Shown here: piece after piece, positions 1 to 64,000 of the stretch
Layout of the letters: every line of letters starts with the position of its first letter
Position numbering within the stretch: position 1 is the first letter of the stretch
Assembly: GCA_015272195.1 (NCBI GenBank)
Contig: JACYMC010000023.1
Span: forward strand, 5,352 to 69,351
Length of the DNA: 64,000 nt
Reading direction: 5' to 3'
From: Candidatus Sericytochromatia bacterium
GTDB taxonomy: Bacteria > Cyanobacteriota > Sericytochromatia > UBA7694
Program-made: the position numbers and the translations under genes
The notes under the pieces: model-generated
What the model saw: the letters and a program-made list of their open reading frames with translations, nothing else
Told to the model about the DNA's origin: nothing
The model's database searches: none

Positions 1-8
1 GCCCGTGC

Positions 9-14
9 TATAAT
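9..14 (+). promoter_or_regulatory. Possible -10 box (TATAAT) upstream of the first gene; any -35 element lies outside the window
   Basis: Exact TATAAT hexamer about 47 nt upstream of the ATG at 61. Confidence 0.2.
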
Positions 15-60
15 CCACTATTCCGCAATCGCTACACACCATTGAAATCGAGGCTTAGAT

Positions 61-1053
61 ATGTCTGTTCCCTTACAAATCCTGGCCATGGGCAAATACC
101 TGCCGCCCCGACAGGTCAGCGCTGCTGAACTGGAGGCCCGGCTGAATCTCAGTCACGGCTGGATTGAAGCCAAAAACGGGGTCAGCGTGCGCCATTACGT
201 CGATGGCGAAAGCAATTCAGATCTGGGGGCCAAGGCCCTGCAACGGGCCCTCGACAAGGCCGGCCTGGCCTATGAGGAACTGGATCTGCTGATCAATGCC
301 TCTGGCTCCTACGATTACCCGATTCCTGAAACCTCAGCTTTGATTCAGGATAAAATGGGCCAGGGCAACTCCGGCATGCCCAGTTTTACCGTCGATGCCA
401 CCTGCCTGAGCTTTGTCACCGCTCTGGATGTGGCGGGGGCCTTTATCGCCAGCGGCCGCTACCGCACGATTGCGATTGTCAGCTCTGAAGTGGCCTCCAA
501 ATCACTGAATCCTGCAGAAAAAGAAAGCGCCACCCTGCTGGGCGACGGTGCAGCTGCTGCGATTGTGCGCCGGGCCCCTGAGGGCAGCCCCTCGGCTTTG
601 CTGAGCAGCGTCATGGAAACCTATGGCAGCGGGGCCATGTACACCCACGTCAAGGGCGGCGGCAATGTCTGCCACCCGCGTGATGCCGGTGTGCGCGACA
701 GCGACTTTACCTTTCATATGGACGGCCCGGCCGTGCTGGGCAGCGCGTTTCGCCGCCTGCGGCCCTTTGTCAAAAAACTCTTTGGCCCGCTGGATTTTAG
801 TTTGCAGGAGGTCGACCTCTTTGTGCCGCATCAGGCCAGCAAAGTGGCCCTCGAAAAAGCCCAGCGCTTTTTTCGCCTGCGCGACGAGCAGTTTGCCAAC
901 TATCTCGCTCAGCACGGCAACTGTATTGCGGCCTCGATTCCCATGGCCCTGCATGATGCGATTGAAGCCGGACGGATTCAACGCGGTGGGCGCATCTGCC
1001 TGCTGGGCACGGCGGCCGGGCTATCGGTCGGCGGTGCCGTGCTGATTTACTGA
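61..1053 (+). CDS. 3-oxoacyl-ACP synthase III-like condensing enzyme (KAS III / FabH family)
   Basis: 330 aa. Thiolase-fold motifs: active-site Cys in 'VDATCLSF', His in 'VPHQAS', Asn in 'GNCIAAS'. Stop overlaps the next gene's start (TGAGATG). Confidence 0.7.
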   Translation: MSVPLQILAMGKYLPPRQVSAAELEARLNLSHGWIEAKNGVSVRHYVDGESNSDLGAKALQRALDKAGLAYEELDLLINASGSYDYPIPETSALIQDKMGQGNSGMPSFTVDATCLSFVTALDVAGAFIASGRYRTIAIVSSEVASKSLNPAEKESATLLGDGAAAAIVRRAPEGSPSALLSSVMETYGSGAMYTHVKGGGNVCHPRDAGVRDSDFTFHMDGPAVLGSAFRRLRPFVKKLFGPLDFSLQEVDLFVPHQASKVALEKAQRFFRLRDEQFANYLAQHGNCIAASIPMALHDAIEAGRIQRGGRICLLGTAAGLSVGGAVLIY

Positions 1054-1054
1054 G

Positions 1055-2206
1055 ATGCAGCGGGTTCTGTTTACCGGCGGCCGCAGTCCAGCCACCCTGG
1101 CCCTGCTGCGCCTGTTTGCCCAGGCCGGGCATCACTGCCAGGTGGCCGAAAGCCTGCAGCCCAGCCTGGCCGGGGCTTCACGCTATTGCGCCAAAAACCA
1201 CCGGCTGCCCCCACCCCGGCAGCAAACCGGGGCGTTTATTGCCCGGCTGAAAGCGCTGCTGCTGCACGAAAAAATTGATTTGCTGATTCCCACCTGCGAA
1301 GAAACTTTTTACGTTTCACGCTTTATGCGCGAGCTGGAGAGCACCGGCTGCCGGGTATTCACCAGCAGCATCGACCTGCTGACCCATCTGCACAGCAAAT
1401 ACCAGTTTAATCAGCTGCTGCGCACCCTCAAGCTGCCGGCCCCTGAAACCGAACGCTTTGATAATCTGGAACAATTGCTCGCCCGTCTGCCCGAATGGCA
1501 GGCCTATGTCTTAAAACCGGAGTTTTCACGCTTTGCCAGTCAGGTGCTGATCCGCCCCCAGCTGCAGCAGGTGGAGTACCTGTCGGTCACCTCGGAGCAG
1601 CCCTGGGTGTTGCAAACCTTTTTGCCCGGACCGCAGTTCTGCTCTTACTCCATCGCTCAGAACGGCCGTTTGCGCGCCCACTCGGTGTACCCGACCCGCT
1701 ATACCGCAGGGCAGGGTGCCACGATTTATTTTGAAGCGGTACAGGTGCCTGAAATTGAAGCCATCGTGGCCAAAATTGTGCAGAGCCTCGACTATACCGG
1801 GCAGATCTCGTTTGATTTTCTGTTTTCAGACGGCCTGTATTATCCGATTGAGTGCAACCCGCGCACCACCACCGGGACCTTTTTGTTTCAACCCGGCGAC
1901 CAGCTGCCCGACAGTTTTTTGCCTGAACAGCAAGCCATCATTTATGCCGCAGCGGCCCAGCCCGTCAGCCTGACCCTGGCCATGCTGCTCTACGCCCTGC
2001 CGCAGCATCTGCTGCAACTGCCCGCCCTGCTGCGTGATATGCACAAGGCCCAGGACCCCCTTTGGCAGCTGGCTGACTTTGCCCCTTTTCTGGCCCAGTT
2101 TGGCATGCTGGGGCAAACCTTCTGGCGGGCCAAACGGCAGGGGCTAAGCCTGCTGGCCGGCTCTACCCACGATATCGAATGGAACGGTTTCTGGCACGAA
2201 AGCTGA
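1055..2206 (+). CDS. ATP-grasp domain protein
   Basis: 383 aa. 'YVLKPEFSRFASQVL' and a later 'YYPIECNPR' look like the ATP-grasp nucleotide-binding core. Starts 1 nt after the KAS III stop. Confidence 0.5.
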   Translation: MQRVLFTGGRSPATLALLRLFAQAGHHCQVAESLQPSLAGASRYCAKNHRLPPPRQQTGAFIARLKALLLHEKIDLLIPTCEETFYVSRFMRELESTGCRVFTSSIDLLTHLHSKYQFNQLLRTLKLPAPETERFDNLEQLLARLPEWQAYVLKPEFSRFASQVLIRPQLQQVEYLSVTSEQPWVLQTFLPGPQFCSYSIAQNGRLRAHSVYPTRYTAGQGATIYFEAVQVPEIEAIVAKIVQSLDYTGQISFDFLFSDGLYYPIECNPRTTTGTFLFQPGDQLPDSFLPEQQAIIYAAAAQPVSLTLAMLLYALPQHLLQLPALLRDMHKAQDPLWQLADFAPFLAQFGMLGQTFWRAKRQGLSLLAGSTHDIEWNGFWHES

Positions 2207-2314
2207 AGAATTTCTGCTGCAGCTGTGCATTGGACACGTTGGCCCCTGCAGAGAAGGTGTTACACTGTCAAAAAACAGCAATGAAACCATTTATACAAGG
2301 ATAATAAACGCAAA

Positions 2315-3256
2315 ATGACTCCATTGGTCAGTATCAAAGTATTTGGCGTCGGTGGCAGCGGCGGCAATACCATCAACTATATGCGGGCCGCCGACTTTGA
2401 AGGTGTTGAATTTATTGCCGTCAACACCGATGCACAGGCCCTCTCACTGGTAAACACCGAAGAGCGCATTCAGATTGGCAACCGCCTGACGCGCGGCCTC
2501 GGTGCCGGCGGGGACCCCAACGTAGGCTTTAAAGCCCTCGAAGAAAACCGCGACGACATGAACCACTTCCTGCAGGAAACCGATATGGTCTTTATCACCT
2601 GCGGCATGGGTGGCGGTACCGGTACCGGTGCAGCCCCTGCCCTGGCCCAGATGGCCAAGAGCCAGGGGGCCCTGACGGTTGGTGTGGTCACCCGGCCCTT
2701 TCTGTTTGAGGGCAAGCGCCGCAAAGATCAGGCCGATGCGGGCATTCAGCGCATGCTCAACAGCGTGGACACCCTGATTGTGATCTCCAATGACCGCTTG
2801 CTGCAAAGCGTCAAAGGCGGTCTGGCCGTCAAAGACGCTTTTAAAGAAGTCGATAATGTGCTCTTTCAGGCCATTCAGGGCATTTCAGACATCATCAATA
2901 TCCCCGGTCTGATCAACGTGGACTTTGCCGACGTCAAAGCCATTATGAGCGATGCCGGCGTCGGGGTGATGGGCGTGGGCATCAGTTCCACCGAAGTCGA
3001 GCACCCGGCCGTGGAAGCCGTCAAAAATGCCATTCAGAACCCCCTGCTGGAATACTCCATTGACGGGGCTGTGGGCGTGGTGTTTAACATCACCAGCGGT
3101 CAGGATCTCTCATTGCATGAGATCAACCAGGCGGCAGAGGTGATTTATAATACGGTGAATCCGGATGCCAACGTGATTTTTGGTACGGTCATTGACGAAA
3201 ACATGAAAGACAGCGTCAAAGTCACCGTCATTGCCATTGTGGGCAAGCACCTCTAA
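2315..3256 (+). CDS. ftsZ: FtsZ-family tubulin-like GTPase lacking the C-terminal linker and tail (core domain only, 313 aa)
   Basis: 'FGVGGSGGN' at the N-terminus, tubulin signature 'GMGGGTGTGAAP', T7 loop 'NVDFADV'. The protein ends where the FtsZ globular core ends. Confidence 0.8.
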   Translation: MTPLVSIKVFGVGGSGGNTINYMRAADFEGVEFIAVNTDAQALSLVNTEERIQIGNRLTRGLGAGGDPNVGFKALEENRDDMNHFLQETDMVFITCGMGGGTGTGAAPALAQMAKSQGALTVGVVTRPFLFEGKRRKDQADAGIQRMLNSVDTLIVISNDRLLQSVKGGLAVKDAFKEVDNVLFQAIQGISDIINIPGLINVDFADVKAIMSDAGVGVMGVGISSTEVEHPAVEAVKNAIQNPLLEYSIDGAVGVVFNITSGQDLSLHEINQAAEVIYNTVNPDANVIFGTVIDENMKDSVKVTVIAIVGKHL

Positions 3257-3729
3257 AAAGAGGCTTCTTCAGGCTCGCTTTCCAGCGGGGCGACAGGCGT
3301 CTGCACCGCCCCGGGAATGCGCCAGGCACTGACCAGGGAGCGGGCGGAAAAGGTCACAATCATCATTGATAAAAACAACAAATTGGGCAGGAACCAGTTG
3401 GGAAACGGCTGGTTCCTGTACTTTTTAAGCACCGAAAGCGTGGTCAGGGCCACGAGAATGCAGCCTGTCAAAACAAACTTGGCCAGGTTGTGATGTTTTT
3501 GCACCACTTCAATGGCAGGTGCCGACAGGTCTGCAATCAAAGCTGCCTTGAGCGAAAAGCCGACACCATAGGGTACGACCAATAAAACAAGACAGGCCAC
3601 AAAAGCCCAGGCTGTAAAACGTTCAAGTTGTTGATCTTTGCGCAACAGGCTGAGCACACCAATCATGGCGGTGACTAAAAACGCAAAGATAAAAACATAG
3701 CTTCCCCAGATGTGAAGCAGCTTCAGCAT
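3253..3729 (-). CDS. Integral membrane protein, 4-5 predicted TM helices
   Basis: Hydrophobic segments throughout. Tightly spaced behind the upstream minus-strand gene. Confidence 0.4.
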   Translation of the reverse strand: MLKLLHIWGSYVFIFAFLVTAMIGVLSLLRKDQQLERFTAWAFVACLVLLVVPYGVGFSLKAALIADLSAPAIEVVQKHHNLAKFVLTGCILVALTTLSVLKKYRNQPFPNWFLPNLLFLSMMIVTFSARSLVSAWRIPGAVQTPVAPLESEPEEASF

Positions 3730-3735
3730 GCTGCT

Positions 3736-4350
3736 TTACAGTCTGCTGAACGGCATATTGCCGGGTATAGGCACAGGACCAATATAATACTTGGCGAGTC
3801 CTTTAATGTCTTTGCCAGCTTGCTCAATCGTCACATGCATTTTAACCAGAGGGGCTTTAAACTCCAGCTGCTGGCTTCTGCTGTTTGACCCGGCGCCTAC
3901 CATCACTTTAACAGGACCACTCAGCAAAAGCTGATTATTGCCCTCATCAAAAAGCAGGTAGGAGAAGGTACCGTCAGATTGTTTTTTGACCTCAAAGCGA
4001 AATTTGACATCATTGGTTTTGGATGAAAGCTTACGTTCAACCACCTGTTCAATAGCAGCTCTGGCAAAACGATTCAGATTGATCTGCTGCTGAATCTGCA
4101 GGTGATTGGACCCCAGCTTAGTAAACTGCATTTTGCCGGTCGCCAGACCGCCGGTTTTGATCCAATCATCCTGTTTGATGCCCACCAGTGCGGGTATCTG
4201 GTTGACCTCTGTATATTTTGAGGCAGCAGCTGCAGGCATGAGAGGTGATATGCCGGGCAAAACGGGCATGACCGCTGTGGCCATTACCAGACTGGTTGAA
4301 AGAAATAATTGTTTAAGCATGGATTTCATTATAGAAGATTTTACCCCCAT
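3736..4350 (-). CDS. Secreted/periplasmic hypothetical protein
   Basis: N-terminal signal-peptide-like segment 'MKSMLKQLFLSTSLVMATAVMPVLP'. Downstream of slt in the same orientation. Confidence 0.4.
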   Translation of the reverse strand: MGVKSSIMKSMLKQLFLSTSLVMATAVMPVLPGISPLMPAAAASKYTEVNQIPALVGIKQDDWIKTGGLATGKMQFTKLGSNHLQIQQQINLNRFARAAIEQVVERKLSSKTNDVKFRFEVKKQSDGTFSYLLFDEGNNQLLLSGPVKVMVGAGSNSRSQQLEFKAPLVKMHVTIEQAGKDIKGLAKYYIGPVPIPGNMPFSRL

Positions 4351-4368
4351 CTGAAAACAAAGTGCAGT

Positions 4369-6660
4369 TTAGCCCCCGGAGCGTCCATAAAGGTGCTGAT
4401 AGATCCAGTAAGACGTAAAGACGTGTTTCACGTAGCCCCGGGTTTCAGGGTAGGTGATCGATTCTGCCAGCGCGTCGTAGGGCAGATGCCCAAACTGCTT
4501 CAGCCAGCGATAAACAGGCCCGGCCCCGGCGTTATAAGAGGCCACGGCCAGCAGGGAGTTGCCTTCAAAGGTTTTGTGGCGGGTATGCAGATACCAGACC
4601 CCCATCTGGATATTGGTTTCAGCATGGGTCAGGTCATAATCTGTCAGCTGTAATTCAGCAGCGATCTGCTGGCCCGTGGCGGGCATAATCTGCATCAGAC
4701 CTGTGGCACCCACCCAGGACTGAATATCGGGCTTATACTGGCTCTCTTGCCAGATCAAACCCGCCGCCAGAAAAGGATTCATCTGATACTTGGCTGCTTC
4801 AGATTCAATGTGGTCAAAAAAAGCCAGCGGAAAAGCAGCCGGCAGGTAAACATCGTCTTTGGTGGCCAGATAACGGTAACGGGTCACCGCATCATAATAG
4901 CGGCCCTCGCGCTGCAGCTGCAGACCGTAAAGCACCTGCCAGCGCGGCTCCTGGCTCAGACTGGCCAGCTGCATAAATTCTGGTGTCTGGCCGAGCAAAA
5001 GCAGTTCCTGCAGCGGCGATAAAGCCAGAGCATCGCCTTTCACTGCCGCTTCAAACGCCTGTGCATAGCTTGGAAACGTCGCCACCTCACGCTGATAACC
5101 GGTATAAGCTGTGGTGGCATAGTCATCATCGCCACCCTGCTTCAGCACCTTCAGGCGGGCGCGGGCGCGATGTGTGTAATAGTCCATCAGAGGGTTGTTT
5201 TCCAGCTGACGATACGCTGCTTCAGCTTCATCCCATTGCTCCAGTGCCTCATGGGAGCGCCCCAGCCAGTAAACAAAACGGGGTTTGAGGCTGTGGTCCT
5301 CATAATAGCGGGCAAAACGGGTCAGATCGCGAATCACCCGGGCATAGTCCCGCTGGCGGTAATCATGCCAGAGGGCGTACCACAGCGCTTCCATAGCGTG
5401 CTCATACTCAGGGTCCAGCTCAAGCAGCTGATGATAAACCCGCGCCCGGTCTGCATCTTTGTTCTGCAAATCATACAAAATGCCTTCTTCCCAGAGGGCC
5501 GCAGCCTGTACGCGGGGCTGGCGGGTATAAGCTGAGCGGGCAGCTGCCAGCTGCTGCCGGGCCGGGCCGTAGGCCTTGTTGAGGCGCTGCAGCGTGGCCA
5601 GGGCCACGGTGGCCAGTCCAGCCTCCTGAGAACCGGGATAACGCTGTTTCAGGGTTTCATAATGCTGCCGGGCCTGGGGATAGTATTTGGCTTTCATGGC
5701 ATATTCAGCCAGCTGCCAGTGATCCTGAAGGCTACGTGGTGGCACCTGACTCAGTTCAGCATAAGCCGTCTGATACATGTAGCGCTCATGTGCCGCTTCA
5801 GCCAGCCAGCGGTGATCGGCGGTTCCCAGCCGCTCTTTAAAGTCCTCACGCACAGTATAAATCGTCTGGCGCCCCGCCGGATGGGTGGGAAACAGACGCA
5901 AATAAGTCTGGTAATAATTTAAAGCTGCAGCAGGCTGTTTTTCTGTACTGTACTCGGCCTGTTTTAGCAAGACATGAGCCTTTTGTGGATCGCGATCCGA
6001 CAGTTCGCCTTTCCAGCGCACCAGGAGGCTATGGGCTTCTGCCGGACGTTCCTGCTGCCAGTGCAGGCTGGTCAGCGCATCATACCAGGCAAAGCAAAAA
6101 GGGCTGTCAGGAAAGCGCTCCAGCAGCTCAGCAAAACGCTCAGGCGCTTCACGGGCCTGTTCCCAGGCAACCAGTTGCTGCAGCAGCGGGTCCTGACTGC
6201 GCGCCAGGGATGAGAGCAGTGCCTGATCCTGCCGGTTTGTTTTACGGTACAGCAGCCAGCGCACGCGCTCAGCTAAAAAATCGTTGGGCACTTCGTCAAG
6301 GTAGCGCTGCAGCGCAGCCGCATCTTTGCTTTCACGCAGCTCATCAAGTGCCACAAAGTGCACCTTCAGCGCTTTAAGGCCGCGCTGCAGCGCCGGATGT
6401 TCGGGTTCTTGTGCGTACAGCTCCCGCAGGGCCGTCAAAGCCGCCGACAAACCCTCAGTATAAAACCGGGTTTCGGCCAGCAGGACCTGGGCCTCAAAAG
6501 AGTCAGGTTCTTGCTGCAGCACCTGTGTCAGGGTTTGCTGTGCTTCCTGCCAGCGCCCGTCACGTAAATGGTTTTCAGCATCTTCCAGCCCTGGCTGACA
6601 GGCGGTCAGCGCACTCAGCAAGAAGCTCACAGCCAGATATTTTGACAGTGCTTGCATCAA
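4369..6660 (-). CDS. Soluble lytic murein transglycosylase (Slt70-like): superhelical TPR-like N-domain plus C-terminal lysozyme-like SLT domain
   Basis: 763 aa. Signal peptide plus lipobox-like 'LSALTAC'. SLT catalytic-region motifs 'AAGLIWQESQY', 'GATGLMQIMPATG', 'ASYNAGAG'. Confidence 0.8.
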   Translation of the reverse strand: MMQALSKYLAVSFLLSALTACQPGLEDAENHLRDGRWQEAQQTLTQVLQQEPDSFEAQVLLAETRFYTEGLSAALTALRELYAQEPEHPALQRGLKALKVHFVALDELRESKDAAALQRYLDEVPNDFLAERVRWLLYRKTNRQDQALLSSLARSQDPLLQQLVAWEQAREAPERFAELLERFPDSPFCFAWYDALTSLHWQQERPAEAHSLLVRWKGELSDRDPQKAHVLLKQAEYSTEKQPAAALNYYQTYLRLFPTHPAGRQTIYTVREDFKERLGTADHRWLAEAAHERYMYQTAYAELSQVPPRSLQDHWQLAEYAMKAKYYPQARQHYETLKQRYPGSQEAGLATVALATLQRLNKAYGPARQQLAAARSAYTRQPRVQAAALWEEGILYDLQNKDADRARVYHQLLELDPEYEHAMEALWYALWHDYRQRDYARVIRDLTRFARYYEDHSLKPRFVYWLGRSHEALEQWDEAEAAYRQLENNPLMDYYTHRARARLKVLKQGGDDDYATTAYTGYQREVATFPSYAQAFEAAVKGDALALSPLQELLLLGQTPEFMQLASLSQEPRWQVLYGLQLQREGRYYDAVTRYRYLATKDDVYLPAAFPLAFFDHIESEAAKYQMNPFLAAGLIWQESQYKPDIQSWVGATGLMQIMPATGQQIAAELQLTDYDLTHAETNIQMGVWYLHTRHKTFEGNSLLAVASYNAGAGPVYRWLKQFGHLPYDALAESITYPETRGYVKHVFTSYWIYQHLYGRSGG

Positions 6661-7415
6661 CCCAGCCAGGTGACCAGAGCTGAGGTCAAAAAGTAGTTCA
6701 CGCAGACAATCAACAGAATGGAGTGCACCACCGTGGTATTGGCCGCTTTGCCCACACCCAGGGCGCCACCGGAGACATTGTAGCCTTTATAACAGCTCAT
6801 CAGTCCCACAATAATACCAAAAACACAGGCTTTCAACATGCCGCCCCAGATATGTACCATCTGAGTAAAACTGAAAAGATTGGCAATAAAAACGCCAGAG
6901 TTCAGGCCTTTTAAACCCACAGCCACCGCATAGCCCCCGAGAATCCCCGAAAAACTGGCAATCGCATTAATCACCGGCACCATCACCGACAGGGCAATCA
7001 GGCGCGGCACAATCACATACTGAAAAGGATCCACAGCCATGACTTCCATGGCGTCGATTTCCTCTTTCACGCGCATGGTACCGATTTCACCCGACACCGC
7101 ACTGCCAGCCTGAGAGGCCACCATAATACTGACCAGGGTGGGAGATAACTCTCTGAAAATTGCCTCTGACAGCAGACTGCTCAGCAGGCGCTGGGCACCA
7201 AAAAGCTCAAAGACATGTAAACCCTGTAGCGTCGTGACCATCCCGGTAGGAACCACAATCGCCAACACGGGCAAAATACACTGAAAGCCCGTCATATGCA
7301 TGGCGCGCAGGGTCTCGCGCCAGAAAAAAGGCCGCCTGAACAGGGCCTGTACAATCTGTATGCAAAACAGACCAAACAGCCCCACCTGCTCAATAAAGCG
7401 CTGCAGGGGCTGCAT
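6657..7415 (-). CDS. mlaE: MlaE/YrbE-family ABC transporter permease (phospholipid transport)
   Basis: 252 aa, multi-TM, typical MlaE length and conserved 'EIDAMEVMA' region. No MlaF or MlaD gene adjacent. Confidence 0.7.
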   Translation of the reverse strand: MQPLQRFIEQVGLFGLFCIQIVQALFRRPFFWRETLRAMHMTGFQCILPVLAIVVPTGMVTTLQGLHVFELFGAQRLLSSLLSEAIFRELSPTLVSIMVASQAGSAVSGEIGTMRVKEEIDAMEVMAVDPFQYVIVPRLIALSVMVPVINAIASFSGILGGYAVAVGLKGLNSGVFIANLFSFTQMVHIWGGMLKACVFGIIVGLMSCYKGYNVSGGALGVGKAANTTVVHSILLIVCVNYFLTSALVTWLG

Positions 7416-8098
7416 CAGATCAGTTGATCGGTGCTGACAATATCTTCGTCTGCAGCCCGTGGGCGATGGGTAATAATCTGACGGGTGCCCAGATCTTCCA
7501 CACTCAGGCGACCCCGCAGTGCCAGTTTCTCAACCCGTGTCATGGCCTGGGTATTCATGTCAATAATCCAGTCGTCCTGACCCGCCGGTGGCATCGGTGT
7601 AATGGCCTGCTCTGGCTTGATTTGCTCCAGAATGGTGCGGTCATGGATGATATACGTCAGCAGGTCGCTCACAAACACCAGGTTGCGCTGAAAATGCTGA
7701 ACGCGTTCTTCCGACAGGCCAGGCAGCCCCCCGTAATTAATATAGTCATTCTGCCAATTGGCCTTCAGATCGCTTAAGACGCGATCCAGTAAAGCATAGG
7801 GGTCCAGAAAACCCCAGTTTTCTTTGACATGAATGCCCAGCGGCGAGAAAGAAGCCGGCGTGGGACGCAGCGCGTCTTTAATGGCCTCGCCTTTCCAGTT
7901 ATCGTATTTAACCAGGGTCAGCCATTCACCCGTATTAAAAGGCTCAAAGCCTTTAATATCGGTCACCACACGATCCGTCCGCTGATAAATCTGGCGTTTG
8001 ATGCGCAGGGCATTCAACTGATTGCCCTGCAGCCGGGTTTCAACAGACAGGCGGTCGTCACCTGTGATTTCAACAAAAAAGATGGGCATGGTCAGCAC
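7415..8098 (-). CDS. Hypothetical protein
   Basis: 227 aa ORF whose stop overlaps the mlaE start (ATGA). No recognisable motifs. Confidence 0.4.
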   Translation of the reverse strand: MLTMPIFFVEITGDDRLSVETRLQGNQLNALRIKRQIYQRTDRVVTDIKGFEPFNTGEWLTLVKYDNWKGEAIKDALRPTPASFSPLGIHVKENWGFLDPYALLDRVLSDLKANWQNDYINYGGLPGLSEERVQHFQRNLVFVSDLLTYIIHDRTILEQIKPEQAITPMPPAGQDDWIIDMNTQAMTRVEKLALRGRLSVEDLGTRQIITHRPRAADEDIVSTDQLI

Positions 8099-8114
8099 CT
8101 CTATTGAGCTGGAT

Positions 8115-9734
8115 TTACTTTGACTGTAAAATCCGCGGTGTTACCATAATAACAATTTCCACATCTTCCTGCGTCTTCTGGGTGTCTGAAAACAAAGCGC
8201 CCAGCAAAGGGATATCACCCAACAGGGGAATCCGGTTGCGGGTTTCAGTATCAGCTTTACGCATCAGACCGCCAATGATCACAGAATCGCCATCCGGCAC
8301 TCTCAGCACCGTAGACAGCGAGCGAGTGTTGCGTTCAGGCACGGTTTGCCCGCCCACACTGACCACTTCACCCCGCGTGCTGATATTCGGCATCAGCTGC
8401 ATGGTGATAACGCCTTCCTCCACGTCAATAAACGGCGTGATCTCAAGGGTTTCACCAATATCCAGGGTCTGAACCGTCTGCACGGCGGTGGTCGCCGTGG
8501 TGGTTGTGCTCAGAATCGGAAACTGGGTGGTAGAGTCAAAACGTGCCGTAATCCCATGCTGAATGGTTAAACGGGGATTGGTCAGCACCCGTGCCTGACT
8601 GTCGCGGATCAGGGCGTTTAAACGCGCATTAAAGTTGGGGGCAAAACGATTCAGCGAGTTAAAAGAAATCACGCCCTCGCCATCTCCGGTCAGCGGGTTA
8701 CCCGGACCACGAGCAGCCTCAGCCAGTGTATTGTTAAAACTGGCGCCCATTTTATCCTGACCAAAGCCGTAGCTGACGCCCAGCTCCTGGCTGGCGCGCT
8801 GGGTCAGCTCAATTAACTTGATTTCGACCACCACCTGAGGCAAAGGCCGATCCAGGATAGGAATCATGGCATCAGCAATATCAATGGCTTCCTGGGTACC
8901 AATCACAATCAGGGTAGAGGTGCGCTGATCCATCATCAACTTGGGTTGAGGACTGACACCTCGGCTCTGAAACACCGCTGTCAACTGCTGAGCGATGGGC
9001 AAAGGCATCACGGGCCAGCCCATCTGATTTGCCCCCTGTTGTTGCATCATCGGCATCTGCTGCATCTGCTGCTGCATGGGCATACCCAGATTGGCTTCTG
9101 CGCGCATCACCTGAGTCGGAAACTGATTGTACAGCGTGTAAGTTTTAATAATGGGGGTTGAAAAGCCCAGCTGCTCCATGCGTTCAGGGGTTGAAATCAA
9201 AATGGAGTTATACACCCGTCGACCCGTTAAGCCACTCAGGCGCATCACCATTGAAAAGGCTTCGCTGACAGGGATATCTTTGAGTTCAAGATAGGGAATC
9301 ACCAGACGCAAAGGTCCGGCTGAGGCACCGGAAGCAGTTCCCGCACTGTTGGCAACGCCCCCCCCGCTGTTGTCTCCAGACATCTGGCGCTCCAGTGCGG
9401 CCAATGGATCGTCGGAATCACTGGCGCTATAATCGTCTCCGGACGAACCGCTTTGAGGGACACCGTCCACCATAAAAATCAGGTTGAGATTGGCCTTTTG
9501 AGCCAGACCCCTCAGAATAAACTCCACAGGCTGATTGCGCAGAACCAGGCTGACAGTGGGGTCTTTCTCCAATTGAAAGGCCTTGCGAATGGTCAGCGCA
9601 TCGACCGTCCCGGAGACTGGCGGGCTGATCAGACGAGAGTCACGCGCCAGCGCCGCAGTCGAAAAATTGAGCAGGCAAAAGGCCACCAGAGCAGCAATGC
9701 CTTTGCGTTGTTTACTTGAAACGTTCAATGTCAT
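8115..9734 (-). CDS. pilQ: Type IV pilus secretin PilQ-like, with a Q/M-rich low-complexity insert
   Basis: Signal peptide. C-terminal secretin domain '...GGLMRKADTETRNRIPLLGDIPLLGALF...VTPRIL'. Last gene of the pilM-N-O-P-Q series. Confidence 0.8.
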   Translation of the reverse strand: MTLNVSSKQRKGIAALVAFCLLNFSTAALARDSRLISPPVSGTVDALTIRKAFQLEKDPTVSLVLRNQPVEFILRGLAQKANLNLIFMVDGVPQSGSSGDDYSASDSDDPLAALERQMSGDNSGGGVANSAGTASGASAGPLRLVIPYLELKDIPVSEAFSMVMRLSGLTGRRVYNSILISTPERMEQLGFSTPIIKTYTLYNQFPTQVMRAEANLGMPMQQQMQQMPMMQQQGANQMGWPVMPLPIAQQLTAVFQSRGVSPQPKLMMDQRTSTLIVIGTQEAIDIADAMIPILDRPLPQVVVEIKLIELTQRASQELGVSYGFGQDKMGASFNNTLAEAARGPGNPLTGDGEGVISFNSLNRFAPNFNARLNALIRDSQARVLTNPRLTIQHGITARFDSTTQFPILSTTTTATTAVQTVQTLDIGETLEITPFIDVEEGVITMQLMPNISTRGEVVSVGGQTVPERNTRSLSTVLRVPDGDSVIIGGLMRKADTETRNRIPLLGDIPLLGALFSDTQKTQEDVEIVIMVTPRILQSK

Positions 9735-9741
9735 TCGCCTC

Positions 9742-10503
9742 CTAATACGACGGGGTCTTGGGTGTTGGTAAAGTTAAAGTCCCTTTTTGTTGACCACGGG
9801 ACAGGGTCACGCGCTTTTGCTCAAAGTGAATGGATGTCACCAGGATGTTTCCTGACAAGCGTTCACCCACTCGAACCATTTCAGTGGCGCCATTAACCTC
9901 AATCAGCGCAATGGGATCAATACCACCATCAATCAGGCCTTTCAGACTAAGACCCTGTTCGAGTGGGGCAACCACAGGCACAGCGGATGCTGGCGTAGGA
10001 ACAGGACGGGGTGTGGCCACAACCTGTACTGCAGCCTCTTCATCAGGGGGCAGCATGAGCTGGGGTAAAGCCAGCTGCTCAGGTGAAATCGCGGTTTCAA
10101 ACGCTGGCAAATTGGGGGGAAACATCGATTTAAAGGGGTCCATTCTTCCGGCATGCAGCTGTGCTTCGCGCAATACAGCGTCAGGCGAAGTGGCAGCAAT
10201 GCCAAAGGTCTCCATTGCACTGGCTGTAGGCGAAGGTTCAGGTGTCGGGCTGGGAGAAGGACTGGCGCTCGCAGCGGGTGAGGCACTGGGCTGAGCGCCG
10301 GGAGAAGCGCTGGCATCCGGGCTGGCACTGGCCGCGCTGCTCGGTTGAGAAGAAGGCTCTCCAGAAGCCGTTTCAGCGGGTGTTGGCGTCGCACTGGCGA
10401 TAACATCAGGCCCCGTCGCATCTTCTGGCAAAGAAACGGAAAGGAGCAAGAGGCTGGTGGCCGCAATCAGCAAAGCGGGCAAAATCACCATATGTTTATT
10501 CAT
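9742..10503 (-). CDS. pilP: PilP-like pilus assembly lipoprotein with a Pro/Ala/Ser-rich linker
   Basis: Signal peptide, long PAS-rich linker, C-terminal beta-rich domain. Sits between pilO and pilQ. Confidence 0.5.
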   Translation of the reverse strand: MNKHMVILPALLIAATSLLLLSVSLPEDATGPDVIASATPTPAETASGEPSSQPSSAASASPDASASPGAQPSASPAASASPSPSPTPEPSPTASAMETFGIAATSPDAVLREAQLHAGRMDPFKSMFPPNLPAFETAISPEQLALPQLMLPPDEEAAVQVVATPRPVPTPASAVPVVAPLEQGLSLKGLIDGGIDPIALIEVNGATEMVRVGERLSGNILVTSIHFEQKRVTLSRGQQKGTLTLPTPKTPSY

Positions 10504-10505
10504 GA

Positions 10506-11156
10506 CTAGCTTCCTCCCGCCAGCAAAAAGGCTTTCAGTGTAAAGGAGACGTTCACTGGGGTATAAAGATCATCCTGGTCTTCAACCGGCAAAATCGAAA
10601 GTTCATCAAGACCCAGCGTCCGCTCATAGCTTTCGTAGTCTTGCAGGAGTTTGATCAAATCAGGATAAGAAATCCGGGAAAGCCGAACATTAACAGGCAG
10701 TTGTTTAAGCTGTTTGGCCGTTTCTGAATCTTCGGCATCTTTTAAAGACGCCGGCAGATTAAAGTTCACGATATCGCGGGGGCGAAACTCATTCAGCACG
10801 GCGGCATTACCATAAAGCGCTTTATTTTCCGTGATCTCTTCCACGTCAAGCAAAAGAGGCGCAATATTCGCTTCCTTCGGTATCTTGCGACGCAAAAGAA
10901 CCAGCTTGTCTTCAATATCTTTCAACTCTTTTTTAAGTTCAGGCAAATTTTTTACCTGCAATTCTTTGGTCTGGATTTCGGTTTCCTGCTCGGCAATCTC
11001 GGCTTCCAACGCCTGTAAATTGGTCCATTTGGGGTAGAGATCAAAATAACCACCCGCAAGCAAAATAGCCAGTGCCGTCAATCCACCGGCCAGCACCTTT
11101 TGAAACGGCGTAATATTGTCTGTGTCAATAGTGCGGCCAAAAAGTTCCGTCTTCAT
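10506..11156 (-). CDS. pilO: Type IV pilus assembly protein PilO-like
   Basis: N-terminal TM helix followed by a coiled coil ('LEAEIAEQETEIQTKELQ'). Operon position after pilN. Confidence 0.55.
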   Translation of the reverse strand: MKTELFGRTIDTDNITPFQKVLAGGLTALAILLAGGYFDLYPKWTNLQALEAEIAEQETEIQTKELQVKNLPELKKELKDIEDKLVLLRRKIPKEANIAPLLLDVEEITENKALYGNAAVLNEFRPRDIVNFNLPASLKDAEDSETAKQLKQLPVNVRLSRISYPDLIKLLQDYESYERTLGLDELSILPVEDQDDLYTPVNVSFTLKAFLLAGGS

Positions 11157-11159
11157 CGT

Positions 11160-11711
11160 TTAATTTGCCTCAATTTTGCAGGTAATCACAAAGTTTGTTG
11201 CAGCTTCCGGGGTCTCTTTTACGCTGGATAAGAGCTTGACACCGCCAATCATTTTAGAATTCTGCAGATTGACCAGAAACAGCGCAACCGAACGGTGATC
11301 TGTGGCTGTACCGTTTAATGAAACAGTACCCTGGGCATCAAATTTCAAGTCTTTAATCTGTACATCCAGAGGCATCAGGGTACGAATCTCTTGCAAAAGA
11401 TAGGACCAGCGATAGGTCTCCCCGGTGACATAGCGCAAGATTTTTTGTTCCACGAGCAAACTTGCTTTCTTGGCTTCCAGCTCCTTAATCTCTTTGAGCT
11501 GAGCTTCCAGCTTTTTAATTTTGGCTTCATTATCTGCTTTTGTTGCTTCAGCCGTGCTGATAAAACTGTTCAGCAAAGTGGACAAAGCCAGCCAAATAAG
11601 GGTGGCTGCCAGAACAGAGCCAATCGCTCCCGCCAGCGGTTTGTCAATGGCAAGCCCTCTGCCTTTGACGGCCTCCTTGCGTTCAACGCCTAAAAGGTTA
11701 ATATTGATCAT
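11160..11711 (-). CDS. pilN: Type IV pilus assembly protein PilN
   Basis: N-terminal 'MININLLG' (PilN INLLP-type motif), single TM, coiled coil. Follows pilM. Confidence 0.6.
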   Translation of the reverse strand: MININLLGVERKEAVKGRGLAIDKPLAGAIGSVLAATLIWLALSTLLNSFISTAEATKADNEAKIKKLEAQLKEIKELEAKKASLLVEQKILRYVTGETYRWSYLLQEIRTLMPLDVQIKDLKFDAQGTVSLNGTATDHRSVALFLVNLQNSKMIGGVKLLSSVKETPEAATNFVITCKIEAN

Positions 11712-11714
11712 GCG

Positions 11715-12878
11715 TCAGTTTCCTGCTATTCCTCTCCGAGCCAGTCCGATGGCGGTCGCAAAAAGAGTCGCCTGCGCTCTCAGTTCAGCCTGCGAAAACA
11801 CATCTGGGTCAAAATACAGATGTTTGATCGGATCCGCAATTTCGACATCAATTCCCAGCTGGTGCGAAAAGTACTGATCCAGACGCTTGATTTTAGCGCC
11901 CCGGTCAGAGAGCACCAGCTGCTGGATACGCGTATAATCCTGCTGGGATTGATGGAAATACTCAATCGACTTTTGAATTTCATTGGTCAGGTCTTTGAGT
12001 AAAAAGCGCACTTCTTCTGCAGCCCGCTCAACCATCGGATCTTCGAAGGTTTCGTCACCAATCACCGGAATTTCAAGGCGTTCAAAAATTGAGACCGCTT
12101 CTTCAAATTCAAGCCCCATATTACTGGCAATGGTTTCAATAAAGGTGCTGCTGCCCAGCGGAATACTCCTTGAAAAAAGCGGCGCACCGTTTTGGATGAC
12201 GTTCAGGTCTGTGGTTTCACCCCGAATCAAAATCAGAACGTTCAGCTGATCATCATTCACCTCCGCCTCTTCTTCCACGACAGGGCTCAAAGCCCGCATC
12301 ACGGCAAAAGAGGCCACATCAACAGCAACCAGCTCCAGCTCAGCCTGGGCAAAGGTTTCCAGATAGGTATCGATCAACTGCTTCTGGGCTGTCACGAGTA
12401 AAACATCGTATTTGCTCATGCCCTCTTCTTCAACAGTACCGGTAACCTCAAAGTCAATATATACATCCTGGATGGGGAAGGGAATGTAGCGTTCCGCATC
12501 ATGCAAAACCACCTCTTTAAGCTCCTTGCGTGGAATCGCCGGAAACTTAATCCGCGGACGGATAATGGCAGCCTGGCCTGAAACAGCAGTGATCACCTTA
12601 CGCGACTTAAACCCGTGCTCTGAAAGCAAAGACTTAATCTGTGCTGCGACCCTTGAAGGGTCAACGATTTCACCGTCACGCACAGCATTTTCAGGTGTGC
12701 GTACATGGGCCATACGCAACAGCTCAAGCTGATCGGGCTGATTTTTCATGGGCGCAATTTCAACAGCCAGGATAAATTCATTGGTAATATCAATACCAAT
12801 AGGCGGCTCTTTTGAAAAGGGATTTTTGAGCAAACGGGCCAGGGAGCCAGGGTTAATCTCTCGGCCAAATAGCTTCAT
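11715..12878 (-). CDS. pilM: Type IV pilus assembly ATPase-fold protein PilM
   Basis: 387 aa with an actin/FtsA-like fold ('IGIDITNEFILAVEI...'). First gene of pilMNOPQ. Confidence 0.75.
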   Translation of the reverse strand: MKLFGREINPGSLARLLKNPFSKEPPIGIDITNEFILAVEIAPMKNQPDQLELLRMAHVRTPENAVRDGEIVDPSRVAAQIKSLLSEHGFKSRKVITAVSGQAAIIRPRIKFPAIPRKELKEVVLHDAERYIPFPIQDVYIDFEVTGTVEEEGMSKYDVLLVTAQKQLIDTYLETFAQAELELVAVDVASFAVMRALSPVVEEEAEVNDDQLNVLILIRGETTDLNVIQNGAPLFSRSIPLGSSTFIETIASNMGLEFEEAVSIFERLEIPVIGDETFEDPMVERAAEEVRFLLKDLTNEIQKSIEYFHQSQQDYTRIQQLVLSDRGAKIKRLDQYFSHQLGIDVEIADPIKHLYFDPDVFSQAELRAQATLFATAIGLARRGIAGN

Positions 12879-12926
12879 GATAGGGATCCTTTGAAGTTCT
12901 TATTCTGCTTCATATTATTCATCATT

Positions 12927-13865
12927 CTACGAGATTGACTTATTAATATACCACGTCCATACACCATCACCAACACCCCACGATACCAGAGCACCCAGAA
13001 CCAGAAATGGCCCAAATGGAAAGGGCTTGCTTTGTCTGCTCACCAGGAGCAGGCCAAGACCTGCCAAAGCGCCAAGAGTAAAGGCCAATGCCAGTGCAAC
13101 AACCAATTTAGACGGCCCCAGCCAGATACCCAGGAGAATGGCAAGCTTGACATCTCCGCCGCCCATACCCTCTTTACGCAAGAAGATAATGCTAAGCAGC
13201 ATAATCAGCTCAAACAGAGCCCAGACACCCAAACCGGTGGCAAGCGCTAAAAAAAGCGTTCCTTGATATGCATTATAAAGGATCGCAATCAAAATGCTTG
13301 GGTATGTCATCACATTGAAGATAAACTGTGTATCCAAATCAATCCAGAAGATGGTCCACAACACAGCCACCAAAAACAGTGACAGCGGCAACTCAGGGCT
13401 CATGCCGGTCAGCCAGAAGGCATAACAAAACAAAGAGGCTGTCAGGGCCTCAATCAGGGGGTAGCGAAACGAAAACGCCTGTTGGCAGTGTCTGCATTTT
13501 CCTCTGAGCCAGAACCAGCTCAGTACAGGCAGATTATCGTACCATCTGACCGGCTGCTGGCAATGGCCACAGTGTGAGGCAGGAAAAGCAATGCCCTTCA
13601 AAACCAGGACCGACTCCTGCCAGAAATCTTTAAAGCAGTAGGCCACACTGAACCAGATGTCTGAGAGCACGTAGCGCAGTGCCCAGACGACACGGGCGAA
13701 AAAAGCGTCAGGAATACTCTGTTCTTCCTCCAGCTCCTCTTCTGTGCAGTCAGCCAGCAGAATAGCCGGGGTCCGAAAGATGACCACGTTTAAAAAGCTG
13801 CCAATCACCAGCCCAAAAAGAGCCACAAAAAGATAGAGAAACTCGGGGGACAAGACAGAGAGCAT
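12927..13865 (-). CDS. pilD: Prepilin peptidase (A24 family, PilD)
   Basis: Tetracysteine zinc site 'CGHCQQP...CRHCQQ', catalytic region 'GGGDVKL', polytopic membrane protein. Confidence 0.85.
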   Translation of the reverse strand: MLSVLSPEFLYLFVALFGLVIGSFLNVVIFRTPAILLADCTEEELEEEQSIPDAFFARVVWALRYVLSDIWFSVAYCFKDFWQESVLVLKGIAFPASHCGHCQQPVRWYDNLPVLSWFWLRGKCRHCQQAFSFRYPLIEALTASLFCYAFWLTGMSPELPLSLFLVAVLWTIFWIDLDTQFIFNVMTYPSILIAILYNAYQGTLFLALATGLGVWALFELIMLLSIIFLRKEGMGGGDVKLAILLGIWLGPSKLVVALALAFTLGALAGLGLLLVSRQSKPFPFGPFLVLGALVSWGVGDGVWTWYINKSIS

Positions 13866-13923
13866 GCTGCACGTCTTTCTTTCTTAACATCTCTTTACAA
13901 ATTACAGCAAGAAGTGTGGCGGG

Positions 13924-15174
13924 TCAAGCGTTTAAAGCGTGATAAGGGTGGTCTGGATTAAAAAAGTCCACCAGAACCCCCTGGTGTTCGATCATCAAGT
14001 GTTCAAAAGCAATCCGGCGGGACTGAATTTCCAGCGCAATATCTGCAGCACGCCACTGCGCAGGAATAATAATGATATCAACAGGCTCGGCTTCAAGCAA
14101 ATCACAGGATTCGATTTGATAAGCCGTGCCAGGAACATAGGTCCCCACTTTCAGCGGGTCAGAATCCACTACCCGCAGGGGAAAGCCCACCGGCTCCAGC
14201 CCAAAATGATGCACAAAAGCAGCGCCTTTACCTGTACCACCCCAAAGGGCCAGGCGCTTACCCGACTTCAGCAGAGCATCTACCTGCCGGGCAATCTGCT
14301 GTTGTGCCCTGTGAGCAAGCAGCTTGAAGTGCTGTGTTTCAGCAAGGGTTTTCTGGCATTCAGGCATGGCTTTAAGACGCAGCAAACCAAAAATCACCTC
14401 GCCATTGTAACCGGTTTCAATAAAATGGGTTTCGCAAGGCAGGCTTTGCAACATGATCTCAAACGAGCGGCTGGTGAAATGAGAGTTATGCTCATAATAA
14501 AGATCTTCCAGACGACCAAAAGCCAGCAGCCGATCCACACAAGGCACTTCAAAAAACAGGTGGGGATAAACCTCATAGCAGGACGAAAAAAAGACGGTTT
14601 CCTGCAGAAACGCCAGAGGATTCATTAAATGCTCTAAAACATGTCGGCTTAGCACCAAATCAGGACGATACGCAGAAAGATGTTTGGCAGGTTCAAACAA
14701 GCACGCCGCCAAAGACACATTGGCTTCTGAGGCCGTCTGACCCGTCTGTAAATTGGGGTCAAAACCAATAAAACGACCGTCCGGACACAAAGAGGCCAGT
14801 CGCTTCAAAAAAGCACCCTGACCGCAGCCAACTTCTATCACCACCGGATTTTCCGGCAGAACGGCCAGCAGACGTTGGGCCAGCTGATCCAGATGGGACT
14901 GCCAGATCTGGCTGTCGTTATACATCAGATTGGGATGAGACTGATAAGGCACCTGATGATACGCAAAAGAACGATTATAAATATGGCCACAGCGGACACA
15001 CCGCATAAAGTCGAGCGGATAGCGAGGCATTTCACAGGAGCTTTGTGCACTGCTTGGCCACCCCAGGGTTGCAAGCGGGCGGTTTTCACTTTGAAACAAA
15101 GTCACCGCCCAGGCAAAACCACAGGCCAGACAGACCGAGGGTTGAGGTTGAAGAGATTCTGAAAGCTTAGACAT
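13924..15174 (-). CDS. Class I SAM-dependent methyltransferase with an N-terminal zinc ribbon (NDP-sugar C-methyltransferase-like)
   Basis: 'CLACG...CVRCGH' zinc ribbon and SAM motif I 'VIEVGCGQGAF'. The start was moved to the internal Met (MSKLSE); the ORF track extends to 15285. Confidence 0.55.
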   Translation of the reverse strand: MSKLSESLQPQPSVCLACGFAWAVTLFQSENRPLATLGWPSSAQSSCEMPRYPLDFMRCVRCGHIYNRSFAYHQVPYQSHPNLMYNDSQIWQSHLDQLAQRLLAVLPENPVVIEVGCGQGAFLKRLASLCPDGRFIGFDPNLQTGQTASEANVSLAACLFEPAKHLSAYRPDLVLSRHVLEHLMNPLAFLQETVFFSSCYEVYPHLFFEVPCVDRLLAFGRLEDLYYEHNSHFTSRSFEIMLQSLPCETHFIETGYNGEVIFGLLRLKAMPECQKTLAETQHFKLLAHRAQQQIARQVDALLKSGKRLALWGGTGKGAAFVHHFGLEPVGFPLRVVDSDPLKVGTYVPGTAYQIESCDLLEAEPVDIIIIPAQWRAADIALEIQSRRIAFEHLMIEHQGVLVDFFNPDHPYHALNA

Positions 15175-15300
15175 AAGCTGTATATTAACCGATTCTCCAG
15201 CCAGACAAAAGTCAGAGGCATTTTCACAATCCCCGCTCAAGAATGCTATCATGCATAAAATCCGAAAACTAAAAATCAAGCACAATCAGGTGAGGTTTTA

Positions 15301-16173
15301 ATGGCTATTCTTCTTGATGCACAAACACGCGTGCTGGTCCAGGGTATTACCGGACGCGATGGTTCTTTTCATACCCAGCAAATGCTGGATTACGGCACAT
15401 CTGTCGTAGCAGGTGTAACCCCTGGCAAAAAAGGTCAGGAAATGGCTGGCGTTCCCGTCTTTAATACGGTTCAGGAAGCAGTGGACGCGACGGCAGCCAA
15501 CTGCTCCATTATTTTTGTCCCCCCCCGTTTTGCCACTGACGCCATTCTGGAAGCTGCTGATGCAAAAATCCCATTGATTATCTGTATCACCGAAGGTGTT
15601 CCTGTCCAGGAAATGATTGGCGCATATCAGTATGTTCAGCAGGCCGGTTGTCGCCTGATTGGGCCAAACTGCCCGGGCCTGATTGCACCCGGTGCAGCCA
15701 AAGTGGGCATCATGCCCGGGCATATTCACAAAGCCGGCAACATCGGCGTGATTTCACGCAGTGGTACGCTGACCTATGAAGTGGTCTACCAGCTGACACA
15801 GGCCGGTATGGGACAGTCTACCTGTGTGGGTATTGGCGGCGATCCGATTATCGGCACCAAATATGTTGATCTGCTGGAACTGTTTGAAGCAGATCCCGAA
15901 ACTGAAGCCATTGTACTGATTGGTGAAATTGGCGGCAACGATGAAGAAGTGGCTGCAGAATACATTGCCAAACATGTCAGCAAACCTGTTGTCAGCTTTA
16001 TTTCTGGCCGCACCGCACCGCCTGGCAAACGCATGGGTCATGCTGGTGCCATTATTTCAGGCAGCAGCGGCACAGCTGAAGCCAAAGTCGAAGCCCTGAA
16101 TGCTGCCGGCGTTCCTGTGGCAGACACACCCGCACAGGTTGTAGGTCTTTTACAGGAGAGGCTAAAAGCCTGA
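15301..16173 (+). CDS. sucD: Succinyl-CoA ligase alpha subunit (CoA-binding, ADP-forming family)
   Basis: 290 aa. '[15 protein letters not shown]', 'GEIGG', phosphohistidine region 'MGHAGAII'. No sucC upstream. Confidence 0.8.
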
Positions 16174-16215
16174 TTTGGATTCAGGGATCGCAACATGCGC
16201 TCGAAAAACTGAGAC

Positions 16216-16644
16216 ATGAAAGCCCCTGAGAACAAACTGTTTAATCTGGTCCCTCATCTGGGTGTTCAGCACATTTTAATCTGGACACCCAGTGAATCCA
16301 GCTTCCGAATCGTCGAACGGATCTTAAACAAGTTGGAGAACATTGAAATACACTGGCACAGCCAGGTCATCGACGCACTGGCCGATGTTTTTATGCGTCG
16401 GCCACCTCTGGTGGTTATTTTTGGTGATACCAACACCGAAAGCCTTGAGTTTGCACGCCTGATCAGAAATCACCAGGACTTTAAAAAAACACCTTTGTTT
16501 ACCATTCTGCCCGAAAACATCAAGCTGCAAACACGCCTGATTAAAAAGCTGGGTATTACAGAAGTCTTTCAGACACCTGTAGAGCCCGGTCGTTTGTTTA
16601 ACCGGACCCGTCAGATTATTTCAGAGTTAGAGACAAGCAGATAA
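16216..16644 (+). CDS. CheY-like receiver-fold protein, degenerate (no obvious DD acidic pocket)
   Basis: 142 aa with receiver-like spacing: 'PLVVIFGDTN', 'TPLFTILPE', 'K...ITEVFQTP'. Confidence 0.35.
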   Translation: MKAPENKLFNLVPHLGVQHILIWTPSESSFRIVERILNKLENIEIHWHSQVIDALADVFMRRPPLVVIFGDTNTESLEFARLIRNHQDFKKTPLFTILPENIKLQTRLIKKLGITEVFQTPVEPGRLFNRTRQIISELETSR

Positions 16645-16655
16645 AGCGATTGGCT

Positions 16656-17552
16656 TTAGCCACCCATCAGTGAGGCACCCATTTCTGGCAGGCGCTGAAT
16701 GCGATCAAGCCCGGCCTGAGCGTTCTCATTATCTGGATCAATCAACAGGATCTGCTGATAGGTTTCCTGGGCTTTTTCAAGATTGCCCTGCTCTTCATAA
16801 AGAATGCCACAGAGCTCATAAACCTGCATGGTTTCAACCCCTGCTTCAAGTGCCCGCTCCAACAAAGGCAAGGCTTCAGCGTGGCGGCCAGTTTCAATAT
16901 AAATAATGCCCAGACGCACCAAAGGGGTTAACAGCTCAGGCTCGTCTTGATGCAAACGCTGAAGCTCACGCTCGGCAGCGTCATAACGCCCCATCCGGCG
17001 GTAAATTTCAGACAGTAAGATTCTGGACTCCTGATGCCTGGGAAACAGGCGCAGCGCATCCAGAACATTGGCCATTGCAGGGTAATGGTCACCCATCTCC
17101 ATATAAATAGAACCCAGCATAAACGCAGCCTGAAAGGTATTGCCATTTAACTTGAGAACACGCTCAAAAGACTGACGGGCTTTTTCAAGGTTTTGGGTCT
17201 GGCCATAAAGAATACCCAGATTGATATGGACATCGATATTCTGAGGATCCAGCTGGGCCGCTTTGGTATAGGTTTGCTCAGCCCTGACCAGATCACCGAG
17301 CATAAACTGGGCGCTGCCAAGGTTAAGATAGGCGTGAAACATGCGGTCGTCGTACTGAATGGCCTTATGAAGGTAATCCAGCGCTTCCTGCAGGCGCTGT
17401 TGTACAAGCGCAATCATACCAAGATTACAACAGGCGGCTGCAGAGCGGGGCTCTGCAGCCAGAACAGACTCAAAAATCGCCTGCGCCGTCTCTAAATCCT
17501 GCTGCTGAAGCGCTTCAACGCCTTCATGAATACGTTGTTGCAAATCAAGCAT
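16656..17552 (-). CDS. TPR repeat protein (last gene of the novel operon)
   Basis: Repeated 34-aa units (A..Y..A....G....A). 5-nt gap from the upstream gene. Confidence 0.7.
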   Translation of the reverse strand: MLDLQQRIHEGVEALQQQDLETAQAIFESVLAAEPRSAAACCNLGMIALVQQRLQEALDYLHKAIQYDDRMFHAYLNLGSAQFMLGDLVRAEQTYTKAAQLDPQNIDVHINLGILYGQTQNLEKARQSFERVLKLNGNTFQAAFMLGSIYMEMGDHYPAMANVLDALRLFPRHQESRILLSEIYRRMGRYDAAERELQRLHQDEPELLTPLVRLGIIYIETGRHAEALPLLERALEAGVETMQVYELCGILYEEQGNLEKAQETYQQILLIDPDNENAQAGLDRIQRLPEMGASLMGG

Positions 17553-17557
17553 AATGG

Positions 17558-18076
17558 TTAGGAAAGTGTACGGTTAAAGGACAGGTCAGTCGCAGACTCC
17601 CCAGCTTTCAAAGCGGTGGGCTTCTGTTCGAGAGACATTTCGCTTTCCTGTTTTTTCTCCTGAACTTTTTTCTGCAGGGCGTTCATGTCTTCTGTCAACT
17701 GCGCCAGAATTTTAGAAAACTCAGCAAAGAGCTCATCGACACTGACAGCATCAGGTGTAGGGGCCAGGTTAATCTGGTCTTCAAGGGCATTGGCCTGGGC
17801 CACCAGCGCACTGACTTTGGAGCTGACCAGGGCAGCGGCCTGCTGCAGATCAACCATCTCGGCATTGGACTGGGGCGGCGCAGAGCTGGCGGCGTTCAAA
17901 ACGCTACCCAGCTGAGCAAAAAGCTGACCGGCAGCACCTGTAGGCTCGGCACTGGGCTGTCCACCACTCTGCTGAGCTGACTGAGCCTGCTGCTGCGAAG
18001 CATTCACCTGTTGCTGAGCCTGGGCCAGGGCATTGGTCGTGTTCACCATTTCTGTCAGTTTACTTAAATCAATCAT
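17558..18076 (-). CDS. Gln/Ala-rich coiled-coil protein
   Basis: 172 aa with heptad-like segments. 13-nt gap from the 1181-aa gene. Confidence 0.45.
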   Translation of the reverse strand: MIDLSKLTEMVNTTNALAQAQQQVNASQQQAQSAQQSGGQPSAEPTGAAGQLFAQLGSVLNAASSAPPQSNAEMVDLQQAAALVSSKVSALVAQANALEDQINLAPTPDAVSVDELFAEFSKILAQLTEDMNALQKKVQEKKQESEMSLEQKPTALKAGESATDLSFNRTLS

Positions 18077-18089
18077 CTTTCGTCCTCCT

Positions 18090-21000
18090 TTAATTGCTAG
18101 CCACTAATTTATCTTGTACCACAGATATACTCTGCTTGGTCTGATCATAAGTCAAGGTCAGCGCACCTTCCAGACTCATGCCGTTGGGCAGACTGGTCTG
18201 ACTGGTGATCGCCAGCTGGTTGAGATTACTCAACAGACCCAGCTTGAAGATATCCCGGTATTTTTCCTGATTCAGAATCCCAATCAAAATTTCCACAAAA
18301 TTGTTGGCCGCCTTATTTGAAGAACCCGTTGTTTCTTTTGAGCTCGACAGCCTGGCAAGTTTGCTTGCGTTATCGTTTTCCACCGACAAAGGCACCATTC
18401 GCGTTTGCCAGCGGCTCTGAACCTTCAGTGTTCCTGGCCTGACAAACTCTGGCGCATATTTGGCTGCAGCCAGGTCATCATAGCCCGTAATCACTTTGGC
18501 ATTGATCAGCGCGTCAACCTCAGGTTCGTTACCCGTACCGGTTGTGACACGGATCCCTTCTCGGTAGTTATTGACACCTGCTGAGTTGATAAATGTCCCG
18601 TCTGAGGCCTGAATCGAAATGGTATTCAGACCTTCCTGCAGATAAGGCGCCATATCAAAGGTGTAATTGACATCACGTATATCGGCAGGGTAAGCGCCGC
18701 CAATAAGCGGAGCCGTTGGCGTCACCAGCACTTCGCGGCCATTAATAAAAATCTTGGGCTGGTCGTTCCCTGTACCATAATGAACCCCTGTCAGGTCAAT
18801 ACTGACATTGAACGCTTTTTTGGTATAGGTCGGACGCACCCGGCCTGTGGCGTCGGTGATCCAGTTGGTCGGGTTCTCCAATTCCAGCAAATCATCTGGC
18901 TTCAGGTGAAAGGTATTGCGGGCCTGGATCACCTGTCGGGGAGAGTTGAGCTTGCCGTAACCCGCAGCTCCGCCCACAACTTCGTCATCGTCATAGCTGT
19001 AAAGCGTGTCTTTGACCAATGGGAACCAGATAAAGCCGTTATCAGGATCACCGGCATTTGTTGTGGCCAGCAGCTCTGACTGGTACCAGTCCGTGGGCAC
19101 GGCATTGGCTGCATTGATCTCCATCACTGACGGTGGCTCAAAGTCAACGATATTGCGACTCATTTCATAAGAGCGCATCACGCCTTCATACTTGCCGATT
19201 TCAAAGCCCCCCAGAATGGGGTTGGCTTTTTTGCTGTCATTGCTGACCACGTTCAGGCCATTAAAGCTATGAATCTTGTGCAGCCCCTGAATAAACTCCC
19301 CGTTAAAGCTGTCGGTCATATTGCCCGTAGAGCGGGAAATACTGTCATTGGGATTATTGGCAGTCGGGTCAGCGTCGGGAACCCAGTCATAGCTTTTGCT
19401 CGCGTCCACCGCATTCGAGCGGGCCAGACCACCATGCACGTACATTTTACCGGTACCGTCACGCTCAATGTCATTAACCGCCGTGGTCAGGTCGTCGACG
19501 TTGGTGCGCTTGTCATTGTTAAACTCCGCTGTGCGGGTTTCTACAATGTAATGGTTAAAGAACAGCGAGCTGGTAATTTGCCCTCTGGCATTCACGCGGG
19601 TCACGTCATCCACAAGCTCGGTCTCATCAACCGTAATATCGGTGTTCAGGCCGCCGCCTGCCTCAGTCGACCGCTCCCCCATATCGACCTTGTGCTTAAA
19701 CACGCTGCCCAGCTGAATATTGGTATCAAAGAGCCGCACGGCACCGCCGCCACCGGCCTGAACTTCAACATCATAGGCCTGATTGGCGGGTGGGGTTCTG
19801 AGAATAGTTCCCTGATACCCACCGGCAGGGTCAAAGACAGGTAAGTTTACCGGGGCGTCAAGTGTTGCCACACCATTAGCATCTATAGCAATAATCGTGC
19901 GTGTTTCATCAATCGCAGGCTGTGGCGGCCCGGTATCCTGAATTCGAATTTGTGTACTTCCGGGCACGAAAGACGGAGGTATTGTGCCTAGCCGAACTTC
20001 AATAAAGTTGGGTGGAGGGCCTGCTTCTGCAGGCGTCACAGTCACAGATGTGGGAATCTGTGACGCCATCTCCAGCAAGGTGACCGGTCCAGACAAGGTG
20101 ACCACACTGCCAGCAATGCTCTGAATCACACGGGTCTGACCATCAATCGTCAGGGTATCACCAGCGCTCATGCCTGCCGTAGAGCCAAGTGTCAACTGAA
20201 TATATTCAGGCGGGTCATTAGGCGCTCCTGCTGCAGCAGAGACTGTCGTGGTGGTATTAATGGTTGATGTTGAGGTAACCTGCCGGGCATGACTCTGATA
20301 CACAATCCCGTTTTCAAGATAGGTACCCACCACATTACCGCCGACACCATTGGTATTGGAAAACAAGCCTTCATAGACATAGGTGCCACTCTGAAAGATC
20401 AGGCCGTCCACAATCTGAACTTCCCCGTCTGATACATCGGCGTTGTTACGCCAGAGGCGTGTACCCACGTCTGTGGCCACAAGATCCTGATTCAGATTAA
20501 GCTCGTTTTTCTGAGACTGGGTTAAACCCGCGGCGTTCCAGCTCTCTGGATCCAGCCAGGCTTTCTGACGGTTGACCACGGTAGTGTAATCCTGGCTGGT
20601 GCCTGAGCGCTCCAACTGATAACCTTCAGTTGGATCCGTGCTGACCCAGGCCACGCGCTGCCCCGCATCATCTCCCGAAAGGGGATAAGTCTGGTTGCGA
20701 CTGTCAGGTACATCCGTCAGATGGACCAGTTCACCGTTGATCAGGTAGTTGTCATTGCCCGCTTCGTCTGAGTTGGCCGTATAACCCACGGCGTAACTGT
20801 ACTGAATCTCACGCGGTGCAAAGTTGTACAGATAGTTGACCGTAGACCAGAAGGCCCCTGTATTAAAAGTGGTTGTTTTCTGTTCCAGCTTCTGGTTGAA
20901 GTAGGTTGGCGGGGGCGGCCCCCCTGTGATCAGAGAGGTAATACCCTGCAAAAACCCAAGAAAGCCTGGAACAGGTGCAGGCTCAGGCGGATCGTCTTCC

Positions 21001-21635
21001 ACGCGCATGGTGACAAAAATATCACCGCTGACATTGCCTGCAGCCGTGGCACTGTCTGTCAGAGAACGAAACTCAACGTTGCGGCTTCCGGCCAGCGCAC
21101 GGCCATAGCCAAAGTAACCATCATCAGCAGCGACAATCCCGTTTAAACCGTCCTGAAGATTGCCAGAATAGCCCACAGGCGCACGCCAGATGTCATTGCC
21201 ATCGTTGTCTGTCCCAAAAACCATGCCACGCTGGTCAGTGGGTCTGACACCCAGGTCTTCAAAGCCCGTCATACCTGCAATGCCTTCAATAATTTGTGCG
21301 TTATCATTGCCGTCCAGCACAACGTCTGCGCGCAGATTGGTTGCAGCACCTTCACCAATTTGCTGGGAGGTGGACACATTGAGCAGATCGGCATAGGCTT
21401 CCTGCAGTTGTTTGGTCAGCTCATTCAGGCGGTTCTGCATTTTGGCGCGATACTGATCGTTAAAAGCCTTTTCCCATTGATAATCGAGAGACGAGCGCAA
21501 CACAAAAGCGGTTTCAAGCGTGGAAGGGGTAAAGCTGCCACCCGCAACCGGCTTACTCGCCAGGCGCAATGTCGGGGATTTATTGCTGGTCAGGTTCATG
21601 GCCTGAGTGCCCACGTTAAATGCAGAAAAGCTCAT
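18090..21635 (-). CDS. Giant protein of unrecognised family (1181 aa); N-terminal helical 'DQYRAKMQNRLNEL' motif shared with operon paralogues; Gly/Thr/Asn/Asp-rich centre
   Basis: Uninterrupted 3.5-kb ORF co-directional with its neighbours. No signal peptide. The internal plus-strand ORFs are short antisense artefacts. Confidence 0.6.
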   Translation of the reverse strand: MSFSAFNVGTQAMNLTSNKSPTLRLASKPVAGGSFTPSTLETAFVLRSSLDYQWEKAFNDQYRAKMQNRLNELTKQLQEAYADLLNVSTSQQIGEGAATNLRADVVLDGNDNAQIIEGIAGMTGFEDLGVRPTDQRGMVFGTDNDGNDIWRAPVGYSGNLQDGLNGIVAADDGYFGYGRALAGSRNVEFRSLTDSATAAGNVSGDIFVTMRVEDDPPEPAPVPGFLGFLQGITSLITGGPPPPTYFNQKLEQKTTTFNTGAFWSTVNYLYNFAPREIQYSYAVGYTANSDEAGNDNYLINGELVHLTDVPDSRNQTYPLSGDDAGQRVAWVSTDPTEGYQLERSGTSQDYTTVVNRQKAWLDPESWNAAGLTQSQKNELNLNQDLVATDVGTRLWRNNADVSDGEVQIVDGLIFQSGTYVYEGLFSNTNGVGGNVVGTYLENGIVYQSHARQVTSTSTINTTTTVSAAAGAPNDPPEYIQLTLGSTAGMSAGDTLTIDGQTRVIQSIAGSVVTLSGPVTLLEMASQIPTSVTVTPAEAGPPPNFIEVRLGTIPPSFVPGSTQIRIQDTGPPQPAIDETRTIIAIDANGVATLDAPVNLPVFDPAGGYQGTILRTPPANQAYDVEVQAGGGGAVRLFDTNIQLGSVFKHKVDMGERSTEAGGGLNTDITVDETELVDDVTRVNARGQITSSLFFNHYIVETRTAEFNNDKRTNVDDLTTAVNDIERDGTGKMYVHGGLARSNAVDASKSYDWVPDADPTANNPNDSISRSTGNMTDSFNGEFIQGLHKIHSFNGLNVVSNDSKKANPILGGFEIGKYEGVMRSYEMSRNIVDFEPPSVMEINAANAVPTDWYQSELLATTNAGDPDNGFIWFPLVKDTLYSYDDDEVVGGAAGYGKLNSPRQVIQARNTFHLKPDDLLELENPTNWITDATGRVRPTYTKKAFNVSIDLTGVHYGTGNDQPKIFINGREVLVTPTAPLIGGAYPADIRDVNYTFDMAPYLQEGLNTISIQASDGTFINSAGVNNYREGIRVTTGTGNEPEVDALINAKVITGYDDLAAAKYAPEFVRPGTLKVQSRWQTRMVPLSVENDNASKLARLSSSKETTGSSNKAANNFVEILIGILNQEKYRDIFKLGLLSNLNQLAITSQTSLPNGMSLEGALTLTYDQTKQSISVVQDKLVASN

Positions 21636-21743
21636 GGGGTATGCTCCTTGGATAGATGTTCACTCGTCTCTTATCCTGCGAGAGGCCTATCTTCTGTCTG
21701 AACTAAAAGAAGTTTTAATATAAAGCCAACACAGAACTAACAA

Positions 21744-21768
21744 GCCCGAACAGTTGTCCTGTTCGGGC
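21744..21768 (-). terminator. Perfect 10-bp stem hairpin (GCCCGAACAG-ttgtc-CTGTTCGGGC) between the two giant genes; candidate partial terminator or attenuator
   Basis: Lies 14 nt downstream of the 1559-aa gene's stop on the transcribed strand. Followed by a T-rich stretch (TTGTTAGTTCTGTGTTGGCTTTATATT). Confidence 0.3.
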
Positions 21769-21781
21769 TGAAGTCGGTCAC

Positions 21782-24700
21782 CTATTTGGCTGGCGTGGCC
21801 GGCGGGCGCTTAAAGGCGTAAAAGGAGCTGAGATAAATCTCCGCCATCGCCCGGTTGGTGTTTTTAAAGACATCATAAGTACCGACCAAGCCGGGTTCAC
21901 GCAGCAGATTCTGGGTTACAGAGGTGCCGTCTGCACGGGTCACAGTGCGCGTCCCTGCAATTTCTTCCTGCCGGCGTTCTTCGTAATCACCAAAATTGAC
22001 CGGCACTGCCGCTGAAGTCGCGGCAGTGCCGATCTGACGAAACTTAATCCGAATCGATGAGGTGACACCGCCGCCTGTGGTCGCATTGGCCGAGGCCGTC
22101 AGGAACATATCGTCCAAAAATCCGTTGTTAAACACGTCGCGGTATTCTCTGACCAGTTGGGCATTGGAGCCATCTGATTTGAGGTGCATATGTTCATAAA
22201 GCACTCTGGTCAGGGGGTTTTCAACCCCGATGGTGCTTTCACCCAGAGCCTGAGTCAGATTGTTCTGGTCAACGCGGGCCAGCAGCATGCGACCGCCCAG
22301 CACAGGCGCCAGCGCCTGGTTGGCTGTGAGATTGATCGCTGTGCTGTCGAGGCCTTTGACATTCAACGTATAATCGTAGCGACGATCATAGTACTTTTGC
22401 CCGCCGTGAAGTTGCAGAATCACGTTACTGCGGCCATCCACATCACCAGTGACCCCCACACGCACGGTGTTTGCGTTGACCGCAGCAGCCCCTTTGGCAG
22501 TGGCGTCCGCTGCGTTAATAAAGGTGCCAAAGTATTTATCGTGATAGTAGCCTGTCCGGAAGCTCTGCAGATTCAGGGGGGATGCACCATCATAATTGCG
22601 ACCCACAATGCGGCCATGCGAGCCCACATAGCGATCAATATGGGTGGTAACATTGGGCGTCAGACCACTGAGACCCTCACTCACCGCACCGTTATAGTCC
22701 ACCACATTTTTACGCACATAAACTTCGTTGATATCGCCCATGCCCGTATCGTCCCAGAAACCACGTTTGATATCCCAGTTGTCATCATAACGAGTGGTAT
22801 CACCCTCATGACGACTCAGCTCATGGGCTCTGCGGCCATCGATGCCAAAGGCGGCGCCATAACCCTGGCGGCCGGCAGCGCCGTCAACACCAGTTAAGAA
22901 GGGTTTATAACGACGGGTATTGGCCATACCGTTAAGCACCTGGTTAGGCAATTCAAAGGAACCCGTGCCCCACTGGGCCAGCGCACCGATAGCGCCCAGC
23001 TGACCGCCGTCGCGGGTGGTATTGTAGTCATAAGCAAACAGTTTTTTCTCGTCTTCAATAAAGTCATAACCTTCGGCTGTCAGACTGCTGCTGCTGATGC
23101 GATCGGAGGTCACAAAACCTCTTTCATTCTGATCGCGCAGCAGCAGATCCCACATCATGTTTTCATTCAATTGCTGCTGATAAGAGGACAGCATCAGGTC
23201 CAGCACGCTCAATACCACAGCCCAGCCCATACTGGGCGGGCCCGCATTCAGCCTGCCCGCAGCCGCGAAAATGGCTTTGTTGAGAAACTTCATGATCTCT
23301 TTGCCCGTGAGGGCCAGCATCCGCAGGGTATCCATATTGGCGATTTCTTCGTTCTGGTGCGTGCCAGTCCAGTAAGAATAACTCAGATCATTGAGCTGAA
23401 ACTGCGACAGAAAGGCTGCTGTCGAGAAGAATGCACCCGTATCCAGCTCACGGGCTTCGCCCGCATTCATACTATGACGCTGTTCACCACCAAAGACTCC
23501 ATCTTCGCGTAAATTATAATCATTGATAGTATATGAGTTGATACCCAATAAACCCTTGGCCTGATCCAGAAAACCGCCTAAATCAAAAATGCCAATGAGC
23601 TCGGGCATTTTTTGAAGGGTGGACCAGGCTGTTTTTTCGGTAAAGTGGTATTCACCGCGCATGCCATAGCTGTCCATGGCATAACCACCGCTGGTGGCAT
23701 AAGAATAGGCCGAAACGCTATCGATCACCTCATGCTTCATGGCATCCAGAAATTCATGCATATAATCCGTCAGAATATCGTAAGAAGCGGCACCATATGT
23801 GGTCATGGGCAGGTTCAAAAAGAACACACCCGCCATGGGAATGGGAATCGGAATCGGGATGTTAAGATCTGCGTGAAAGCCTCCGATCCCGACGTTGGGG
23901 AAGTAACTGATATCGTCCTTACTGGCGCCACCAATATTGGCCAGAATCCCCAATGACAGGTTCATGGCCTGAAGGGCGGGACCAATATCCCCCCCCTGAC
24001 CGCCGGAGTTATCCATCAGGTCCTCTACCTTGCCAATCGTACCAATGGCTGAAGTGTGGCCCCAGTAAATGCCGCCAACCCCGGCACCAATGGCTGTGCC
24101 GCTGAAACTGTAAGCCGTCGAGGTGCCGTCCAGGTCAACAATCCCCTTGGAGTCAGAGCCGCCGCCCACATGAAAGAAAGGGCCGCCCAGCAGGTTATTG
24201 GCCACATCGTCCAGACGACCCAGCGCCAGACCGGTTGCAATCGCTTGCAGGGCAAAGCCTTCGATCGGCGGAGAAAGGGTCATGGCTGAGATCATTGAGC
24301 TGCTTTTGGCGTAAGGGTCATACCACAAAACAGGCGAAACCTTAAGATGCGAGGAGATGGTCTCAGCATCATATTTGACTGGCGCAATGTCTTTTGTGCC
24401 CGGTGTGGCGGTTTCAGCACCTCCGGGCACAAAACCCGGCGCGTAGTCCCATTGACGTCCCACAAAAAGATTGCTGATCACATCCATGGTGTTGCCACCA
24501 AAGGCGCTTTTGGTGGTATCAACCAAATCGTCTGTACCGTTATCATCATTTACATCCGGCTGGCCATTGGACTCAGCTGCACCTACAGGAATAGGTACAT
24601 AAAGTTTAGAATCACCAATACTTGTGCGCGGGGTTGGCGGTGGCGGCGCCGGCGGGCCAGGCGTGCTGACCGGGGGCAAAGCCGGTGGCGCAGGAACACT

Positions 24701-26461
24701 GCCGACCGGGTCTGCCATCATTTCGAGACGCTTATTGAGAATCGAATAAATACTGGCTTCTGAACTGGGGGTTTTGGGACTGCTATAGTCTGCACCAACC
24801 TGGTATACAGAGTTGATGGTACCCTCAAAGGTACTGGGTGGCGTGTAGTAATAGCCATAGGGAACCATACCGCTGATAGGGCTGACGTTGTCCAGATAAT
24901 TACTCGGGGCATCAGGATGTGGGTTGACTGGCGGCAGCGGAGGGGTACCGGGCGGATAGTTACTGGGCGGGGAGGTAGGCGCTGTCACCGAGCCTTTGGC
25001 CAGCTGGTCAATGCCTGAGAACACCTGGTCCATAATCTGATCATAGGTATAGTCAGGATTCTTTGCTTTGATGTCACCCGCATTATCCACATACGCTTTA
25101 TAAGCAGCTTCTATCTGCGCTTCACGCTTCTGGATCTGACGGGCCTCATACCAGGAGTCTAGAAAACCCTGCTGATAAGGCGGCAAATGCCCTTTGCTGG
25201 CATTAAAATCCTGTTCATCCAGGGTCGCGCCCAAAGGCTGGGCCAGCTTGGGATTCAGCGTGATGCCGCCGACCGTACCGGAGCCATAAGGAAACGAGCC
25301 TGGATCCGGTGCAAACAGACGCTGATTAGACACACCTGGATCAGGGTCAACAAAGCGAATGCCGTTGTTTAAGGTGTAAATACCGCTGCCAGGCGATGTT
25401 TCAGTAAAGTCGCCATTCGTCATGCCATGACCACCTGCTACAATGGCGTCGCGCTGGGCTGTTGTAAATTGCATGGTCGTTGGATTGCTGTTACTCGTAA
25501 TAAAAGTCGGCAACAGAGCAAAATCCGTTGATGTCATGCCATTAAAGGTTTCAATATAATAACGGTTACTGGCATTGGAACGCACAAAGTTACGGGTATC
25601 TGTCGAGGGCGGCACGTTCATGTTCTTGGCAATTTCTTCAAACCAGGCGTTGCTGTTAACGCCGGGGTCATTCAGATCGTAAGCGTAAGGGGATGGGACT
25701 GGTCCTGCATTGGTGCGCCAGAGGTCATAATACTGGTTGTCAGCAGCACCGTCGCTGGTCACATAGCCCGTGCTGTCAACAGGTGCTTTGTAGTGAGGCC
25801 CCTTAAAAGTGGGGTAGGCCACAGGATCATCTGCTGGTATCAGGCTGCCATTAATTTGAACTTCTGCAGTACCGTCCCCGTCCATATCCTGAAGAGGGGC
25901 CTGGCTGTTGATGTAGCGGCGAATATCGTTGTAAGCATCACTTGTACCGCCATACGCCTGCTTATCGGGGCCGAACCAGTCCGGGTGGGCGTACAGATTG
26001 TTGTCTATTTCTTCCACTTCGTTGGGCGGGTTGTCAATCACGGCACCTGAATAAAAAGCCAGGGGCGTTTCGGCGCTGATATCATTGCGATCGCGGTTGG
26101 CATTGGGCGCCCAGCGTTCGTCGGGGCGCATGGGCGCATAGATACTGTTTTCAAGGGTGCGCACATAAGCCCGGTTCAGCTTTTTTTTGAGTGCTTCAGC
26201 GCGCAGGCTCAAAACGGCACGGTACTCGTTATACCAGGTCTGGGCAAAGCTGTTCTGGGCATCGCGGTCATAGGTGGTCTGATACTCGCCAGAGGTGAGC
26301 TGAAACATGCCCTGGGTACGGTTTTCGAGCCGTAAAAAATTGCCATTGGGACTGGCATAATTCGACAGGACAGCCTGCAAGCCCTGGCCAATATCCCGCT
26401 GACCGCCTCCCAGAAAATCTCTGAAAGACTGTCCTGAACTTCCAAGCTGCCCGATTGACAT
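21782..26461 (-). CDS. Giant protein of unrecognised family (1559 aa); N-terminal 'YNEYRAVLSLRAEAL' and C-terminal 'AEIYLSSFYAF' motifs shared with the tandem paralogues; Pro-rich 'PPPTPRT' and 'PIPIPIP' segments
   Basis: Uninterrupted 4.7-kb ORF, no signal peptide, Gly/Asn/Thr/Tyr-rich. Confidence 0.6.
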   Translation of the reverse strand: MSIGQLGSSGQSFRDFLGGGQRDIGQGLQAVLSNYASPNGNFLRLENRTQGMFQLTSGEYQTTYDRDAQNSFAQTWYNEYRAVLSLRAEALKKKLNRAYVRTLENSIYAPMRPDERWAPNANRDRNDISAETPLAFYSGAVIDNPPNEVEEIDNNLYAHPDWFGPDKQAYGGTSDAYNDIRRYINSQAPLQDMDGDGTAEVQINGSLIPADDPVAYPTFKGPHYKAPVDSTGYVTSDGAADNQYYDLWRTNAGPVPSPYAYDLNDPGVNSNAWFEEIAKNMNVPPSTDTRNFVRSNASNRYYIETFNGMTSTDFALLPTFITSNSNPTTMQFTTAQRDAIVAGGHGMTNGDFTETSPGSGIYTLNNGIRFVDPDPGVSNQRLFAPDPGSFPYGSGTVGGITLNPKLAQPLGATLDEQDFNASKGHLPPYQQGFLDSWYEARQIQKREAQIEAAYKAYVDNAGDIKAKNPDYTYDQIMDQVFSGIDQLAKGSVTAPTSPPSNYPPGTPPLPPVNPHPDAPSNYLDNVSPISGMVPYGYYYTPPSTFEGTINSVYQVGADYSSPKTPSSEASIYSILNKRLEMMADPVGSVPAPPALPPVSTPGPPAPPPPTPRTSIGDSKLYVPIPVGAAESNGQPDVNDDNGTDDLVDTTKSAFGGNTMDVISNLFVGRQWDYAPGFVPGGAETATPGTKDIAPVKYDAETISSHLKVSPVLWYDPYAKSSSMISAMTLSPPIEGFALQAIATGLALGRLDDVANNLLGGPFFHVGGGSDSKGIVDLDGTSTAYSFSGTAIGAGVGGIYWGHTSAIGTIGKVEDLMDNSGGQGGDIGPALQAMNLSLGILANIGGASKDDISYFPNVGIGGFHADLNIPIPIPIPMAGVFFLNLPMTTYGAASYDILTDYMHEFLDAMKHEVIDSVSAYSYATSGGYAMDSYGMRGEYHFTEKTAWSTLQKMPELIGIFDLGGFLDQAKGLLGINSYTINDYNLREDGVFGGEQRHSMNAGEARELDTGAFFSTAAFLSQFQLNDLSYSYWTGTHQNEEIANMDTLRMLALTGKEIMKFLNKAIFAAAGRLNAGPPSMGWAVVLSVLDLMLSSYQQQLNENMMWDLLLRDQNERGFVTSDRISSSSLTAEGYDFIEDEKKLFAYDYNTTRDGGQLGAIGALAQWGTGSFELPNQVLNGMANTRRYKPFLTGVDGAAGRQGYGAAFGIDGRRAHELSRHEGDTTRYDDNWDIKRGFWDDTGMGDINEVYVRKNVVDYNGAVSEGLSGLTPNVTTHIDRYVGSHGRIVGRNYDGASPLNLQSFRTGYYHDKYFGTFINAADATAKGAAAVNANTVRVGVTGDVDGRSNVILQLHGGQKYYDRRYDYTLNVKGLDSTAINLTANQALAPVLGGRMLLARVDQNNLTQALGESTIGVENPLTRVLYEHMHLKSDGSNAQLVREYRDVFNNGFLDDMFLTASANATTGGGVTSSIRIKFRQIGTAATSAAVPVNFGDYEERRQEEIAGTRTVTRADGTSVTQNLLREPGLVGTYDVFKNTNRAMAEIYLSSFYAFKRPPATPAK

Positions 26462-26493
26462 AAAATAAGCTCCTTTGTCTTAAGTTTCCAGCG

Positions 26494-27669
26494 CTAGCAA
26501 TGATAAAAGGCGCTGAAGCGATCGATTGAAAGATTGATGCGTCCCCCCAGATCTGGACGATCAGGGTTTTCCGGAACGAAGTTAAGAAACACACTGGCCT
26601 GGGCCTGAGAGCCCGAAGGTAGGGAGGAAGTTGATGCCACCTGCATATCACTGAAGAAGCCGTTTTTCTCAGACAAACGAAAAATATCGCGCAGCAAATT
26701 ACGCTGATCTAACTCATAAATGGCATCATACAGCACCTTTTGAAACTGATTTTTAGCCCGGCCTGTCGCATTAAAAGCTTCATAGCTTTGGGTCTCATTG
26801 ACCCAGTCCAGATTATTCATGTTTCCTGTATCAGCAGCTCCAGCCACGTTTTGAGGCAGGTTATTATTGGTATAGACAATGTTCTGGGCATTAGAACGGT
26901 AGTTAGGGATGGAGGGGGCTGGCGGAGTATTTGCCACATCAATAAAACGATAGCGGTTCTGATGGGAGATAAAACCGCCACCCACTTCGCGATAAGCCAC
27001 AGTACGCCCCCCATGATTCACTTCAAGGGAGTCGATCAAGCCTTCGGTTTCGGCTTCCATATGAAAAGACTGCTGAATAGTAGCCGTACCAAAAACACGC
27101 ACAGTGGCTTCATCGCCATTGCCTGCACCCAGACTGCGAAAGAAAATCGCATCGGCGGAAGCGTCCGGGGTGACGCGATTCCTCCCATCAAAGTGGGGTA
27201 CTCCGACATAAGGTTCAGAAGTTACAGAGCCCCCGGCAGGGTTGACCCCCTGGGCATAACCCGTCATAAAGTTATAGGCCACACGGGCAGCACCAGCATC
27301 CTGCAAACGATCGGTAAATCCCTGAGAAGCGGAACGATCATTCCAGGCCGCACGGGTTCCTTCTAAAGCTGTATCCAGGTCACGCGTCAAAGCAGCCGTC
27401 AAATCAGTAATCAACTGCTGAATTCGTGAGCGCAGCAGAGCCTGGTATTCAAACAGAAAGACGGTACTGTTGTCGTTTTTTTGATCTTGCTGCATCAGCA
27501 CATTCAAATAGGAGCTGGTGTAATCCAAAAAGCTGGAGGCTGTATCGGGATTGGCCAACTGCCGATATCTATCCAGATTGCTGGACATATCCGCCAGTTT
27601 AAACGAGGTGGGGTCCTGTTGAAACTGCTGTTGCATATTGTTGCTGCCCAGACCAAAGGTAAACGTCAT
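26494..27669 (-). CDS. Paralogue A (391 aa) of the conserved-termini family
   Basis: Shares 'VFLFEYQALLRSRIQQLITDLTAALTRDLD', 'DAGAARVAYNFMTGY', 'KNQFQKVLYDAI', 'SSLPSGSQAQASVFLNF' and '...FSAFYHC' with the adjacent 332-aa protein. Confidence 0.6.
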   Translation of the reverse strand: MTFTFGLGSNNMQQQFQQDPTSFKLADMSSNLDRYRQLANPDTASSFLDYTSSYLNVLMQQDQKNDNSTVFLFEYQALLRSRIQQLITDLTAALTRDLDTALEGTRAAWNDRSASQGFTDRLQDAGAARVAYNFMTGYAQGVNPAGGSVTSEPYVGVPHFDGRNRVTPDASADAIFFRSLGAGNGDEATVRVFGTATIQQSFHMEAETEGLIDSLEVNHGGRTVAYREVGGGFISHQNRYRFIDVANTPPAPSIPNYRSNAQNIVYTNNNLPQNVAGAADTGNMNNLDWVNETQSYEAFNATGRAKNQFQKVLYDAIYELDQRNLLRDIFRLSEKNGFFSDMQVASTSSLPSGSQAQASVFLNFVPENPDRPDLGGRINLSIDRFSAFYHC

Positions 27670-27730
27670 ATAAAAGACTCCTGCATCGTCATTGATTCAA
27701 AGCACTGCCTGTCATGTGGATGTGCGTTGC

Positions 27731-28729
27731 TTAGCCCGAAGCATAATAGGCCGTCATCTTATCGAGAGAAATATGGAGGTTACCGCCATCCTGGGCACCT
27801 TCAAAACTCAGATTAAAGCTTGCCTGGACCTGTGATCCCGTGGGTAGACTCGAGCTGGCAGCCACGACCAGATTTTTAAACAGGCCTGAACTCAGCACCG
27901 CTCGGTATTCAACACTTGAGACCGCATCAAATAAAACTTTCTGAAACAAATTCTTGGCATTTCGTGCACGGGCACCTGCACCAAGTGGCCCGCTGAAACT
28001 ATTATCCAGAACATTGTGATCGGCTGTAGGCGCTGCGTCATCCGCATTTGTATTTGTATAAATAAAAGTGGGGGCCGCACCGCGCAAGTCACCAATTTGA
28101 AGCGTGTCAATCACCCGACTGTTACCGTTTGCGGGCAAGGGGCCAACAGTGACCAGCGTTGCCGTACCTGCAGCTCTCAGCGTGGGTGTGCCCCCACCAT
28201 AAGCGACACCTTCAAAAGTACCGTCAAAACCTTCTGCCTGCTGGACAGAGCCAGGCACAGGCGGCGGCCCAGGAACGAAGGCGCTGCCTGTTAAAGCGGG
28301 TGTGGCACCGGCAGACACGGTGGAAGAGCTCATCCAGCCCATCATAAAGTTATAAGCTGTACGGGCCGCACCGGCATCTGCAACTGTGGGCGTTGAGAGA
28401 CCGTTCATGGCGGGTTTGGGCGTACCGCCCCAGCGTGGGTTGGCCGCACTCATCGCCACATCCAGATCAGAGGCCAGGGCGTTGCTGAGCTGGGCAATCA
28501 GGGTCTGAATACGGGAATTCAGCAGGGCACGGTATTCAAACAGGAAGATCAGGTTGTCGTCATTCTGCTTATCGGTTTCTTCTTTTTTGAGGATTGCGCG
28601 GCTGGTAGGGTTCCAGACAAAGCCACTTGAGACACTGGCCATGCCCGTTGCCGTTGTGGTCAGACGCTGATTGTGCACATCGGCAGTTGTGAGCTTGACG
28701 CCCAGTTGCACGTTGCCAATTCCGGCCAT
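27731..28729 (-). CDS. Paralogue B (332 aa) of the conserved-termini family
   Basis: 'LIFLFEYRALLNSRIQTLIAQLSNALASDLD', 'DAGAARTAYNFMMGW', 'KNLFQKVLFDAV', 'SSLPTGSQVQASFNLSF', '...MTAYYASG'. The middle region is divergent. Confidence 0.6.
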   Translation of the reverse strand: MAGIGNVQLGVKLTTADVHNQRLTTTATGMASVSSGFVWNPTSRAILKKEETDKQNDDNLIFLFEYRALLNSRIQTLIAQLSNALASDLDVAMSAANPRWGGTPKPAMNGLSTPTVADAGAARTAYNFMMGWMSSSTVSAGATPALTGSAFVPGPPPVPGSVQQAEGFDGTFEGVAYGGGTPTLRAAGTATLVTVGPLPANGNSRVIDTLQIGDLRGAAPTFIYTNTNADDAAPTADHNVLDNSFSGPLGAGARARNAKNLFQKVLFDAVSSVEYRAVLSSGLFKNLVVAASSSLPTGSQVQASFNLSFEGAQDGGNLHISLDKMTAYYASG

Positions 28730-28786
28730 AATTTTATATTCTCCTGTTTAAATATCTTGTCTATCTCAAAGGACAACGCCCTGAAA

Positions 28787-29455
28787 TCAGGTGTTGTTAC
28801 GGTAAGCTGCAGAACCATTAACGGTTGTATCGTAATGAAACATGCGACTGATGGATCCGACTGAGCCCCAGTTATAAAACGAAGCATAGTTAATGGTCGA
28901 ACCATCCTGACGGTTATAAAAGCGCTGATCCGTCCAGCGAGGCGTAAAGGAATCACGATACATAATCGCACCACGACCACCCATGGCCGAGCCTTCTTCG
29001 GCGCCATCAAAAAACTCGCCATTGCCGGTAAAGCCTGCCTGAACAGTCCACTGCGCAAAAGTAGCAGCAACAGCACGCCATTGCAACTGAGCCTCCTGAC
29101 GCTTGAGAATAAATTCCGTGATGGACCGGATCACGTCGATAATATCGCGCGTATCGGTTTTACTGAGGACTGCTAGAAAGGTACTGACCGCTGAAGAAAC
29201 GAGTTTCATGCCGCCTCCCGCCGTCATCTCAGCCAGAGAGCCCTGGGCATCCACCTTTTTGCGGATTTCTGCAGCCAAAGCATTGGCGGCCTGAAAGCGC
29301 GACTGGATCAGCTGCTCAGCGTTATCCTGACCTTTGATGATATTCTGGCCCAGCGCTTGATTTACCGAGTTAAAAAAGCTCGGGATCTTTTCTTTGACGT
29401 CTTCCTTGGAGCGAGCCGCCAGAGCATCTGAGCGCATTGCTTGGATTGCGGGCAT
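28787..29455 (-). CDS. Hypothetical protein (222 aa), part of the novel operon
   Basis: Helical N-half, Gly/aromatic-rich C-half ('FYNRQDGSTINYASFYNWGS'). Co-directional with short gaps to its neighbours. Confidence 0.45.
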   Translation of the reverse strand: MPAIQAMRSDALAARSKEDVKEKIPSFFNSVNQALGQNIIKGQDNAEQLIQSRFQAANALAAEIRKKVDAQGSLAEMTAGGGMKLVSSAVSTFLAVLSKTDTRDIIDVIRSITEFILKRQEAQLQWRAVAATFAQWTVQAGFTGNGEFFDGAEEGSAMGGRGAIMYRDSFTPRWTDQRFYNRQDGSTINYASFYNWGSVGSISRMFHYDTTVNGSAAYRNNT

Positions 29456-29475
29456 AAAACAAACCTCTTATAGAA

Positions 29476-29949
29476 TTAGATAAAGGGGTTGGCATTCAAT
29501 GCCTGTACCGCTTTATCAGAGCCAACGCGCATGATATTCAGGCGCTTCATATCTTCTTCAACCGCTTCAAGTTCAGCATTGGCTTTGCTGATATCGAGCA
29601 GCTTGGTGATCACGTTACCGACACCATTCACAATATCGGCCCAGCCGGACTTTTTGCTGTCACCGCTCGGACGGGTGCTGTTGACGACCGTGCCCAGCAG
29701 AGACACCACAGCCGCTGCGGCAGCAATTTTAGCCGCTTTTTTACTTGCATCAGCAGCAATTTCTTTAAATCTGAGGTCAGCCGCTTTGAGATCAAGATCA
29801 GCTTTTTCTTCGGCGCGCGCGTCCTTTTCGGCCATCACACTGGTGGTGATCAGGTTGTTGTTGCGCAGCATGCGCTGTTGTTCAACAGCAGTCAGCCCAA
29901 GTTCTGAAACAGCGCGGGTCATGTTTCCGGCAGAAGCCCATGCAGTCAT
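29476..29949 (-). CDS. Hypothetical coiled-coil protein with a central hydrophobic (possibly TM) segment; first gene of the novel operon
   Basis: 157 aa. 'KKAAKIAAAAAVVSLLGTVVN' hydrophobic stretch. An AAGGAAG Shine-Dalgarno sits about 10 nt upstream of the ATG. Confidence 0.45.
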   Translation of the reverse strand: MTAWASAGNMTRAVSELGLTAVEQQRMLRNNNLITTSVMAEKDARAEEKADLDLKAADLRFKEIAADASKKAAKIAAAAAVVSLLGTVVNSTRPSGDSKKSGWADIVNGVGNVITKLLDISKANAELEAVEEDMKRLNIMRVGSDKAVQALNANPFI

Positions 29950-30098
29950 AATTCAATACTTCCTTTACAATGAGATGAAGACTCGTTACTTATCTGTGCA
30001 GGGGTCTTTCGGCTGAAGCCATTTAATTCTGGCTTAACATAAAAAACACAGAAAAAAACTTTTTTTTAAAACATTAAGTCTGCGCAGGACCTGATTCA

Positions 30099-30115
30099 TA
30101 CGTTAGTATACGTTA
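30099..30115 (+). promoter_or_regulatory. Direct repeat TACGTTA-gta-TACGTTA (10-bp period) in the divergent uvrA / novel-operon intergenic region; candidate operator
   Basis: Exact 7-mer repeated one helical turn apart, 42 nt upstream of the uvrA ATG, in an AT-rich 207-bp intergenic region. Confidence 0.25.
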
Positions 30116-30156
30116 AGACATTCAACCTTGCCGCACAGAACCAAAGGATCCTCACC

Positions 30157-33066
30157 ATGCACAGCCATATTCATATTAAAAATGCCAATGAGCACAACCT
30201 GAAACAGGTCAGCCTGCATCTGCCGCGCAACCAGATGATCGTTTTTACCGGGGTCAGCGGTTCAGGCAAATCGAGCCTGGCTTTTGACACCATTTTTGCC
30301 GAAGGTCAGCGGCGTTATGTGGAGTCCCTCTCAGCCTATGCGCGCCAGTTTCTGGGCCAGATGCAAAAACCGGACGTTGAAAGCATCGAAGGGCTCTCGC
30401 CGGCCATCTCGATCGATCAGAAGTCCACCAGCCACAATCCCCGCTCCACGGTCGGCACGGTGACGGAGATCTATGACTATCTGCGCCTGCTCTATGCCCG
30501 CATTGGCATCCCCCACTGCCCGGACTGCGGACAGGCCATCCGCTCCCAGAGTATCGATCAGATCGTGGATCAGGTCACAGCCCTACCAGACGATACCCGA
30601 CTGTATATTCTGGCCCCCCTGATCCGAGGGCGCAAAGGCGAGTACAAAAGCCTGCTGGATAACCTGCAGCGCGAAGGCTTTACCCGTGTCAAGGTGGACG
30701 GCGCTTACCGGGAGCTGGACGAAGACATTCAGCTCAGCAAAACCCACAAACACGATCTGGATCTGGTGGTGGACCGCCTCAAGCTCAAATCAGAATCCCA
30801 CACCCGCCTGACCGAATCCCTGCAGCTGGCGCTCGATAAAGGTGAGGGACGGGTACTGGTAGAAGCCATGGACGGGAGTTTCTCACAGCTGTATAACCAG
30901 AATCACGCCTGCCCGGACTGCGGTTTCAGCTTTCCGGAAATTTCACCGCGTCTGTTTTCATTCAACAGCCCTTTTGGGGCCTGTGCTGACTGCCATGGCC
31001 TGGGCTCACGCCAGGAAATCGCCGTCGATAAGATTGTGCCCGACCCTGGCCTGAGTCTGAACCAGGGCGCCATTCGCCCCTGGGCCCGCAGCCTGGATCA
31101 GTCGGGCGGCTCTTATTTAAAGACCCTGCTGACCAGCCTGCAACAAGAGCTCCATTTTTCGCTGGATACCCCCTTTGAAAAGCTGCCCAAAAATATTCAA
31201 AAGGTCCTGCTGCATGGCCACGACAGCCGCATCAAGGTCGATTACCAGAGCCAGAGCAAAGGGCAGATGCAGTACAGCTTTTACACCCGCTTTGAAGGGG
31301 TAATTCCCCGTTTGCAGCGCCTGTATGCTGAAAGCAACTCCGAAGCCAGCCGCAGTGAAGCCGAGCGCTACATGGAAAAACTGCCCTGCGACAGCTGCCA
31401 CGGCCAGCGCCTGCAGCCCGCCAGTCTGGCGGTCAGGGTACAGGGCCACAGCATCGCTGACGTGACCGATCTCTCGCTGGAAAAATTTGCCCGCTGGCTC
31501 GAAAACCTCGATCTGAACGCCCGCGAACGCCTGATCGCGGAGCTGATTCTACGCGAGCTCAAAGAGCGCAGCAGCTTTCTGCTGAACGTGGGGCTGGACT
31601 ATCTCAGCCTGAACCGCAGTGCCAACACGCTGTCAGGCGGTGAGGCCCAGCGCATTCGCCTGGCCACCCAGATTGGTTCGGGCCTGGTGGGCGTGCTGTA
31701 TATTCTGGATGAACCCAGTATCGGCCTGCACCAACGCGATAACCGCCGCCTGCTGGATACGCTCAAGCGCCTGCGGGATCTGGGCAATACCCTGATTGTG
31801 GTCGAGCATGACGAAGACACGATCACCGAGGCGGACTACCTGGTGGATATCGGCCCCCTGGCCGGCCGCCACGGCGGGCAGATTGTGGCCCAGGGCAATC
31901 TGGAAACCCTCTGCAACACCCCGGAATCGCTGACCGGTCAGTATCTCAGCGGTCAGAAGCGCATTCCTGTGCCTGCCAAACGACAGGCTGGTAACGGCAA
32001 AGCCCTGACAATCCGGGGCGCGCGCAAAAACAACCTCAAAAACATTGATGTCAGCATTCCGCTCGGTCAGCTGATCTGCGTCACCGGCGTCAGTGGCTCA
32101 GGCAAATCGACCCTGATCAATGAAATTCTGGCGCCTTACGTGGAGCATCACCTGCACCGCAACCAGCCCCGGCCGCTGGATGTGGACGCTGTCGAAGGCC
32201 TGGAGCATCTCGACAAGCTGATCCGCATTGATCAGTCTCCCATCGGGCGCACGCCCCGCTCCAACCCGGCCACCTATACGGGCTTGTTTACACCCATCCG
32301 CGAACTCTTTGCCCAGAGCGTGGAAGCCAAAATCCGGGGCTATAAACCCGGACGCTTCAGTTTCAACGTCAAAGGCGGACGCTGTGAATCCTGCCAGGGC
32401 GACGGCATGCTCAAGATTGAAATGCACTTTTTGCCCGATGTCTATGTGCCCTGCGAAGTCTGCAAAGGCCAGCGCTATAACCGCGAAACCCTGGCCGTGC
32501 TCTGGAAAGGCGCCTCGATTGCCGACGTGCTCAATATGACCGTCGAAGAAGCCCTGGAGCACTTTGACCAGATTCCTGCCATCCAGCGCAAGCTGCAGAC
32601 CCTGATGGATGTCGGCCTGAACTATATCCAGCTGGGCCAGGCCGCGACCACCCTCTCCGGCGGCGAAGCCCAGCGGGTCAAGCTGGCCACCGAGCTGAGC
32701 AAGCGCAGCACGGGGCAGACCCTCTATCTGCTGGATGAGCCCACCACCGGCCTGCATTTTGCTGACGTGGCCAAACTACTGGAGGTCATGCTGCGCCTGG
32801 TGCGCAAGGGCAACACCGTCCTGGTGATTGAGCATAATCTGGACGTGATCAAGGTCGCCGACCACCTGATCGATCTGGGACCGGAAGGCGGCCATCGGGG
32901 CGGACAGGTGCTGGTGCAGGGCACGCCCGAAACCGTGGCGGCCCATCCAGAGTCTTTTACCGGCCAGTTTCTGAAGCCTTTGCTTAACACAAAAGCATCT
33001 GCCAAAAGTAAGCCCACTGCAGCGCCTAAAAAAAAGGTCAGCCGTAAAAAAGCGCGCTCAGCCTGA
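30157..33066 (+). CDS. uvrA: Excinuclease ABC subunit A
   Basis: 969 aa. Two ABC modules ('[10 protein letters not shown]', 'LSGGEAQR' twice, '[10 protein letters not shown]') plus zinc-finger cysteines 'CPDCG...C', 'CESCQGDG'. Confidence 0.95.
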
Positions 33067-35073
33067 AGCAGGAAACAAGCTGTTCAGGAAATCCTGCATG
33101 GCAGCGGCCGCGCGATGATCTTCCCAGATGCGGGCGGCGTTGTTGCGGAGCCGCTGCTGAATAGTCTGGCGCAGGTCAGGGCTGTTGAGCAATTCTATTA
33201 CGCGGGTCATATAGGCTACGGGGCTTTCAACCACGCCTTCAGGGTAGCCTATCTGCTGGCAAAGCGCTGCCTGAATGCGTCCGCGCAGGTACTCCCCCGG
33301 CCAGGTCACCACGGGCAGCCCCCAGGCCAGCATTTGATAGGCCGTATTGCCTGAGCCATAATAAAAGGTATCCAGCCCCACATCGGCAATCTGAATCAAA
33401 CCCAGAAAGTCCGCGTTAGCCAGCGGTGGAAAAATCCAGATACGCGGCATCACATCGGGCATGACCTCAGCAAAACGACGGCTGAGTTCCTCGGCCTGCC
33501 AGTCTTCTTTGGCGGCCACCAGCGCCAGTTGGGCTGTGGGCACAGCCCGCAGCACGGTCGCCAGCACCCGGTCAAAATCAGGATGAAACTTCAACAGGTT
33601 TTGCGCACAGAGCAGAACCGGCGCCTCAGGATCCAGGCCAAAATCTGCCCGGCTGCGAGGGGGCTCAGGGAAAACGGTCTGCATGGGCAATGAAGGGAGA
33701 CAGGGCCAGCAGATCAGTTTTTCGCTGTAATGCTGCTGGGCAGACGGGGACTCCAGCAGCGTGGAAGAGAGAAAGTAGTCAATTTGCTTTAAGCCACTGG
33801 TGCCGACGTTGATCCAATTGCTCAGCTGCACAGGGGCCATGCGCAGACTGGCCAGGGCATATTGCTGAAACTGCCAGCTGGGCTCGGTAAAAAAAGCCAG
33901 CTGTAAATGCGCTTCGCGCATCAAGGTGGCTGCTGCCTGCAGGTTTTCGGGCAGTACATAAAAGGCTTTTGCCTTTTGGAAACGATGGGGACTGTCAGGC
34001 TGCTGCCAGTGGGCTGGCAAGTGCCCCTGCACAAAGACATGCAGCTCAAAACGCTCATCAAGTTGCTCCAGCAGGTTGCCCAGGGCCATATAGACCATAA
34101 CGGCACTGCCCGGCGCCAGAACCAGCCCCACACGGATGGGCCCGGCCTGCGCCCGCGCTTCGGGCAAAGGCGGTAGCTGCGGCAGATGATAATAACAGAG
34201 CTGGGCAAAAGCCTGCCACAGCGGGCGCAGCGATACAGGGGCATAGTTAAACTGAGCCATTTGCCGGTGCAAAACGGTCAGGCAAAAAAAATGTTCCGGG
34301 CTGGCCGCGCTTTCAACAGACTGAAGCCCAGGCTGGGTCAGGCTGCTCAGTCCAAACTGCAGGGCCTGATAATCGCGCAGCCAGGCCTGCGCTTCGGTTT
34401 TAATGGGCGAGTGGCAAAGCGTGGCCTGCAGCTGCCAGAAAGCGGGCCAGCGACTGTGCGGCAAGACTTCCTGATACATCTGCCGGGCTGCGGCAAAGCG
34501 GCCGTGCTGCGTCAGCAAAAGCCCCCCCATCATGGCCAGCAGATCCGGGCTGGTGCCATGCCAGCGCGACAGAGCCTGTAAACAGTCCAGCGCTGTTTGC
34601 AGCGCCCCCCGATCGGCCAGCAGCTGAAACAGCGCCAGGCAGGTTTCCACACTGAGATCACCCTGTTCCAGGGCCTGCAAATAAAGTGACAGCGCCAGAT
34701 CACTCAGCCCACAACTTTGACAGTCTGCTGCCAGCTGACGATAAAAAAGCCCGTCGGCCACAAAAGTCGGTTGCTGCAGGCAGCGCAGCAGAAGCTGTAC
34801 AGCACGGGGCAGATGGCCCTGCTGACGGGCCAGATGTCCTGCCTGCTGCAGAACATTCGGATCACGCGGGGCCAGATAGAGCGCCCGGTTCAGGGCCTGC
34901 TCGGCCTCAGGCAGCTCATCCTGCTGCAGATGCCATTCAGCCAGCTGTCGCCAAAAAGCGGGGTGCTGGGCTGAGCGAGCATATAAACGGCGCAGAACAC
35001 GTTTCTGATGGGCGCCTGTGCTGTTGTTCAGATGACGCAGCCAGCGCCGGGGAAAATCAGCGGCATTTCTCAT
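33058..35073 (-). CDS. TPR repeat protein with a C-terminal GT41 (O-GlcNAc transferase / SPINDLY-like) glycosyltransferase domain
   Basis: N-terminal TPRs. C-terminal '[30 protein letters not shown]...[10 protein letters not shown]...[24 protein letters not shown]' is characteristic of the COG3914 OGT-like family. Confidence 0.7.
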
Positions 35074-37121
35074 GACAACATGTGCTCCAGACTGCGATGC
35101 AGTTTTTCTTTGATATCCGGAGGTTCAAACAGGCGCCAGGCAGTGCAGCGCAGGTGCTGCTGAATCGCCTTGCGGGCTGCAGGATCAGCGCCCAGGGCCA
35201 CGGCCTTTTGAATATAGGCTTCAGGTGAGGCCACAATGCCCTCAGTATAATCTACCCGACGGCAAAGGGCCGCTGTGGCCTGGCCCGTCAGACCAGGTGT
35301 GGGCAGGGTGACCAGCGGCGCTCCCCAGGCCAGGGTCTGGTAGGTGGTGGTGCCGCCCCCATAGTAAAGGGTATCCAGCACCACGTCACTCAGCTGAAGC
35401 AGCTGTAAAAACTGCACATTGGGCAGGGCCGGAAAGACCCAGATTCGAGGCATCAGCTCAGGCATCACGTGTTCAAAGCGCCGGGTCAGCTGCTGGGCCA
35501 GCGCCGCATCCACATCGGCCACCAGCAAGAGCTGCCCCTGAGGGTCAGCGTTTAAAATACCGGCCAGCAGAGCATCAAAATCCGGATGAAATTTGCGGGG
35601 ATTCTGCAGACAGGTATACAGATGTGCCGCCGGATCCAAACCAAATTCTGAGCGGGGTACGGGCTCCGGAAAAACAATCTGCGGCATCCAGCAGGGCAGG
35701 GCATCCCACAGAATCAATTGCTCTGAATAATCCTGCTGATCGCCTGTCGGGTGAAAATCAGCCACCGACAAAAAGTAATCCATGGTGGCCAATCCGGTGC
35801 TGCTGGCATTCATCACAGAGGTGCACTGGGCCGGCGCCACCCGGCAGGCCGCCAGGAAATACTGCTTAAAATCCCAGCTTGGCTCTGTAAACCAGGCGAT
35901 ATCGAGGCGGGCTTGCCGGAGCTGGGTCAGGTGATCTTCAAGATCTCCCTGCAGCACATGGGCCCGTATGGCGGGATTGCGCACATGATAGGGCCGCGCC
36001 TGATCAAGCAGCTCATGCACCCGCTCCCCAAAACAAAAAAGACTGACCTGAAAAGCGGCTGGGTCCAGCAAATCCACCATGGCCAGCACATAAATATAAC
36101 TCATCCAGACGCTGCGGGCAGCCATAATGATGCCCAGGTGTATCGGTCGTGCGGACTGCGGGGCACGCTGCAGCGGATCGGTTTTGGCCGCCAGACCGGC
36201 GGGCTCAATCAGAGTAGCCAGCAGTTGAGCAAACTGCTGGCGCCAGGCCAGCGGCAGACCGTTGACATAGATCAGGCGAAACAAGCCGGAGTAGATGCTG
36301 TTTAGGACCGTAAAGCCCTGATTTTTGAAGCGCAGCGGCTGTTGACGCAGCTGGTTCAGCGTCCGGTTAAGGGCCTTTGGGACCCCGGCAGCCCAGCGTT
36401 CAAAATCGGCCAGGTCCTGCACAATCACCGGATAGGTCAAGGCCCGTTTCAGCCGCAGCAGGATTTGGTGGGGATTAAATTGCAGGGCCGCATCATAGCA
36501 GGCCAGGGCTGCTGGAATATCATATTTTTTTTCGTAGAGAAAACCCAGCGCAAAAGCCAGCCGATCGCGGGGCATGGGGTAGAGCTGCGCCAGGCGTTGC
36601 AGCCACTCAATAGCCTGGGCTATTTCTTCGGGGGTATCGGCATCACTGAACAGCCCAAGACACACATTCAGGTCCACATAACCTGACTCCAGCGCCCGCA
36701 AAAAATAGTGCTGAGAGCGCTGCGGCTGCTGCAGCTGTTTAAAACTTTCACCTAAAAAATAAAAAACCTGCCGGGCAGGAGCAGGCGGCTGGCAGGCCAG
36801 ATACGCTTCCAGCGCGGTGGCGGCTGTCTGAAAATGCCCCAGCTGAAAAGCGGTTTTGCCCATGCGGTACAGCGCCGCTTCATGCACCGGCTGCAGCCAG
36901 AGCACCCGGCGATACAGCTGAAGCGCCCGCTCCGGCTGCAGCTGCTCCTGACTGCGGGCCAGCTCATACCAGACCTCAGGCGCCTGTCTGAAGCGCTGCA
37001 GCAAGCGGCGTACGGCCCGCTGAACGCGCTCGGTGCGCCCCTGGCGCCGCCAGTGCCGGATACGCAGCAGGGGCCGGCGCGAACGGCGGGCTGGCAGTGA
37101 CTGCGTACGTGGGCCCATCAC
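35070..37121 (-). CDS. TPR repeat protein with a C-terminal GT41 (OGT/SPINDLY-like) glycosyltransferase domain; paralogue of 33058..35073
   Basis: 'MDYFLSVADFHPTGDQQDYSEQLILWDALP...QNPRKFHPDF...LDTLYYGGGTTTYQTLAWGAPLVT'. Stop overlaps the neighbour's start (4 nt). Confidence 0.7.
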   Translation of the reverse strand: MMGPRTQSLPARRSRRPLLRIRHWRRQGRTERVQRAVRRLLQRFRQAPEVWYELARSQEQLQPERALQLYRRVLWLQPVHEAALYRMGKTAFQLGHFQTAATALEAYLACQPPAPARQVFYFLGESFKQLQQPQRSQHYFLRALESGYVDLNVCLGLFSDADTPEEIAQAIEWLQRLAQLYPMPRDRLAFALGFLYEKKYDIPAALACYDAALQFNPHQILLRLKRALTYPVIVQDLADFERWAAGVPKALNRTLNQLRQQPLRFKNQGFTVLNSIYSGLFRLIYVNGLPLAWRQQFAQLLATLIEPAGLAAKTDPLQRAPQSARPIHLGIIMAARSVWMSYIYVLAMVDLLDPAAFQVSLFCFGERVHELLDQARPYHVRNPAIRAHVLQGDLEDHLTQLRQARLDIAWFTEPSWDFKQYFLAACRVAPAQCTSVMNASSTGLATMDYFLSVADFHPTGDQQDYSEQLILWDALPCWMPQIVFPEPVPRSEFGLDPAAHLYTCLQNPRKFHPDFDALLAGILNADPQGQLLLVADVDAALAQQLTRRFEHVMPELMPRIWVFPALPNVQFLQLLQLSDVVLDTLYYGGGTTTYQTLAWGAPLVTLPTPGLTGQATAALCRRVDYTEGIVASPEAYIQKAVALGADPAARKAIQQHLRCTAWRLFEPPDIKEKLHRSLEHMLS

Positions 37122-37357
37122 AGGCGAAAAACCCCATAAGGATCACGGGGGCTCTTAATCTGCGCTGAAAGGGCCTGGGCAGCAGCTGCTGCTGCCGCGC
37201 GCACTTCTGGCTGCAGATCGTGCTTCAGGCAGTCCACCAGCCAGGCAATGGCTTCAGGCCGTCCGGCGGCTTGTAAGGCGGCGATGGCCCGTAGACGGAT
37301 GGCCGGATCCGGACTGTACAGCTCATCTTTTGTGCTGTTTTTGCTCACACACATCAT
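37118..37357 (-). CDS. Small HEAT-repeat-like protein (79 aa)
   Basis: 'PDPAIRLRAIAALQAAGRPEAIAWLVDCLKHDLQPEVRAAAAAA' matches HEAT/PBS-lyase repeat spacing. 4-nt overlaps with genes on both sides. Confidence 0.4.
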   Translation of the reverse strand: MMCVSKNSTKDELYSPDPAIRLRAIAALQAAGRPEAIAWLVDCLKHDLQPEVRAAAAAAAQALSAQIKSPRDPYGVFRL

Positions 37358-38985
37358 ACCGCCCCTTTCAAAGCCACTTGCCCCTCTTTAACTTGCCATA
37401 CCCCGTCCCAGAAATGCAAGCTGCCAGCGCGGTGTGAGACCACCAGACAGCAGATTTCCGGCCGGGCCTGCTGCAGAGCATCCAAAAGCCGGCGTTCGGT
37501 TTCAGCATCCAGCTCGGACGTGGCTTCATCAAGCAAGAGCAGACGCGGGGCCAGCAAGAGCGCGCGGGCAATGGCCAGACGCTGCTGCTCTCCGCCCGAC
37601 AGACGCTGGGCCCCCGGCCCCAGCGGGGTCTCCAGCCCCTGCGGCAGGCTGCTGACCAGGGCCGTCAGCTGGCAAACAGCCAAAACATCCTCCAGCTGCG
37701 CCTGTGTGCAGGGCTGACCCAGGCAAAGATTGTCGCGCAGGCTCAGATCAAAAAAACCGGCCTTCTGGGGCACCAGTACCACCGGGCTGAATAAGGCAGC
37801 CCAGGCCTCGGGCCAGATCAGGTCGCCAGCACTCAGGGGCAGGCGGGCGGCCAGCAGATGCAACAAGGTGCTTTTGCCGGCGCCGCTGGGCCCCTGCACC
37901 AGCCAGCGCTGGCCCGGCGCCGGCACAAAATCAAGCTGAAGATCGTAAAGCGTGGCGGTTTCTGTACCCGTCAACTGCCCGTCAACCAGCTGCACGGCTT
38001 CGCCGGCATAAACCGGCTGCACGGCAATTGTCTCAGCGGGGACGGCCAGGAGCTGCTGCAGCCGCTCCCAGGAGGCCTGAGCAACCAGCAGCTGGGCACG
38101 GCTCTCAGCCAGCCAGAGCGCCGGATCCACGGCCAGGGCCAGGGCCGCGGCAAAAGCCAGCAGGGCCGGCAGCGTCAGCACACCCTGCTGGACCAGCCAG
38201 ACACTGATACCCAGCAAAAGCGCCATGGCCAGAACCTGCAGGCTGCCCATCAGGGGACGCTCCGCTTCGCGCCAGCAGATGGTGCGCCAGCTGGCAGAAA
38301 ACCATTGCTGATGGCTGTGCTGCAGGCGCTGCAAACGCCAGGAAACCAGCCCGTACAGCTGAATCAGACTGCGCTGCTGCAGGGTGTCATTCAGCTCAGC
38401 CATCACCCCGTCCAGGGCGTTTTGCTGCTGGTGGGCCTGACGCTGCAGGCGCTGGCTGAGCAGGCGCAATAATCCACTCAGCAAGGGGGCTGTAAGCAGA
38501 AGCAGCAACATCAGCTGCCAGGCCAGCCAGCTGGCCGCGCCCAGCAGCACCGCCAGTAACAATAAACTGGGCATAAAACGGTGCAAAAGCGCCACCAGGG
38601 CCTGGCGCAACACCTGCAAATCGTCTGTCAGCACCGTCAGCAAATGCTCCGGGGACTGTCGGCGCAGCCAGAGCCAGTCACGGGCAAAGATGGCGGCAAA
38701 GGCTTGCTGCCGCAGTTGCAGCACCCAGCGACCGGCCAGCCATTCGAGCAGGCACTTCTGGGCATACTCCAGACCATGACGACAGAGATAGACCCCACAG
38801 ATCACGGTCAGCAGACCCGCCATGCCGGTCAGCGTCAACTTGCCTGTAAACACCGTTTCCAGCCGGGCGGCCAGGGGCAGCAGCGCCAGGGTCAGCACCA
38901 GCTGTGCCGCAAACAGTCCAAAGGCCAGCCAGAGCCGCAAGCGCCAGGGGCGCAGCTGCTGCAGCAGGGCCATCACAAAGCGCAT
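37354..38985 (-). CDS. Fused ABC transporter permease/ATPase (exporter type, CydC/CydD- or MsbA-like)
   Basis: N-terminal 5-6 TM region. C-terminal Walker A 'GPSGAGKST', signature 'LSGGEQQRLAIARAL', Walker B 'LLLLDEATS'. Confidence 0.75.
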   Translation of the reverse strand: MRFVMALLQQLRPWRLRLWLAFGLFAAQLVLTLALLPLAARLETVFTGKLTLTGMAGLLTVICGVYLCRHGLEYAQKCLLEWLAGRWVLQLRQQAFAAIFARDWLWLRRQSPEHLLTVLTDDLQVLRQALVALLHRFMPSLLLLAVLLGAASWLAWQLMLLLLLTAPLLSGLLRLLSQRLQRQAHQQQNALDGVMAELNDTLQQRSLIQLYGLVSWRLQRLQHSHQQWFSASWRTICWREAERPLMGSLQVLAMALLLGISVWLVQQGVLTLPALLAFAAALALAVDPALWLAESRAQLLVAQASWERLQQLLAVPAETIAVQPVYAGEAVQLVDGQLTGTETATLYDLQLDFVPAPGQRWLVQGPSGAGKSTLLHLLAARLPLSAGDLIWPEAWAALFSPVVLVPQKAGFFDLSLRDNLCLGQPCTQAQLEDVLAVCQLTALVSSLPQGLETPLGPGAQRLSGGEQQRLAIARALLLAPRLLLLDEATSELDAETERRLLDALQQARPEICCLVVSHRAGSLHFWDGVWQVKEGQVALKGAV

Positions 38986-39001
38986 GCCGCTTCAGCTGCG
39001 T

Positions 39002-39607
39002 TCAGGCATACCAGCCTGCAAAGCCAATGGACTCAGAGACCGTGTCGCCGGTTTTCACAGCGGCAAGGTCCTGCTCAAACTGGGCGCGCAGCAGGCGGCC
39101 ATAGATCACCAGGTCTCGGCCCATGCGCTGCAGGCGATCCAGGGCCCGCTGTTCCTGCAGGCTGCCATCGGGGGCAAAGTCGGCCTCGCGCACCGCCGTC
39201 TGATAGGGCAGGGCCCAGCCATGGCAGTGCTGCACCGCCACACGCATCTGGGTATTGCAGCTCACGCCCATGCTGCCACCGGTAGTCGCAGCCAGGGCAA
39301 AGAGTTTGCCCGCAAACTCGTGGTAGTGAAAGTCAAAAAAGTTTTTGATCCAGTTGCTCATACAGCCGTGGTACTCTGGCGAGACCACAATAAAGCCGTC
39401 AGCATCCCGCGTCAGCTGCTTCATCTGCTGCACGGCGACATCGGCAGCAAAGTCCTGATCCACCCGCATAATCGGAATGGCAGCGGCCAGCACGTCCAGC
39501 GCCTGAACTTCAGCCCCGGCGGCACGGGCGGCTTCGGCAATCACATTGACGGTCAGGCGGGAGCGGCTGTCCTGCTGGGTGGCCCCGTAAACGGCAAGAA
39601 TCTTCAT
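39002..39607 (-). CDS. NAD(P)H-dependent FMN reductase family protein
   Basis: 'MKILAVYGATQQDSRSRL', 'DGFIVVSPEYHGCMSNWIKN', typical flavodoxin-like fold motifs. Confidence 0.7.
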   Translation of the reverse strand: MKILAVYGATQQDSRSRLTVNVIAEAARAAGAEVQALDVLAAAIPIMRVDQDFAADVAVQQMKQLTRDADGFIVVSPEYHGCMSNWIKNFFDFHYHEFAGKLFALAATTGGSMGVSCNTQMRVAVQHCHGWALPYQTAVREADFAPDGSLQEQRALDRLQRMGRDLVIYGRLLRAQFEQDLAAVKTGDTVSESIGFAGWYA

Positions 39608-39665
39608 GGTTTCAGCTCCTGATTGGGTTTGCCCTCTATCTTACCGCATGATATGCTGAGCCTGT

Positions 39666-40052
39666 GAAGTGGTCCAGGTGATTGCGCTGCGCCCCTGTCA
39701 AGAGGCCAGTGAGGAAAGTCCGGGCTCCACAGGGCAGGATGCTGGTTAACGGCCAGCGGGGGTGACCCCGGGAAAGTGCCACAGAAAAGAACCGCCTTCA
39801 TCACGCAGCCCACAACGCAGCCGAAGGTAAGGGTGCAACGGTGGTGTAAGAGACCACCAGCAATTGAGCGATCAATTGGCTAGGCAAACCCCGTCCGGAG
39901 CAAGGCAAACAGAGGCCATGGCGGCCCGTCTCGTCCTCAGGTATGCCGCAGGAGGTGTCCGGCAACGGGCATCCCAGATAGATAATCACCCCGTCTGCGA
40001 CCGGCTTGCCGGCCACAGACGGACAGAACCCGGCTTATCGGACCACTTTACA
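39666..40052 (+). ncRNA. rnpB: RNase P RNA, bacterial type A
   Basis: Universal blocks present: 'GAGGAAAGTCCGGGCTCCACAGGGCA', 'GGTAACGGCCAGCGGGGGTGACCCCGGGAAAGTGCCACAGAAA', 'GGTAAGGGTGCAACGGTGGTGTAAGAGACCACC', 'CCGGAGCAAGGCAAACAGAGG', 'ACAGAACCCGGCTTATCGG'. P1 pairs GAAGTGGTCC (5') with GGACCACTTT (3'). Confidence 0.9.
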
Positions 40053-40069
40053 TCCCTGCTTAACAGGAT

Positions 40070-40696
40070 TCAGGCCGGCAGCCAGGCTTCGGCACAGTCC
40101 GGGTCAATCGCTTCCAACTCATCGCGGTAGTCACCCAGCACATCATCGCGATCGCGGGCAAAAGCGCCTTCCTCAAAGTCGTTGACATCGTCATAGGCCT
40201 CATCAAAACTGCCTTCGCCGTCCTCATCAAAGGCACTCAGACCGCTGAGCATATCGAGCCCTGTGCGCACCATTTTGAGAAACTGGGGAAAAGAAGAAGC
40301 AATACAGCGGGCATCGCCATCGGGCTCCAGCACAAACACAGCAGCACTCAGCGCGTCATCGCTGGCCGACTCCAGCACCAGGGGCTGATCGTTAAAGCTG
40401 CCAATCACAAAATAACCGGGCTCGGCATCGGCCTGAAACTCCGGCAGGGCATCCGCACTGTGTAGCTGCACGGCAATCTGCCCTCCAATGCGCCAGACAC
40501 TGTCACCCGGATTGAGCTGGCCCAGAAAAGCGCGGTAGACTCCGGGCAGGCGGAACGTGCGCGCCACACTGTCGAGCACATCCTCTTCTGCGCCATCCTG
40601 GTAATCGTAGCCTTCGTGGTCAAGCAGGACTTTTAAATCGGCAATCTCTTCGAGCAAAATTTCATGGGACATGGTTTGATCCTTTCTGCTGGCCAC
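40070..40696 (-). CDS. SMI1/KNR4 (SUKH)-like acidic protein
   Basis: 208 aa with a central 'GYFVIGSFNDQPLVLE' pattern and an acidic C-terminal tail. Weak family call. Confidence 0.35.
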   Translation of the reverse strand: MASRKDQTMSHEILLEEIADLKVLLDHEGYDYQDGAEEDVLDSVARTFRLPGVYRAFLGQLNPGDSVWRIGGQIAVQLHSADALPEFQADAEPGYFVIGSFNDQPLVLESASDDALSAAVFVLEPDGDARCIASSFPQFLKMVRTGLDMLSGLSAFDEDGEGSFDEAYDDVNDFEEGAFARDRDDVLGDYRDELEAIDPDCAEAWLPA

Positions 40697-40718
40697 AGAT
40701 TCTGTTGCTTGTCTTTTT

Positions 40719-40781
40719 TATGATAACAGGATGATAGCCGTCTCAGGTTTCGGAGCATGATAAGATGAAGACAATAAGATG
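40719..40781 (+). promoter_or_regulatory. Cluster of ATGATAA / GATGATAG / ATAAGATG motif copies in the divergent intergenic region upstream of the GT4 gene
   Basis: ATGATAA at 40720 and 40757, GATGATAG at 40730, ATAAGATG at 40760 and 40774. Confidence 0.2.
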
Positions 40782-40802
40782 TGCAAGACAATGAGGTAAA
40801 GT

Positions 40803-41966
40803 ATGAATATTCTGATGTTAAGCTGGGAATACCCACCCCGCGTGGTCGGCGGACTCGCCCGCCATGCCGAAGAAATCTCCGAAGCGCTGGTCAATGCCTG
40901 GGAACATGTAGATGTGATCACCGCAGACCATCCCGACACCCCGGCATACAGCCAGGTCAACGGCGTACACATTCATCGCATCAAAGAAGCCATTAAAGCG
41001 CCCCAGTTCTTCCCCTGGGTGCTGCACATGAATTTCGATATGCTCAACCGCGCCCACCAGATCATGCAGACCCAGGATATCGACATCATTCACGCCCACG
41101 ACTGGCTCGTGGCGCATGCCGCCATTCAGCTCAAGCAAATCTACAAAAAGCCGATTGTGGCCACCATTCACGCCACCGAATCCGGTCGCTGGAGCGGTAT
41201 TCACAACGAAATTCAGGCCTATGTACACAGCATGGAGTGGTACCTGAACTACGAATCCGCCCGCACCATTGTCTGCAGCGACTATATGCGTGACGAAGTG
41301 ATCCGCAACTACAACCTGCCCTACGACAAAATCGACATTATTCCCAACGGCATCAAGCGCGAGAAGTTTCTGTTTGACTTCCCCGACGCGCTCAACTTCC
41401 GCCGGGGGCTGGCAGCGGACCACGAGCCGCTGATTGTCAGCGTGGGCCGCATGGTGCCCGAAAAGGGCTTCCAGAACCTGATTGCAGCCGCCGCCGACGT
41501 ACTGGCCGAGATCCCGCAGGCCCGCTTTGTGATTGCCGGCAAGGGCGGCATGCTCGAAGAGCTGCGCAGCCGCGCCCAGGCCTATGGCATTGCCGACCGC
41601 GTCTTTTTGCCCGGCTACGTTTCTGACGAAGATCTTCTGAAGCTGCTGCGCGTGGCCGATGTGGGCGTGTACCCCAGCCTTTACGAGCCCTTTGGCATTG
41701 TGGCCCTGGAGGCCATGGCGGCCCGCACCCCCGTGGTGGTGTCAGACACTGGCGGCCTGGCCGGCATTGTGGAACACGGCGTCACCGGTCTCAAAACCCA
41801 CGTCGGCTCTTCTGACTCGCTGGCCTGGGGCATCAAACAGATGCTCTACCACCCCGAGTGGGCCAGCTGGATGGTAGACCAGGCCTATCAGCGCCTGATC
41901 GACACCTTTAACTGGGATATTATTGCCGAGCAGACCAAGGCCGTTTACCGGCAGGTGGCCGGTTAA
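40803..41966 (+). CDS. Glycosyltransferase family 4 (GT-B, 'glycosyl transferase group 1')
   Basis: N-terminal 'PPRVVGGLARHAEEISEAL' motif and the C-terminal 'E..G...LEAMA.G.PVV.S..GG' sequence 'YEPFGIVALEAMAARTPVVVSDTGGL'. Confidence 0.75.
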   Translation: MNILMLSWEYPPRVVGGLARHAEEISEALVNAWEHVDVITADHPDTPAYSQVNGVHIHRIKEAIKAPQFFPWVLHMNFDMLNRAHQIMQTQDIDIIHAHDWLVAHAAIQLKQIYKKPIVATIHATESGRWSGIHNEIQAYVHSMEWYLNYESARTIVCSDYMRDEVIRNYNLPYDKIDIIPNGIKREKFLFDFPDALNFRRGLAADHEPLIVSVGRMVPEKGFQNLIAAAADVLAEIPQARFVIAGKGGMLEELRSRAQAYGIADRVFLPGYVSDEDLLKLLRVADVGVYPSLYEPFGIVALEAMAARTPVVVSDTGGLAGIVEHGVTGLKTHVGSSDSLAWGIKQMLYHPEWASWMVDQAYQRLIDTFNWDIIAEQTKAVYRQVAG

Positions 41967-41974
41967 CACCGCGT

Positions 41975-42595
41975 ATGCTGGATATCTTGCTGGCTGAAGA
42001 CGACCCCATTGCCCAGGAGATCACCCGCACGGCGGTCAGCGCCTGGGGCTACAGCATGCAGATTGCCGCTGACGGTAACCAGGCCTGGGAAATTCTGCAA
42101 ACCAAAGAAACCCCGCGCCTGGTGTTGCTCGACTGGAGCATGCCGGGTCTCAACGGCCTGGAAATCTGCCAGCGCGTGCGGGCTTCAGCCAGCCTGAAAT
42201 CGCTTTATATCATTGTGCTGACCGCCAGCTCCGGCCGCGAGAACATGCTGGCCTGCCTGGCCGCCGGTGCCGACGACTACCTCGAAAAGCCGGTCGATGC
42301 AACCCTGCTCCAGGCTCGAATTCGCGTGGCAGAACGCATTTTAAGCCTGCAACGCGAGCTGACGGCCAATATTCATGAGCTGCAGGAAGCCCTGGCCAAC
42401 GTCAAAGAGCTGAGCGGCCTGCTGCCGATCTGCTCTTACTGCAAAAAAATCCGCAACGACGAAAACTACTGGGAGCGTCTGGAGTCCTATCTGATGACCC
42501 ATACCCACGCTCAGTTCAGCCACAGCATCTGCCCGGACTGTTACAACGATGTGGTCAGCAAAGAACTCAACGCCTTCAAAAAAAAGGACAGCTAG
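41975..42595 (+). CDS. Response regulator: receiver domain plus C-terminal Cys-rich 'CSYCKKIR...W...H...CPDCY' domain
   Basis: 'ILLAEDD', phospho-acceptor 'LVLLDWSMPGLNG', 'IIVLTA', 'GADDYLEKP'. The C-terminal 'LPICSYCKKIRNDENYWERLESYLMTHTHAQFSHSICPDCY' is a recurring signalling-protein C-tail. Confidence 0.75.
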   Translation: MLDILLAEDDPIAQEITRTAVSAWGYSMQIAADGNQAWEILQTKETPRLVLLDWSMPGLNGLEICQRVRASASLKSLYIIVLTASSGRENMLACLAAGADDYLEKPVDATLLQARIRVAERILSLQRELTANIHELQEALANVKELSGLLPICSYCKKIRNDENYWERLESYLMTHTHAQFSHSICPDCYNDVVSKELNAFKKKDS

Positions 42596-42597
42596 CC

Positions 42598-43521
42598 ATG
42601 CTGATCGCCCTTGCCGGACCCACCGCCAGCGGCAAAACCGAGCTGGCTCTGCAACTGGCCGAACAGCTCGACGGTGAGATTCTCTGCGCTGACTCGCGCC
42701 AAATCTACAAAGAACTGGATATTGGCACGGCCACCCCAGGTCTGGCCGAACAGGCCCGCGCCCCGCACCATCTCTTTAATATGGCCGATCCCCGCACAAC
42801 CCTGACCCTGGCCGAGTACGCCGCCGCCGCTGAAGCGGCCATCAAAGCCATCATGGCGCGGAGTAAAGTACCCATTCTGGTAGGGGGCACGGGGCTGTAT
42901 TTTCGCACCCTGCTCTATGCCTATCAGATTCCTGAGGTGGCCCCACAGCCGACGCTGCGCGCTGAACTGCAGGCCCGCGAAGACGCCAGCCCCGGTAGCC
43001 TGCACCGTGAGCTGGCCGACGTGGACCCGCTCAGCGCCGAGCGGCTGCATGCCCACGATCTGCGGCGCATTATCCGGGCGCTGGAGGTCTACCAGCAGAC
43101 CGGTCAGCCCATCTCAAGCCTGCAGCAGGGGGCATCACAGCTGCAGCGCCCCTGCCTGTATTATGGCCTGCAGGTGCCCAAAGAAGTGCTCTACCGGCGT
43201 ATTCAGCAGCGCATTCAGCAGATGTTTGCCGACGGCCTGGCCGAAGAAGTCAGCCAGCTGCGCGCCCGCTACGGTGCCGATCTGCCCCTGCTGCAGACCC
43301 TCAACTACCTGGAAACCGGCAAATATCTCGACGGCACCTGGGATCTGGCCACCGCCAGTGAGCAGATGTTTATTCACACCCGCCAATACGCCAAGCGCCA
43401 GTACACCTGGTTTCGCCGCGACAGCGAACTGCAGCGGCAGCCGGTCGCCAGTGCAGCCGACATTGCTGCCCTGGCCCAGCAGATCGCCCGGCAGTGGCAG
43501 GAGTGTGTGAGCCATGTCTGA
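42598..43521 (+). CDS. miaA: tRNA dimethylallyltransferase
   Basis: P-loop 'GPTASGKT', 'DSRQIYKELDIGTA', 'GGTGLY'. 307 aa. Confidence 0.9.
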   Translation: MLIALAGPTASGKTELALQLAEQLDGEILCADSRQIYKELDIGTATPGLAEQARAPHHLFNMADPRTTLTLAEYAAAAEAAIKAIMARSKVPILVGGTGLYFRTLLYAYQIPEVAPQPTLRAELQAREDASPGSLHRELADVDPLSAERLHAHDLRRIIRALEVYQQTGQPISSLQQGASQLQRPCLYYGLQVPKEVLYRRIQQRIQQMFADGLAEEVSQLRARYGADLPLLQTLNYLETGKYLDGTWDLATASEQMFIHTRQYAKRQYTWFRRDSELQRQPVASAADIAALAQQIARQWQECVSHV

Positions 43522-44728
43522 AGACAGCTTTCGGCTGCAGGTAGAAAGCCACCCTGAGACGCAGTTATTGCAGACCCTGCACCTGGGCCTGCAGCACACC
43601 GTCCAGGTGGTCAGCCTCTTTGACAAAATCTACCTGATTGAGCGCTACAAGGCCGAGCGCATGCCGCCCCTGCGCCTGGACGAGCCGGCCCTGCTGAAAC
43701 AGCTCTATACCACCGGCAAGCTGGAGGCGGAGGCCCTGCGCCCCCTGCTGCCCCCGCGCCAGAGTGCCAGCATCGACTTTTTGATCGATGATCAAAGCAG
43801 CAGCACAGCACCTGAAGCCAGCGAACAAAACGAGGCCACAACAGCCCCGGCTGCCGGTGCGGGCCACGACCCGCTGCAGGCCCTGCTCTACCAGGCCATG
43901 AGCCGTTTTGCCCGCCAGAGCGAGGCCAATGTCGCCCCAGCGCCCGACAACGCTGAGAGCCAGCCCCCTGCAGCAACCGATGCGGCGTCCATCGCTGACC
44001 CCGCACAGCCAGCCATATCAGCTGAACGCCCGCCGATTCAGCTGCTGACCGCCCCGCTGGTGCAAGAGGCCCTGCAAAACGCCCTGGAGCAACAGCAGCA
44101 ACGCCTGGAACAGAGCCAGCAGCTGCACCAGCAATTGCAAAACCAGACCACTGAAGTGCGGCAGGCCTTCGACACCCTGCCCCATATGCAGGCCCGTATG
44201 GATCACCTGCAGGCCCAGCTGGAGCAGTGGCAAAGCGATATGGAGCGCCACCACCTGACCCGCGATCACCTGCTGGCTCACACCCAGCAGGAACTGAGTC
44301 AGATGCAGCAGGAGCTGCAGCAGCTACTGGCCGACGGCCTGGCCCTGCAAAAAGTGTTGCGCGAGCAGCGCTTCCCGCCCCAGAGCCAGATGGATGAACG
44401 GCTGGAGTGCCTGGCCGATATGCTGGATCAGGTGGTGCAGCAGCGCCGCTGGGTGCACGCCCTGCAGCAGCGGGCCAGTTATCAGGCCCTCGAAAGCAGC
44501 CGTTTGCAGCTGCTACAGCAACGCCGGCAGGCGCTGCGCGAAGATATCGCCAGCCTGCAGGCCGCCATCGCACAGCTGGAGCAGATCAATCAGGAAATTT
44601 TAACCGCCGATCCGCTCTGCGTGCCCGAGCCCGTGCCCGCCCTGGCTTTGCACGAACTGGCCCGCCTGGAGCAGGAACTGCAGATTCTGAACCATGACCC
44701 CGCCCTGACCGAAGGAGAAGCCCCTTGA
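43514..44728 (+). CDS. Gln-rich coiled-coil protein, overlapping the miaA stop by 8 nt
   Basis: 404 aa with extensive Q/L heptads ('LEQSQQLHQQLQNQ...'). ATG sits inside the miaA stop context (ATGTCTGA). Confidence 0.5.
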   Translation: MSEDSFRLQVESHPETQLLQTLHLGLQHTVQVVSLFDKIYLIERYKAERMPPLRLDEPALLKQLYTTGKLEAEALRPLLPPRQSASIDFLIDDQSSSTAPEASEQNEATTAPAAGAGHDPLQALLYQAMSRFARQSEANVAPAPDNAESQPPAATDAASIADPAQPAISAERPPIQLLTAPLVQEALQNALEQQQQRLEQSQQLHQQLQNQTTEVRQAFDTLPHMQARMDHLQAQLEQWQSDMERHHLTRDHLLAHTQQELSQMQQELQQLLADGLALQKVLREQRFPPQSQMDERLECLADMLDQVVQQRRWVHALQQRASYQALESSRLQLLQQRRQALREDIASLQAAIAQLEQINQEILTADPLCVPEPVPALALHELARLEQELQILNHDPALTEGEAP

Positions 44729-44901
44729 AAACCATTGTATCTGCTGGCCTGAGACTGCTCAAATACCTGCTGATCTTTGCCGCGCTGAGCCTGTGTATTC
44801 CGTATTTGTTTAAATCTTTGCCCTTTGTGACCCTGGGCTTTTTGGGCATTGTGGTGGTGCTGGTCATGAAGCGCGACCTGCTGGGGTCCCAGGCCCCATG
44901 A
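44725..44901 (+). CDS. Possible small membrane protein (58 aa) with a TTG start
   Basis: GAAGGAG Shine-Dalgarno 7 nt upstream of the TTG. Two hydrophobic helices. Stop overlaps the next gene's ATG (ATGA). Confidence 0.25.
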   Translation: MKTIVSAGLRLLKYLLIFAALSLCIPYLFKSLPFVTLGFLGIVVVLVMKRDLLGSQAP

Positions 44902-45320
44902 AGCCCCGCGCCCTGCTGCTCTGGCTGGGCCTCTGGTTCTGTCTGGTCGGACCCGCCACTGCCAGCGCACGGCCTGTTTTAAAAGTGGTGGAACCCGTGG
45001 TGATTTTTGGCAGCCAGCAGCAGTATCAGTTCAAGGCCCGCATTGACACAGGGGCCACCCTCTCAAGCATCGACAGCCGTCTGGCCCAGCGCCTGGGCCT
45101 GGACCAGCAGCCCCTGCGCGAGATTCTGGTACAGAACGCCCACGGCACCACCCGCCGCCGGGTGATCAGGGTCAAATACATTCTCAAAGGCCAGCTGCGC
45201 GAAAGCGACTTTACCCTGATTTCACGTCAGGATTTGCCTTACCCGATCCTGCTGGGCCGTCGCAGCCTCAAAGGCTTTCTGGTAGACCCCAGCGAACCGG
45301 AGGGCTCTGCACAGCCCTGA
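44898..45320 (+). CDS. Secreted retropepsin-like aspartic protease domain protein (DTGA motif)
   Basis: Signal peptide 'MKPRALLLWLGLWFCLVGPATASA'. 'ARIDTGATLSSID' Asp-Thr-Gly catalytic signature. 'ILLGRRSL' matches the retropepsin C-terminal pattern. Confidence 0.55.
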   Translation: MKPRALLLWLGLWFCLVGPATASARPVLKVVEPVVIFGSQQQYQFKARIDTGATLSSIDSRLAQRLGLDQQPLREILVQNAHGTTRRRVIRVKYILKGQLRESDFTLISRQDLPYPILLGRRSLKGFLVDPSEPEGSAQP

Positions 45321-45405
45321 TGTGTATCATGCACGCACCCGACTTGAACAAAAAACGGATTTATGCGTCAATAAAAGCCAGTCTGCATCCACCGAGGTCA
45401 AGCCC

Positions 45406-45924
45406 ATGAAAAAATACGCCCTGATTATCACCGGCCTGCTGGCCTGCACCCCGCCCGCTCTGGCCCAGAGCGCCCCAATGGCAGAATCTCCGGCCCAGGT
45501 CGATTACCCCGGCTTTACCCGCCTGGCCGCTGAGGCCGAGCAGCACCGCCAGCAGCGGCTGGTTGATCTCAACACCTTCTTAAAAATGGCCGCTGAACCC
45601 GGCACAGTCGTACTCGACAGCCGCTCGGCAGCCGCCTTTGCCCGCAAACATATCCAGGGTGCTGTGCACCTCAACTTTTCAGACTTCACCGCCGCCAAGC
45701 TGGCCGCTGTGATTCCCGACAAAAACACCCGCATTCTGATCTACTGCAACAACAACCTCGAAGACGACAGCCAGAACTTTCCGGCCAAAAGCATGACCCT
45801 GGCCCTGAATATTCCCACCTTCATCAACCTCTACGGCTACGGCTACACCAACATCTACGAACTGGCCAGCCTGGTCTCGGTCAGCGACCCCCGTCTGGTG
45901 TTTGCGGGCAGTGCCGTACCCTGA
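45406..45924 (+). CDS. Rhodanese-domain lipoprotein
   Basis: Lipobox 'GLLAC'. Rhodanese active-site region 'RILIYCNNN' (Cys in the CNNN loop). Start moved to the internal Met preceded by the signal peptide. Confidence 0.55.
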   Translation: MKKYALIITGLLACTPPALAQSAPMAESPAQVDYPGFTRLAAEAEQHRQQRLVDLNTFLKMAAEPGTVVLDSRSAAAFARKHIQGAVHLNFSDFTAAKLAAVIPDKNTRILIYCNNNLEDDSQNFPAKSMTLALNIPTFINLYGYGYTNIYELASLVSVSDPRLVFAGSAVP

Positions 45925-45942
45925 AAAAACAAAACGCCCCGC

Positions 45943-47103
45943 CTAAAACCAGCGCAGCGGGTCGACCGGGTTGCCGTTCTGGCGCACTTCCATGTGCAAG
46001 TGGGGGCCGGTGCTGTAGCCCGTGCTGCCGACGGCGGCAATCACCTGGCCCTTGGTGACGCGCTGGCTGGGGCGCACATAATAGGCGGAGCTGTGGGCGT
46101 AGAGGGTCACCAGGCCCTGGCCGTGATCGATAATCACCGCTTTGCCATAGCCACCGCGCCAGCCGGCTTCGATCACCACGCCTGTGTCAGCGGCCCGGAT
46201 AGGGGTGCCTGAAGGGGCGCCAAAATCCACGCCCGTGTGCATGCGGCGGGTTTTAAAGATCGGGTGCACGCGCCAGCCAAAGCGGGAGGTCATCGGAAAG
46301 CCGGGCACGGGGTTGGTAAAGCGACCCGTGCCGAGCTTGATATTGCTCTGCTGCACGCCCTGGCGGGCATAGCGCCGCCGCAGCATGTCGGTAATGGACT
46401 GCGACTCGCGCTCCAGGGCGCGGGCCTCGCGCTCGTAGGCCTGGCGGTCGCGGGTCAGGCGCTTGAGTTCAGATTCTTCTTTCTGCTTGGCCAGCTGGTG
46501 CTGGTCTTTGGCCTCGGCCTGCTCATGGGCCTGTTTGCCAAGCACCTGGCGCTTGAGCATCTGCTGATACTGCAGCTGGGCAAAATTGTCTTTTTTGAGC
46601 TTGAGTTCGTTCAGCACCGACTGGTCCTGGGCCGCGAGGTATTTAAAATAACCCACCTTGCGGGTCAGCTCGCCCAGATTCTGTGACTCCATCAACTGGT
46701 TAACCTGGGCATACTGGCGAAACTTGTACATGCGGCGCAGGCGCTGCTGGGCGGCTTTGCGCTGGTCCTCCCAGTCTTCTTCGGCCTGAATCAGCTGTGT
46801 TTCGATTTGCTCGACTTCTTTTTGCGCGGCTTCATAGCGCCGGTTGGAAGCTTCCAGATCGCGGGCGGCTTTTTCAAGATCCTGCTGAATGTCGGCGATG
46901 TTTTCCTGCTTCTCTTTTTCCTTTTTTTTGAGGGCTTCGGCTTTTTGCTTGAGCTGCTGAATCTTGCGCTCATTTTGCTTGAGCTTATTGGCGTCAGCCC
47001 GCACATTGCGCTGGGCCAGACTGCTCTGGTGCAGCGGGCCGCTCAGGGTCAGCAGGGTCAGGGTGACAAGGGCCGCAAAACGAAACAGAAATGAAGATGA
47101 CAT
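45943..47103 (-). CDS. M23 family metallopeptidase with an N-terminal coiled coil (EnvC/NlpD-like murein hydrolase or activator)
   Basis: Signal peptide. Long coiled coil. 'GYGKAVIIDHGQGLVTLYAHSS' and 'GSTGYSTGPHLHMEVRQNGNPVDP' (HxxxD / HxH zinc motifs). Confidence 0.8.
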   Translation of the reverse strand: MSSSFLFRFAALVTLTLLTLSGPLHQSSLAQRNVRADANKLKQNERKIQQLKQKAEALKKKEKEKQENIADIQQDLEKAARDLEASNRRYEAAQKEVEQIETQLIQAEEDWEDQRKAAQQRLRRMYKFRQYAQVNQLMESQNLGELTRKVGYFKYLAAQDQSVLNELKLKKDNFAQLQYQQMLKRQVLGKQAHEQAEAKDQHQLAKQKEESELKRLTRDRQAYEREARALERESQSITDMLRRRYARQGVQQSNIKLGTGRFTNPVPGFPMTSRFGWRVHPIFKTRRMHTGVDFGAPSGTPIRAADTGVVIEAGWRGGYGKAVIIDHGQGLVTLYAHSSAYYVRPSQRVTKGQVIAAVGSTGYSTGPHLHMEVRQNGNPVDPLRWF

Positions 47104-47107
47104 AGCC

Positions 47108-47224
47108 CTATTGTACAAAAAAGCTGGCGATCGAAACAACCAGACTAAATAACACGGTCAGCACAAAACAGAGAATGGTGAAGATAATCACCGGTTTATT
47201 GTGCTTGCGCAGCTTACGAATCAT
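47108..47224 (-). CDS. Possible 38-aa hydrophobic micro-protein (MIRKLRKHNKPVIIFTILCFVLTVLFSLVVSIASFFVQ)
   Basis: ATG with GAGG about 8 nt upstream. One TM helix. Sits between uvrC and the M23 gene and overlaps the uvrC 3' end by 11 nt. Confidence 0.2.
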   Translation of the reverse strand: MIRKLRKHNKPVIIFTILCFVLTVLFSLVVSIASFFVQ

Positions 47225-49073
47225 AATGGGCCTCATTTTGATTTGATGGGGGGTGAAAATGCGCGTGCAGCGCCTGGGCCACCTTGCGTGGCAGGCCCCC
47301 GGTCAGCACCAGTTCACTCAGACTGGCTTCCCGTATTTTAGCCAGAGATCCAAAGCGCCGCAACAGTTCCACGCGCCGGCGCGGCCCAATGCCCGGAATC
47401 TGATTCAGCTCAGAATCAAGGGTGCGCTGCCCCCGGCGCTGGCGCTGGTAGGCCAGGGCAAAGCGGTGGGACTCATCGCGCACCTGCTGCAGCAGACGCA
47501 AAGCCGGCGAGTGACGCGGCAGGCGCAGCAGATCTTTGTGGCCGGGCAGCACGATCAGCTCTTCTTTTTTGGCCAGACCAATCAGGGCCGGCGGGCTGAT
47601 CTTCAGCCGACCAAAGGCTTTCATGGCAGCCGAGACCTGGCCCTTGCCGCCATCGATCAGAATCAGGTCGGGCATGGACTGCGGCGATTGATTCACACGG
47701 CGGTAGCGACGGGTGATCACTTCTTCCATCGATAAAAAGTCATTGGGCAGGCCTTCAGCCGAGCGGATCTTAAAGCGGCGGTACTCGGCTTTACTGGGCG
47801 CCCCCTGCTCAAAGACCACCATCGAGGCCACGGTCTCCTGGCCCTGAAAGTGAGAGATATCAAAGCCTTCAATGCGCAGGGGCAGATCGGGCAGCTCCAG
47901 CAATTGCTTCAGCTCCTGCAGCCCTTCGAGGGAGAGGGCGTACTTCTGACTGTGCTCAGCCTGCTGCAGGCCGTTGGCGGCGTTGGTGGCCGCCAGATCC
48001 AGCAGGGCTTTTTTGTCACCGCGCTGCGGCGTCAGCAGCCGCACCTTTTTGCCGCGCTGCTGCTGCAGCCAGGCGGCCAGGGCCTCGGCTTCGCTCTCGG
48101 GCAGGCTGTCGGGTACCAGCACTTCAGGGGGAATCTCGCCGTAACGGGCATAAAACTGGTAGATAAAGCGGGCCAGAATCTCGCCGTCAGCGTCCTGGGC
48201 CTGCACGCGAAAGGTCTGGGGCAAAGGCGTCTGCAGGCAGCCCTCGCGCACCGGAAACACCACAATATGGCACATCAGGGCGTTGCGCGCCAGCTGAATC
48301 AGATCGACGTTCAACTCGGGTTTACCCACAACTTTCTGCTTGCCGGCCGGCACAATATAGCGGCGCAGGGCGGCCAGGGTGTCGCGGATCTGACCGGCCT
48401 GCTCAAAGCGCAGAGCCTCTGAGTGCTGCTGCATTTTGGCCTGCAGGCGCTGCTGCAGCAGATCAGATTTGCCCTCTAAAAAGAGCCGGATATCCTGCAG
48501 CATGTCTTTGAATTCATCGGGGCTGACCTTGGCCTGGCAATGGCCGAGGCAGCGCCGGATCTGGTAATACATGCAGACCTGCTTTTCTTTGCGGGGGTCT
48601 TTGCACTTTTCGATCGGAAACATCTCGCGCACGGCGTTGAGCAGACCATAGACCGCGCTGGCACTGGGAAAGGGACCATAATACATGGCCGCATCCTTGC
48701 TGCGGCGCTGGCGCGCCAGCTCCAGGCGGGGATAGTCTTCGCGCCAGTCGATGCGCAGATAAGGGAAGCCCTTGCTGTTTTTGAGCAGGGTGTTGTAGCG
48801 CGGCTGGTGCTGGCGGATCAATTGCTCTTCGAGCACCAGGGCCTCGACTTCGCTGGCGGTGATAATGGTTTCAATCTGACGCACCAGGGGCACCATGACC
48901 TCGATCTTGGGGCCGTGCAGGGGCCGATCCTGAAAATAAGAGCGCACCCGGCGGGCCAGCTGGCGGGCCTTGCCCACATAGAGCAGCTGGCCGTCGGCGT
49001 CTTTCATCAGATAGACGCCCGGCTGCAGGGGCAGAGATTCCAGCTGGGATTGCAGCTCAGGCAGCAGTGCCAT
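47214..49073 (-). CDS. uvrC: Excinuclease ABC subunit C
   Basis: N-terminal GIY-YIG ('GVYLMKDADGQLLYVGKA'), UvrBC-interaction region, C-terminal RNase H-like and HhH ('LNQIPGIGPRRRVELLRRFGS'). Confidence 0.9.
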   Translation of the reverse strand: MALLPELQSQLESLPLQPGVYLMKDADGQLLYVGKARQLARRVRSYFQDRPLHGPKIEVMVPLVRQIETIITASEVEALVLEEQLIRQHQPRYNTLLKNSKGFPYLRIDWREDYPRLELARQRRSKDAAMYYGPFPSASAVYGLLNAVREMFPIEKCKDPRKEKQVCMYYQIRRCLGHCQAKVSPDEFKDMLQDIRLFLEGKSDLLQQRLQAKMQQHSEALRFEQAGQIRDTLAALRRYIVPAGKQKVVGKPELNVDLIQLARNALMCHIVVFPVREGCLQTPLPQTFRVQAQDADGEILARFIYQFYARYGEIPPEVLVPDSLPESEAEALAAWLQQQRGKKVRLLTPQRGDKKALLDLAATNAANGLQQAEHSQKYALSLEGLQELKQLLELPDLPLRIEGFDISHFQGQETVASMVVFEQGAPSKAEYRRFKIRSAEGLPNDFLSMEEVITRRYRRVNQSPQSMPDLILIDGGKGQVSAAMKAFGRLKISPPALIGLAKKEELIVLPGHKDLLRLPRHSPALRLLQQVRDESHRFALAYQRQRRGQRTLDSELNQIPGIGPRRRVELLRRFGSLAKIREASLSELVLTGGLPRKVAQALHAHFHPPSNQNEAHYDS

Positions 49074-49087
49074 GGTCAGAAAAAACC

Positions 49088-50344
49088 TCAGGCCAGATCG
49101 TCGGGCAGCTGCTCACCCCGCACCAGATCCGCATAGGCCTCGCGGGCGCGGATCACGTGGTAGCGGTCGCCGTCGACCAGCACCTCTGCCGGGCGGGGGT
49201 AGGAGTTGTACTGGGAGGCCATGCTGAAGCCATAGGCTCCGGCCCCCATTACGGCCAGCAGGTCCCCGGCCTGCAGCGGCGGCAGTTCCCGCGCCAGGGC
49301 CAGAAAGTCGCCGCTTTCACAAATCGGACCGACCACATCCACCACTTCAGCCTCACCCGTACGCGGCAGCACGGGCTGAATCTGCTGCCAGGCCTGATAC
49401 AGGGCCGGACGGATCAGGTGATGCATGCCCGTATCGACAATCGCAAAGCGTTTTTTGTAATTGCTTTTGATGTATTGCACCTGCGTCAGCAAAATGCCCG
49501 CATTGCCCACAATCACGCGACCGGGCTCAAAGACCAGGGTGCAATCCATGGCCCGTGAGCGGGCCACAATTTCGCGGGCGTATTCGTCCGGGTGGGGCGG
49601 GGTTTCGTTATTATAGGGAATACCCAGCCCGCCGCCCAGATCCAGGTAGCGCACGGGCAGGCCCTGGGCCCGCAGTTCCTGCACCACCTGCTGAATGCGC
49701 TCCAGCGCATCCAGAAAGGGGGCCAGCTCCGTGATCTGGGAACCGATATGGCAATCCACCCCCACAAGCTCCAGATGGCTGGCGGCATGGGCCTTGCCAA
49801 ACAGGGGCCGGGCGGTGTCAAGATCCACGCCAAATTTGCTCTCATAGAGCCCGGTGGCAATATACGGATGGGTGCGCGGGTCAATATCCGGGTTGACGCG
49901 AATCGAGACCCGTGCGACCTGATCGCGCGCGGCCGCCACGGCCTGAATGCGATCCAGTTCGGCTTCAGACTCCACGTTAAACACCAGAATATTGGCATCG
50001 AGGGCCTGCTCAATCTCCGGGACGGTTTTGCCCACGCCCGAAAAGACGATTTTGGCCGGATCGGCCCCCACGCGCAGGGCCCGATAGAGCTCTCCGCCGG
50101 AGACGATATCGAGGCCACTGCCCATGTTTAACAGCAGTTTAAGGATTGCAGCATTGGAATTGGCCTTCATGGAATAACAGATCATGTGTGAGACCGCCGC
50201 CAGAGGCTCGGCAAAAACCCGGTAGTGGCGGCGCAGGGTGGCCGCACTGTAGACATAGCAGGGAGAGCCGACCTCAGCGGCGATCTGGCTTAAAGGCACC
50301 TGTTCACAGTGCAGGCTGCCTTCATGAAAATCAAAATGGTGCAT
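49088..50344 (-). CDS. lysA: Diaminopimelate decarboxylase
   Basis: PLP fold-III decarboxylase: 'YSMKAN' PLP-lysine motif, 'GGGLGIPY', 'EPGR', 'CESGD'. Start moved to the internal Met (MHHFDF). Confidence 0.85.
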   Translation of the reverse strand: MHHFDFHEGSLHCEQVPLSQIAAEVGSPCYVYSAATLRRHYRVFAEPLAAVSHMICYSMKANSNAAILKLLLNMGSGLDIVSGGELYRALRVGADPAKIVFSGVGKTVPEIEQALDANILVFNVESEAELDRIQAVAAARDQVARVSIRVNPDIDPRTHPYIATGLYESKFGVDLDTARPLFGKAHAASHLELVGVDCHIGSQITELAPFLDALERIQQVVQELRAQGLPVRYLDLGGGLGIPYNNETPPHPDEYAREIVARSRAMDCTLVFEPGRVIVGNAGILLTQVQYIKSNYKKRFAIVDTGMHHLIRPALYQAWQQIQPVLPRTGEAEVVDVVGPICESGDFLALARELPPLQAGDLLAVMGAGAYGFSMASQYNSYPRPAEVLVDGDRYHVIRAREAYADLVRGEQLPDDLA

Positions 50345-50481
50345 GGGGCCTTTTCCTTTGCTGATAATGCTGGATCTGAAATTTTTTTGGATTTTTGGAT
50401 TGTACCACGCAAGCCTGAATGTTATGATTACTATAAGAAGATTAAGCAAAGATTAAGGCAAGATAAAAGAGGTTTAAGCTT

Positions 50482-50967
50482 ATGTACGTTCAGCCGCTCA
50501 CTCCCTACCATGCCCGCATGGTGGCCAATAATGTGGATTATAACTGGAGCGGCACGATCGAATCACGTGAGCTGAAGTTTCGCAACGGGTCCAAGCGTCT
50601 GGTGGATCTGGACCGCAATGGCCGGGTCAGCACCGAAGAGCTGGCCCAGTCGCTGATGCGCGGCGATATTTACATCAACAATCGTACAGCCTATCCGGCC
50701 TACCGCTATGGTTACGGCCACCCTGTACGCCCGATCTTTGGTGGCTCCCCTTACGGCAATTATCAGCCGCCTCACCCCCAGGCGCCGGGTTACCCCTATC
50801 AGCACAATCCCGGCAGCGGCGGCAATCTGGGCATGACCCTGGGTGCAACAGCTGTGGGTGCCGGTGTCGGCGCTGGTGTGGCTTACGCCATGGCCGCCCC
50901 GCTGGCCACCGGTGCCGCCGTCGGCGCAGCCATCGGCCTGGTGGGCAGCTTTCTGTTCAACCGCTAA
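50482..50967 (+). CDS. EF-hand calcium-binding motif protein with a C-terminal glycine-zipper hydrophobic domain
   Basis: Canonical 12-residue loop 'DLDRNGRVSTEE'. C-terminal 'GATAVGAGVGAGVAYAMAAPLATGAAVGAAIGLVG' GxxxG repeats. Confidence 0.5.
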   Translation: MYVQPLTPYHARMVANNVDYNWSGTIESRELKFRNGSKRLVDLDRNGRVSTEELAQSLMRGDIYINNRTAYPAYRYGYGHPVRPIFGGSPYGNYQPPHPQAPGYPYQHNPGSGGNLGMTLGATAVGAGVGAGVAYAMAAPLATGAAVGAAIGLVGSFLFNR

Positions 50968-50999
50968 AGCCCCTTTAAACCCACCATCCCCTTAATCCA

Positions 51000-51023
51000 G
51001 ACAGCCTGCGGGCTGTCTTTTTT
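51000..51023 (+). terminator. Rho-independent terminator (GACAGCC-tgcg-GGCTGTC + TTTTTT)
   Basis: 7-bp GC-rich stem, 4-nt loop, 6 U tract, 33 nt downstream of the EF-hand gene stop. Confidence 0.7.
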
Positions 51024-51118
51024 CATGCCGGCCGGTCTGTTTCGGCCCAGGCGTCCAGCACCTGGCAAATTAGACATTGGGATGCACTCTGGTATAGTGA
51101 AAAAAAAAGGAGGGATCC

Positions 51119-52951
51119 ATGTCAGATCTTGAACACACCCACAACACCCTTGAGATCAACCGCGATCTGGGAACCATGGACTTGCACCCACAGCCGGGCG
51201 GTGGCTTTCCCAAATTCCTCAAAAAACCCGCTTTCTGGTTTTTTATCCTGACCATGATGCTCTCGGTTTATATCGGCCAGAATATCAGCCCCACCTGGAC
51301 CGCTGACCGCATCACCCTTGAAGCCCAGGTGGATGAGCAGGGCGCTTATTATATGCTGCGCAACAAGCGCCGGGACATTGAAAACCCCGTCCCTTATGCT
51401 GAAGCCACCTTGCATCCTGAGCAGCTTAAACAACTCAACGCCAGCGGCCAGCCCCCTGAAGTGATGGAGCAGTATGCCGTGCACACCACGGCCACAGGCG
51501 AAACCCTTTATTACCAGCTGCTGGCCAAAAAGCACTGGGGCCCCTGGTCTTTGCTGCCTGCGCTGGTGGCGATTGGGCTCTGCTTTTTAAACCGCGAGCC
51601 GGTCACAGCCCTGCTGGGCGGTGTGGTCTCCGGCGGGCTGATTCTGGGCCATTTTGATATTCTCGACAAGGTCTTGCTGCCCAATCTGGCTACGACGACC
51701 GCCGCAGGCATGCTGATTCTTTACCTCTGGTTGCTGGGCGGCCTGATGGGAATCTGGTCGCGCATGGGTGCCCCCCGCGCCTTTGCTGAGCTGATGACCA
51801 AACACGTGGTCAAAGGCCCCCGCAGTGCCAAGCTGGTGGGCTGGATTCTGGGCGTGGTCTTCTTTCAGGGCGGCACGGTCAGCACCGTCCTGGTCGGCAC
51901 CACCGTCAAGCCGCTCTGCGACAAAGAAAATGTCTCACACGAAGAGCTGGCTTATATCGTCGACTCGACCGCCTCACCGATTGCCTCTCTGATCGCCTTC
52001 AACGCCTGGCCTGGCTATGTACAGGCCTTTTTATTTGTGGCCGGCGTGCCCTTTCTGGCGACGGAAGCCGATCGCATTGCCTTTTTCTTTAAGAGTATTC
52101 CCTTCAGCTTTTACGCCATCTTTGCCGTGCTGAGCACCTTTTTGCTCAGCATCGACAAGCTGCCCTGGATGAGCAAAAACATGCGTACAGCCATTGACCG
52201 CAGCCGCAACCAGGGTCTGCTGGATGCCCCGTACGCCAAACCGCTGGCGGCCTCTGATCTCGAAAACGACAATATCGCGCCCGGTTATACACCCAGCGTC
52301 TGGGACTTTTTTGCGCCGCTGATTCTGCTGATTGGCCTGGCGATTGCCACCTTTCTGATCTTTGGCTCGCCCAAAGTGCGCTGGGCTTTTGGTGCCGGCC
52401 TGCTGCTGGCAGCGGGCATGGCCCTGTTTAAGGGCATGTCGCTGCTGGATCTGATCGACGGTTTTGGCGACGGCATGAAAGGCGTGGTGATGGGCTCGGT
52501 GATTCTGCTGCTGGCCATCACGATTGGCGCCATCAGCCAGGAAACCGGTGGTGGCAACTACCTGGTCGAGCTACTGGGCGAAAGCCTGCCGTACTGGGCT
52601 CTGCCGACCTTTCTGGCCCTGCTGACGATGATCATGGCCTTTTCGACCGGCTCCAGTTTTGGCACCTATGCCGTGGCCTTTCCACTGGCCATGCCCCTGG
52701 CCTGGGCCATTGCCGAAAGCCAGGGCCTGGGCAACCCCATGCTCTATATGATGGTGGCCTTTGCCTCTGTGCTCAACGGCAGTGTCTTTGGCGACCAGTG
52801 CTCGCCCATCTCAGACACCACCGTGCTGAGTGCCATGTGTACAGGCTGTGACCTGATGGATCACGTCAAAACCCAGCTACCCAACGCCGCCGTGGCCGCC
52901 GTACTGGCGATCATTGGCTGGACCCTGACCGTGGTCCTGTTTGCCGCTTAG
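51119..52951 (+). CDS. Polytopic membrane transporter, NhaC-type Na+/H+ antiporter-like family
   Basis: 610 aa with at least 12 hydrophobic helices. Family assignment is tentative. Confidence 0.4.
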   Translation: MSDLEHTHNTLEINRDLGTMDLHPQPGGGFPKFLKKPAFWFFILTMMLSVYIGQNISPTWTADRITLEAQVDEQGAYYMLRNKRRDIENPVPYAEATLHPEQLKQLNASGQPPEVMEQYAVHTTATGETLYYQLLAKKHWGPWSLLPALVAIGLCFLNREPVTALLGGVVSGGLILGHFDILDKVLLPNLATTTAAGMLILYLWLLGGLMGIWSRMGAPRAFAELMTKHVVKGPRSAKLVGWILGVVFFQGGTVSTVLVGTTVKPLCDKENVSHEELAYIVDSTASPIASLIAFNAWPGYVQAFLFVAGVPFLATEADRIAFFFKSIPFSFYAIFAVLSTFLLSIDKLPWMSKNMRTAIDRSRNQGLLDAPYAKPLAASDLENDNIAPGYTPSVWDFFAPLILLIGLAIATFLIFGSPKVRWAFGAGLLLAAGMALFKGMSLLDLIDGFGDGMKGVVMGSVILLLAITIGAISQETGGGNYLVELLGESLPYWALPTFLALLTMIMAFSTGSSFGTYAVAFPLAMPLAWAIAESQGLGNPMLYMMVAFASVLNGSVFGDQCSPISDTTVLSAMCTGCDLMDHVKTQLPNAAVAAVLAIIGWTLTVVLFAA

Positions 52952-52962
52952 TCTGTCATGAT

Positions 52963-53781
52963 TTAAGTCTGCGGGCTGTGCCGGATTTCGGCATGGCCCG
53001 TCAGCGGCACGGCAAAGCCCGCCGCATTGCGGTGCCCCCCGCCGCCAAAGCGGGCCGCAATAGCGGCCACGTCGTTTTCGCCCACCGAGCGCAAGCTGAA
53101 CTTGCGCTGGCCCTCATGCTCGGCATAACAGGCGGCAAACGGGGCTTTGGGGTATTTGAGGCAGAGCTGATTGCCCAGCTCAGAGGCAAACAGGGGTGTA
53201 TTGACCGCAGGCACCCGCTGGCCGCAGATTTCCAGCCAGTCCACTTTCTGGCTCAGGCGCTCCACCAGTTGCTGCTTAAAGCGCAACACCACTTTACCTT
53301 CTGCACGCAGGGTTTCAACATCCAGGGCATCCCAGGCCGCAAAGTCCAGTGGGTAAATCGAGAGGGCCGTACAGATTTCGGCACTGTCGGGCAAGACCCA
53401 GGTCCAGAGATCCTGATCCTGCACATACTGCAGCAAAAGCGGCACTTCGGTATCAGGGTGAAAAAACTGCCAGGCCATTACGGCCCCGGAGCGCTGCATA
53501 TCAAATTCGGCAAAATCAAGCCCGGCCAGATCCGCCTGGGCGGTTTTGTGGTGGTCGAGCACCTTGATGCGATGCTTCTGGGCCAGTTCGAGCAAAATCT
53601 GACGGGGGTAGGCATAGTCGATAATATACACTTCAGAACCGGTCGGCATATCGGGTGGAGCCTCACCGTGCTTGACAGGCAGATAGCGGGCCTGCTCGCC
53701 AAAGCGCTTCCAGGCGGCCCAGGCCGCGCCAAAGCCATCGGGACAGTTGGCGTGAAACAGAATAAAACGGGATGTGCTCAT
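52963..53781 (-). CDS. DHH/DHHA1 family phosphoesterase (NrnA-like oligoribonuclease / pAp phosphatase)
   Basis: 'ILFHANCPDGFGAA' (motif I-II), 'VLDHHKT' (DHH motif), C-terminal 'GGGGHRNAAGF' (DHHA1 GGGH). Confidence 0.7.
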   Translation of the reverse strand: MSTSRFILFHANCPDGFGAAWAAWKRFGEQARYLPVKHGEAPPDMPTGSEVYIIDYAYPRQILLELAQKHRIKVLDHHKTAQADLAGLDFAEFDMQRSGAVMAWQFFHPDTEVPLLLQYVQDQDLWTWVLPDSAEICTALSIYPLDFAAWDALDVETLRAEGKVVLRFKQQLVERLSQKVDWLEICGQRVPAVNTPLFASELGNQLCLKYPKAPFAACYAEHEGQRKFSLRSVGENDVAAIAARFGGGGHRNAAGFAVPLTGHAEIRHSPQT

Positions 53782-53911
53782 GGCGCTAAGGCCTCCTTAC
53801 AGGCGAGAATCGGGCCTTCAGCATAGCATATTCCCCCTTGACCGCCGCCTTTGCCAACGTGGTATTCTGGCAATATTACCTGTTCAAACAACCAAGGAGA
53901 ATCACAAAACC

Positions 53912-54394
<483 letters not shown>

Positions 54395-54415
54395 GCAAGA
54401 CAGCAGCGCTCTGCT

Positions 54416-55357
54416 TCAGGCGTCGAGCAGATCCTGCAACTGCTCGACCGTGCTGACGAGCCGGGCATAGACCGGCTCCAGCAGGGCAATACTGTAGCCC
54501 TGGCTTTCGGTCTGGTCGAGCAGGTCAGCAAAGCGATCGCACTCGTCGAGGTATTTTTCAAGCTTCTGCTCCATCGCTGCTGAGGACCCAAGGCACAGAG
54601 AAACATCCTGCTGTACCTGCTCGGTCAGGGTTTTGATTTCGTGCTGGGTGCGCAGCAGGCGCGAAGACGCCTGACGCAGCCCCTGCAGCTTCGTGATCGC
54701 CGACTCCAGCGGCCGCAGCTGCTGACGCAGCGAAGCCGTGTCAAAGTCCAGCTCCAGATCGGCCAGCTTTTCGTTGAAGGCCGCACGGGCCTGCTCCAGG
54801 CTGGCATACTGGTCTTCAAGCGCTTTAAAAGCCGGCGGGGTCAGGGCCAGATCCCAGCGCAGATGCCGCAACTGAGCCAACTGCGCGGTAATCAGGGCCT
54901 GAACCTCTTCAAACAGGGCATCGCCCAGATCGTCATCAGGCTCTTCGCCATCCAGCGCCACCAGCGAAAAGTCATCTTCAGGCGCTGGCTCTGCCGCGTA
55001 GGCATCCGGGTTCTGAATATAATCGGTCAGGGTTAAAATATCCTGATTACGGGGATCTATGCGGCGTCCCTCGTTGAGATAGCGCACAGCCATCACATGG
55101 TCACCCAGCAGGATCAGCAGATAAGCCATGCCAACATAGGCATCCACATTCTGGCGGCCATACTGAATCGCCCGGATAAAGCCCTCACTGGCCTGCTTGA
55201 GGGATTCTTTATCTTCAAATGCCGACGCCTGGGCACGCGCCAGGGCGGCCAGTCCCTGCTCATAGGCATCGTCACTGGTATGGCGGCGGTTGGAGGCCAG
55301 ACGGTTGGTCTGATCTTTCATTTGCTGTAATAGCGCCAGGTCCATGAGTCGGTCCAC
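54416..55357 (-). CDS. Hypothetical coiled-coil / TPR-like protein
   Basis: 313 aa. N-terminal TPR-like segment ('ASEGFIRAIQYGRQNVDAYVGMAYLLILLGDHVMAVRYLNEGRRIDP'), then coiled coil. Confidence 0.45.
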   Translation of the reverse strand: MDRLMDLALLQQMKDQTNRLASNRRHTSDDAYEQGLAALARAQASAFEDKESLKQASEGFIRAIQYGRQNVDAYVGMAYLLILLGDHVMAVRYLNEGRRIDPRNQDILTLTDYIQNPDAYAAEPAPEDDFSLVALDGEEPDDDLGDALFEEVQALITAQLAQLRHLRWDLALTPPAFKALEDQYASLEQARAAFNEKLADLELDFDTASLRQQLRPLESAITKLQGLRQASSRLLRTQHEIKTLTEQVQQDVSLCLGSSAAMEQKLEKYLDECDRFADLLDQTESQGYSIALLEPVYARLVSTVEQLQDLLDA

Positions 55358-55479
55358 CTTTCAAACAACACAAAGCATCTGTGCATCATTGTAGCTCAAG
55401 TCCCCGAACATGGCGAAACCCCGGTGCACTTCAAGCCACAAGCCGGCATAAATTGCGTGAAGCCCGGCCCCAGATAAGC

Positions 55480-55532
55480 TATAATAGAGGGCAATACTGA
55501 TCACAACTGTGTCACGGTTTGACCTGACACAG
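55480..55532 (+). promoter_or_regulatory. TATAAT -10 box followed by a perfect 8-bp inverted repeat CTGTGTCA-N10-TGACACAG in the leader of 55550..56758
   Basis: -10 at 55480..55485. IR arms at 55507..55514 and 55525..55532. AAGGGAGAAAG Shine-Dalgarno just before the ATG. Confidence 0.35.
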
Positions 55533-55549
55533 CACAAGGGAGAAAGCTT

Positions 55550-56758
55550 ATGAAACGCCGCCTCTTAGGAGCTGCAGCAGGTGCCCTGGGCGCCTGCGCC
55601 CTGTTTGAACTCTGGTTCCGTACCCGCGACACCAAACCCTGCATGATGCTGCCCGCCCACCGTCATCCCTGGCGGGTGCACCACTTTTCTGCCGAGCACC
55701 GGGTGTTTCGCACCAATATTCCCATTCGTAATTTCAGCAAGCGCTATGAGGCCACCGTGGTCGATCTGAAACCCAGCGTGCGGATGCTGGCCAAAAAAGT
55801 ATTGCCTGATCCCGCTGAATTAAAAGTTTCAGCCCAGGTGCGGCCCTGGCATAAAGAAACCCGCGAGGACGGCTACTGGCCGGCTTATATTCTGACCCCT
55901 CAGACCACTCTGGAATTTGAGCTCTCCGTCAGCTTTGAAGGCTCGCTTGAGCGCATGCAGGATATTCACGCCCTGGTGATCAGCCTCGACTACACCATTT
56001 ACTCCCGCCGCGAAAAACAGCACAAACACGAAGAAGTGATTCTGATTCCTGAACAGGGCCAGATCACCCAGCCAGACCCGGTGTCTGAAGGCAATATCAC
56101 CATTTTGCCCATCAAAACCCATGTGCTGACCGATGCCGACAACATGGCCGAAGTCGTCGCCAAATATGCTGGTCCTGTAGCTCAGCCCGATGATATTGTG
56201 GTGATGGCCGAAAGCGTGGTGGCCATTACCCAGCGCCGTTACCTGATACCCGATGAGCACGTTCAGCCCGGCTTCTGGGCCAAACGCCTCTGCTATCTGA
56301 TCCCCAATGTGGGTTCGCTGTCCTCGCGCTATGGCATGCAGTCAGCCATCAACGAGGTGGGCCTGCCCCGCATGCTGGCCGGCATGACCGTCGGGGCCCT
56401 GATGAAAGCCGTGGGCCAGCCCGGCTGGCTTTACCGCATTGCAGGCATGCCGTCTGAACTGGTGGATGACATCAGCGGTACCATGCCGCCCTATGACAAA
56501 TACATTGTGCTGGGCCCGGCCCACGCCCAGTCTGTGGTCAATGAGGTCAAAGCCCGCACCGGTCTTGACGCCGCCATTGCCGATGTCAACAACCTGCGCC
56601 GGGCCACCCTGATTGCCCACACCAAAGGCGTGGATCCCAAAGCCTTAACGGCCGCCCTGCTGAGCAATCCCATGGGCAATGCCGCTGAGCAGACCCCGCT
56701 GGCGCTGGTGCGCACCCAGCCCGCAGCTGTCGAAGCCGAATCCGAATCACCGGCATGA
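55550..56758 (+). CDS. Hypothetical protein; C-terminal half may be a CofE (F420-0:gamma-glutamyl ligase)-like domain
   Basis: 402 aa, N-terminal TM. 'DDIVVMAESVVAITQRRY' resembles the CofE fold's beta-strand/ligand region. Low-confidence family call. Confidence 0.35.
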   Translation: MKRRLLGAAAGALGACALFELWFRTRDTKPCMMLPAHRHPWRVHHFSAEHRVFRTNIPIRNFSKRYEATVVDLKPSVRMLAKKVLPDPAELKVSAQVRPWHKETREDGYWPAYILTPQTTLEFELSVSFEGSLERMQDIHALVISLDYTIYSRREKQHKHEEVILIPEQGQITQPDPVSEGNITILPIKTHVLTDADNMAEVVAKYAGPVAQPDDIVVMAESVVAITQRRYLIPDEHVQPGFWAKRLCYLIPNVGSLSSRYGMQSAINEVGLPRMLAGMTVGALMKAVGQPGWLYRIAGMPSELVDDISGTMPPYDKYIVLGPAHAQSVVNEVKARTGLDAAIADVNNLRRATLIAHTKGVDPKALTAALLSNPMGNAAEQTPLALVRTQPAAVEAESESPA

Positions 56759-57795
56759 AAACCCGGCAGGCCCGCAAACGCGATCTGGCCGGCGTCAAAG
56801 CCATCTTTGAGCTGGCCTTTACCGAAGAGTACCAACAGCGCGAGGTGAATATTGTGCAGCGCATTGACAAAATGCGCAGCCTTTACCCGCTGCTGAAAGT
56901 CCTCTCGCTCTTTCCCAATCCTTATCAGCATGTATTTACGGTGCATGTGGCCGAAGAAGATCGCCAGATTGCGGGCATGGCCCAGGTCTCACCGCGTAAC
57001 AGCCAGCAAAGCCGCTGGCACATCGACAACATTGCCATCCACCCGGATTTTCGGGGACGGGGTCTGGCCCAGCAGCTGCTCAACGATGTGTTTATGTTTT
57101 ATAACCAGCGTGGAGCCCAGCGCTTTACGCTGGAGGTGGATACCCGCAATCAGGCCGCCATCAAGCTTTATGAAAAACTGGGCTTCCGACGCTACTCCAC
57201 CCTGTTTTACTATAAGCTACCGCCACGGCAGCTGGGAACCTTTGCCAAACCCGAAGAACTGGTGATTCCCAAAGGCCTGCGTCTGCGCCAGGCCAAAGAT
57301 ACCGAAGCCGTCTGGAGCCTTTACCAGCAAGCGATTCCGCCCTACATTCGCCTGGTTGAGGATCGCCAGGCCGCAGACTTTGCGGTTGGCCCCTTACAAC
57401 AAGGTGCGGAGTGGCTAAAAAAACGCCTCAAGCGCTCCGAATCAATGCACTGGGTGATTGAAGACAGCCAGCGCCAATGTCTGGTGGCCAGTCTGGATCT
57501 TTACGCCCAGCTGCATAGCCTGCCCCATGTGATTCAGATGACCGTGCATCCGGCCTATGGCGATCTGGCCGATCCGCTTTTGCGCTTTGCCCTGCATCAG
57601 GCGGCTGAGGTCAGCATCAATCCAGTCCTGATTGGGGCTTATGAGTGCCAGCGGGCCAAGCTGGATGCCTGCAAAGCGGCAGGCTTTAAAAAGCTGACGG
57701 CTGATTTTTTAATGGTCAAAGACAGCCTTGAACATCTTGTACTTCCTGCGGCGCAGGAAGTCCAGATGCTCAACAGCATGCGATTTGACATTTAA
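56755..57795 (+). CDS. GNAT family N-acetyltransferase (two-domain)
   Basis: Motif A 'IAIHPDFRGRGLAQQLL' and 'LEVDTRNQAAIKLYEKLGF'. Overlaps the upstream stop (ATGA). Confidence 0.7.
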   Translation: MKTRQARKRDLAGVKAIFELAFTEEYQQREVNIVQRIDKMRSLYPLLKVLSLFPNPYQHVFTVHVAEEDRQIAGMAQVSPRNSQQSRWHIDNIAIHPDFRGRGLAQQLLNDVFMFYNQRGAQRFTLEVDTRNQAAIKLYEKLGFRRYSTLFYYKLPPRQLGTFAKPEELVIPKGLRLRQAKDTEAVWSLYQQAIPPYIRLVEDRQAADFAVGPLQQGAEWLKKRLKRSESMHWVIEDSQRQCLVASLDLYAQLHSLPHVIQMTVHPAYGDLADPLLRFALHQAAEVSINPVLIGAYECQRAKLDACKAAGFKKLTADFLMVKDSLEHLVLPAAQEVQMLNSMRFDI

Positions 57796-57807
57796 AGCAC
57801 ACCGAGC

Positions 57808-58104
57808 TTAAGGTGCTGCAGGGCTTTCTTCGGCAGGAATCCGAATCTGGCTGGGTACGGGTGTGGGGGTTCCCCGCATTTCAATGCCCCGGCTGCTGGC
57901 GTCTTCAAGGCGCCGCTCCATCTGACGCTCAAACTGCTGCATAGGTTTATCGGTCCGCTGGCGGATTTCCTGGGCCCGTTCAGGAATCGACTTTTCATAG
58001 GTCGGATCCTGAAGCTGGGGCCGGTTATAATACCACCAGGCATAAGCAGAGAGACCGCCCAGAATTGCGATAAAAATCAAAAAACCTTTGATGCTGGCAC
58101 TCAT
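57808..58104 (-). CDS. Small membrane-anchored protein (98 aa)
   Basis: N-terminal TM 'FLIFIAILGGLSAYAWWYY', charged C-terminal region. Confidence 0.4.
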   Translation of the reverse strand: MSASIKGFLIFIAILGGLSAYAWWYYNRPQLQDPTYEKSIPERAQEIRQRTDKPMQQFERQMERRLEDASSRGIEMRGTPTPVPSQIRIPAEESPAAP

Positions 58105-58192
58105 GTGTATCCTCCAGGCTTCAGCAGGCCATTGGCTGACGTATCTTGTTGACTGTTTTTAAATTATCGCATTAATCCGCCCGATTGGACAG

Positions 58193-60373
58193 TTAGCGCA
58201 CCTGCTTCTCTCTGGCAAGCTGGCACAGGACCTCCGCCAACTCAGCCACGGTACGCTCCTGGGCAAAGAGCTGGTCCTGCTTTGCCGCAATCGCCTGCCG
58301 CAAAGGGCAAACTGCCGGATCGCGCCGGGCAATGGCGAGCGCCAGCTGTACATAATGCGCCGGATCACGGGCCAGGGCATCGTGCAGCTGCATCTGCAGA
58401 TAACGCCCCGCACACAGGCGGCTGCGGGCACTGTCACCCGGCAGGGTCACGATCGGCAAGCCCAGGCTCAGGGCATCATCGGTGGTTTGCCCGCCACTGT
58501 AAAAAAATGGATCCAGTACCACCTGGGCCTGCTGCAAGACCTGTAAATAGCGTTCACGGGACATCAGGGGCAGCCAGTGAATCCGCTCTGAGACCGTTGC
58601 AAACAGACGCTGAGCTCGTTGCGTCACCCATGGGGAGCGGCTTTGCAGTAACAGAATCTGTGCCTCCGGGTCCTGACGGACAATCGCCTGCAAAGCTTCA
58701 GCAAATCCCGGACTGAGTTTAAGGGGGTTTTGCAGGCAGACATAAAGACGTCCCACAGGCAAATGTAAGTCTTCATCAGCAGCGGGAGGCGGCGCTGTTT
58801 TAACCAGCCAGCCCGGCAGGGTTTCAAGACAGATCAGCTGTTCGCTGTAATGGTTCTGGGCATCCGGGGGTTCAAGCAGGGTACTCGAAAGATAATAGTC
58901 CAGGGTGGGCAGGCCAGTGCTCACAGGGGTCCCCCAGGACGTCAGCTGAACCGGGGCGGGGTTTAATAAAGGCAAGAAGGCGTTGCGGCTGTCACTGCCC
59001 ACTTCCCAGTGATACAGAATATCCACCCCTGCCTGTTGAATCTGCGCGGCCAGACCTGTCAGGGTTGCAGCAGGCAACTGGACGCTGGCCGCTGGATAAC
59101 GCGACAGAATGGGATCGGGCTTGCAAAAAAACGTCACCTGAATCTGGTGCGCTGTCAAGGCCTGCAACAGGCCCAGGGCGAGCTGGCAAAAAATACCCTC
59201 ATGTCGGGCGGTGACCACCACGCCAAGATGCAGCAAATTCTGTGGATTCCAGGGCTTTACAGGAAAATGTGGCGGTGTTTCAGGCCGGGCAAAACAGGCC
59301 GCGTAGGCCTGTTTGTACTGCAGCAGGTTGCCACGCGTAAAATAGGCCAGATGCCAGAGGGTGTCGATATTCAGCCAGAACCCGTCCTGCAGATATCTGA
59401 ACGGTGCCAGCGGCTGCTGGCGTTGCAGCGCCAGGATCTGCGCCAGATGGTCCAGATATTTTTGCTGGGCCTCAGGCGCTTCAGCAAACCAGATCTCAGG
59501 ATGACCAATAGCAGCCACAAATTGCCAGAGCGGGTCGGATCGGGTTTGCAAGGCCTGGGCATAGCAGGCATTGGCTGCCTCCAGATTGCCCTGCCAGCCA
59601 GCCAGCCGTCCCAGCAGCATCTGCAGCTCTGCTTTAAAAGCCACCTGTGGCAGCCCCTGTCGAAGGGTCTGTTCAGCCAGGTCCAGCTGGCCTGCCTCCA
59701 GCTGCAGACAGCTCAGATCACGCCAGGCTTCATGCTGCTGAGGCCAGGCCGCACACAGGCGCTGCAGCACCTGAATCGCAGCCGGCGCATCTCCCTGAAG
59801 CAAAGCCAGGCGGCTCTGCAGCAGCAAGGCGGGATAATATTGTGGGACCAGGGCCAGGCAACGCGCCAGACTGATCCGGGCAGCCGGGTACTGCCCCTGG
59901 CTGAGCTGCAGGCTGGCCAGATTGCTCCAGGCTTCGGGCAGATTGGCCTCTAACTGCAGGGCGCGGGCATAAGCCGCTGCGGCCGCTTCAGCATCCAGCT
60001 GCCGCGCCCGGGCCCAGCCCAGATTACTCCAGAGGCCCGCCTCATCGGGCGCATACTGTAAAGCCTGTTCAAAAGCCTGCTGAGCGGCCGGCCATTGCTC
60101 ACAGGCCAGCCAGATATTGCCCAGCATCAGCCAGTAAAACGCAGACTCTGGCTCCTGCTGCAGGCGCGCACGCACAAGGTTTAAGGCCTGCTGAAACTCA
60201 CCCTGACTGACCAGACGCTGAATCTGCTGGCTCCACCGCATCTGTTCCTGCACCCCATACCTCCTGCACAGCCCTGCTTCATTGTTAATGCAAAGCAGGA
60301 CTTTGCGCAAGCGTTCGCTCTGGCTGGCTGCGCCCAAATAGGTAGTGTTATGATAAAAGACATGCCGAGTCAA
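58193..60373 (-). CDS. TPR repeat protein with a C-terminal GT41 (OGT/SPINDLY-like) glycosyltransferase domain; third paralogue. True start is probably the internal Met near 60238
   Basis: 'LDYYLSSTLLEPPDAQNHYSEQLICLETLP...QNPLKLSPGF...LDPFFYSGGQTTDDALSLGLPIVT'. The listed start overlaps the divergent gene's start. Confidence 0.65.
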   Translation of the reverse strand: MTRHVFYHNTTYLGAASQSERLRKVLLCINNEAGLCRRYGVQEQMRWSQQIQRLVSQGEFQQALNLVRARLQQEPESAFYWLMLGNIWLACEQWPAAQQAFEQALQYAPDEAGLWSNLGWARARQLDAEAAAAAYARALQLEANLPEAWSNLASLQLSQGQYPAARISLARCLALVPQYYPALLLQSRLALLQGDAPAAIQVLQRLCAAWPQQHEAWRDLSCLQLEAGQLDLAEQTLRQGLPQVAFKAELQMLLGRLAGWQGNLEAANACYAQALQTRSDPLWQFVAAIGHPEIWFAEAPEAQQKYLDHLAQILALQRQQPLAPFRYLQDGFWLNIDTLWHLAYFTRGNLLQYKQAYAACFARPETPPHFPVKPWNPQNLLHLGVVVTARHEGIFCQLALGLLQALTAHQIQVTFFCKPDPILSRYPAASVQLPAATLTGLAAQIQQAGVDILYHWEVGSDSRNAFLPLLNPAPVQLTSWGTPVSTGLPTLDYYLSSTLLEPPDAQNHYSEQLICLETLPGWLVKTAPPPAADEDLHLPVGRLYVCLQNPLKLSPGFAEALQAIVRQDPEAQILLLQSRSPWVTQRAQRLFATVSERIHWLPLMSRERYLQVLQQAQVVLDPFFYSGGQTTDDALSLGLPIVTLPGDSARSRLCAGRYLQMQLHDALARDPAHYVQLALAIARRDPAVCPLRQAIAAKQDQLFAQERTVAELAEVLCQLAREKQVR

Positions 60374-61699
60374 TCTGTTCCCTTACTGTCTGTGGCGGCC
60401 TTTTCTGATGCCAGCAGCCTGGACGCCCTGCCGTTTTTTTTGCTGGGTCTGCGCCAGCAGGATCTCGCGCCTGAAGCCTGGGAGCTGCACTGGTGTCATC
60501 GTGGGCCTGCTGAAGGGCTGCAGGACCTGCTGCAGCGCTTTGAAAGCCAGACCGGGGCGTGCCTGCAGCAACAGCTGCACTGCTTTCCCGCAGAAACGAG
60601 CATGGCAGAAATGCTGAATCCGCTCTATGACCAGCTGCAGGGCCAGGCCCTCTTATTGCTGGACAGCACTTTTCAGCCCCACAACAGCTTATTAAAACAG
60701 CATCTGGACTTTCAGAGCGCACAGGCTTACAGCGCGCTGGGTGTTGGCAGCAGCCAGTTTCATCCTGAACAGGCCCTGACCCTGCTGGGCCTGGCAGTTC
60801 AGCAAAATCAGCTGCTATTTAACTTTTACCCGATAGAACAGGATTACCAGCTGAGCTATACAGCAACCCGCTTTCATAACCTCAGCCTGCCGCGCAAAGC
60901 CTGGCTCCCGATAGAGCCGGGCTTTCAGTCGCTGCGCTTCGGCGGCTGGGATCTGGGTCTGCGCTGCTGGCGCGCAGGCCTGCGGCCCTGGCCCCTGCCC
61001 CTGGCACGCAGCTGCGCCAGTACCCTGTACCCCCTCGACAGCCTGGTGCTGAACTGGCAAAACGATTGCCAGCAAGACCTGGCAAGCTTCTTGAACAAAC
61101 ACCCCTTTCCCATGCCCAGCTTAAAACTGGCCTGGCCCCAGCCAGACCTGCAGCTGCCTGATCTGCAGACGCTCAAAGGCCTGAAAAACACCCTGGCGCA
61201 GCAACAACATCGCTACTGTGTGCCCATTGAGCCGGGCGATAAGCAAGATCAGTTCCTCCAGCAATGGAGCCAGCAGCTGGCTGTTCTGTGGCGTGGGCTG
61301 GCACTGCACAGCCTGCACAATCAAAAGCCAGCCAGGCTACGCTGGGGATTCCCATTCCCCTGGCAAGGGCTGCAAAACCCCGATCCCGGCAGCCTCTGGC
61401 AGGTGATTGCCGCGCACTGTCCTGAAGCACAAAGCGATCTGAACAAAAGCAGTGAGCCCCCACCGCACCAGCTGGCGGCTATTCAATGCCCGGAAGGCCC
61501 CTTTGATCTGCGGCTCAGACAGTTTCTGGCCCTCACAGACCACCTCCAGCCGGGCTGTCTGATGCTGATGCACGGGCAACAGCAGCCCCAGATGCAGCGC
61601 CTGGCCGCCCTGATCCAACAGGCTTACCCCTGGTTTGCTCTCGAACAATGGCACGAATCCATCCTGCTCTGTTATCTGGGAAGCGATGCAGTCGCTTGA
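60350..61699 (+). CDS. Hypothetical protein, Gln/Leu/Pro/Trp-rich (possibly glycosyltransferase-associated)
   Basis: 449 aa ORF divergent from the OGT-like gene. Stop overlaps the next gene (ATGCAGTCGCTTGA). Confidence 0.4.
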   Translation: MIKDMPSQSVPLLSVAAFSDASSLDALPFFLLGLRQQDLAPEAWELHWCHRGPAEGLQDLLQRFESQTGACLQQQLHCFPAETSMAEMLNPLYDQLQGQALLLLDSTFQPHNSLLKQHLDFQSAQAYSALGVGSSQFHPEQALTLLGLAVQQNQLLFNFYPIEQDYQLSYTATRFHNLSLPRKAWLPIEPGFQSLRFGGWDLGLRCWRAGLRPWPLPLARSCASTLYPLDSLVLNWQNDCQQDLASFLNKHPFPMPSLKLAWPQPDLQLPDLQTLKGLKNTLAQQQHRYCVPIEPGDKQDQFLQQWSQQLAVLWRGLALHSLHNQKPARLRWGFPFPWQGLQNPDPGSLWQVIAAHCPEAQSDLNKSSEPPPHQLAAIQCPEGPFDLRLRQFLALTDHLQPGCLMLMHGQQQPQMQRLAALIQQAYPWFALEQWHESILLCYLGSDAVA

Positions 61700-63629
61700 T
61701 TTGCCCTACCGCATTCTCTATGGACCCTGTTACTCGGGGTCTTTGCTGGGACGCCTGCAGGCCTCCCCCCAGATCAAAACCTTCAACAGCCAGCGCCATA
61801 TCTGGGTCACCCAAATTCATCAGACCGTGCCCCTGGAAGCCGACATTTATTATGACCCCAGAGAAGCCTGCTTTGCGGATATTCTGAAGCAGCTGCCACC
61901 CGACTGGGCGCCCGACATTGTAATCTGGTCCTGTCTGGCCGGCACACCCCTGCCGCCGGGCATTGAAGAGAGCCCCTTTCCGACCCTGGGGGTGATCCAT
62001 GACTGGCCGCTGAATTTACAGGCCTGTCTGGATTATGTGGAGGCCTTTGACTTTGTGGTCGGCGACCGGGCGTTTTTGCAGATTCTGCAGCAACAGGGCT
62101 TTGAAAACTGTGCCTGGTGGCCCTGCTATGCCCATGACCCGCTCAACCACTACCTGATGCCGGGTCTGGCGCGCGTTTACGATATCACCTTTGCCGGCAA
62201 AATCTGCTATCACTACCACAGGGAGCGCAACACCTGGCTGGAGCGTCTCAGCGCCCTGTCCGATCGCTACCGGGTCATGATCAGCGATCAGCATTATGAC
62301 CAGGACTACACCCGCCTGCTGAACCAGAGCAAAATTGTGTTTAACCGCAGCATTCGCGGCGAAATGAACATGCGCACCTATGAGGCTGCCGCCTGCGGGG
62401 CCCTGGTGTTTATCGAAGAAGACAATCTGGAGATCGGCGACTTTCTGGAAGACGGGGTCTCCTGCGTGCTGTATAACAGCGACAACCTGGAGCACAAGCT
62501 GGCGCACTACCTCGAAAACCCTGAACTCAGGCAGCAGGTGGCTGCTGCCGGCGTGCAGGCCATTGCCCGGCACACGCCAGAGCGGCAGTTTGCGCGCTTA
62601 ATGGACATCATTCCGCGGGTCCAGGCCGTGTTTGCCGCCCGCAGACAGCGGCCTTTTCAGCAGGCGCCACCGGACCACAAAGCCCTGGTTCAGGCCCGCC
62701 AGCTCTCGCGCATGGAGCCCGGACGGGCCGTTCAGATTCTGCAAGCGGCTCAGCAAGGCTCCCTGAATGCCGAGGACGCCGAAAGCCGCTTAAGATTACA
62801 GGCCATGCAGGTGGCGGTCAGCCTGTATCGCTTTGGCAACGGTACATCTCTGGTCGAACTCAGTCCGCCGACAACCGCTGAGCTGGCTCAGCTCCAGATT
62901 CTGACGCGAGCGGCCAGAGATCTGCCAGAAGGCATCTGGCACTGCTATAATCTGGCCTGCCTGCAAACGCGCATGCAGCAGTTTGCCCCGGCTCTGGAGC
63001 TGTGGCAGGCCCTGCTGCCCGCGCTCCAGCAGCAGCCCATCACCCGTGAGCAGCTGAGCCAGGTGCTGTTTTTGCCGCGCGGCAAAGAGGCCCTGCATGA
63101 AATGATTTATCTCTGGGACAGCACCTGCGCACAGGTGCTGACAGGCAAAGCAGAACCCCAGGCCCTCAATCGGCTGCTGCTCTGGCAGGCCTGGGAACAT
63201 ATGGGGTATTGTTATGCTTACTTAAACGCCCCGGAGCAAGCCGTTCAGGCTTTACTCAAAGCTGAAAGCTATATGCCCTTTCCCGGCAGTCGCTTTATTT
63301 ATATCCCCCTGATTCGCCTGATGCAGCAGTTAAAATACCCCCTGCAGGATCTGGCCGCCGTTTTGCAGCGGGCCGTGGCCGGCCTGGGCCTGCTGGAAGA
63401 GTTTCGCCGCGACGAGATTCTGGCGCTGCAGCAGCTGCAGCTGCCAGAGCTGGAAGAGCGCCTGAGAGCTTACACCCGCCTGATCAGCAGCTGTGAAGGC
63501 GCAGCCATTCCCAAAAGCGTGCCCCAGACCGGCATGAAATCCGTCATGCTTTGGTTTGCGCTTTCACTTCAGCGTCATCTCAGCTGGCAGGCCCTGAGCG
63601 GGCCGTCAGAAAGCGCCAGTGCCCGCTGA
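61686..63629 (+). CDS. CgeB/DUF3880-like glycosyltransferase (GT1-like C-terminal half) with a helical TPR-like tail
   Basis: 'IVFNRSIRGEMNMRTYEAAACGALVFIEEDN...GVSCVLYNSDNLEHKLAHYLENPELRQQVAAAGVQAI' matches GT-B C-terminal donor-binding motifs (E..A.G). Confidence 0.55.
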   Translation: MQSLDLPYRILYGPCYSGSLLGRLQASPQIKTFNSQRHIWVTQIHQTVPLEADIYYDPREACFADILKQLPPDWAPDIVIWSCLAGTPLPPGIEESPFPTLGVIHDWPLNLQACLDYVEAFDFVVGDRAFLQILQQQGFENCAWWPCYAHDPLNHYLMPGLARVYDITFAGKICYHYHRERNTWLERLSALSDRYRVMISDQHYDQDYTRLLNQSKIVFNRSIRGEMNMRTYEAAACGALVFIEEDNLEIGDFLEDGVSCVLYNSDNLEHKLAHYLENPELRQQVAAAGVQAIARHTPERQFARLMDIIPRVQAVFAARRQRPFQQAPPDHKALVQARQLSRMEPGRAVQILQAAQQGSLNAEDAESRLRLQAMQVAVSLYRFGNGTSLVELSPPTTAELAQLQILTRAARDLPEGIWHCYNLACLQTRMQQFAPALELWQALLPALQQQPITREQLSQVLFLPRGKEALHEMIYLWDSTCAQVLTGKAEPQALNRLLLWQAWEHMGYCYAYLNAPEQAVQALLKAESYMPFPGSRFIYIPLIRLMQQLKYPLQDLAAVLQRAVAGLGLLEEFRRDEILALQQLQLPELEERLRAYTRLISSCEGAAIPKSVPQTGMKSVMLWFALSLQRHLSWQALSGPSESASAR

Positions 63630-64000
63630 GATCCCGCAGCAGCTGCAGTTCATGCCACAGCGGTGCGTTGAACAGGGCCGCCGTTTGCTGTGCCAGCGGG
63701 GCTTCCAGCTCCAACCAGAGCTGCCCGCCCAGCCTGAGATACGCTGCCGCCTCAGCGGCAAAGCATCGGTAAAAATGCAGGGCATCCGGGCCCGGTGTCA
63801 GGGCCAGCTGGGGCTCAAAGTCGCGGACCTCCGGGGCCAGGCCCGCAATGTTCTGCTGTGGGATATAAGGCGGATTGGAAATCAGGGCCTCAAAAGGCGC
63901 GTAAGGTCTGAGGGGTTCCAGCGTGTCACCGCTTAAAAACTGAATGTTTAAGCCCAGGGCTTCAGCGTTGGCACGGGCCTGCGCCAGAGCATCTGCTGAA
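63580..64000 (-). CDS. prmC: Release-factor glutamine N5-methyltransferase (PrmC/HemK), C-terminal part; the N-terminus lies beyond the window
   Basis: Minus-strand reading frame, open to the window edge, encodes '...ISNPPYIPQQNIAGLAPEVRDFEPQLALTPGPDAL...' with the diagnostic NPPY motif. Stop (TGA) falls at 63580-63582. Confidence 0.6.
   Translation of the reverse strand, partial: SADALAQARANAEALGLNIQFLSGDTLEPLRPYAPFEALISNPPYIPQQNIAGLAPEVRDFEPQLALTPGPDALHFYRCFAAEAAAYLRLGGQLWLELEAPLAQQTAALFNAPLWHELQLLRDLSGHWRFLTARSGPAS

What the first reader, a model, noticed from the sequence alone, without database searches (positions are those of the whole stretch)
2315..3256. Tail-less FtsZ homologue outside a dcw context, downstream of a KAS III-like / ATP-grasp gene pair
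The protein has all GTP-binding and T7-loop motifs of a polymerising FtsZ but stops exactly at the end of the globular core. It has no flexible linker and no C-terminal peptide (the FtsA/ZipA/SepF docking site). No ftsA, ftsQ or mur genes are nearby; instead it follows a FabH-like condensing enzyme and an ATP-grasp ligase. This suggests either a second, specialised FtsZ-like cytoskeletal protein (compare magnetosome FtsZm) or an unusual division system.
Basis: partly seen in the sequence, partly recalled or inferred. Interest (0 to 1): 0.55.

Follow-up and report, generated by a model that had tools for sequence, protein, structure and literature searches.

The report
Second, tail-less FtsZ in Sericytochromatia
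This is a real, strongly conserved second copy of the cell-division protein FtsZ that has lost its membrane-docking tail; it sits beside a normal full-length FtsZ in a non-photosynthetic sister group of cyanobacteria, an already known kind of duplication that had not been noted in this lineage.

Summary
ORF 2315-3256 (+) encodes a 313-aa FtsZ (TIGR00065, 397 bits against a cut-off of 295). It has an intact G-box and T7 loop and ends six residues after the last core strand, with no linker or C-terminal peptide. It is not a truncation artefact. About 27 protein clusters of 309-323 aa (68-100% identity) from independent Sericytochromatia/Blackallbacteria assemblies end at the same place. They form a clade with 100% bootstrap and evolve under dN/dS 0.02-0.11.

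It is not the only FtsZ. The source MAG very probably also encodes a 453-aa FtsZ with a Pro-rich linker and an ...LELPPFLQPRR tail. In related genomes that canonical copy sits in mraY-murD-ftsW-murG-murC-murB-ftsQ-ftsZ.

The KAS III-like/ATP-grasp pair lies upstream in 5 of 7 lineages examined. It is an independent cassette found in many phyla and lies elsewhere in Blackallbacteria. The short ftsZ keeps its own conserved -10-like motif, so a functional link is unlikely.

The most likely role, by inference, is a GTP-dependent co-polymer partner or modulator of the canonical Z-ring, as with Rhizobiaceae FtsZ1 or plastid FtsZ1. Verdict: new member of a known kind, of moderate interest.

The parts
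2315..3256 (+). Core-only FtsZ paralogue of 313 aa, with no N-terminal extension, no C-terminal linker and no C-terminal peptide
   Evidence: The translation is identical to MBF2052142.1 (P0001) from a Candidatus Sericytochromatia MAG.
2254..2267 (+). Conserved AAGGTG(T/C)TA(C/A)ACTG motif, resembling an extended -10 element (TGnTAnACT), about 50 nt before the ATG; a putative own promoter for the short ftsZ
   Evidence: In alignment A2 the motif is present in the window, L001, L003, L005 and L090 whatever the upstream gene, and is weaker in L007. The consensus sigma-70 scan did not call it. This is an inference, not a mapped transcription start.
61..1053 (+). KAS III-like condensing enzyme. 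It is a neighbour and probably not functionally linked to the short ftsZ.
   Evidence: Pfam ACP_syn_III and ACP_syn_III_C. PRK07204 scores 352 bits, below its cut-off of 402. It is syntenic in L001, L003, L007 and L096.
1055..2206 (+). ATP-grasp ligase of the PRK06849 family, immediately downstream of the KAS III-like gene (the 1055 ATG begins one base after its stop). It is a neighbour and probably not functionally linked to the short ftsZ.
   Evidence: The same pair occurs without ftsZ in Blackallbacteria (L100) and Brevibacillus (L102), where an NAD-dependent epimerase/reductase follows it.
3253..3729 (-). Convergent gene for a 158-aa predicted membrane protein whose 3' end overlaps the ftsZ stop codon. 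This leaves no room for a frameshifted tail.
   Evidence: (weak DUF5823/DUF2231 hits). It is not conserved next to the short ftsZ in other loci, apart from a displaced homologue in L003.

Best explanation
The gene encodes a functional second FtsZ that consists only of the GTPase/polymerisation core. It arose by an old duplication, or an acquisition, of a cyanobacterial-type ftsZ within Sericytochromatia. It has since been inherited alongside the canonical, dcw-encoded, tail-bearing FtsZ. It keeps the nucleotide-binding loops and the catalytic T7 loop but has no linker or C-terminal peptide. It can therefore probably bind GTP and join FtsZ protofilaments, but it cannot dock to membrane tethers such as SepF or ZipN-type proteins. 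The most likely mechanism is co-assembly with the canonical FtsZ. That would dilute the density of tethering tails and tune Z-ring stability and turnover, or restrain division when the paralogue is abundant. This is what is reported for Rhizobiaceae FtsZ1 and plastid FtsZ1. Shown here: the identity of the gene, its conservation, purifying selection, coexistence with a canonical copy in the lineage, and the lack of any conserved gene partner. Inferred: polymerisation, co-polymerisation and the regulatory role.
For: It is a bona fide FtsZ core. The T4 and T7 motifs are invariant across 11 family members. The family comprises about 27 clusters of 309-323 aa with the same end point, from NCBI, JGI, ENA and Logan assemblies. 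The clade is monophyletic at 100% bootstrap, and its internal order loosely parallels that of the canonical Sericytochromatia FtsZ clade, by eye and with weakly supported internal nodes. dN/dS is 0.02-0.11 with dS of at least 0.9, similar to the canonical core at 0.04-0.05. A canonical 453-aa FtsZ, MBF2054387.1, lies 2245 accession numbers from the window protein MBF2052142.1. Three Blackallbacteria assemblies each hold a pair: PIQ25509/PIQ24292, PIW14504/PIW13708 and PIW47189/PIW44934. Two further pairs are MEZ0368731/MEZ0373592 and HEY9838940/HEY9840622. The canonical copies lie in mraY-murD-ftsW-murG-murC-murB-ftsQ-ftsZ and end in ...LELPPFLQPRR. No neighbour is conserved across all lineages, and two short FtsZ loci that are 96.5% identical share no flanking gene. 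A -10-like motif upstream of the gene is conserved. Precedent: A. tumefaciens FtsZ1 has GTPase activity, localises to mid-cell, co-polymerises with FtsZAT and is non-essential (10.1101/412759), and its overexpression blocks division (10.1101/2025.09.29.679267). Plastid FtsZ1 increases the turnover of FtsZ2 filaments (PMC3494859, PMC8142252).
Against: There is no biochemical or localisation data for any member, and Sericytochromatia are, to my knowledge, uncultured. Fifteen positions that are near-invariant in canonical FtsZ are fixed to other residues in the short clade. These include N67D in the T3 loop, P158S (IPND to ISND), R231P with a 2-aa insertion, S242N and T308I/F310G. Such changes could alter GTPase kinetics or the filament interfaces enough to prevent co-assembly. 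Same-genome coexistence rests on protein accession series, not on an inspected assembly. The placement of the clade in the tree is unresolved (14% support for its sister relation to cyanobacterial FtsZ, NJ only).
Confidence: 0.55

Rival explanations
1. The short FtsZ builds its own filament system for a task other than division, such as cell shape, positioning of a compartment or segregation. A partner that binds the globular core would anchor it. This would resemble FtsZm in magnetotactic bacteria.
For: The clade has a long stem and 15 clade-specific substitutions at otherwise conserved sites, spread over both domains and helix H7. Its constraint is as strong as that on the essential canonical copy. 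It lies outside the dcw cluster and has its own promoter-like motif.
Against: No gene is conserved next to it across lineages that could serve as tether or cargo. Pfam scans of 48 of the window's larger ORFs recognised no organelle or segregation genes. The truncated FtsZ paralogues that have been characterised act with or on the canonical Z-ring.
Confidence: 0.2
2. The short FtsZ is functionally coupled to the KAS III-like/ATP-grasp enzymes upstream. For example, it could scaffold or localise a lipid or small-molecule synthesis step, expressed from a three-gene operon.
For: The order KAS III, ATP-grasp, ftsZ on the same strand is conserved in five lineages at 84-91% FtsZ identity (window, L001, L003, L007, L096). 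No consensus terminator was called in the 108-nt gap.
Against: The adjacency is absent in L005/L006 and in Blackallbacteria L090-L092. Blackallbacteria carry the KAS III/ATP-grasp pair at a different locus, followed by an NAD-dependent epimerase/reductase, and Brevibacillus has the same arrangement. The ATP-grasp family occurs in named records from outside Sericytochromatia (Myxococcota, Chitinophagales, Paenibacillus, Brevibacillus, Calothrix, Chloroflexota), whereas the tail-less FtsZ family was found only in Sericytochromatia-type assemblies. FtsZ is far more conserved (84-91%) than the two enzymes (60-80%). The promoter-like motif is conserved whatever gene lies upstream.
Confidence: 0.07
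3. The gene is an artefact or a decaying copy: a truncated or frameshifted ftsZ, or a mis-binned fragment, with no function of its own.
For: The source is a metagenome-assembled genome. The tail is missing exactly at the domain boundary.
Against: The end point is identical in about 27 clusters from independent assemblies and sources. dN/dS is 0.02-0.11 at saturated dS. There is no tail remnant downstream, and a convergent gene abuts the stop codon. The gene lies on long contigs of 92-543 kb. The window and several of the loci carry housekeeping genes: uvrA and uvrC in the window, dnaX in L005, alaS in L090.
Confidence: 0.02

Closest known systems
Truncated FtsZ paralogues of Rhizobiaceae/Phyllobacteraceae (A. 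tumefaciens FtsZ1; S. meliloti FtsZ2)
   Same: It is a second ftsZ outside the dcw operon. It keeps the GTPase core and lacks the linker and C-terminal peptide. It coexists with a canonical dcw-encoded FtsZ, forms its own paralogue clade and carries lineage-specific substitutions (10.1101/2025.09.29.679267; 10.1101/412759).
   Different: The origin is independent. The nearest relatives of the window protein are cyanobacterial-type FtsZs at about 60% identity, not alphaproteobacterial ones. It is even more minimal, with about 5 residues before strand S1 and 5-6 after the last strand. The host has no ftsA next to its canonical ftsZ.
Plastid FtsZ1 (green lineage) / FtsZB (red algae), paired with FtsZ2/FtsZA
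   Same: This is a two-FtsZ system of cyanobacterial ancestry in which only one partner carries the conserved C-terminal tether-binding peptide. In plastids the tail-less partner co-assembles and raises ring dynamics (PMC3494859, PMC8142252, PMC12343686).
   Different: Plastid FtsZ1 retains a C-terminal extension with other motifs, whereas this protein has none. Descent from the plastid duplication was not tested here. It is very unlikely, because to my knowledge that duplication arose after the endosymbiosis that produced plastids.
FtsZm of magnetotactic Magnetospirillum
   Same: It is a tail-less FtsZ paralogue encoded away from the dcw cluster (own knowledge; the papers found mention FtsZm in the magnetosome context).
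   Different: To my knowledge FtsZm is encoded within the magnetosome gene cluster (the mamXY operon). Pfam scans of 48 of the window's larger ORFs returned no family named for magnetosome proteins, and the related loci also lack such genes.
Canonical cyanobacterial FtsZ
   Same: The cores are 58-63% identical. The T4 and T7 motifs are the same and the fold is the same.
   Different: There is no N-terminal extension, no Pro-rich linker and no (D/E)(I/L)PxFL(Q/R) peptide. It is not in mur-ftsQ-ftsZ synteny. It carries 15 clade-specific substitutions. The review-level statement that cyanobacteria have a single FtsZ (PMC11285052) does not hold for this class.

Membership tests
FtsZ (TIGR00065; Pfam PF00091 + PF12327) | Whole-protein score above the curated equivalog cut-off | tested here: met
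   397.4 bits against a cut-off of 295.2. Both Pfam domains score above their gathering thresholds.
FtsZ (TIGR00065; Pfam PF00091 + PF12327) | Tubulin signature GGGTG(T/S)G and nucleotide-binding loops T1-T6 | tested here: met
   GMGGGTGTGAAP is invariant in the family. Variants elsewhere: T1 reads GGSGGN, T3 reads GAGGDP (N to D) and T6 reads ISND (P to S).
FtsZ (TIGR00065; Pfam PF00091 + PF12327) | Catalytic T7 synergy loop NxDxxD | tested here: met
   N201-V-D203-F-A-D206 is invariant in 11 members.
FtsZ (TIGR00065; Pfam PF00091 + PF12327) | GTP-dependent polymerisation | not testable with these tools
   This requires biochemistry. It is inferred only from motif retention.
Canonical division FtsZ | Disordered C-terminal linker plus a conserved C-terminal peptide that binds membrane tethers | tested here: not met
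   The protein ends 5-6 residues after the last core strand. There is no remnant downstream.
Canonical division FtsZ | Location at the distal end of the dcw (mur/fts) cluster | tested here: not met
   Pfam scans of 48 of the window's larger ORFs found no mur or fts genes. The tailed paralogue of relatives occupies murB-ftsQ-ftsZ.
Truncated accessory FtsZ paralogues (the kind typified by Rhizobiaceae FtsZ1) | Coexists with a full-length canonical FtsZ in the same genome | tested here: met
This evidence is indirect, because no assembly was inspected as a whole.
Truncated accessory FtsZ paralogues (the kind typified by Rhizobiaceae FtsZ1) | Orthology with the alphaproteobacterial duplicate clade | tested here: not met
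   Among the 93 best listed hits outside the family, every organism-named one is cyanobacterial or Sericytochromatia FtsZ. The clade groups, with weak support, beside Cyanobacteriota FtsZ. No alphaproteobacterial sequences were included in the tree.
FtsZm (magnetosome FtsZ-like) | Encoded within the magnetosome gene cluster | tested here: not met
   The Pfam families found in the window and in the related loci include none named for magnetosome proteins.
Plastid FtsZ1/FtsZB | Descent from the plastid-lineage ftsZ duplication | not tested
   No plastid sequences were available to place in the tree. The resemblance is functional and architectural only.
Divergent FtsZ-like families (FtsZl-1/FtsZl-2; PMC2875224) | Highly divergent tubulin/FtsZ domain found in dedicated operons | tested here: not met
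   The protein is about 60% identical to canonical FtsZ and passes the FtsZ equivalog model. There is no conserved operon.

The most novel reading that the evidence does not exclude
The core-only FtsZ forms a separate cytoskeletal structure that does not depend on division. A so far unidentified partner that recognises its remodelled globular surface would anchor it. That would be a new FtsZ-based system in the non-photosynthetic sister class of cyanobacteria.
Probability: 0.15. Interest if true: 0.65.

Novelty: new member of a known kind. Interest (0 to 1): 0.4.

Why it matters
Cyanobacteria are usually described as having a single FtsZ, with two-FtsZ rings seen as an innovation of plastids (PMC11285052). 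This finding shows that a sister class of the oxygenic cyanobacteria fixed a tailed plus tail-less FtsZ pair independently and has kept it under strong constraint. It adds another natural experiment on why truncated FtsZ paralogues are retained, a question that the recent Hyphomicrobiales work calls open. It also supplies a minimal 313-aa FtsZ core with defined substitutions in the T3 loop, the T6 loop and the end of the core. These could be tested for their effects on filament dynamics. It does not reveal a new kind of division machinery.

Tried and rejected
1. Exact-sequence look-ups of the window FtsZ and of its presumed same-MAG canonical partner returned nothing. Same-genome evidence therefore had to come from accession series.

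It returned only one family member (L007) plus canonical ftsZ from many phyla. It says nothing about the family's distribution. I reused the hits as outgroups.

3. I tried to place a short and a canonical gene in one named assembly by looking up P0016 and P0034. They came from different assemblies (GCA_964342365.1 and GCA_913773825.1).

4. The metagenome scan with a family-specific pattern (NPLLEYSI[DE]GA) found only the Blackallbacteria contig that was already known.

5. The consensus promoter/terminator scan found nothing in the 2207-2314 gap. The conserved motif came from aligning the upstream regions instead.

6. The AF2 model from an 11-sequence alignment reached only pLDDT 68.9. I did not run a fold search, because the sequence match to solved FtsZ structures (E 1e-104) already settles the fold.

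7. I considered a plasmid or TubZ-like origin because a PF10134 (RPA) gene lies divergent to the short ftsZ in L005/L006. I rejected it as a general explanation. That neighbour is confined to that lineage, the locus also carries dnaX, and the protein is a true FtsZ.

8. I considered a relic of the tail in another frame and rejected it.

Full report
**Observation**

The ORF at 2315-3256 (+) is real. It has an ATG start, encodes 313 aa and has no earlier in-frame start.
- Pfam finds the Tubulin/FtsZ GTPase domain (residues 6-166) and FtsZ_C (215-307).
- The NCBIfam FtsZ equivalog TIGR00065 scores 397 bits against a cut-off of 295.
- The best solved structure is B. subtilis FtsZ 2VAM, E 1e-104, aligned over query 4-307 and chain 11-312.
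- The G-box GMGGGTGTGAAP and the T7 loop NVDFAD are intact.
- The protein ends ...VKVTVIAIVGKHL*. Canonical FtsZ reads ...ITVIATGF at this point and continues into the linker.
- An AF2 model of moderate confidence (pLDDT 68.9) puts the last strand at 301-308.
- tblastn with a canonical Sericytochromatia FtsZ, with its tail alone and with its last 25 residues finds one FtsZ hit in the window and no tail remnant.
- A convergent 158-aa membrane-protein gene (3253-3729, -) overlaps the stop codon.
Both score below the curated cut-offs of their nearest NCBIfam models.
- Pfam scans of 48 of the window's larger ORFs found no mur, ftsQ, ftsW or ftsA genes. They found a type IV pilus cluster, MlaE, an SLT transglycosylase, uvrA, uvrC, miaA and several glycosyltransferases.

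**Source and family**

The translation is identical to MBF2052142.1 from a Candidatus Sericytochromatia MAG.
- About 27 clusters at 90% identity, 309-323 aa long (three partial sequences of 286-295 aa aside), share 68-100% identity with it. They come from NCBI, JGI, ENA and Logan assemblies.
- The next hits are canonical cyanobacterial FtsZs of 360-480 aa at 63% identity or less.
- Family members end at the same place. Blackallbacteria-type members add only 8-10 residues that do not resemble a C-terminal peptide.
- In a neighbour-joining tree of 48 FtsZ cores the family is monophyletic with 100% bootstrap support and sits on a long stem. It lies beside the Cyanobacteriota clade, but that position has only 14% support, so it is unresolved. 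By eye its internal order loosely parallels that of the canonical Sericytochromatia FtsZs, though internal nodes are weakly supported (48-71%).
- Pairwise dN/dS among seven short ftsZ genes is 0.02-0.11 with dS of at least 0.9. Three canonical cores give 0.04-0.05.
- This is therefore a functional, vertically maintained gene. It is not a truncation or an assembly error.

**Is it the only FtsZ?**

No.
- A 453-aa Sericytochromatia FtsZ (P0110, MBF2054387.1) has a Pro-rich linker and ends ...DQLELPPFLQPRR. This is like the cyanobacterial tether-binding peptide.
- Its accession lies 2245 numbers from that of the window protein, which is consistent with the same MAG.
- Three Blackallbacteria assemblies each hold a short and a canonical protein within one accession series: PIQ25509/PIQ24292, PIW14504/PIW13708 and PIW47189/PIW44934. 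Two further pairs are MEZ0368731/MEZ0373592 and HEY9838940/HEY9840622.
- The canonical genes sit in mraY-murD-ftsW-murG-murC-murB-ftsQ-ftsZ in L087, L088 and L089, and in murC-murB-ftsQ-ftsZ in L097. No ftsA lies between ftsQ and ftsZ.
- The same-genome claim rests on accession contiguity. I could not inspect a whole assembly.

**Neighbours**

- GH57, KAS III, ATP-grasp and short ftsZ are collinear in L001, L003/L004, L007 and L096. In the window only the KAS III, ATP-grasp, ftsZ part is visible, because the window begins just upstream of the KAS III-like gene.
- The arrangement is absent in L005/L006, where the upstream gene is a divergent PF10134 gene. It is also absent in Blackallbacteria L090-L092, where two proteins with no Pfam match lie upstream and an aminotransferase lies downstream.
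- L005 and L090 encode short FtsZs that are 96.5% identical, yet they share no flanking gene within 8 kb.
- FtsZ is much better conserved (84-91%) than the KAS III-like enzyme (69-80%) or the ATP-grasp protein (60-64%).
- The ATP-grasp family occurs in Myxococcota, Chitinophagales, Paenibacillus, Brevibacillus, Calothrix and Chloroflexota.
- In Blackallbacteria (L100) and Brevibacillus (L102) the KAS III/ATP-grasp pair is followed by an NAD-dependent epimerase/reductase, with no ftsZ.
- Aligning the upstream regions shows a conserved AAGGTG(T/C)TA(C/A)ACTG motif, at window positions 2254-2267. It resembles an extended -10 element and is present whatever gene lies upstream.
- The enzyme pair is therefore an independent biosynthetic cassette that this sub-lineage happens to have placed next to the short ftsZ. 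A functional link is unlikely, although read-through transcription is not excluded.

**What distinguishes the protein**

- Fifteen positions that are at least 80% conserved in 36 canonical FtsZs are fixed to a different residue in the short clade.
- They are A19T, A48T, N67D (T3 loop, GAGGNP to GAGGDP), P158S (IPND to ISND), A179V and V187I (H7), A217G and L218V, R231P preceded by a 2-aa insertion, S242N (SSPLL to xNPLL), G261S, I287V, I303V, and T308I with F310G (VIATGF to VIAIVG).
- Differences from the canonical consensus are spread over both domains. The T4 loop and the T7/H8 region remain the most similar parts.

**Mechanism (inferred)**

A core-only FtsZ with an intact catalytic apparatus should bind and hydrolyse GTP and assemble head to tail. 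Without a linker or C-terminal peptide it cannot engage tethers that bind that peptide. The best-supported model is co-assembly with the canonical FtsZ, which would tune ring stability or restrain division.

This matches the characterised analogues.
- A. tumefaciens FtsZ1 has GTPase activity, localises to mid-cell, co-polymerises with the essential FtsZAT and is dispensable (10.1101/412759).
- Its overexpression blocks division (10.1101/2025.09.29.679267).
- Plastid FtsZ1 accelerates the turnover of FtsZ2 filaments (PMC3494859, PMC8142252, PMC12343686).

The alternative of a separate filament system with a new tether cannot be excluded. It has no support from gene context.

**Comparison and novelty**

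Truncated ftsZ paralogues outside the dcw cluster are a recognised phenomenon. The 2025 preprint cites at least five independent duplications. Full-text searches found no paper that treats FtsZ of Sericytochromatia or Blackallbacteria. A recent paper states that cyanobacteria have a single FtsZ (PMC11285052). I therefore class the finding as a new member of a known kind. It is an independent origin, in a cyanobacterial sister class, of the tailed plus tail-less arrangement otherwise known from Rhizobiaceae and plastids.

**Verdict**

- Interest is 0.4.

Noticed in passing
window 17558-29949 (- strand): Seven consecutive ORFs on the same strand (172, 1181, 1559, 391, 332, 222 and 157 aa) have no Pfam hit at all. 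They lie near the type IV pilus genes, in the part of the window with the lowest G+C (about 0.49-0.53, against 0.57-0.62 beyond 30 kb).
   Followed up: no
window 8115-13865 (- strand): A type IV pilus assembly cluster: secretin PilQ (8115-9734), a 253-aa ORF without a Pfam hit, PilO, PilN and PilM, followed by a prepilin peptidase (12927-13865). Between MlaE and PilQ lies a 227-aa ORF (7415-8098) with no Pfam match.
   Followed up: partly
window 33058-35073, 35070-37121, 58193-60373 (- strand): Three paralogous proteins of about 670-730 aa combine N-terminal TPR repeats with a C-terminal GT41 (O-GlcNAc-transferase-like) domain. Two of them are adjacent and overlap by 4 nt.
   Followed up: no
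window 61-2206; L100 4899-8174; L102 4016-7171: The KAS III-like/ATP-grasp pair is a cassette found in several phyla. In Blackallbacteria and Brevibacillus it continues into an NAD-dependent epimerase/reductase. In the window lineage that third gene is missing from this position and the short ftsZ follows instead. The product of the cassette is unknown.
   Followed up: partly
window 2225-2237 (and L001, L003): A second conserved element, GTGCAT(T/C)(G/T)GACAC, lies about 25 nt upstream of the -10-like motif. It is seen only in the loci where KAS III/ATP-grasp precede the short ftsZ. It could be a regulator site or simply reflect close relatedness.
   Followed up: no
L087, L088, L089, L097 (canonical ftsZ loci of Sericytochromatia): In the dcw cluster a POTRA-domain ftsQ is followed directly by ftsZ with no ftsA. 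To my knowledge oxygenic cyanobacteria also lack ftsA. The genes downstream of the canonical ftsZ encode large proteins with no Pfam match (for example 1584 aa in L087).
   Followed up: no
L005 6424-7782 and L006 4211-5569: A 452-aa protein with a PF10134 (replication initiator protein A) hit is encoded divergently, immediately upstream of the short ftsZ, in this lineage (L005/L006 and one further contig for which no DNA was returned). The locus also carries dnaX, so it looks chromosomal.
   Followed up: no
L001 and L003, 2400-5700; L096 1-767: A DUF4912 protein (L003 only; the corresponding L001 gene has no Pfam hit) and a GH57 branching-enzyme-like gene precede the KAS III/ATP-grasp/short-ftsZ block (only the GH57 gene is visible in L096). 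The window starts too late to show whether it has them as well.
   Followed up: no

Follow-up and report, generated by a model that had tools for sequence, protein, structure and literature searches.

What does a cluster of eight genes build when almost none of its products carries a recognised motif? We address this question for a 13-kb cluster from Sericytochromatia, located at positions 16656-29949 of a 64-kb stretch of DNA (hereafter the window). Sericytochromatia are an uncultured, non-photosynthetic sister class of Cyanobacteria. To our knowledge, almost nothing is known of their cell biology, and a search of the literature on their motility, pili, flagella, culture and microscopy returned no description of the cluster or of any surface structure. 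From the design and the composition of the encoded proteins we suggest, at somewhat less than even confidence, that the cluster builds one extracytoplasmic, probably cell-surface, multi-protein structure.

The eight minus-strand open reading frames, numbered g1 to g8 from the uvrA side, lie exactly at the coordinates given in an earlier note on this DNA, and a clear AGGAG-type ribosome-binding site was found for seven of them, including g1 and g2. The divergence from uvrA, which starts at 30157, was confirmed, as was the type IV pilus cluster at about 3 kb; its prepilin peptidase/PilMNO/secretin genes start ~2.8 kb below the TPR gene g8. The gaps between the genes, which had been put at 5-60 nt, are 20, 57, 61, 32, 146, 13 and 5 nt, and the 146-nt gap between g5 and g6 corrects the picture of a single tightly coupled operon. 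It contains an intrinsic-terminator-like hairpin (21743..21769, minus strand; an 11-bp stem with 7 GC pairs, 12 nt past the g5 stop), detected by terminator scan and RNA folding, together with a promoter-like motif. The latter is one of two copies of a promoter/operator-like element on the minus strand: copy 1 (TTCAGCCGAAAG-N11-GATAAGTAACGAGT; 29981..30017) has its 3' end 31 nt upstream of the g1 ATG, and copy 2 (TTCAGACAGAAG-N15-GATAAGAGACGAGT; 21662..21702) has its 3' end 26 nt upstream of the g6 ATG. With one mismatch allowed, GATAAGNNACGAGT occurs twice in the 64 kb (0.08 expected), and the longer pattern of the element likewise matches just these two sites in the window.

The element is kept upstream of g1 in orthologous loci, a relaxed form of the motif gives one match per locus, at g1 or g6 only, and copy 2 upstream of g6 corresponds to conserved blocks in alignment A4. 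Each orthologous locus has its own GC hairpin and T-run at the g5/g6 junction, where foreign genes have been inserted in two lineages. The genes are thus shown to form two co-directional units, g1-g5 and g6-g8, split by a predicted intrinsic terminator, and since the same element lies ahead of both units, they are probably switched on together. An Rfam search in and around the cluster gave no match.

The cluster occurs in Sericytochromatia and in a few unplaced metagenomic lineages. Orthologues were found in 10 species-representative genomes as well as in further MAG and metagenome contigs, and because of this conservation we regard the open reading frames as real genes. Every sampled member of Sericytochromatia carries the ~13 kb cluster, which throughout the class occupies one and the same slot between uvrA and sucD, and the gene order is unchanged in every Sericytochromatia/Blackallbacteria locus long enough to show it; the cluster is therefore conserved as a unit, a point that the earlier note had left to be checked. 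A six-gene core is retained at 27-31% identity in two divergent loci, L006 and L021, and L006 lacks g7 and g8. In L020, the most distant relative, there is just one member of the family, and no giant genes are nearby. On these comparisons the cluster is specific to the Sericytochromatia lineage; at least one further lineage has a more diverged version of it. The genome scan was run with alignment A1, the broad alignment A2 having no stretch conserved enough to search with, and when metagenomes were scanned for P0119/P0120, the subgroup furthest removed, the known contig was the sole match. The operon proteins evolve faster than the products of neighbouring housekeeping genes, with 41-61% identity as compared to 70-88%.

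Apart from g8, the products had been described as free of recognised motifs, and searches of Pfam, NCBIfam, PHROGs, PADLOC and PDB sequences agree: for seven of the eight, no relative was detected whose function or structure is known. The earlier note had named clear homology of the large proteins to families of adhesins, S-layer proteins, tail fibres or RHS proteins as counter-evidence; none was detected, and the only signal was a weak sugar-binding jelly-roll in g6. SLH, autotransporter beta-barrel and Big/cadherin-type domains gave no Pfam or NCBIfam match and no PDB sequence relatives; for RHS/YD repeats, toxin or tail-fibre domains there was no Pfam, PHROGs or PADLOC match of note. A defence system was also considered and rejected, PADLOC reporting nothing.

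Four of the proteins are built on one plan, namely the small g3 (27731..28729; 332 aa) and g4 (26494..27669; 391 aa) and the giant g5 (21782..26461; 1559 aa) and g6 (18090..21635; 1181 aa), all on the minus strand. The plan consists of a disordered, conserved N-terminus, a helix of ~50 residues and a C-terminal module of two helices and three strands, and variable domains of ~150 to 1,300 residues sit between these end-pieces. The two small proteins are tandem paralogues, as had been supposed (BLASTP E=1e-36, 32% identity). The shared terminal motifs are real: three pairwise profile-profile links, colinear at the ends (E 1e-4 to 8e-4), show them, as do the sub-profile searches and an identical predicted topology of the secondary structure. 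The g3 product, which is aligned in A1, is matched by the sub-profiles at E 1e-34 (N-helix) and 3e-22 (C-module), while g4 is the most widespread member of the family, with conserved termini and a variable, indel-rich middle. The N-helix of g5 lies at residues ~56-109 and its C-module at ~1420-1485, followed by a tail of ~80 aa; the protein is linked to the family by hhalign at colinear N-terminal positions (A1 versus A6, E=7.8e-4; A3 versus A6, E=1.2e-4), by BLASTP at the C-terminus (E=2e-3) and by its orthologue P0122, which was matched library-wide via the N-helix (E=5e-4). In g6 the N-helix spans 39-90 and the C-module 1112-1180, the latter linked by BLASTP (E=5e-4) and hhalign (E=1.4e-4).

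Among 3,115 open reading frames, the sub-profiles put the giants of three genomes directly behind the small paralogues; in the N-helix search, one unrelated open reading frame falls among the two weakest giant matches. The links between small proteins and giants are individually weak (hhalign probabilities 25-55%, sub-profile E 0.001 to 5.0). A repetitive lipoprotein, P0115, was also matched by the A1 profile through eight repeats, and we judged this match spurious. Two independent AF2 models agree on the terminal topology, the C-module being predicted as folded (pLDDT 85-91). The bipartite terminal module bears the signature motifs FLFEYxALLxSR... and ...SSLxTGSQxQAS...DRFSAFYHS-COOH, N-termini of the types MSFSAF.. 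and MAFTFGLG.. occur in the family, and the extreme termini are almost invariant even among relatives that are ~20% identical. Conserved termini around a variable, indel-rich middle are a pattern known from surface-exposed polymer subunits.

The giants had been described as low-complexity, G/T/N/D/Y-rich and Cys-poor. The composition bias stands; the low complexity does not, as no tandem repeats were found and length is strongly conserved, intact g5 orthologues measuring mostly 1549-1589 aa (range 1473-1677). No Pfam or PDB signal was obtained for g5, which has no Cys, whether the search was made with the protein of the window, with six of its orthologues or with the profile of the family. The product of g6 is 100% identical to the NCBI entry hypothetical protein IGS03_01690 [Candidatus Sericytochromatia bacterium] and has a lineage-specific insertion at ~450-620. 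By eye this insertion looked like a domain shared with the C-terminal-side insertion of some g4 orthologues, a resemblance that found no support from BLASTP or Pfam.

Residues ~940-1080 of g6 are probably a sugar-binding jelly-roll. Weak matches to Pfam Bac_rhamnosid_N and Glyco_hydro_2_N were obtained in 5 of 36 orthologues (best E=6e-4, below cut-offs), and the top Foldseek matches of the g6 model are rhamnosidase, GH2 and CBM35 jelly-rolls, with prob 0.94-0.98 but E 0.019-0.14, which is not significant; none reached E<=1e-3. Overall the model is of low confidence (pLDDT 51), and this region alone is predicted confidently. The likeness to galactose-binding-like/CBM jelly-rolls (GH2 N-terminal, alpha-L-rhamnosidase N-terminal, CBM35) thus lies in concordant weak matches of sequence and structure, whereas catalytic domains are missing and the region makes up only ~10% of one protein. 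The signal comes from two independent methods, Pfam profiles and Foldseek, and we count it in favour of a surface structure.

The cluster proteins other than g8 contain 1 Cys in 4,014 residues, as compared to 1.24% in neighbouring genes (P~8e-21). This avoidance is kept in orthologues and relaxed in L006, with 0-6 Cys per protein. The composition is of a surface type: G+S+T+N+Y amount to 34-36% (36% in the Cys-free g3) against 22.7+/-3.8%, Asn is ~3 SD high and pI is 4.5-5.6. No Sec, Tat, lipoprotein or prepilin signal was seen when the eight sequences were read directly, and there is no dedicated secretion ATPase or channel in the cluster or the window; only in L006 is the cluster immediately preceded, on its own strand, by a MacAB/TolC-type exporter. 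We also considered whether the TPR-GT41 enzymes encoded nearby might glycosylate the products, and rejected this, since none of the eight proteins is enriched in N-X-S/T sequons (z between -1.5 and +1.5).

The remaining genes, also on the minus strand, encode smaller proteins. The g1 product (29476..29949; 157 aa) is Ala-rich and Cys-free; its N-terminal half is coiled-coil-like, and the transmembrane segment attributed to it reduces to one borderline Ala-rich hydrophobic stretch at ~71-89. It has no family matches (identity 41-52% in Sericytochromatia, 31% in L006) and may be a membrane-associated anchor or assembly factor. A similar role in assembly or anchoring is conceivable for g2 (28787..29455; 222 aa), a conserved, basic protein (pI 8.9; 51-64% in the class, 27% in L006) with no family or PDB matches. 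The g7 product (17558..18076; 172 aa), correctly described as Q/A-rich, is an Ala/Gln/Ser-rich, acidic, Cys-free protein of coiled-coil type (17% Ala, 13% Gln) with just noise-level family matches. It is 47-53% identical in the class, has no match in L006, is apparently absent from L022 and is a candidate chaperone or scaffold.

The TPR assignment of g8 (16656..17552; 298 aa) is solid (Pfam TPR_2 E=6e-43). With ~7 repeats, no signal peptide, an ordinary composition and 3 Cys, it is the most conserved member (57-71%), absent from L006, and might be a subunit-binding chaperone. Its best NCBIfam scores all stay below the cut-offs (MamA, NF040959, 160.4 vs 200; LcrH/SycD, TIGR02552, 55.4 vs 104.8). 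We rejected magnetosome MamA, as there are no mam genes in the window and the similarity is that of generic TPRs. Type III class II chaperones (LcrH/SycD, IpgC) are likewise all-TPR cytoplasmic proteins at the operon end beside small, partly hydrophobic coiled-coil proteins; this identity was also rejected, g8 being twice as long, with ~7 repeats as compared to about 160 aa and three TPRs, and injectisome genes being absent.

If the cluster does build a surface structure, the shared end-pieces would form a common docking or polymerisation core from which the inserted domains point outward. The small paralogues would be the repeating subunits, g4 the major and g3 the minor one, and the giants could join them in one lattice or fibre, specialised as its base, tip or adhesive parts, with g6 displaying a beta-sandwich of the sugar-binding type. 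Two products that are small and partly hydrophobic, g1 and g2, may fix the structure to the membrane or start its growth there, while g7 and the cytoplasmic g8 could keep the subunits from assembling until they are exported, much as chaperones do in flagellar and type III secretion; as both g7 and g8 are missing from L006, the proposed chaperones are not universal. A more specific version, which we consider unlikely, is a self-assembling extracellular appendage invented independently of flagella and pili on the same plan, with paralogous subunits of 300 to 1,600 residues whose terminal modules have a new fold, exported without a Sec signal or a known dedicated secretion system.

Donor-strand-exchange pili (chaperone-usher and Bacteroidia type V) offer a comparison. 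Like the set proposed here, their genes combine major and minor subunits with large ones of tip type, and the short, conserved terminus MAFTFGLGS, with alternating hydrophobics and unstructured in the monomer model, as well as the open three-stranded terminal sheet recall their subunits. In principle, this terminus could pair with the terminal sheet of a neighbour, although strand exchange is offered as an idea only. Unlike those systems, the cluster has no signal peptides, usher or periplasmic chaperone genes, lipoprotein-type processing site, Ig-like pilin fold or family match.

The alternative that survives best, though somewhat unlikely, is that the products act individually as secreted or surface proteins, for example, as adhesins or as effectors of attachment or predation. 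N-helix and C-module would then be a secretion or anchoring signal for an exporter, g1 and g2 a membrane gate, and g7 and g8 cognate chaperones. Type I-secreted surface and S-layer proteins (RsaA, SwmA, RTX adhesins) are large, acidic, Cys-free and rich in Gly/Thr/Asn/Asp, and they have no N-terminal signal peptide and an important C-terminal region. The cluster proteins share their size, composition, lack of signal peptide, important C-terminal region, lineage specificity and fast evolution. Individual secretion would account just as well for the composition, the depletion of Cys and the absence of signal peptides. Termini that are nearly invariant at ~20% identity are as expected of recognition signals, the TPR protein and its small, partly hydrophobic companions recall type III translocator/chaperone logic (through generic TPR matches only), and both the exporter upstream of the L006 cluster and the probable sugar-binding domain of g6 would suit it. 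However, the cluster proteins have no RTX GGxGxD/HemolysinCabind repeats or S-layer domains, type I substrates have nothing that corresponds to the strongly conserved N-terminal helix seen here, and no ABC/membrane-fusion/TolC trio or other exporter accompanies the cluster as a conserved neighbour in Sericytochromatia. The terminal modules are moreover predicted to be folded rather than disordered signals, and the two tandem, flagellin-sized paralogues, hypervariable in their centres, rather resemble repeating subunits.

An intracellular or inner-membrane-associated scaffold, cytoskeleton- or organelle-like, could be made of the four paralogues without any export, the TPR and coiled-coil proteins serving as assembly factors. 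We regard this as quite unlikely: the conserved Cys avoidance and the Asn/Thr/Ser/Gly-rich acidic bias are sharply unlike the window's 21 other proteins and g8, the middles are fast-evolving and indel-rich, and a sugar-binding-type domain would be unexpected inside the cell. Such a scaffold would nevertheless agree with the missing signal peptides and secretion machinery, with a cytoplasmic TPR protein being the most conserved member, and with long helices and coiled-coil partners, which are compatible with cytoskeletal proteins.

It is very unlikely that the products serve the type IV pilus encoded nearby as accessory parts or as cargo, for example as non-canonical adhesins akin to PilY1/PilC in role. 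The operon, sucD, a methyltransferase, PilD, PilM, PilN, PilO, a 241-aa gene and the secretin are indeed co-directional, an arrangement conserved in the window, L018 and L019 (g6 identity 43-52%). Yet the conservation extends likewise to the housekeeping genes uvrA and sucD, and L006 and L021 have the cluster without adjacent pil genes; as the synteny is class-wide and absent from the divergent L006, proximity is not evidence of a functional link. Reading of the N-termini and a hydropathy scan revealed no class III prepilin signal (short basic leader, Gly, ~20-residue hydrophobic helix with Glu5) and no hydrophobic stretch at the N-terminus, Pfam and NCBIfam gave no pilin or PilY1 match, and no GATAAG..ACGAGT element was found near the pil genes.

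A further alternative is that the products are highly diverged flagellar axial proteins (flagellin, hook or hook-associated) using flagellar type III export, which they resemble in several features. Like FliC, FlgE and FlgK/FlgL, the cluster proteins are paralogues of very different sizes with conserved N- and C-segments around variable, surface-type inserts, a disordered N-terminus, initial residues such as MSFSAF.. or MAFTFGLG.., almost no Cys, no cleavable signal peptide and small chaperone-like proteins alongside. In L006, an orphan FlgE/F/G-like gene, its orphan state shown by a contig walk, adjoins the divergent cluster, and a homology search with its product returned the query only. The comparison of the terminal helices with flagellar D0 domains, suggested in the earlier note, was negative: Flagellin_N/Flagellin_C, Flg_bb_rod and Flg_bbr_C gave no Pfam or NCBIfam match at E<=1 in cluster proteins or orthologues, with a library that does pick up the axial domain PF22692 in P0124, nor was the D0 arrangement found in which a C-terminal alpha-helix pairs with the N-terminal one. 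We consider this explanation largely refuted and highly improbable. Within the 64-kb window and +/-10 kb of 19 related loci, no flagellar type III export apparatus was found.

A phage-derived or mobile module (tailocin, tail-fibre cassette or polymorphic toxin island), to which the lower GC over 10-30 kb of the window (0.49-0.53 vs 0.57-0.62), the giant, fast-evolving proteins and one weak PHROG match inside the g6 insertion (major head protein, E=0.002) could point, is largely refuted and has a negligible chance of being correct, given no relatives in 2.9 million viral contigs, no BFVD fold match, no noteworthy PHROG or PADLOC match, no integrase or tRNA found near the cluster, a fixed position between uvrA and sucD across the class, and a GC dip that extends over the pil genes as well and is in keeping with AT-rich Asn/Thr/Ser/Tyr codons.

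The cluster includes two proteins of 1,000-1,600 residues that selection maintains in length and sequence, yet neither matches anything whose function or structure is known. Even if the proposed mechanism is wrong, there are three new protein families and a bipartite terminal module with signature motifs, and the cluster-specific cis element GATAAG..ACGAGT could serve to find the rest of the regulon. If the surface structure is real, it would be an appendage or coat of a kind new to bacteria and made from new protein folds, possibly with a new way of exporting large proteins from a diderm cell, and it would give a handle on how Sericytochromatia attach, move or feed.

The ORF listing reproduced exactly the eight co-directional minus-strand genes that the earlier note had claimed. 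Numbered from the uvrA side, they are g1 (29476-29949, 157 aa), g2 (28787-29455, 222 aa), g3 (27731-28729, 332 aa), g4 (26494-27669, 391 aa), g5 (21782-26461, 1559 aa), g6 (18090-21635, 1181 aa), g7 (17558-18076, 172 aa), and g8 (16656-17552, 298 aa). An AGGAG-type ribosome-binding site is present for seven of the eight, and uvrA diverges from g1, as noted before. The gaps from g1 to g8 are 20, 57, 61, 32, 146, 13, and 5 nt, and the range of 5-60 nt given previously has to be corrected, as the two giants, g5 and g6, are 146 nt apart. The g6 sequence is 100% identical to its NCBI database record.

This 146-nt gap begins with an 11-bp GC-rich hairpin (21743-21769). Every orthologous locus has its own, different GC hairpin and T-run at the g5/g6 junction, followed by conserved sequence blocks, which recur upstream of g1. 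With one mismatch allowed and on either strand, GATAAGNNACGAGT has exactly two copies in the window (0.08 expected). The first lies 31 nt ahead of the ATG of g1, and the second 26 nt ahead of that of g6. The same two window sites are the only matches to the longer pattern TTCAGNCNNAAG-N-GATAAG, and a relaxed motif has a single match at each of 12 loci out of 19, in all cases ahead of g1 or g6. The hairpin and the repeated element thus divide the cluster into two co-directional units, g1-g5 and g6-g8, so that of the single tightly coupled operon proposed earlier the shared direction stands and the single unit does not. Judged from its sequence and position, the element is a candidate common promoter or operator. 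The junction is also an insertion hot spot for foreign genes in two lineages: the Blackallbacteria loci L002 and L003 carry a class Ib aminoacyl-tRNA synthetase gene there (16013-17059, plus strand), and the related locus L022 carries an opposite-strand Methyltransf_28 gene (14647-15783, minus strand). No Rfam family was found in the cluster.

Among the cluster proteins, only g8 can be assigned; the TPR assignment made earlier agrees with Pfam TPR_2 (E=6e-43). Its best NCBIfam matches fall under their cut-offs (MamA, 160 against 200; LcrH/SycD, 55 against 105), and g8 is therefore regarded as a generic TPR protein. For g1-g7, the absence of any recognizable motif was upheld, with noise only in Pfam, NCBIfam, PHROGs, and PADLOC, and against PDB chain sequences searched with single sequences or family profiles. 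A Pfam scan of 36 g6-family members and six g5 orthologues also returned noise only, and none of the large proteins proved clearly homologous to an adhesin, S-layer, tail-fibre, or RHS family. The g4 structure model, which is moderately confident, has no detectable fold match in PDB or viral libraries. The cluster contains three protein families without known relatives. A g3/g4 profile match to P0115, a 762-aa JGI 'predicted lipoprotein' (positions 199-253, E=1e-18), is probably spurious through repeat amplification, as this unrelated protein has eight near-identical repeats of ~95 residues.

Among 5.8 billion proteins we found 54 homologues of g4 and 38 of g6, none of them annotated; those with names come from Sericytochromatia, Blackallbacteria, and MAGs labelled "Melainabacteria HGW" or Obscuribacterales. 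An exhaustive g3/g4 profile HMM search of 1.84 billion cluster representatives returned only 38 proteins, and 185,579 species-representative genomes yielded only 10 matching loci, all assigned to Sericytochromatia, Blackallbacteria, or UBA7694. All loci of sufficient length to be judged have g1-g8 in identical order, flanked by uvrA and sucD, which answers the question of whether the cluster is conserved as a unit; typical sizes from g1 to g8 are about 162, 213, 325, 395-534, 1473-1677, 935-1046, 170, and 299 aa. Within the class, the cluster proteins share 41-61% identity (g8, 57-71%) and are less conserved than their neighbours (uvrA, 74-77%; sucD, 84-88%; PilM, 70-78%). The cluster is real, conserved, and lineage-restricted, and comprises two units that are probably co-regulated.

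Far more divergent versions are found at L006, on a 5.18-Mb contig with a GC of 0.41, and at L021; both keep each of the genes g1-g6, with 27-31% identity, and have unrelated genes in place of g7 and g8. Directly upstream of the L006 cluster, on the same strand, lies a MacAB/TolC-type set (2172-7833, plus strand) encoding a MacA-like adaptor, an ABC ATPase, a MacB/FtsX permease, a TolC-like OEP, and a 271-aa lipoprotein. This exporter set, which has no counterpart beside the cluster in Sericytochromatia, is possibly linked to export of the cluster proteins. On the downstream side, the gene for P0124, an orphan flagellar FlgE/F/G-like protein (456 aa, PF22692, axial-type C-terminal helix), and a gene for a 566-aa lipoprotein converge on the divergent cluster (L017 8219-11371, plus strand, the same as L006 20078-21089, minus strand). 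There are no other flagellar genes within 10 kb, and P0124 has no close homologue among 5.8 billion proteins.

The tandem paralogy of g3 and g4 is clear (E=1e-36), and the shared terminal motifs that had been proposed were recovered by several approaches. The C-terminal ~70 residues of g4 resemble the g6 C-terminus (BLASTP E=5e-4; family-profile hhalign E=1.4e-4) and a g5 segment near the C-terminus (E=2e-3). At the other end, the N-helix region of g4 aligns with that of g5 (hhalign E=7.8e-4, residues 51-104 against 56-109), as does that of g6 (E=1.2e-4), and P0122, a g5 orthologue, is matched library-wide via the N-helix alone (E=5e-4). When N-helix and C-module sub-profiles were searched against 3,115 ORFs of the window and related loci, the giants of the window, L001, and L006 ranked right behind the small paralogues in both searches, at the expected positions; one unrelated ORF appeared among the two weakest giant matches of the N-helix search. 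Two independent AF2 models have the same terminal topology, with a ~52-residue helix (g4 52-103, g6 39-90) and two helices plus three strands (g4 308-388, g6 1112-1180). The links between small paralogues and giants are individually weak (hhalign probabilities 25-55%) but jointly consistent and colinear, and together they establish a bipartite terminal module common to g3-g6.

Conservation profiles place the most conserved residues at the termini and nearly all indels in the middles. Nearly invariant at the N-terminal end of the g4 family, MAFTFGLGS has alternating hydrophobic residues and is disordered in the model. Even the most distant relatives (P0117-P0121, about 20% identity to g4 in the broader alignment, A2) have kept the N-helix as well as the C-terminal end "...F(S/T)A(F/Y)(Y/W)HS"; at L020, the most distant locus, one family gene comes after those of three small Cys-free proteins, and giants are absent from its neighbourhood. 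An extra segment of 60-100 residues lies between the last two beta strands of the C-module in some g4 orthologues (P0008, P0010, P0018, P0021, P0022, P0027, P0028, P0036, P0040, P0041, P0045, and P0046; columns ~560-660 of the g3/g4 family alignment, A1), which indicates that the module tolerates a large loop insertion.

The reading we favour, tentatively, is that the four paralogues g3-g6 join through their common termini into one extracytoplasmic structure. In such an assembly, g3 and g4 would be the repeating units and the giants g5 and g6 specialised components, while g1 and g2 might act as membrane-associated factors and g7 and g8 as chaperone-like helpers. The conserved termini could also be secretion or anchoring signals of surface proteins or effectors that act individually, an explanation that we consider doubtful and yet the strongest of the alternatives.

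The g6 model is poor overall (pLDDT 51, pTM 0.42) and matches no PDB chain at Foldseek E<=0.001. The only confident region, residues ~900-1100, gives weak, consistent Foldseek matches to rhamnosidase, GH2, and CBM35 sugar-binding jelly-rolls (prob up to 0.98, E>=0.019), in agreement with weak Pfam matches at residues 962-1026, and g6 possibly binds sugars. A separate insertion of ~170 residues (g6 ~450-620; window 19776-20286, minus strand) occurs only in the window g6 and its closest relatives, and about 90% of orthologues lack it; the insertion has a beta-rich predicted structure and weakly matches a PHROG 'major head protein' (E=0.002). Its apparent resemblance to the insertions of some g4 orthologues found no support.

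The composition of these proteins is distinctive. The seven non-TPR proteins contain a single Cys in 4,014 residues, as compared to a mean of 1.24% in 21 other window proteins (binomial P ~8e-21), and giant orthologues have no Cys except in one or two genomes; the giants had been called apparently Cys-poor, with good reason. The proteins g3-g6 are acidic (pI 4.5-5.6), reach 34-36% G+S+T+N+Y against 22.7+/-3.8% elsewhere in the window, and have Asn about 3 SD over the window mean. No tandem repeats were found, and "low-complexity" therefore overstates what is a compositional bias. Flagellins, S-layer proteins, and substrates of type I or type III secretion typically have such compositions, and by this comparison g3-g6 appear to be surface-type; unlike them, g8, with ordinary composition and three Cys, is cytoplasmic-looking. 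Read directly and scanned for hydropathy, the eight proteins show no N-terminus of the Sec, Tat, lipoprotein, or prepilin type; g1 has one borderline hydrophobic stretch. Signal-free N-termini would suit an intracellular scaffold, but set against the surface-type composition this reading seems improbable.

Beyond g8 lie a 142-aa ORF and sucD (opposite strand), and then a type IV pilus assembly block (8115-15285, minus strand) with a Methyltransf_23/14 methyltransferase, a prepilin peptidase, PilM, PilN, PilO, a 253-aa gene without assignment, and a secretin; it contains no pilin or ATPase genes. The 142-aa ORF (16216-16644, plus strand), downstream of sucD, has no family match and occupies the same position, with 139 aa, in L001, L004, L018, and L019. 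The block keeps its order and orientation relative to the cluster in L018 and L019. A type IV pilus accessory is nevertheless unlikely: the proximity noted earlier is correct as to position, but adjacency to uvrA and sucD is equally kept in L018 and L019, and adjacency to the pil cluster is absent at L006 and L021, so we read it as class-level synteny. The pilus genes and the cluster fall in a stretch (10000-30000) with a GC of 0.49-0.53, whereas most of the remaining window is at 0.57-0.63; the stretch has no mobility signature such as a tRNA or an integrase, and orthologous loci have an overall GC of 0.47-0.54. The rest of the window is all housekeeping, with no flagellar or other dedicated secretion genes. 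It includes a short FtsZ-family protein (2315-3256, plus strand, 313 aa) with Tubulin GTPase and FtsZ_C domains, the latter ending at residue 307 of 313 and leaving little or no C-terminal linker or tail. Three TPR and GT41 (O-GlcNAc-transferase / HMW1C-like) paralogues are encoded at 33058-35073, 35070-37121, and 58193-60373 (all minus strand), two of them just past uvrA; L001 and L010 likewise have such a gene next to uvrA. Glycosylation of the cluster proteins by these neighbours was rejected, as N-X-S/T sequons are not enriched.

The flagellar axial family is the closest known system in design, with very unequal paralogues, common termini, and inserted variable domains; both lack signal peptides and nearly lack Cys, and chaperones, proposed here for the cluster, are a further likeness. 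However, the comparison suggested by the earlier note failed in profiles, C-terminal helix, and fold, and the gene context showed no flagellar type III export apparatus in the window or within 10 kb of 19 related loci; diverged flagellar axial proteins are very unlikely. A mobile or phage-derived module is less credible still, with no viral relatives in 2.9 million viral contigs. Membership tests also failed for pilins, RTX/type I substrates, RHS and tail-fibre proteins, known S-layer and adhesin domains, and type III TPR chaperones, and we found nothing resembling the cluster described in the available literature on Sericytochromatia. At the level of family and fold, to which this statement is confined, we therefore place it beyond all known kinds of system; the structure that it would build is hypothetical.

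Uncultured lineages often have conserved dark operons. As a candidate new cell-surface machine in an evolutionarily important lineage, the present cluster is unusually well defined, distinguished by a shared-module architecture with two giants, extreme Cys avoidance, a dedicated cis element, and a g4 model with no known fold.

What the first reader, a model, noticed from the sequence alone, without database searches (positions are those of the whole stretch)
18090..28729. Four proteins of very different size (332, 391, 1559, 1181 aa) share one N-terminal helical motif, and three share a C-terminal aromatic motif: flagellar-axial-like family logic
N-terminal regions: 'LFEYRALLNSRIQTL' (332 aa), 'LFEYQALLRSRIQQL' (391 aa), 'WYNEYRAVLSLRAEAL' (1559 aa), 'NDQYRAKMQNRLNEL' (1181 aa). 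All fit [FY]-x-[EQ]-Y-R-A-x-[LM]-x-x-R-[IAL]-x-x-L inside predicted helices. C-termini: '...MTAYYASG', '...FSAFYHC' and '...IYLSSFYAFK' (1559 aa). Conserved terminal helices with a hyper-variable or expanded middle is the organising principle of rod/hook/junction/filament protein families, where the termini form the polymer core. No such family with this motif is known to me.
Basis: seen in the sequence. Interest (0 to 1): 0.8.

Follow-up and report, generated by a model that had tools for sequence, protein, structure and literature searches.

The report
Orphan four-paralogue structural operon, Sericytochromatia
Four neighbouring proteins of very different size in an uncultured relative of cyanobacteria are true paralogues that share the same N-terminal helix and C-terminal module, and they sit in a conserved eight-gene operon that matches no known protein family or fold; it probably builds an exported cell-surface structure of a kind not yet described.

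Summary
The 332, 391, 1559 and 1181 aa proteins (minus strand, 18090-28729) all share two modules. One is an N-terminal amphipathic helix carrying the EY[RQ]A.[LM]..R...L motif. The other is a C-terminal helix-helix-three-strand module. Profile-profile E-values run from 2e-4 to 8e-11, and the hits are always collinear.

The four genes lie in an eight-gene operon: 157, 222, 332, 391, 1559, 1181, 172 aa and a TPR protein. Its order is kept in every fetched locus long enough to show it. Every relative that carries an organism name is labelled Candidatus Sericytochromatia, Blackallbacteria or a related non-photosynthetic lineage. Only 38 of 1.84 billion representative proteins match the profile.

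My best reading, which is inferred and not shown, is an exported multi-subunit surface structure built from paralogous subunits. The flagellar analogy holds as a design principle only. The C-terminus is predicted to be beta, no flagellar HMM or fold matches, and no flagellar genes lie nearby. Function and export route remain unknown.

The parts
29476..29949 (-). Gene 1: 157-aa helical protein with one Ala/Gly-rich hydrophobic segment (residues ~72-90) and a conserved ...ALDANP(Y/F) end. Candidate membrane-inserting anchor or translocator.
   Evidence: Orthologue in every locus that covers this position. No Pfam, PDB or PHROG match.
28787..29455 (-). Gene 2: 222-aa helical protein with a conserved MPAIQAMRSDALA N-terminus, one hydrophobic segment (~79-97) and a conserved GGRGA.KYRD..TPRW C-region. 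Some orthologues carry a 185-305 aa insertion at residue ~150-158.
   Evidence: Weak similarity to gene 1 over the hydrophobic core (hhalign P=1.5e-3).
27731..28729 (-). Gene 3: 332-aa minimal member of the paralogue family. N module at nt 28439-28609 (residues 41-97); C module at nt 27737-27994 (residues 246-331).
26494..27669 (-). Gene 4: 391-aa paralogue of gene 3. N module at nt 27355-27525; C module at nt 26497-26778, ending ...DRFSAFYHC.
21782..26461 (-). Gene 5: 1559-aa paralogue. N module at nt 26090-26389 (residues 25-124); C module at nt 22034-22243 (residues 1407-1476); terminal AEIYLSSFYAFK at nt 21809-21844. Contains Pro-rich linkers and a very conserved Gly-rich/hydrophobic centre (residues ~750-1300). 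No cysteine in nine sequences of this family (14,151 residues).
21743..21769 (-). 11-bp GC-rich hairpin followed by a U-rich stretch, 13 nt after the stop codon of gene 5. It lies in the only long intergenic gap of the operon (146 nt). Possible leaky terminator or mRNA stabiliser.
   Evidence: Orthologous loci also have a 150-250 nt gap here (coordinates).
18090..21635 (-). Gene 6: 1181-aa paralogue. N module at nt 21357-21491 (residues 49-93); C module at nt 18099-18347 (residues 1097-1179). Has a confidently modelled beta-sandwich at residues ~890-1100 that weakly resembles sugar-binding domains. A lineage-specific ~170-aa insertion sits at residues ~450-623.
17558..18076 (-). Gene 7: 172-aa acidic (pI 4.4), Gln/Ala-rich helical protein. 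Candidate chaperone or scaffold.
   Evidence: Conserved in every Sericytochromatia locus that covers this position. The equivalent slot in L011 and L021 holds 178-184 aa proteins that are alike between those two loci but gave no BLAST hit to this gene.
16656..17552 (-). Gene 8: 298-aa protein made entirely of TPR repeats (~7). Candidate chaperone or assembly factor.
   Evidence: 62-68% identical in orthologous loci and 35% identical in the GC-32% locus L021. Absent from L012.

Best explanation
The region is an eight-gene operon that, among relatives carrying an organism name, is seen only in Sericytochromatia and related non-photosynthetic lineages. I infer that it encodes an exported multi-protein structure of the cell surface or envelope, such as a fibre, an adhesive appendage or an injection-type device.

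Shown: four of its products (332, 391, 1559 and 1181 aa) are paralogues. Each keeps one two-part module: a long N-terminal amphipathic helix and a C-terminal helix-helix-three-strand unit. The polypeptide between the two parts is free to vary from about 150 to 1300 residues.

Inferred:
- The N and C parts fold together into one unit that mediates subunit-subunit contacts.
- The mid-size proteins would be the repeating or shaft subunits.
- The two giant proteins would be specialised subunits. The 1181 aa protein carries a sugar-binding-like beta-sandwich and could be an adhesin. The 1559 aa protein has a conserved Gly-rich/hydrophobic core.
- The two small proteins with hydrophobic helices (157 and 222 aa) would anchor the structure in a membrane or insert into one.
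- The acidic 172-aa protein and the TPR protein would keep the subunits unassembled in the cytoplasm.
- Export must use a route that needs no Sec, Tat or prepilin signal and is encoded outside the operon.
For: Shown:
- Both terminal modules are homologous in all four proteins.
- Both AlphaFold models give the same secondary-structure pattern at the ends.
- The order 157-222-332-391-1559-1181-172-TPR is kept in every Sericytochromatia locus long enough to show it, between uvrA and sucD wherever the flanks were fetched.
- A reduced or variant version, with one or two mid-size genes, is kept in divergent GC 28-43% lineages.
- Intergenic gaps of 5-61 nt fit one operon.

Supporting the inference of export and a structural role:
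- Near-total lack of cysteine, and this is conserved: 14 Cys in 36,620 residues, against roughly 1.5-2% in uvrA and two other neighbouring genes.
- Acidic, Ser/Thr/Asn/Gln/Gly-rich composition.
- No acidic residue in the first 9-40 residues of the six putative structural proteins, whereas the two putative chaperones have one at position 3.
- Domain-sized insertions at fixed sites in the 222, 391 and 1181 families, which suggests solvent-exposed middles.
- Pro-rich linkers in the 1559 aa protein.
- A beta-sandwich in the 1181 aa protein that weakly resembles sugar-binding domains (Pfam E=0.02; Foldseek E~1e-2 to rhamnosidase N-terminal, GH2 N-terminal and CBM35 domains).
- One hydrophobic helix in each of the two small proteins.
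- A 54-residue N-terminal helix that is the most confident part of the 332 aa model.
Against: - Nothing shows polymerisation, secretion or localisation.
- No secretion machinery is encoded in the operon, and none is linked to it across lineages.
- The pilD-pilMNO-secretin genes 3.5 kb away are conserved neighbours in the two loci checked, but none of the proteins has a prepilin signal.
- Model confidence is only moderate (pLDDT 70.6 for the 332 aa protein, 52.3 for the 1181 aa protein), and I could not inspect coordinates to see whether the N and C modules actually pack together.
- The N-helix periodicity (3.65-3.9) is not that of a classical coiled coil.
- Cysteine depletion and conserved termini would also fit secreted proteins that do not polymerise.
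Confidence: 0.45

Rival explanations
1. The shared N and C modules are not polymerisation surfaces. They are a common targeting, chaperone-binding or cell-anchoring cassette carried by four otherwise independent secreted proteins (adhesins, enzymes or toxins). This would resemble the way LXG, PE/PPE, MIX or Rhs N-domains mark cargo for one secretion route. The small helical proteins and the TPR protein would be the adaptors.
For: - The conserved module combined with a variable 'cargo' middle, the cysteine-free composition and the absence of classical signals fit this model equally well.
- Small helical partner proteins and a TPR protein are encoded alongside.
- The centre of the 1559 aa protein is the most conserved part of that protein, with many invariant charged residues. 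That looks more like an enzyme or functional domain than a spacer.
- The 1181 aa protein has a sugar-binding-like domain.
Against: - Cargo-type families normally show many different C-terminal or central payloads and a variable copy number. Here the same four (or three) orthologous members recur in a fixed order in every genome examined.
- The module is split between the two ends of the chain. That is typical of subunits whose termini pack together and unusual for a targeting domain.
- The 332 aa protein has almost no 'cargo'.
Confidence: 0.25
2. The proteins build an intracellular or periplasmic scaffold (a cytoskeleton-like or envelope-spanning structure) and are never exported across the outer membrane.
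For: - There is no signal peptide of any known type.
- The operon encodes no secretion system.
- The operon sits among housekeeping genes (uvrA, sucD) with strict vertical synteny.
Against: - The extreme and conserved cysteine depletion contrasts with neighbouring cytoplasmic proteins.
- Pro-rich linkers, Ser/Thr/Asn-rich composition, a sugar-binding-like domain and hot spots for domain insertion are typical of surface-exposed proteins.
Confidence: 0.12
3. The four proteins are extremely diverged true homologues of flagellar or type III secretion axial, tip or translocon proteins (hook-associated proteins, filament, cap, or tip plus translocators with a TPR class II chaperone). They would be exported by a flagellar-type apparatus encoded elsewhere in the genome.
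For: - The conserved-termini, variable-middle logic fits.
- The proteins lack cysteine, and their N-termini are Ser/Thr/Asn-rich and free of acidic residues.
- Small acidic helical and TPR partners are present. The TPR protein scores 55 bits on NCBIfam LcrH_SycD, but the cut-off is 104.8.
- There are two small proteins with hydrophobic helices.
- In one divergent genome a genuine FlgE/F/G-type gene lies two genes from the cluster (P0125: PF22692 at 41.9 bits against a cut-off of 27, plus a rod-type C-terminus).
Against: - No flagellin, Flg_bb_rod or translocator HMM hit appears even at E<=1 in any member.
- No PDB sequence hit.
- The C-terminal module is predicted to be beta, not helical.
- P0125 is an orphan. 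No other flagellar gene lies within 10 kb, it has no detectable relatives, and no counterpart sits next to the cluster in the Sericytochromatia loci.
- No flagellar genes were found in the annotated parts of the 64-kb window.
Confidence: 0.08
4. The resemblance is chance or compositional similarity between helical segments.
For: The pairwise BLAST E-values between the small and the large proteins are only 3e-4 to 2e-3.
Against: - Profile-profile E-values run from 2e-4 to 8e-11. The top hits are always the collinear N/N and C/C pairs, and further hits drop to E>=0.3, apart from one weak mid-protein match between the 1559 and 1181 families (E 6e-3).
- The HMM ranking is clean, apart from the weaker N-region scores of some 1181-type proteins.
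- There is a whole-library hit at E=7.5e-4.
- Shuffles give 0 expected motif matches.
- Negative controls give E>=0.1.
Confidence: 0.01

Closest known systems
Flagellar axial protein superfamily (flagellin, FlgK, FlgL, FlgE, FlgG; Pfam Flagellin_N/C, Flg_bb_rod, Flg_bbr_C)
   Same: - Several paralogues of very different size are encoded together.
- The termini are conserved and the middle is hyper-variable or expanded.
- The proteins lack cysteine and have no Sec signal.
- Small acidic helical partner proteins are encoded nearby.
   Different: - There is no sequence, profile or fold similarity.
- The C-terminal module is predicted as helix-helix-three strands, not a helix that pairs with the N-terminal helix.
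- No export apparatus or other flagellar genes lie nearby.
- The hydrophobic period is 3.65-3.9, not a clear coiled-coil register.
Type III secretion tip and translocon operons with a class II TPR chaperone (for example lcrGVH-yopBD, ipgC-ipaBCD, sicA-sipBCD)
   Same: - The operon combines two small or medium helical proteins carrying hydrophobic segments, ~330-aa proteins with a long central helix, large secreted proteins and a TPR protein.
- There are no classical signal peptides.
   Different: - The TPR protein is 298 aa with about 7 repeats, not ~160 aa with 3, and it scores below the LcrH_SycD cut-off.
- No translocator or tip-protein HMM or fold match exists.
- No injectisome genes were seen.
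Type IV pilins and their large tip adhesins (PilY1 or PilC type)
   Same: - A long N-terminal helix followed by a beta-rich C-terminal part with a variable region in between.
- Large adhesin-like members.
- pilD and pilMNO-secretin genes lie 3.5 kb away in the window and in locus L029, the two loci checked.
   Different: - There is no class III signal peptide or prepilin peptidase site.
- The helix is amphipathic, not hydrophobic.
- No pilin appears among the listed structural neighbours.
- The divergent locus L012 has different flanking genes.
Type I-secreted giant adhesins and surface-layer proteins of cyanobacteria (RTX type)
   Same: - Acidic, cysteine-free proteins without an N-terminal signal.
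- A conserved extreme C-terminus (...AFYHS) in the mid-size family.
- Large size.
   Different: - There are no GG.G.D nonapeptide repeats (0-1 matches).
- No linked ABC transporter, membrane-fusion protein or TolC set is conserved across loci.
- The C-termini of the 1181 and 1559 aa proteins differ from that of the mid-size family.

Membership tests
Flagellar axial proteins (flagellin, HAP, hook, rod) | Match to Flagellin_N/C, Flg_bb_rod, Flg_bbr_C or FlgE/F/G D1 profiles | tested here: not met
   No such hit at E<=1 for the eight window proteins, for 32 mid-size family members or for 12 members of the 1559 family. The 1181-type protein was scanned only as the window and L012 copies.
Flagellar axial proteins (flagellin, HAP, hook, rod) | Both termini alpha-helical, pairing into the D0/D1 coiled-coil core | tested here: not met
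Flagellar axial proteins (flagellin, HAP, hook, rod) | Co-occurrence with a flagellar type III export apparatus in the genome | not testable with these tools
   None was seen in the annotated parts of the 64-kb window or beside the cluster in the loci whose flanks I examined. Whole genomes could not be scanned. One orphan FlgE/F/G-like gene lies near the cluster in L012.
Type III secretion translocon, tip protein and class II chaperone | SycD/LcrH-type TPR chaperone (~160 aa, 3 TPRs) scoring above the family cut-off | tested here: not met
   TIGR02552 scores 55.4 bits against a cut-off of 104.8. The protein is 298 aa with about 7 TPRs, and generic TPR families score far higher.
Type III secretion translocon, tip protein and class II chaperone | Translocator or tip-protein profile or fold match | tested here: not met
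   No Pfam, NCBIfam or PDB hit for the 157, 222, 332 or 391 aa proteins. No structural neighbour for the 332 aa model. The 157 and 222 aa proteins were not modelled.
Type IV pilins | Class III signal peptide (G|F/M...E5) followed by a hydrophobic N-terminal helix | tested here: not met
   The motif search was negative and there is no hydrophobic N-terminal segment (maximum 10-residue Kyte-Doolittle score in the first 45 residues is 0.5-1.4).
RTX / type I-secreted adhesins | Tandem GG.G.D calcium-binding repeats and a linked ABC transporter, membrane-fusion protein and TolC | tested here: not met
   0-1 GG.G.D matches per protein. No secretion genes lie between uvrA and sucD in any locus whose flanks were fetched. 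A MacAB-OEP set lies upstream only in L012.
Sec-dependent pili (chaperone-usher, sortase, type V) | N-terminal Sec or lipoprotein signal; LPXTG sorting signal for sortase pili | tested here: not met
   No hydrophobic N-region, lipobox or LPXTG with a membrane tail was found.
Phage tail, tail-fibre or contractile injection proteins | Match to phage structural protein families; presence of sheath, tube or baseplate genes | tested here: not met
   PHROGs gives only noise (best E=0.002, to a head protein). The locus has a fixed chromosomal position between uvrA and sucD with no phage genes.
The new family itself (N-helix plus C-module paralogues) | N module with EY[RQK]A.[LM]..[RK]...L in a long helix at residues ~55-110, and a C module N.F..L....[YF].D....G[LF]......SS/A...G.Q/S...S plus terminal strands, in the same protein | tested here: met
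   Met by all four window proteins and by their orthologues.

The most novel reading that the evidence does not exclude
Sericytochromatia, the non-photosynthetic sister lineage of oxygenic cyanobacteria, possess a previously undescribed self-assembling extracellular appendage. It would have its own family of axial-like subunits (an N-helix plus a C-terminal beta module with a variable insert), its own membrane-active small proteins and its own chaperones. It would have evolved independently of flagella, injectisomes and all known pili, and would use an unrecognised export route.
Probability: 0.3. Interest if true: 0.85.

Novelty: categorically new. Interest (0 to 1): 0.65.

Why it matters
If these proteins build a surface filament or injection-type device, it would be a new class of bacterial appendage, found in the closest non-photosynthetic relatives of cyanobacteria. 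No member of that lineage is, to my knowledge, in culture, and I found nothing in the literature about its cell biology, motility or way of life.

The operon is a compact, conserved and easily recognised marker: eight genes, with the terminal sequence ...AFYHS in the mid-size family. The 332 aa protein is a tractable entry point for expression, electron microscopy and structure determination.

Even on the most sober reading, this defines a new protein family with clear domain boundaries. It also gives a worked example of the conserved-termini, variable-middle design arising outside the flagellar and pilin families.

Tried and rejected
- Pfam, NCBIfam and PHROGs scans of all cluster proteins, plus Pfam scans of 32 and 12 family members, found nothing except generic TPR.
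- Profile searches of five family alignments against all PDB sequences found nothing.
- Foldseek with the 1181 aa model gave only weak hits to sugar-binding beta-sandwiches. The AFDB library was unavailable.
- Flagellar lead: the FlgE/F/G-like neighbour in L012 was followed 10 kb further. It proved to be an orphan among metabolic genes, and the adjacent 566-aa gene is an unrelated lipoprotein.
- The heptad test gave a period of 3.65-3.9, not 3.5.
- The idea that the insert in some 391-type proteins is the same domain as the insert in the window's 1181 aa protein is only marginally supported (E=5e-4 for one pair).
- An Rfam scan of the operon found nothing.
- Literature searches on Sericytochromatia motility, flagella, pili and secretion found nothing relevant.
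- Attempts to extend the context beyond the window ends failed because the products are not on record.


Full report
**1. What is there**

On the minus strand between uvrA (30157-33066, + strand) and a small receiver-like gene plus sucD (16216-16644 and 15301-16173), the window carries eight co-directional ORFs. They are separated by 5-61 nt, except for one 146-nt gap. Their products are 157, 222, 332, 391, 1559, 1181 and 172 aa, followed by a 298-aa protein made entirely of TPR repeats. Apart from the TPR protein, none has a Pfam or NCBIfam hit. Everything listed at E<=1 is noise.

The 1181-aa product is 100% identical to a hypothetical protein of a Candidatus Sericytochromatia MAG (IGS03_01690, 92-kb contig).

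**2. Checking the observation**

- *Pairwise.* The 332 and 391 aa proteins are full-length paralogues (E=1e-37). Against the two giant proteins, BLASTP gives only marginal hits (E 3e-4 to 2e-3). These hits nevertheless fall N-terminus on N-terminus and C-terminus on C-terminus.
- *Orthologues.* I fetched orthologues from 10 species-representative genomes, from metagenome contigs and from protein databases.
- *HMM ranking.* HMMs of the N region (residues 40-135) and C region (250-332) of the 332/391 family were run against all 863 six-frame ORFs of the window and 10 loci. After the family's own members, the N-region HMM ranks all the 1559-type proteins and five of the ten 1181-type proteins next (E 3e-4 to 7e-3). 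The remaining 1181-type proteins, including the window's own, score E 0.19-7 among unrelated ORFs. The C-region HMM ranks every 1559-type and every 1181-type protein (E 6e-5 to 0.03) before any other ORF. All hits lie at the same positions.
- *Profile-profile.* With diverse alignments, hhalign gives the following:
  - mid-size vs 1559 family: N/N E=2e-8 (95% probability), C/C E=3e-7 (93%)
  - mid-size vs 1181 family: C/C E=8e-11 (97%), N/N E=2e-4
  - 1559 vs 1181 family: C/C E=3e-5, N/N E=9e-5, plus a third weak shared motif in mid-protein (TGAF(W/F)S..N/FL..F....(L/I).YSY; E=6e-3)
  - all further alignments have E>=0.3
- *Negative controls.* Control comparisons of the small operon proteins against these families give E>=0.1.
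- *Motif.* [EQ]Y[RQ]A.[LM]..R[IAL]..L occurs only in these families, always at residues 61-80. Shuffles give 0 expected matches.
- *Whole-library search.* A profile search of 1.84e9 representative proteins finds only 38 hits. One is a 1539-aa orthologue of the 1559 aa protein at a whole-library E of 7.5e-4.

- All four proteins share both modules, not three.
- The conserved C module is about 80 residues centred on N.F..L....YR.(I/V)F..GL.....V.A.SSL.TGSQ.QAS plus two further strands. It is not the aromatic tail.
- The ...F.AF tail of the 1559 aa protein is positionally consistent but not significant alone.

**3. Structure**

The AlphaFold model of the 332 aa protein (55-sequence alignment; pLDDT 70.6, pTM 0.66) has these elements:
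- helices 6-31 and 41-94, the second being the most confident part of the model
- a beta-rich variable middle
- helices 248-281
- three long strands at 287-328

The 1181 aa model is poor overall (pLDDT 52). It nevertheless reproduces the same pattern at both ends (H39-88; H1112-1131; strands 1140-1180). It also has a confident beta-sandwich at residues ~890-1100.

The hydrophobic period of the N-helix is 3.65-3.9. This indicates an amphipathic helix, not a clean heptad coiled coil.

**4. Context and distribution**

The gene order 157-222-332-391-1559-1181-172-TPR is kept in every Sericytochromatia or Blackallbacteria locus long enough to show it. Wherever the flanks were fetched, the cluster sits between uvrA and the receiver-like gene plus sucD. 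This points to an old, vertically inherited chromosomal operon and not a mobile island.

More divergent versions occur on contigs with 28-43% GC:
- L011: 179-225-334-1588-1127-178
- L021: 162-215-328-1315-1050-184-TPR
- L012: 154-178-308-362-1275-804-283-224

At least the L011 type is also labelled Candidatus Sericytochromatia at NCBI.

The family is rare. The 391 aa query finds 54 proteins among 5.8e9. The mid-size profile finds 38 among 1.84e9 representatives. Only 15 loci turn up in 241 million JGI metagenome records.

The mid-size family has a nearly invariant extreme C-terminus...(D/E)R(F/W)(S/A)AF(Y/F)HS-COOH.

**5. Properties that bear on function**

- The seven non-TPR families are almost devoid of cysteine: 14 in 36,620 residues, and 0 in 14,151 residues of the 1559 family. 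uvrA and two other neighbouring genes have roughly 1.5-2%.
- They are acidic and rich in Ser, Thr, Asn, Gln and Gly.
- None has a Sec, Tat, lipoprotein or prepilin signal, RTX repeats or LPXTG.
- The six putative structural proteins have no acidic residue in their first 9-40 residues. The 172-aa and TPR proteins have one at position 3.
- The 157 and 222 aa proteins each have one moderately hydrophobic helix and may be distant paralogues of each other (P=1.5e-3).
- Large insertions occur at fixed sites. Some 222-type proteins carry 185-305 aa. Some 391-type proteins carry a 60-90 aa module just before the last strands. The window's own 1181 aa protein carries ~170 aa at residues 450-623.
- A strong hairpin follows the stop codon of the 1559 aa gene in the only long intergenic gap.

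**6. Interpretation**

*Shown.* There is a four-member paralogous family with a split N+C module and a variable middle. It is embedded in a conserved eight-gene operon seen, among named relatives, only in these lineages, and it has no detectable relative or known fold.

*Inferred.* The products are exported and form a multi-subunit surface or envelope structure in which the N+C module is the assembly unit. The mid-size proteins would be the repeating subunits. The giant ones would be specialised, with the 1181 aa protein possibly binding carbohydrate. The small hydrophobic proteins would act at a membrane. The 172-aa and TPR proteins would be chaperones. I put this at 0.45.

*Main rival (0.25).* The module is a shared targeting or anchoring cassette on non-polymerising secreted proteins.

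*Other rivals.* An intracellular scaffold (0.12) is disfavoured by the composition. True flagellar or type III homology (0.08) is disfavoured by the beta C-terminus and by the complete lack of HMM, sequence or fold matches. The one positive hint is a genuine FlgE/F/G-type gene two genes from the cluster in L012. That gene is an orphan among metabolic genes and has no detectable relatives. Chance similarity is excluded.

**7. Comparison with known systems**

The design principle resembles that of flagellar axial proteins. More loosely, it resembles type III tip and translocon operons and type IV pilins with their tip adhesins. Every defining feature of those families that could be tested was not met (see the membership table). 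The pilD-pilMNO-secretin genes 3.5 kb away are conserved neighbours in the two loci checked. Given the strong synteny among these genomes, and different flanks in L012, this is not evidence of a functional link.

**8. Verdict**

This is a real, conserved and uncharacterised system with no detectable relative, so I rate it categorically new at the level of protein family and, probably, of apparatus. Its function and export route are unknown. The interest score of 0.65 reflects that. The finding is solid and unusual, and it points to a concrete experimental target in a lineage for which I could find no information on cell biology. The mechanistic reading is still inference.

Noticed in passing
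window 8115-13865 (minus strand); L029 17241-22853: Type IV pilus assembly genes lie 3.5 kb beyond the operon: prepilin peptidase (12927-13865), pilM (11715-12878), pilN, pilO, an unassigned 253-aa gene and a secretin (8115-9734). The same neighbourhood (operon, receiver-like gene, sucD, methyltransferase, pilD, pilMNO, secretin) recurs in another Sericytochromatia genome. No pilin or pilus ATPase gene was seen in the annotated parts of the window.
   Followed up: partly
L012 20078-21089 = L028 10001-11371 (protein P0125, 456 aa): In a 5.18-Mb, GC-41% genome with a divergent copy of the operon, a genuine FlgE/F/G-type axial protein lies two genes downstream in convergent orientation. It scores 41.9 bits on PF22692 and has rod-type N- and C-terminal motifs. 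It is an orphan: no other flagellar gene lies within 10 kb, and a search of 5.8e9 proteins returned only the protein itself.
   Followed up: yes
window 33058-35073, 35070-37121, 58193-60373: Three paralogous proteins combine TPR repeats with a GT41 (O-GlcNAc-transferase-like) domain. Two lie just beyond uvrA, next to an ABC exporter (37354-38985). Orthologues of one of these (35070-37121) and of the ABC exporter keep that position in L004 and L010. They could glycosylate the Ser/Thr-rich operon products, but this was not tested.
   Followed up: no
window 21743-21769 (minus strand), in the 146-nt gap 21636-21781: An 11-bp GC-rich hairpin followed by a U-rich stretch lies directly after the stop codon of the 1559 aa gene. 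Orthologous loci also have an unusually long gap (150-250 nt) at this one junction. It may set the ratio of upstream to downstream products.
   Followed up: partly
L001 346-1545 (399 aa); L010 7465-8994 (509 aa): Orthologues of the 222 aa protein carry a 185-305 aa insertion at residue ~150-158 while keeping both termini. The conserved-termini, variable-middle pattern therefore extends to a fifth protein of the operon. The inserts have no Pfam match.
   Followed up: partly
window 19770-20290 (residues ~450-623 of the 1181 aa protein); P0008, P0010, P0022, P0045, P0046: The window's 1181 aa protein and its closest relatives carry about 170 extra residues that other orthologues lack. These residues are predicted to be beta-rich and may form two tandem modules. 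Some 391-type proteins carry a similar-looking 60-90 aa module just before their last strands. The similarity between the two kinds of insert is only marginal (E=5e-4 for one pair).
   Followed up: partly
window 16216-16644 (+ strand): A 142-aa protein that looks like a CheY-type receiver lies tail-to-tail with the TPR gene and has no Pfam hit at E<=1e-5. The receiver resemblance is judged by eye from the sequence. The gene is conserved at that position in eight of the ten Sericytochromatia loci and in L029.
   Followed up: no
L010 10001-11512 and 11527-16366: In one MAG (contig_13863) the 391-type gene is split into 179 + 323 aa ORFs and the 1559-type gene into 940 + 693 aa ORFs. These are either frameshift errors of a long-read assembly or pseudogenisation.
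   Followed up: no
L015 17026-18072: In a 188.7-kb JGI metagenome contig (Ga0210039_1000031), an extra 348-aa ORF with no similarity to the other operon proteins sits between the 1559-type and 1181-type genes, exactly at the long intergenic gap.
   Followed up: no
window 29476-29949 and 28787-29455: The 157 and 222 aa proteins show weak collinear similarity over their hydrophobic cores (hhalign P=1.5e-3; residues 77-140 vs 78-139). They may be distant paralogues.
   Followed up: partly
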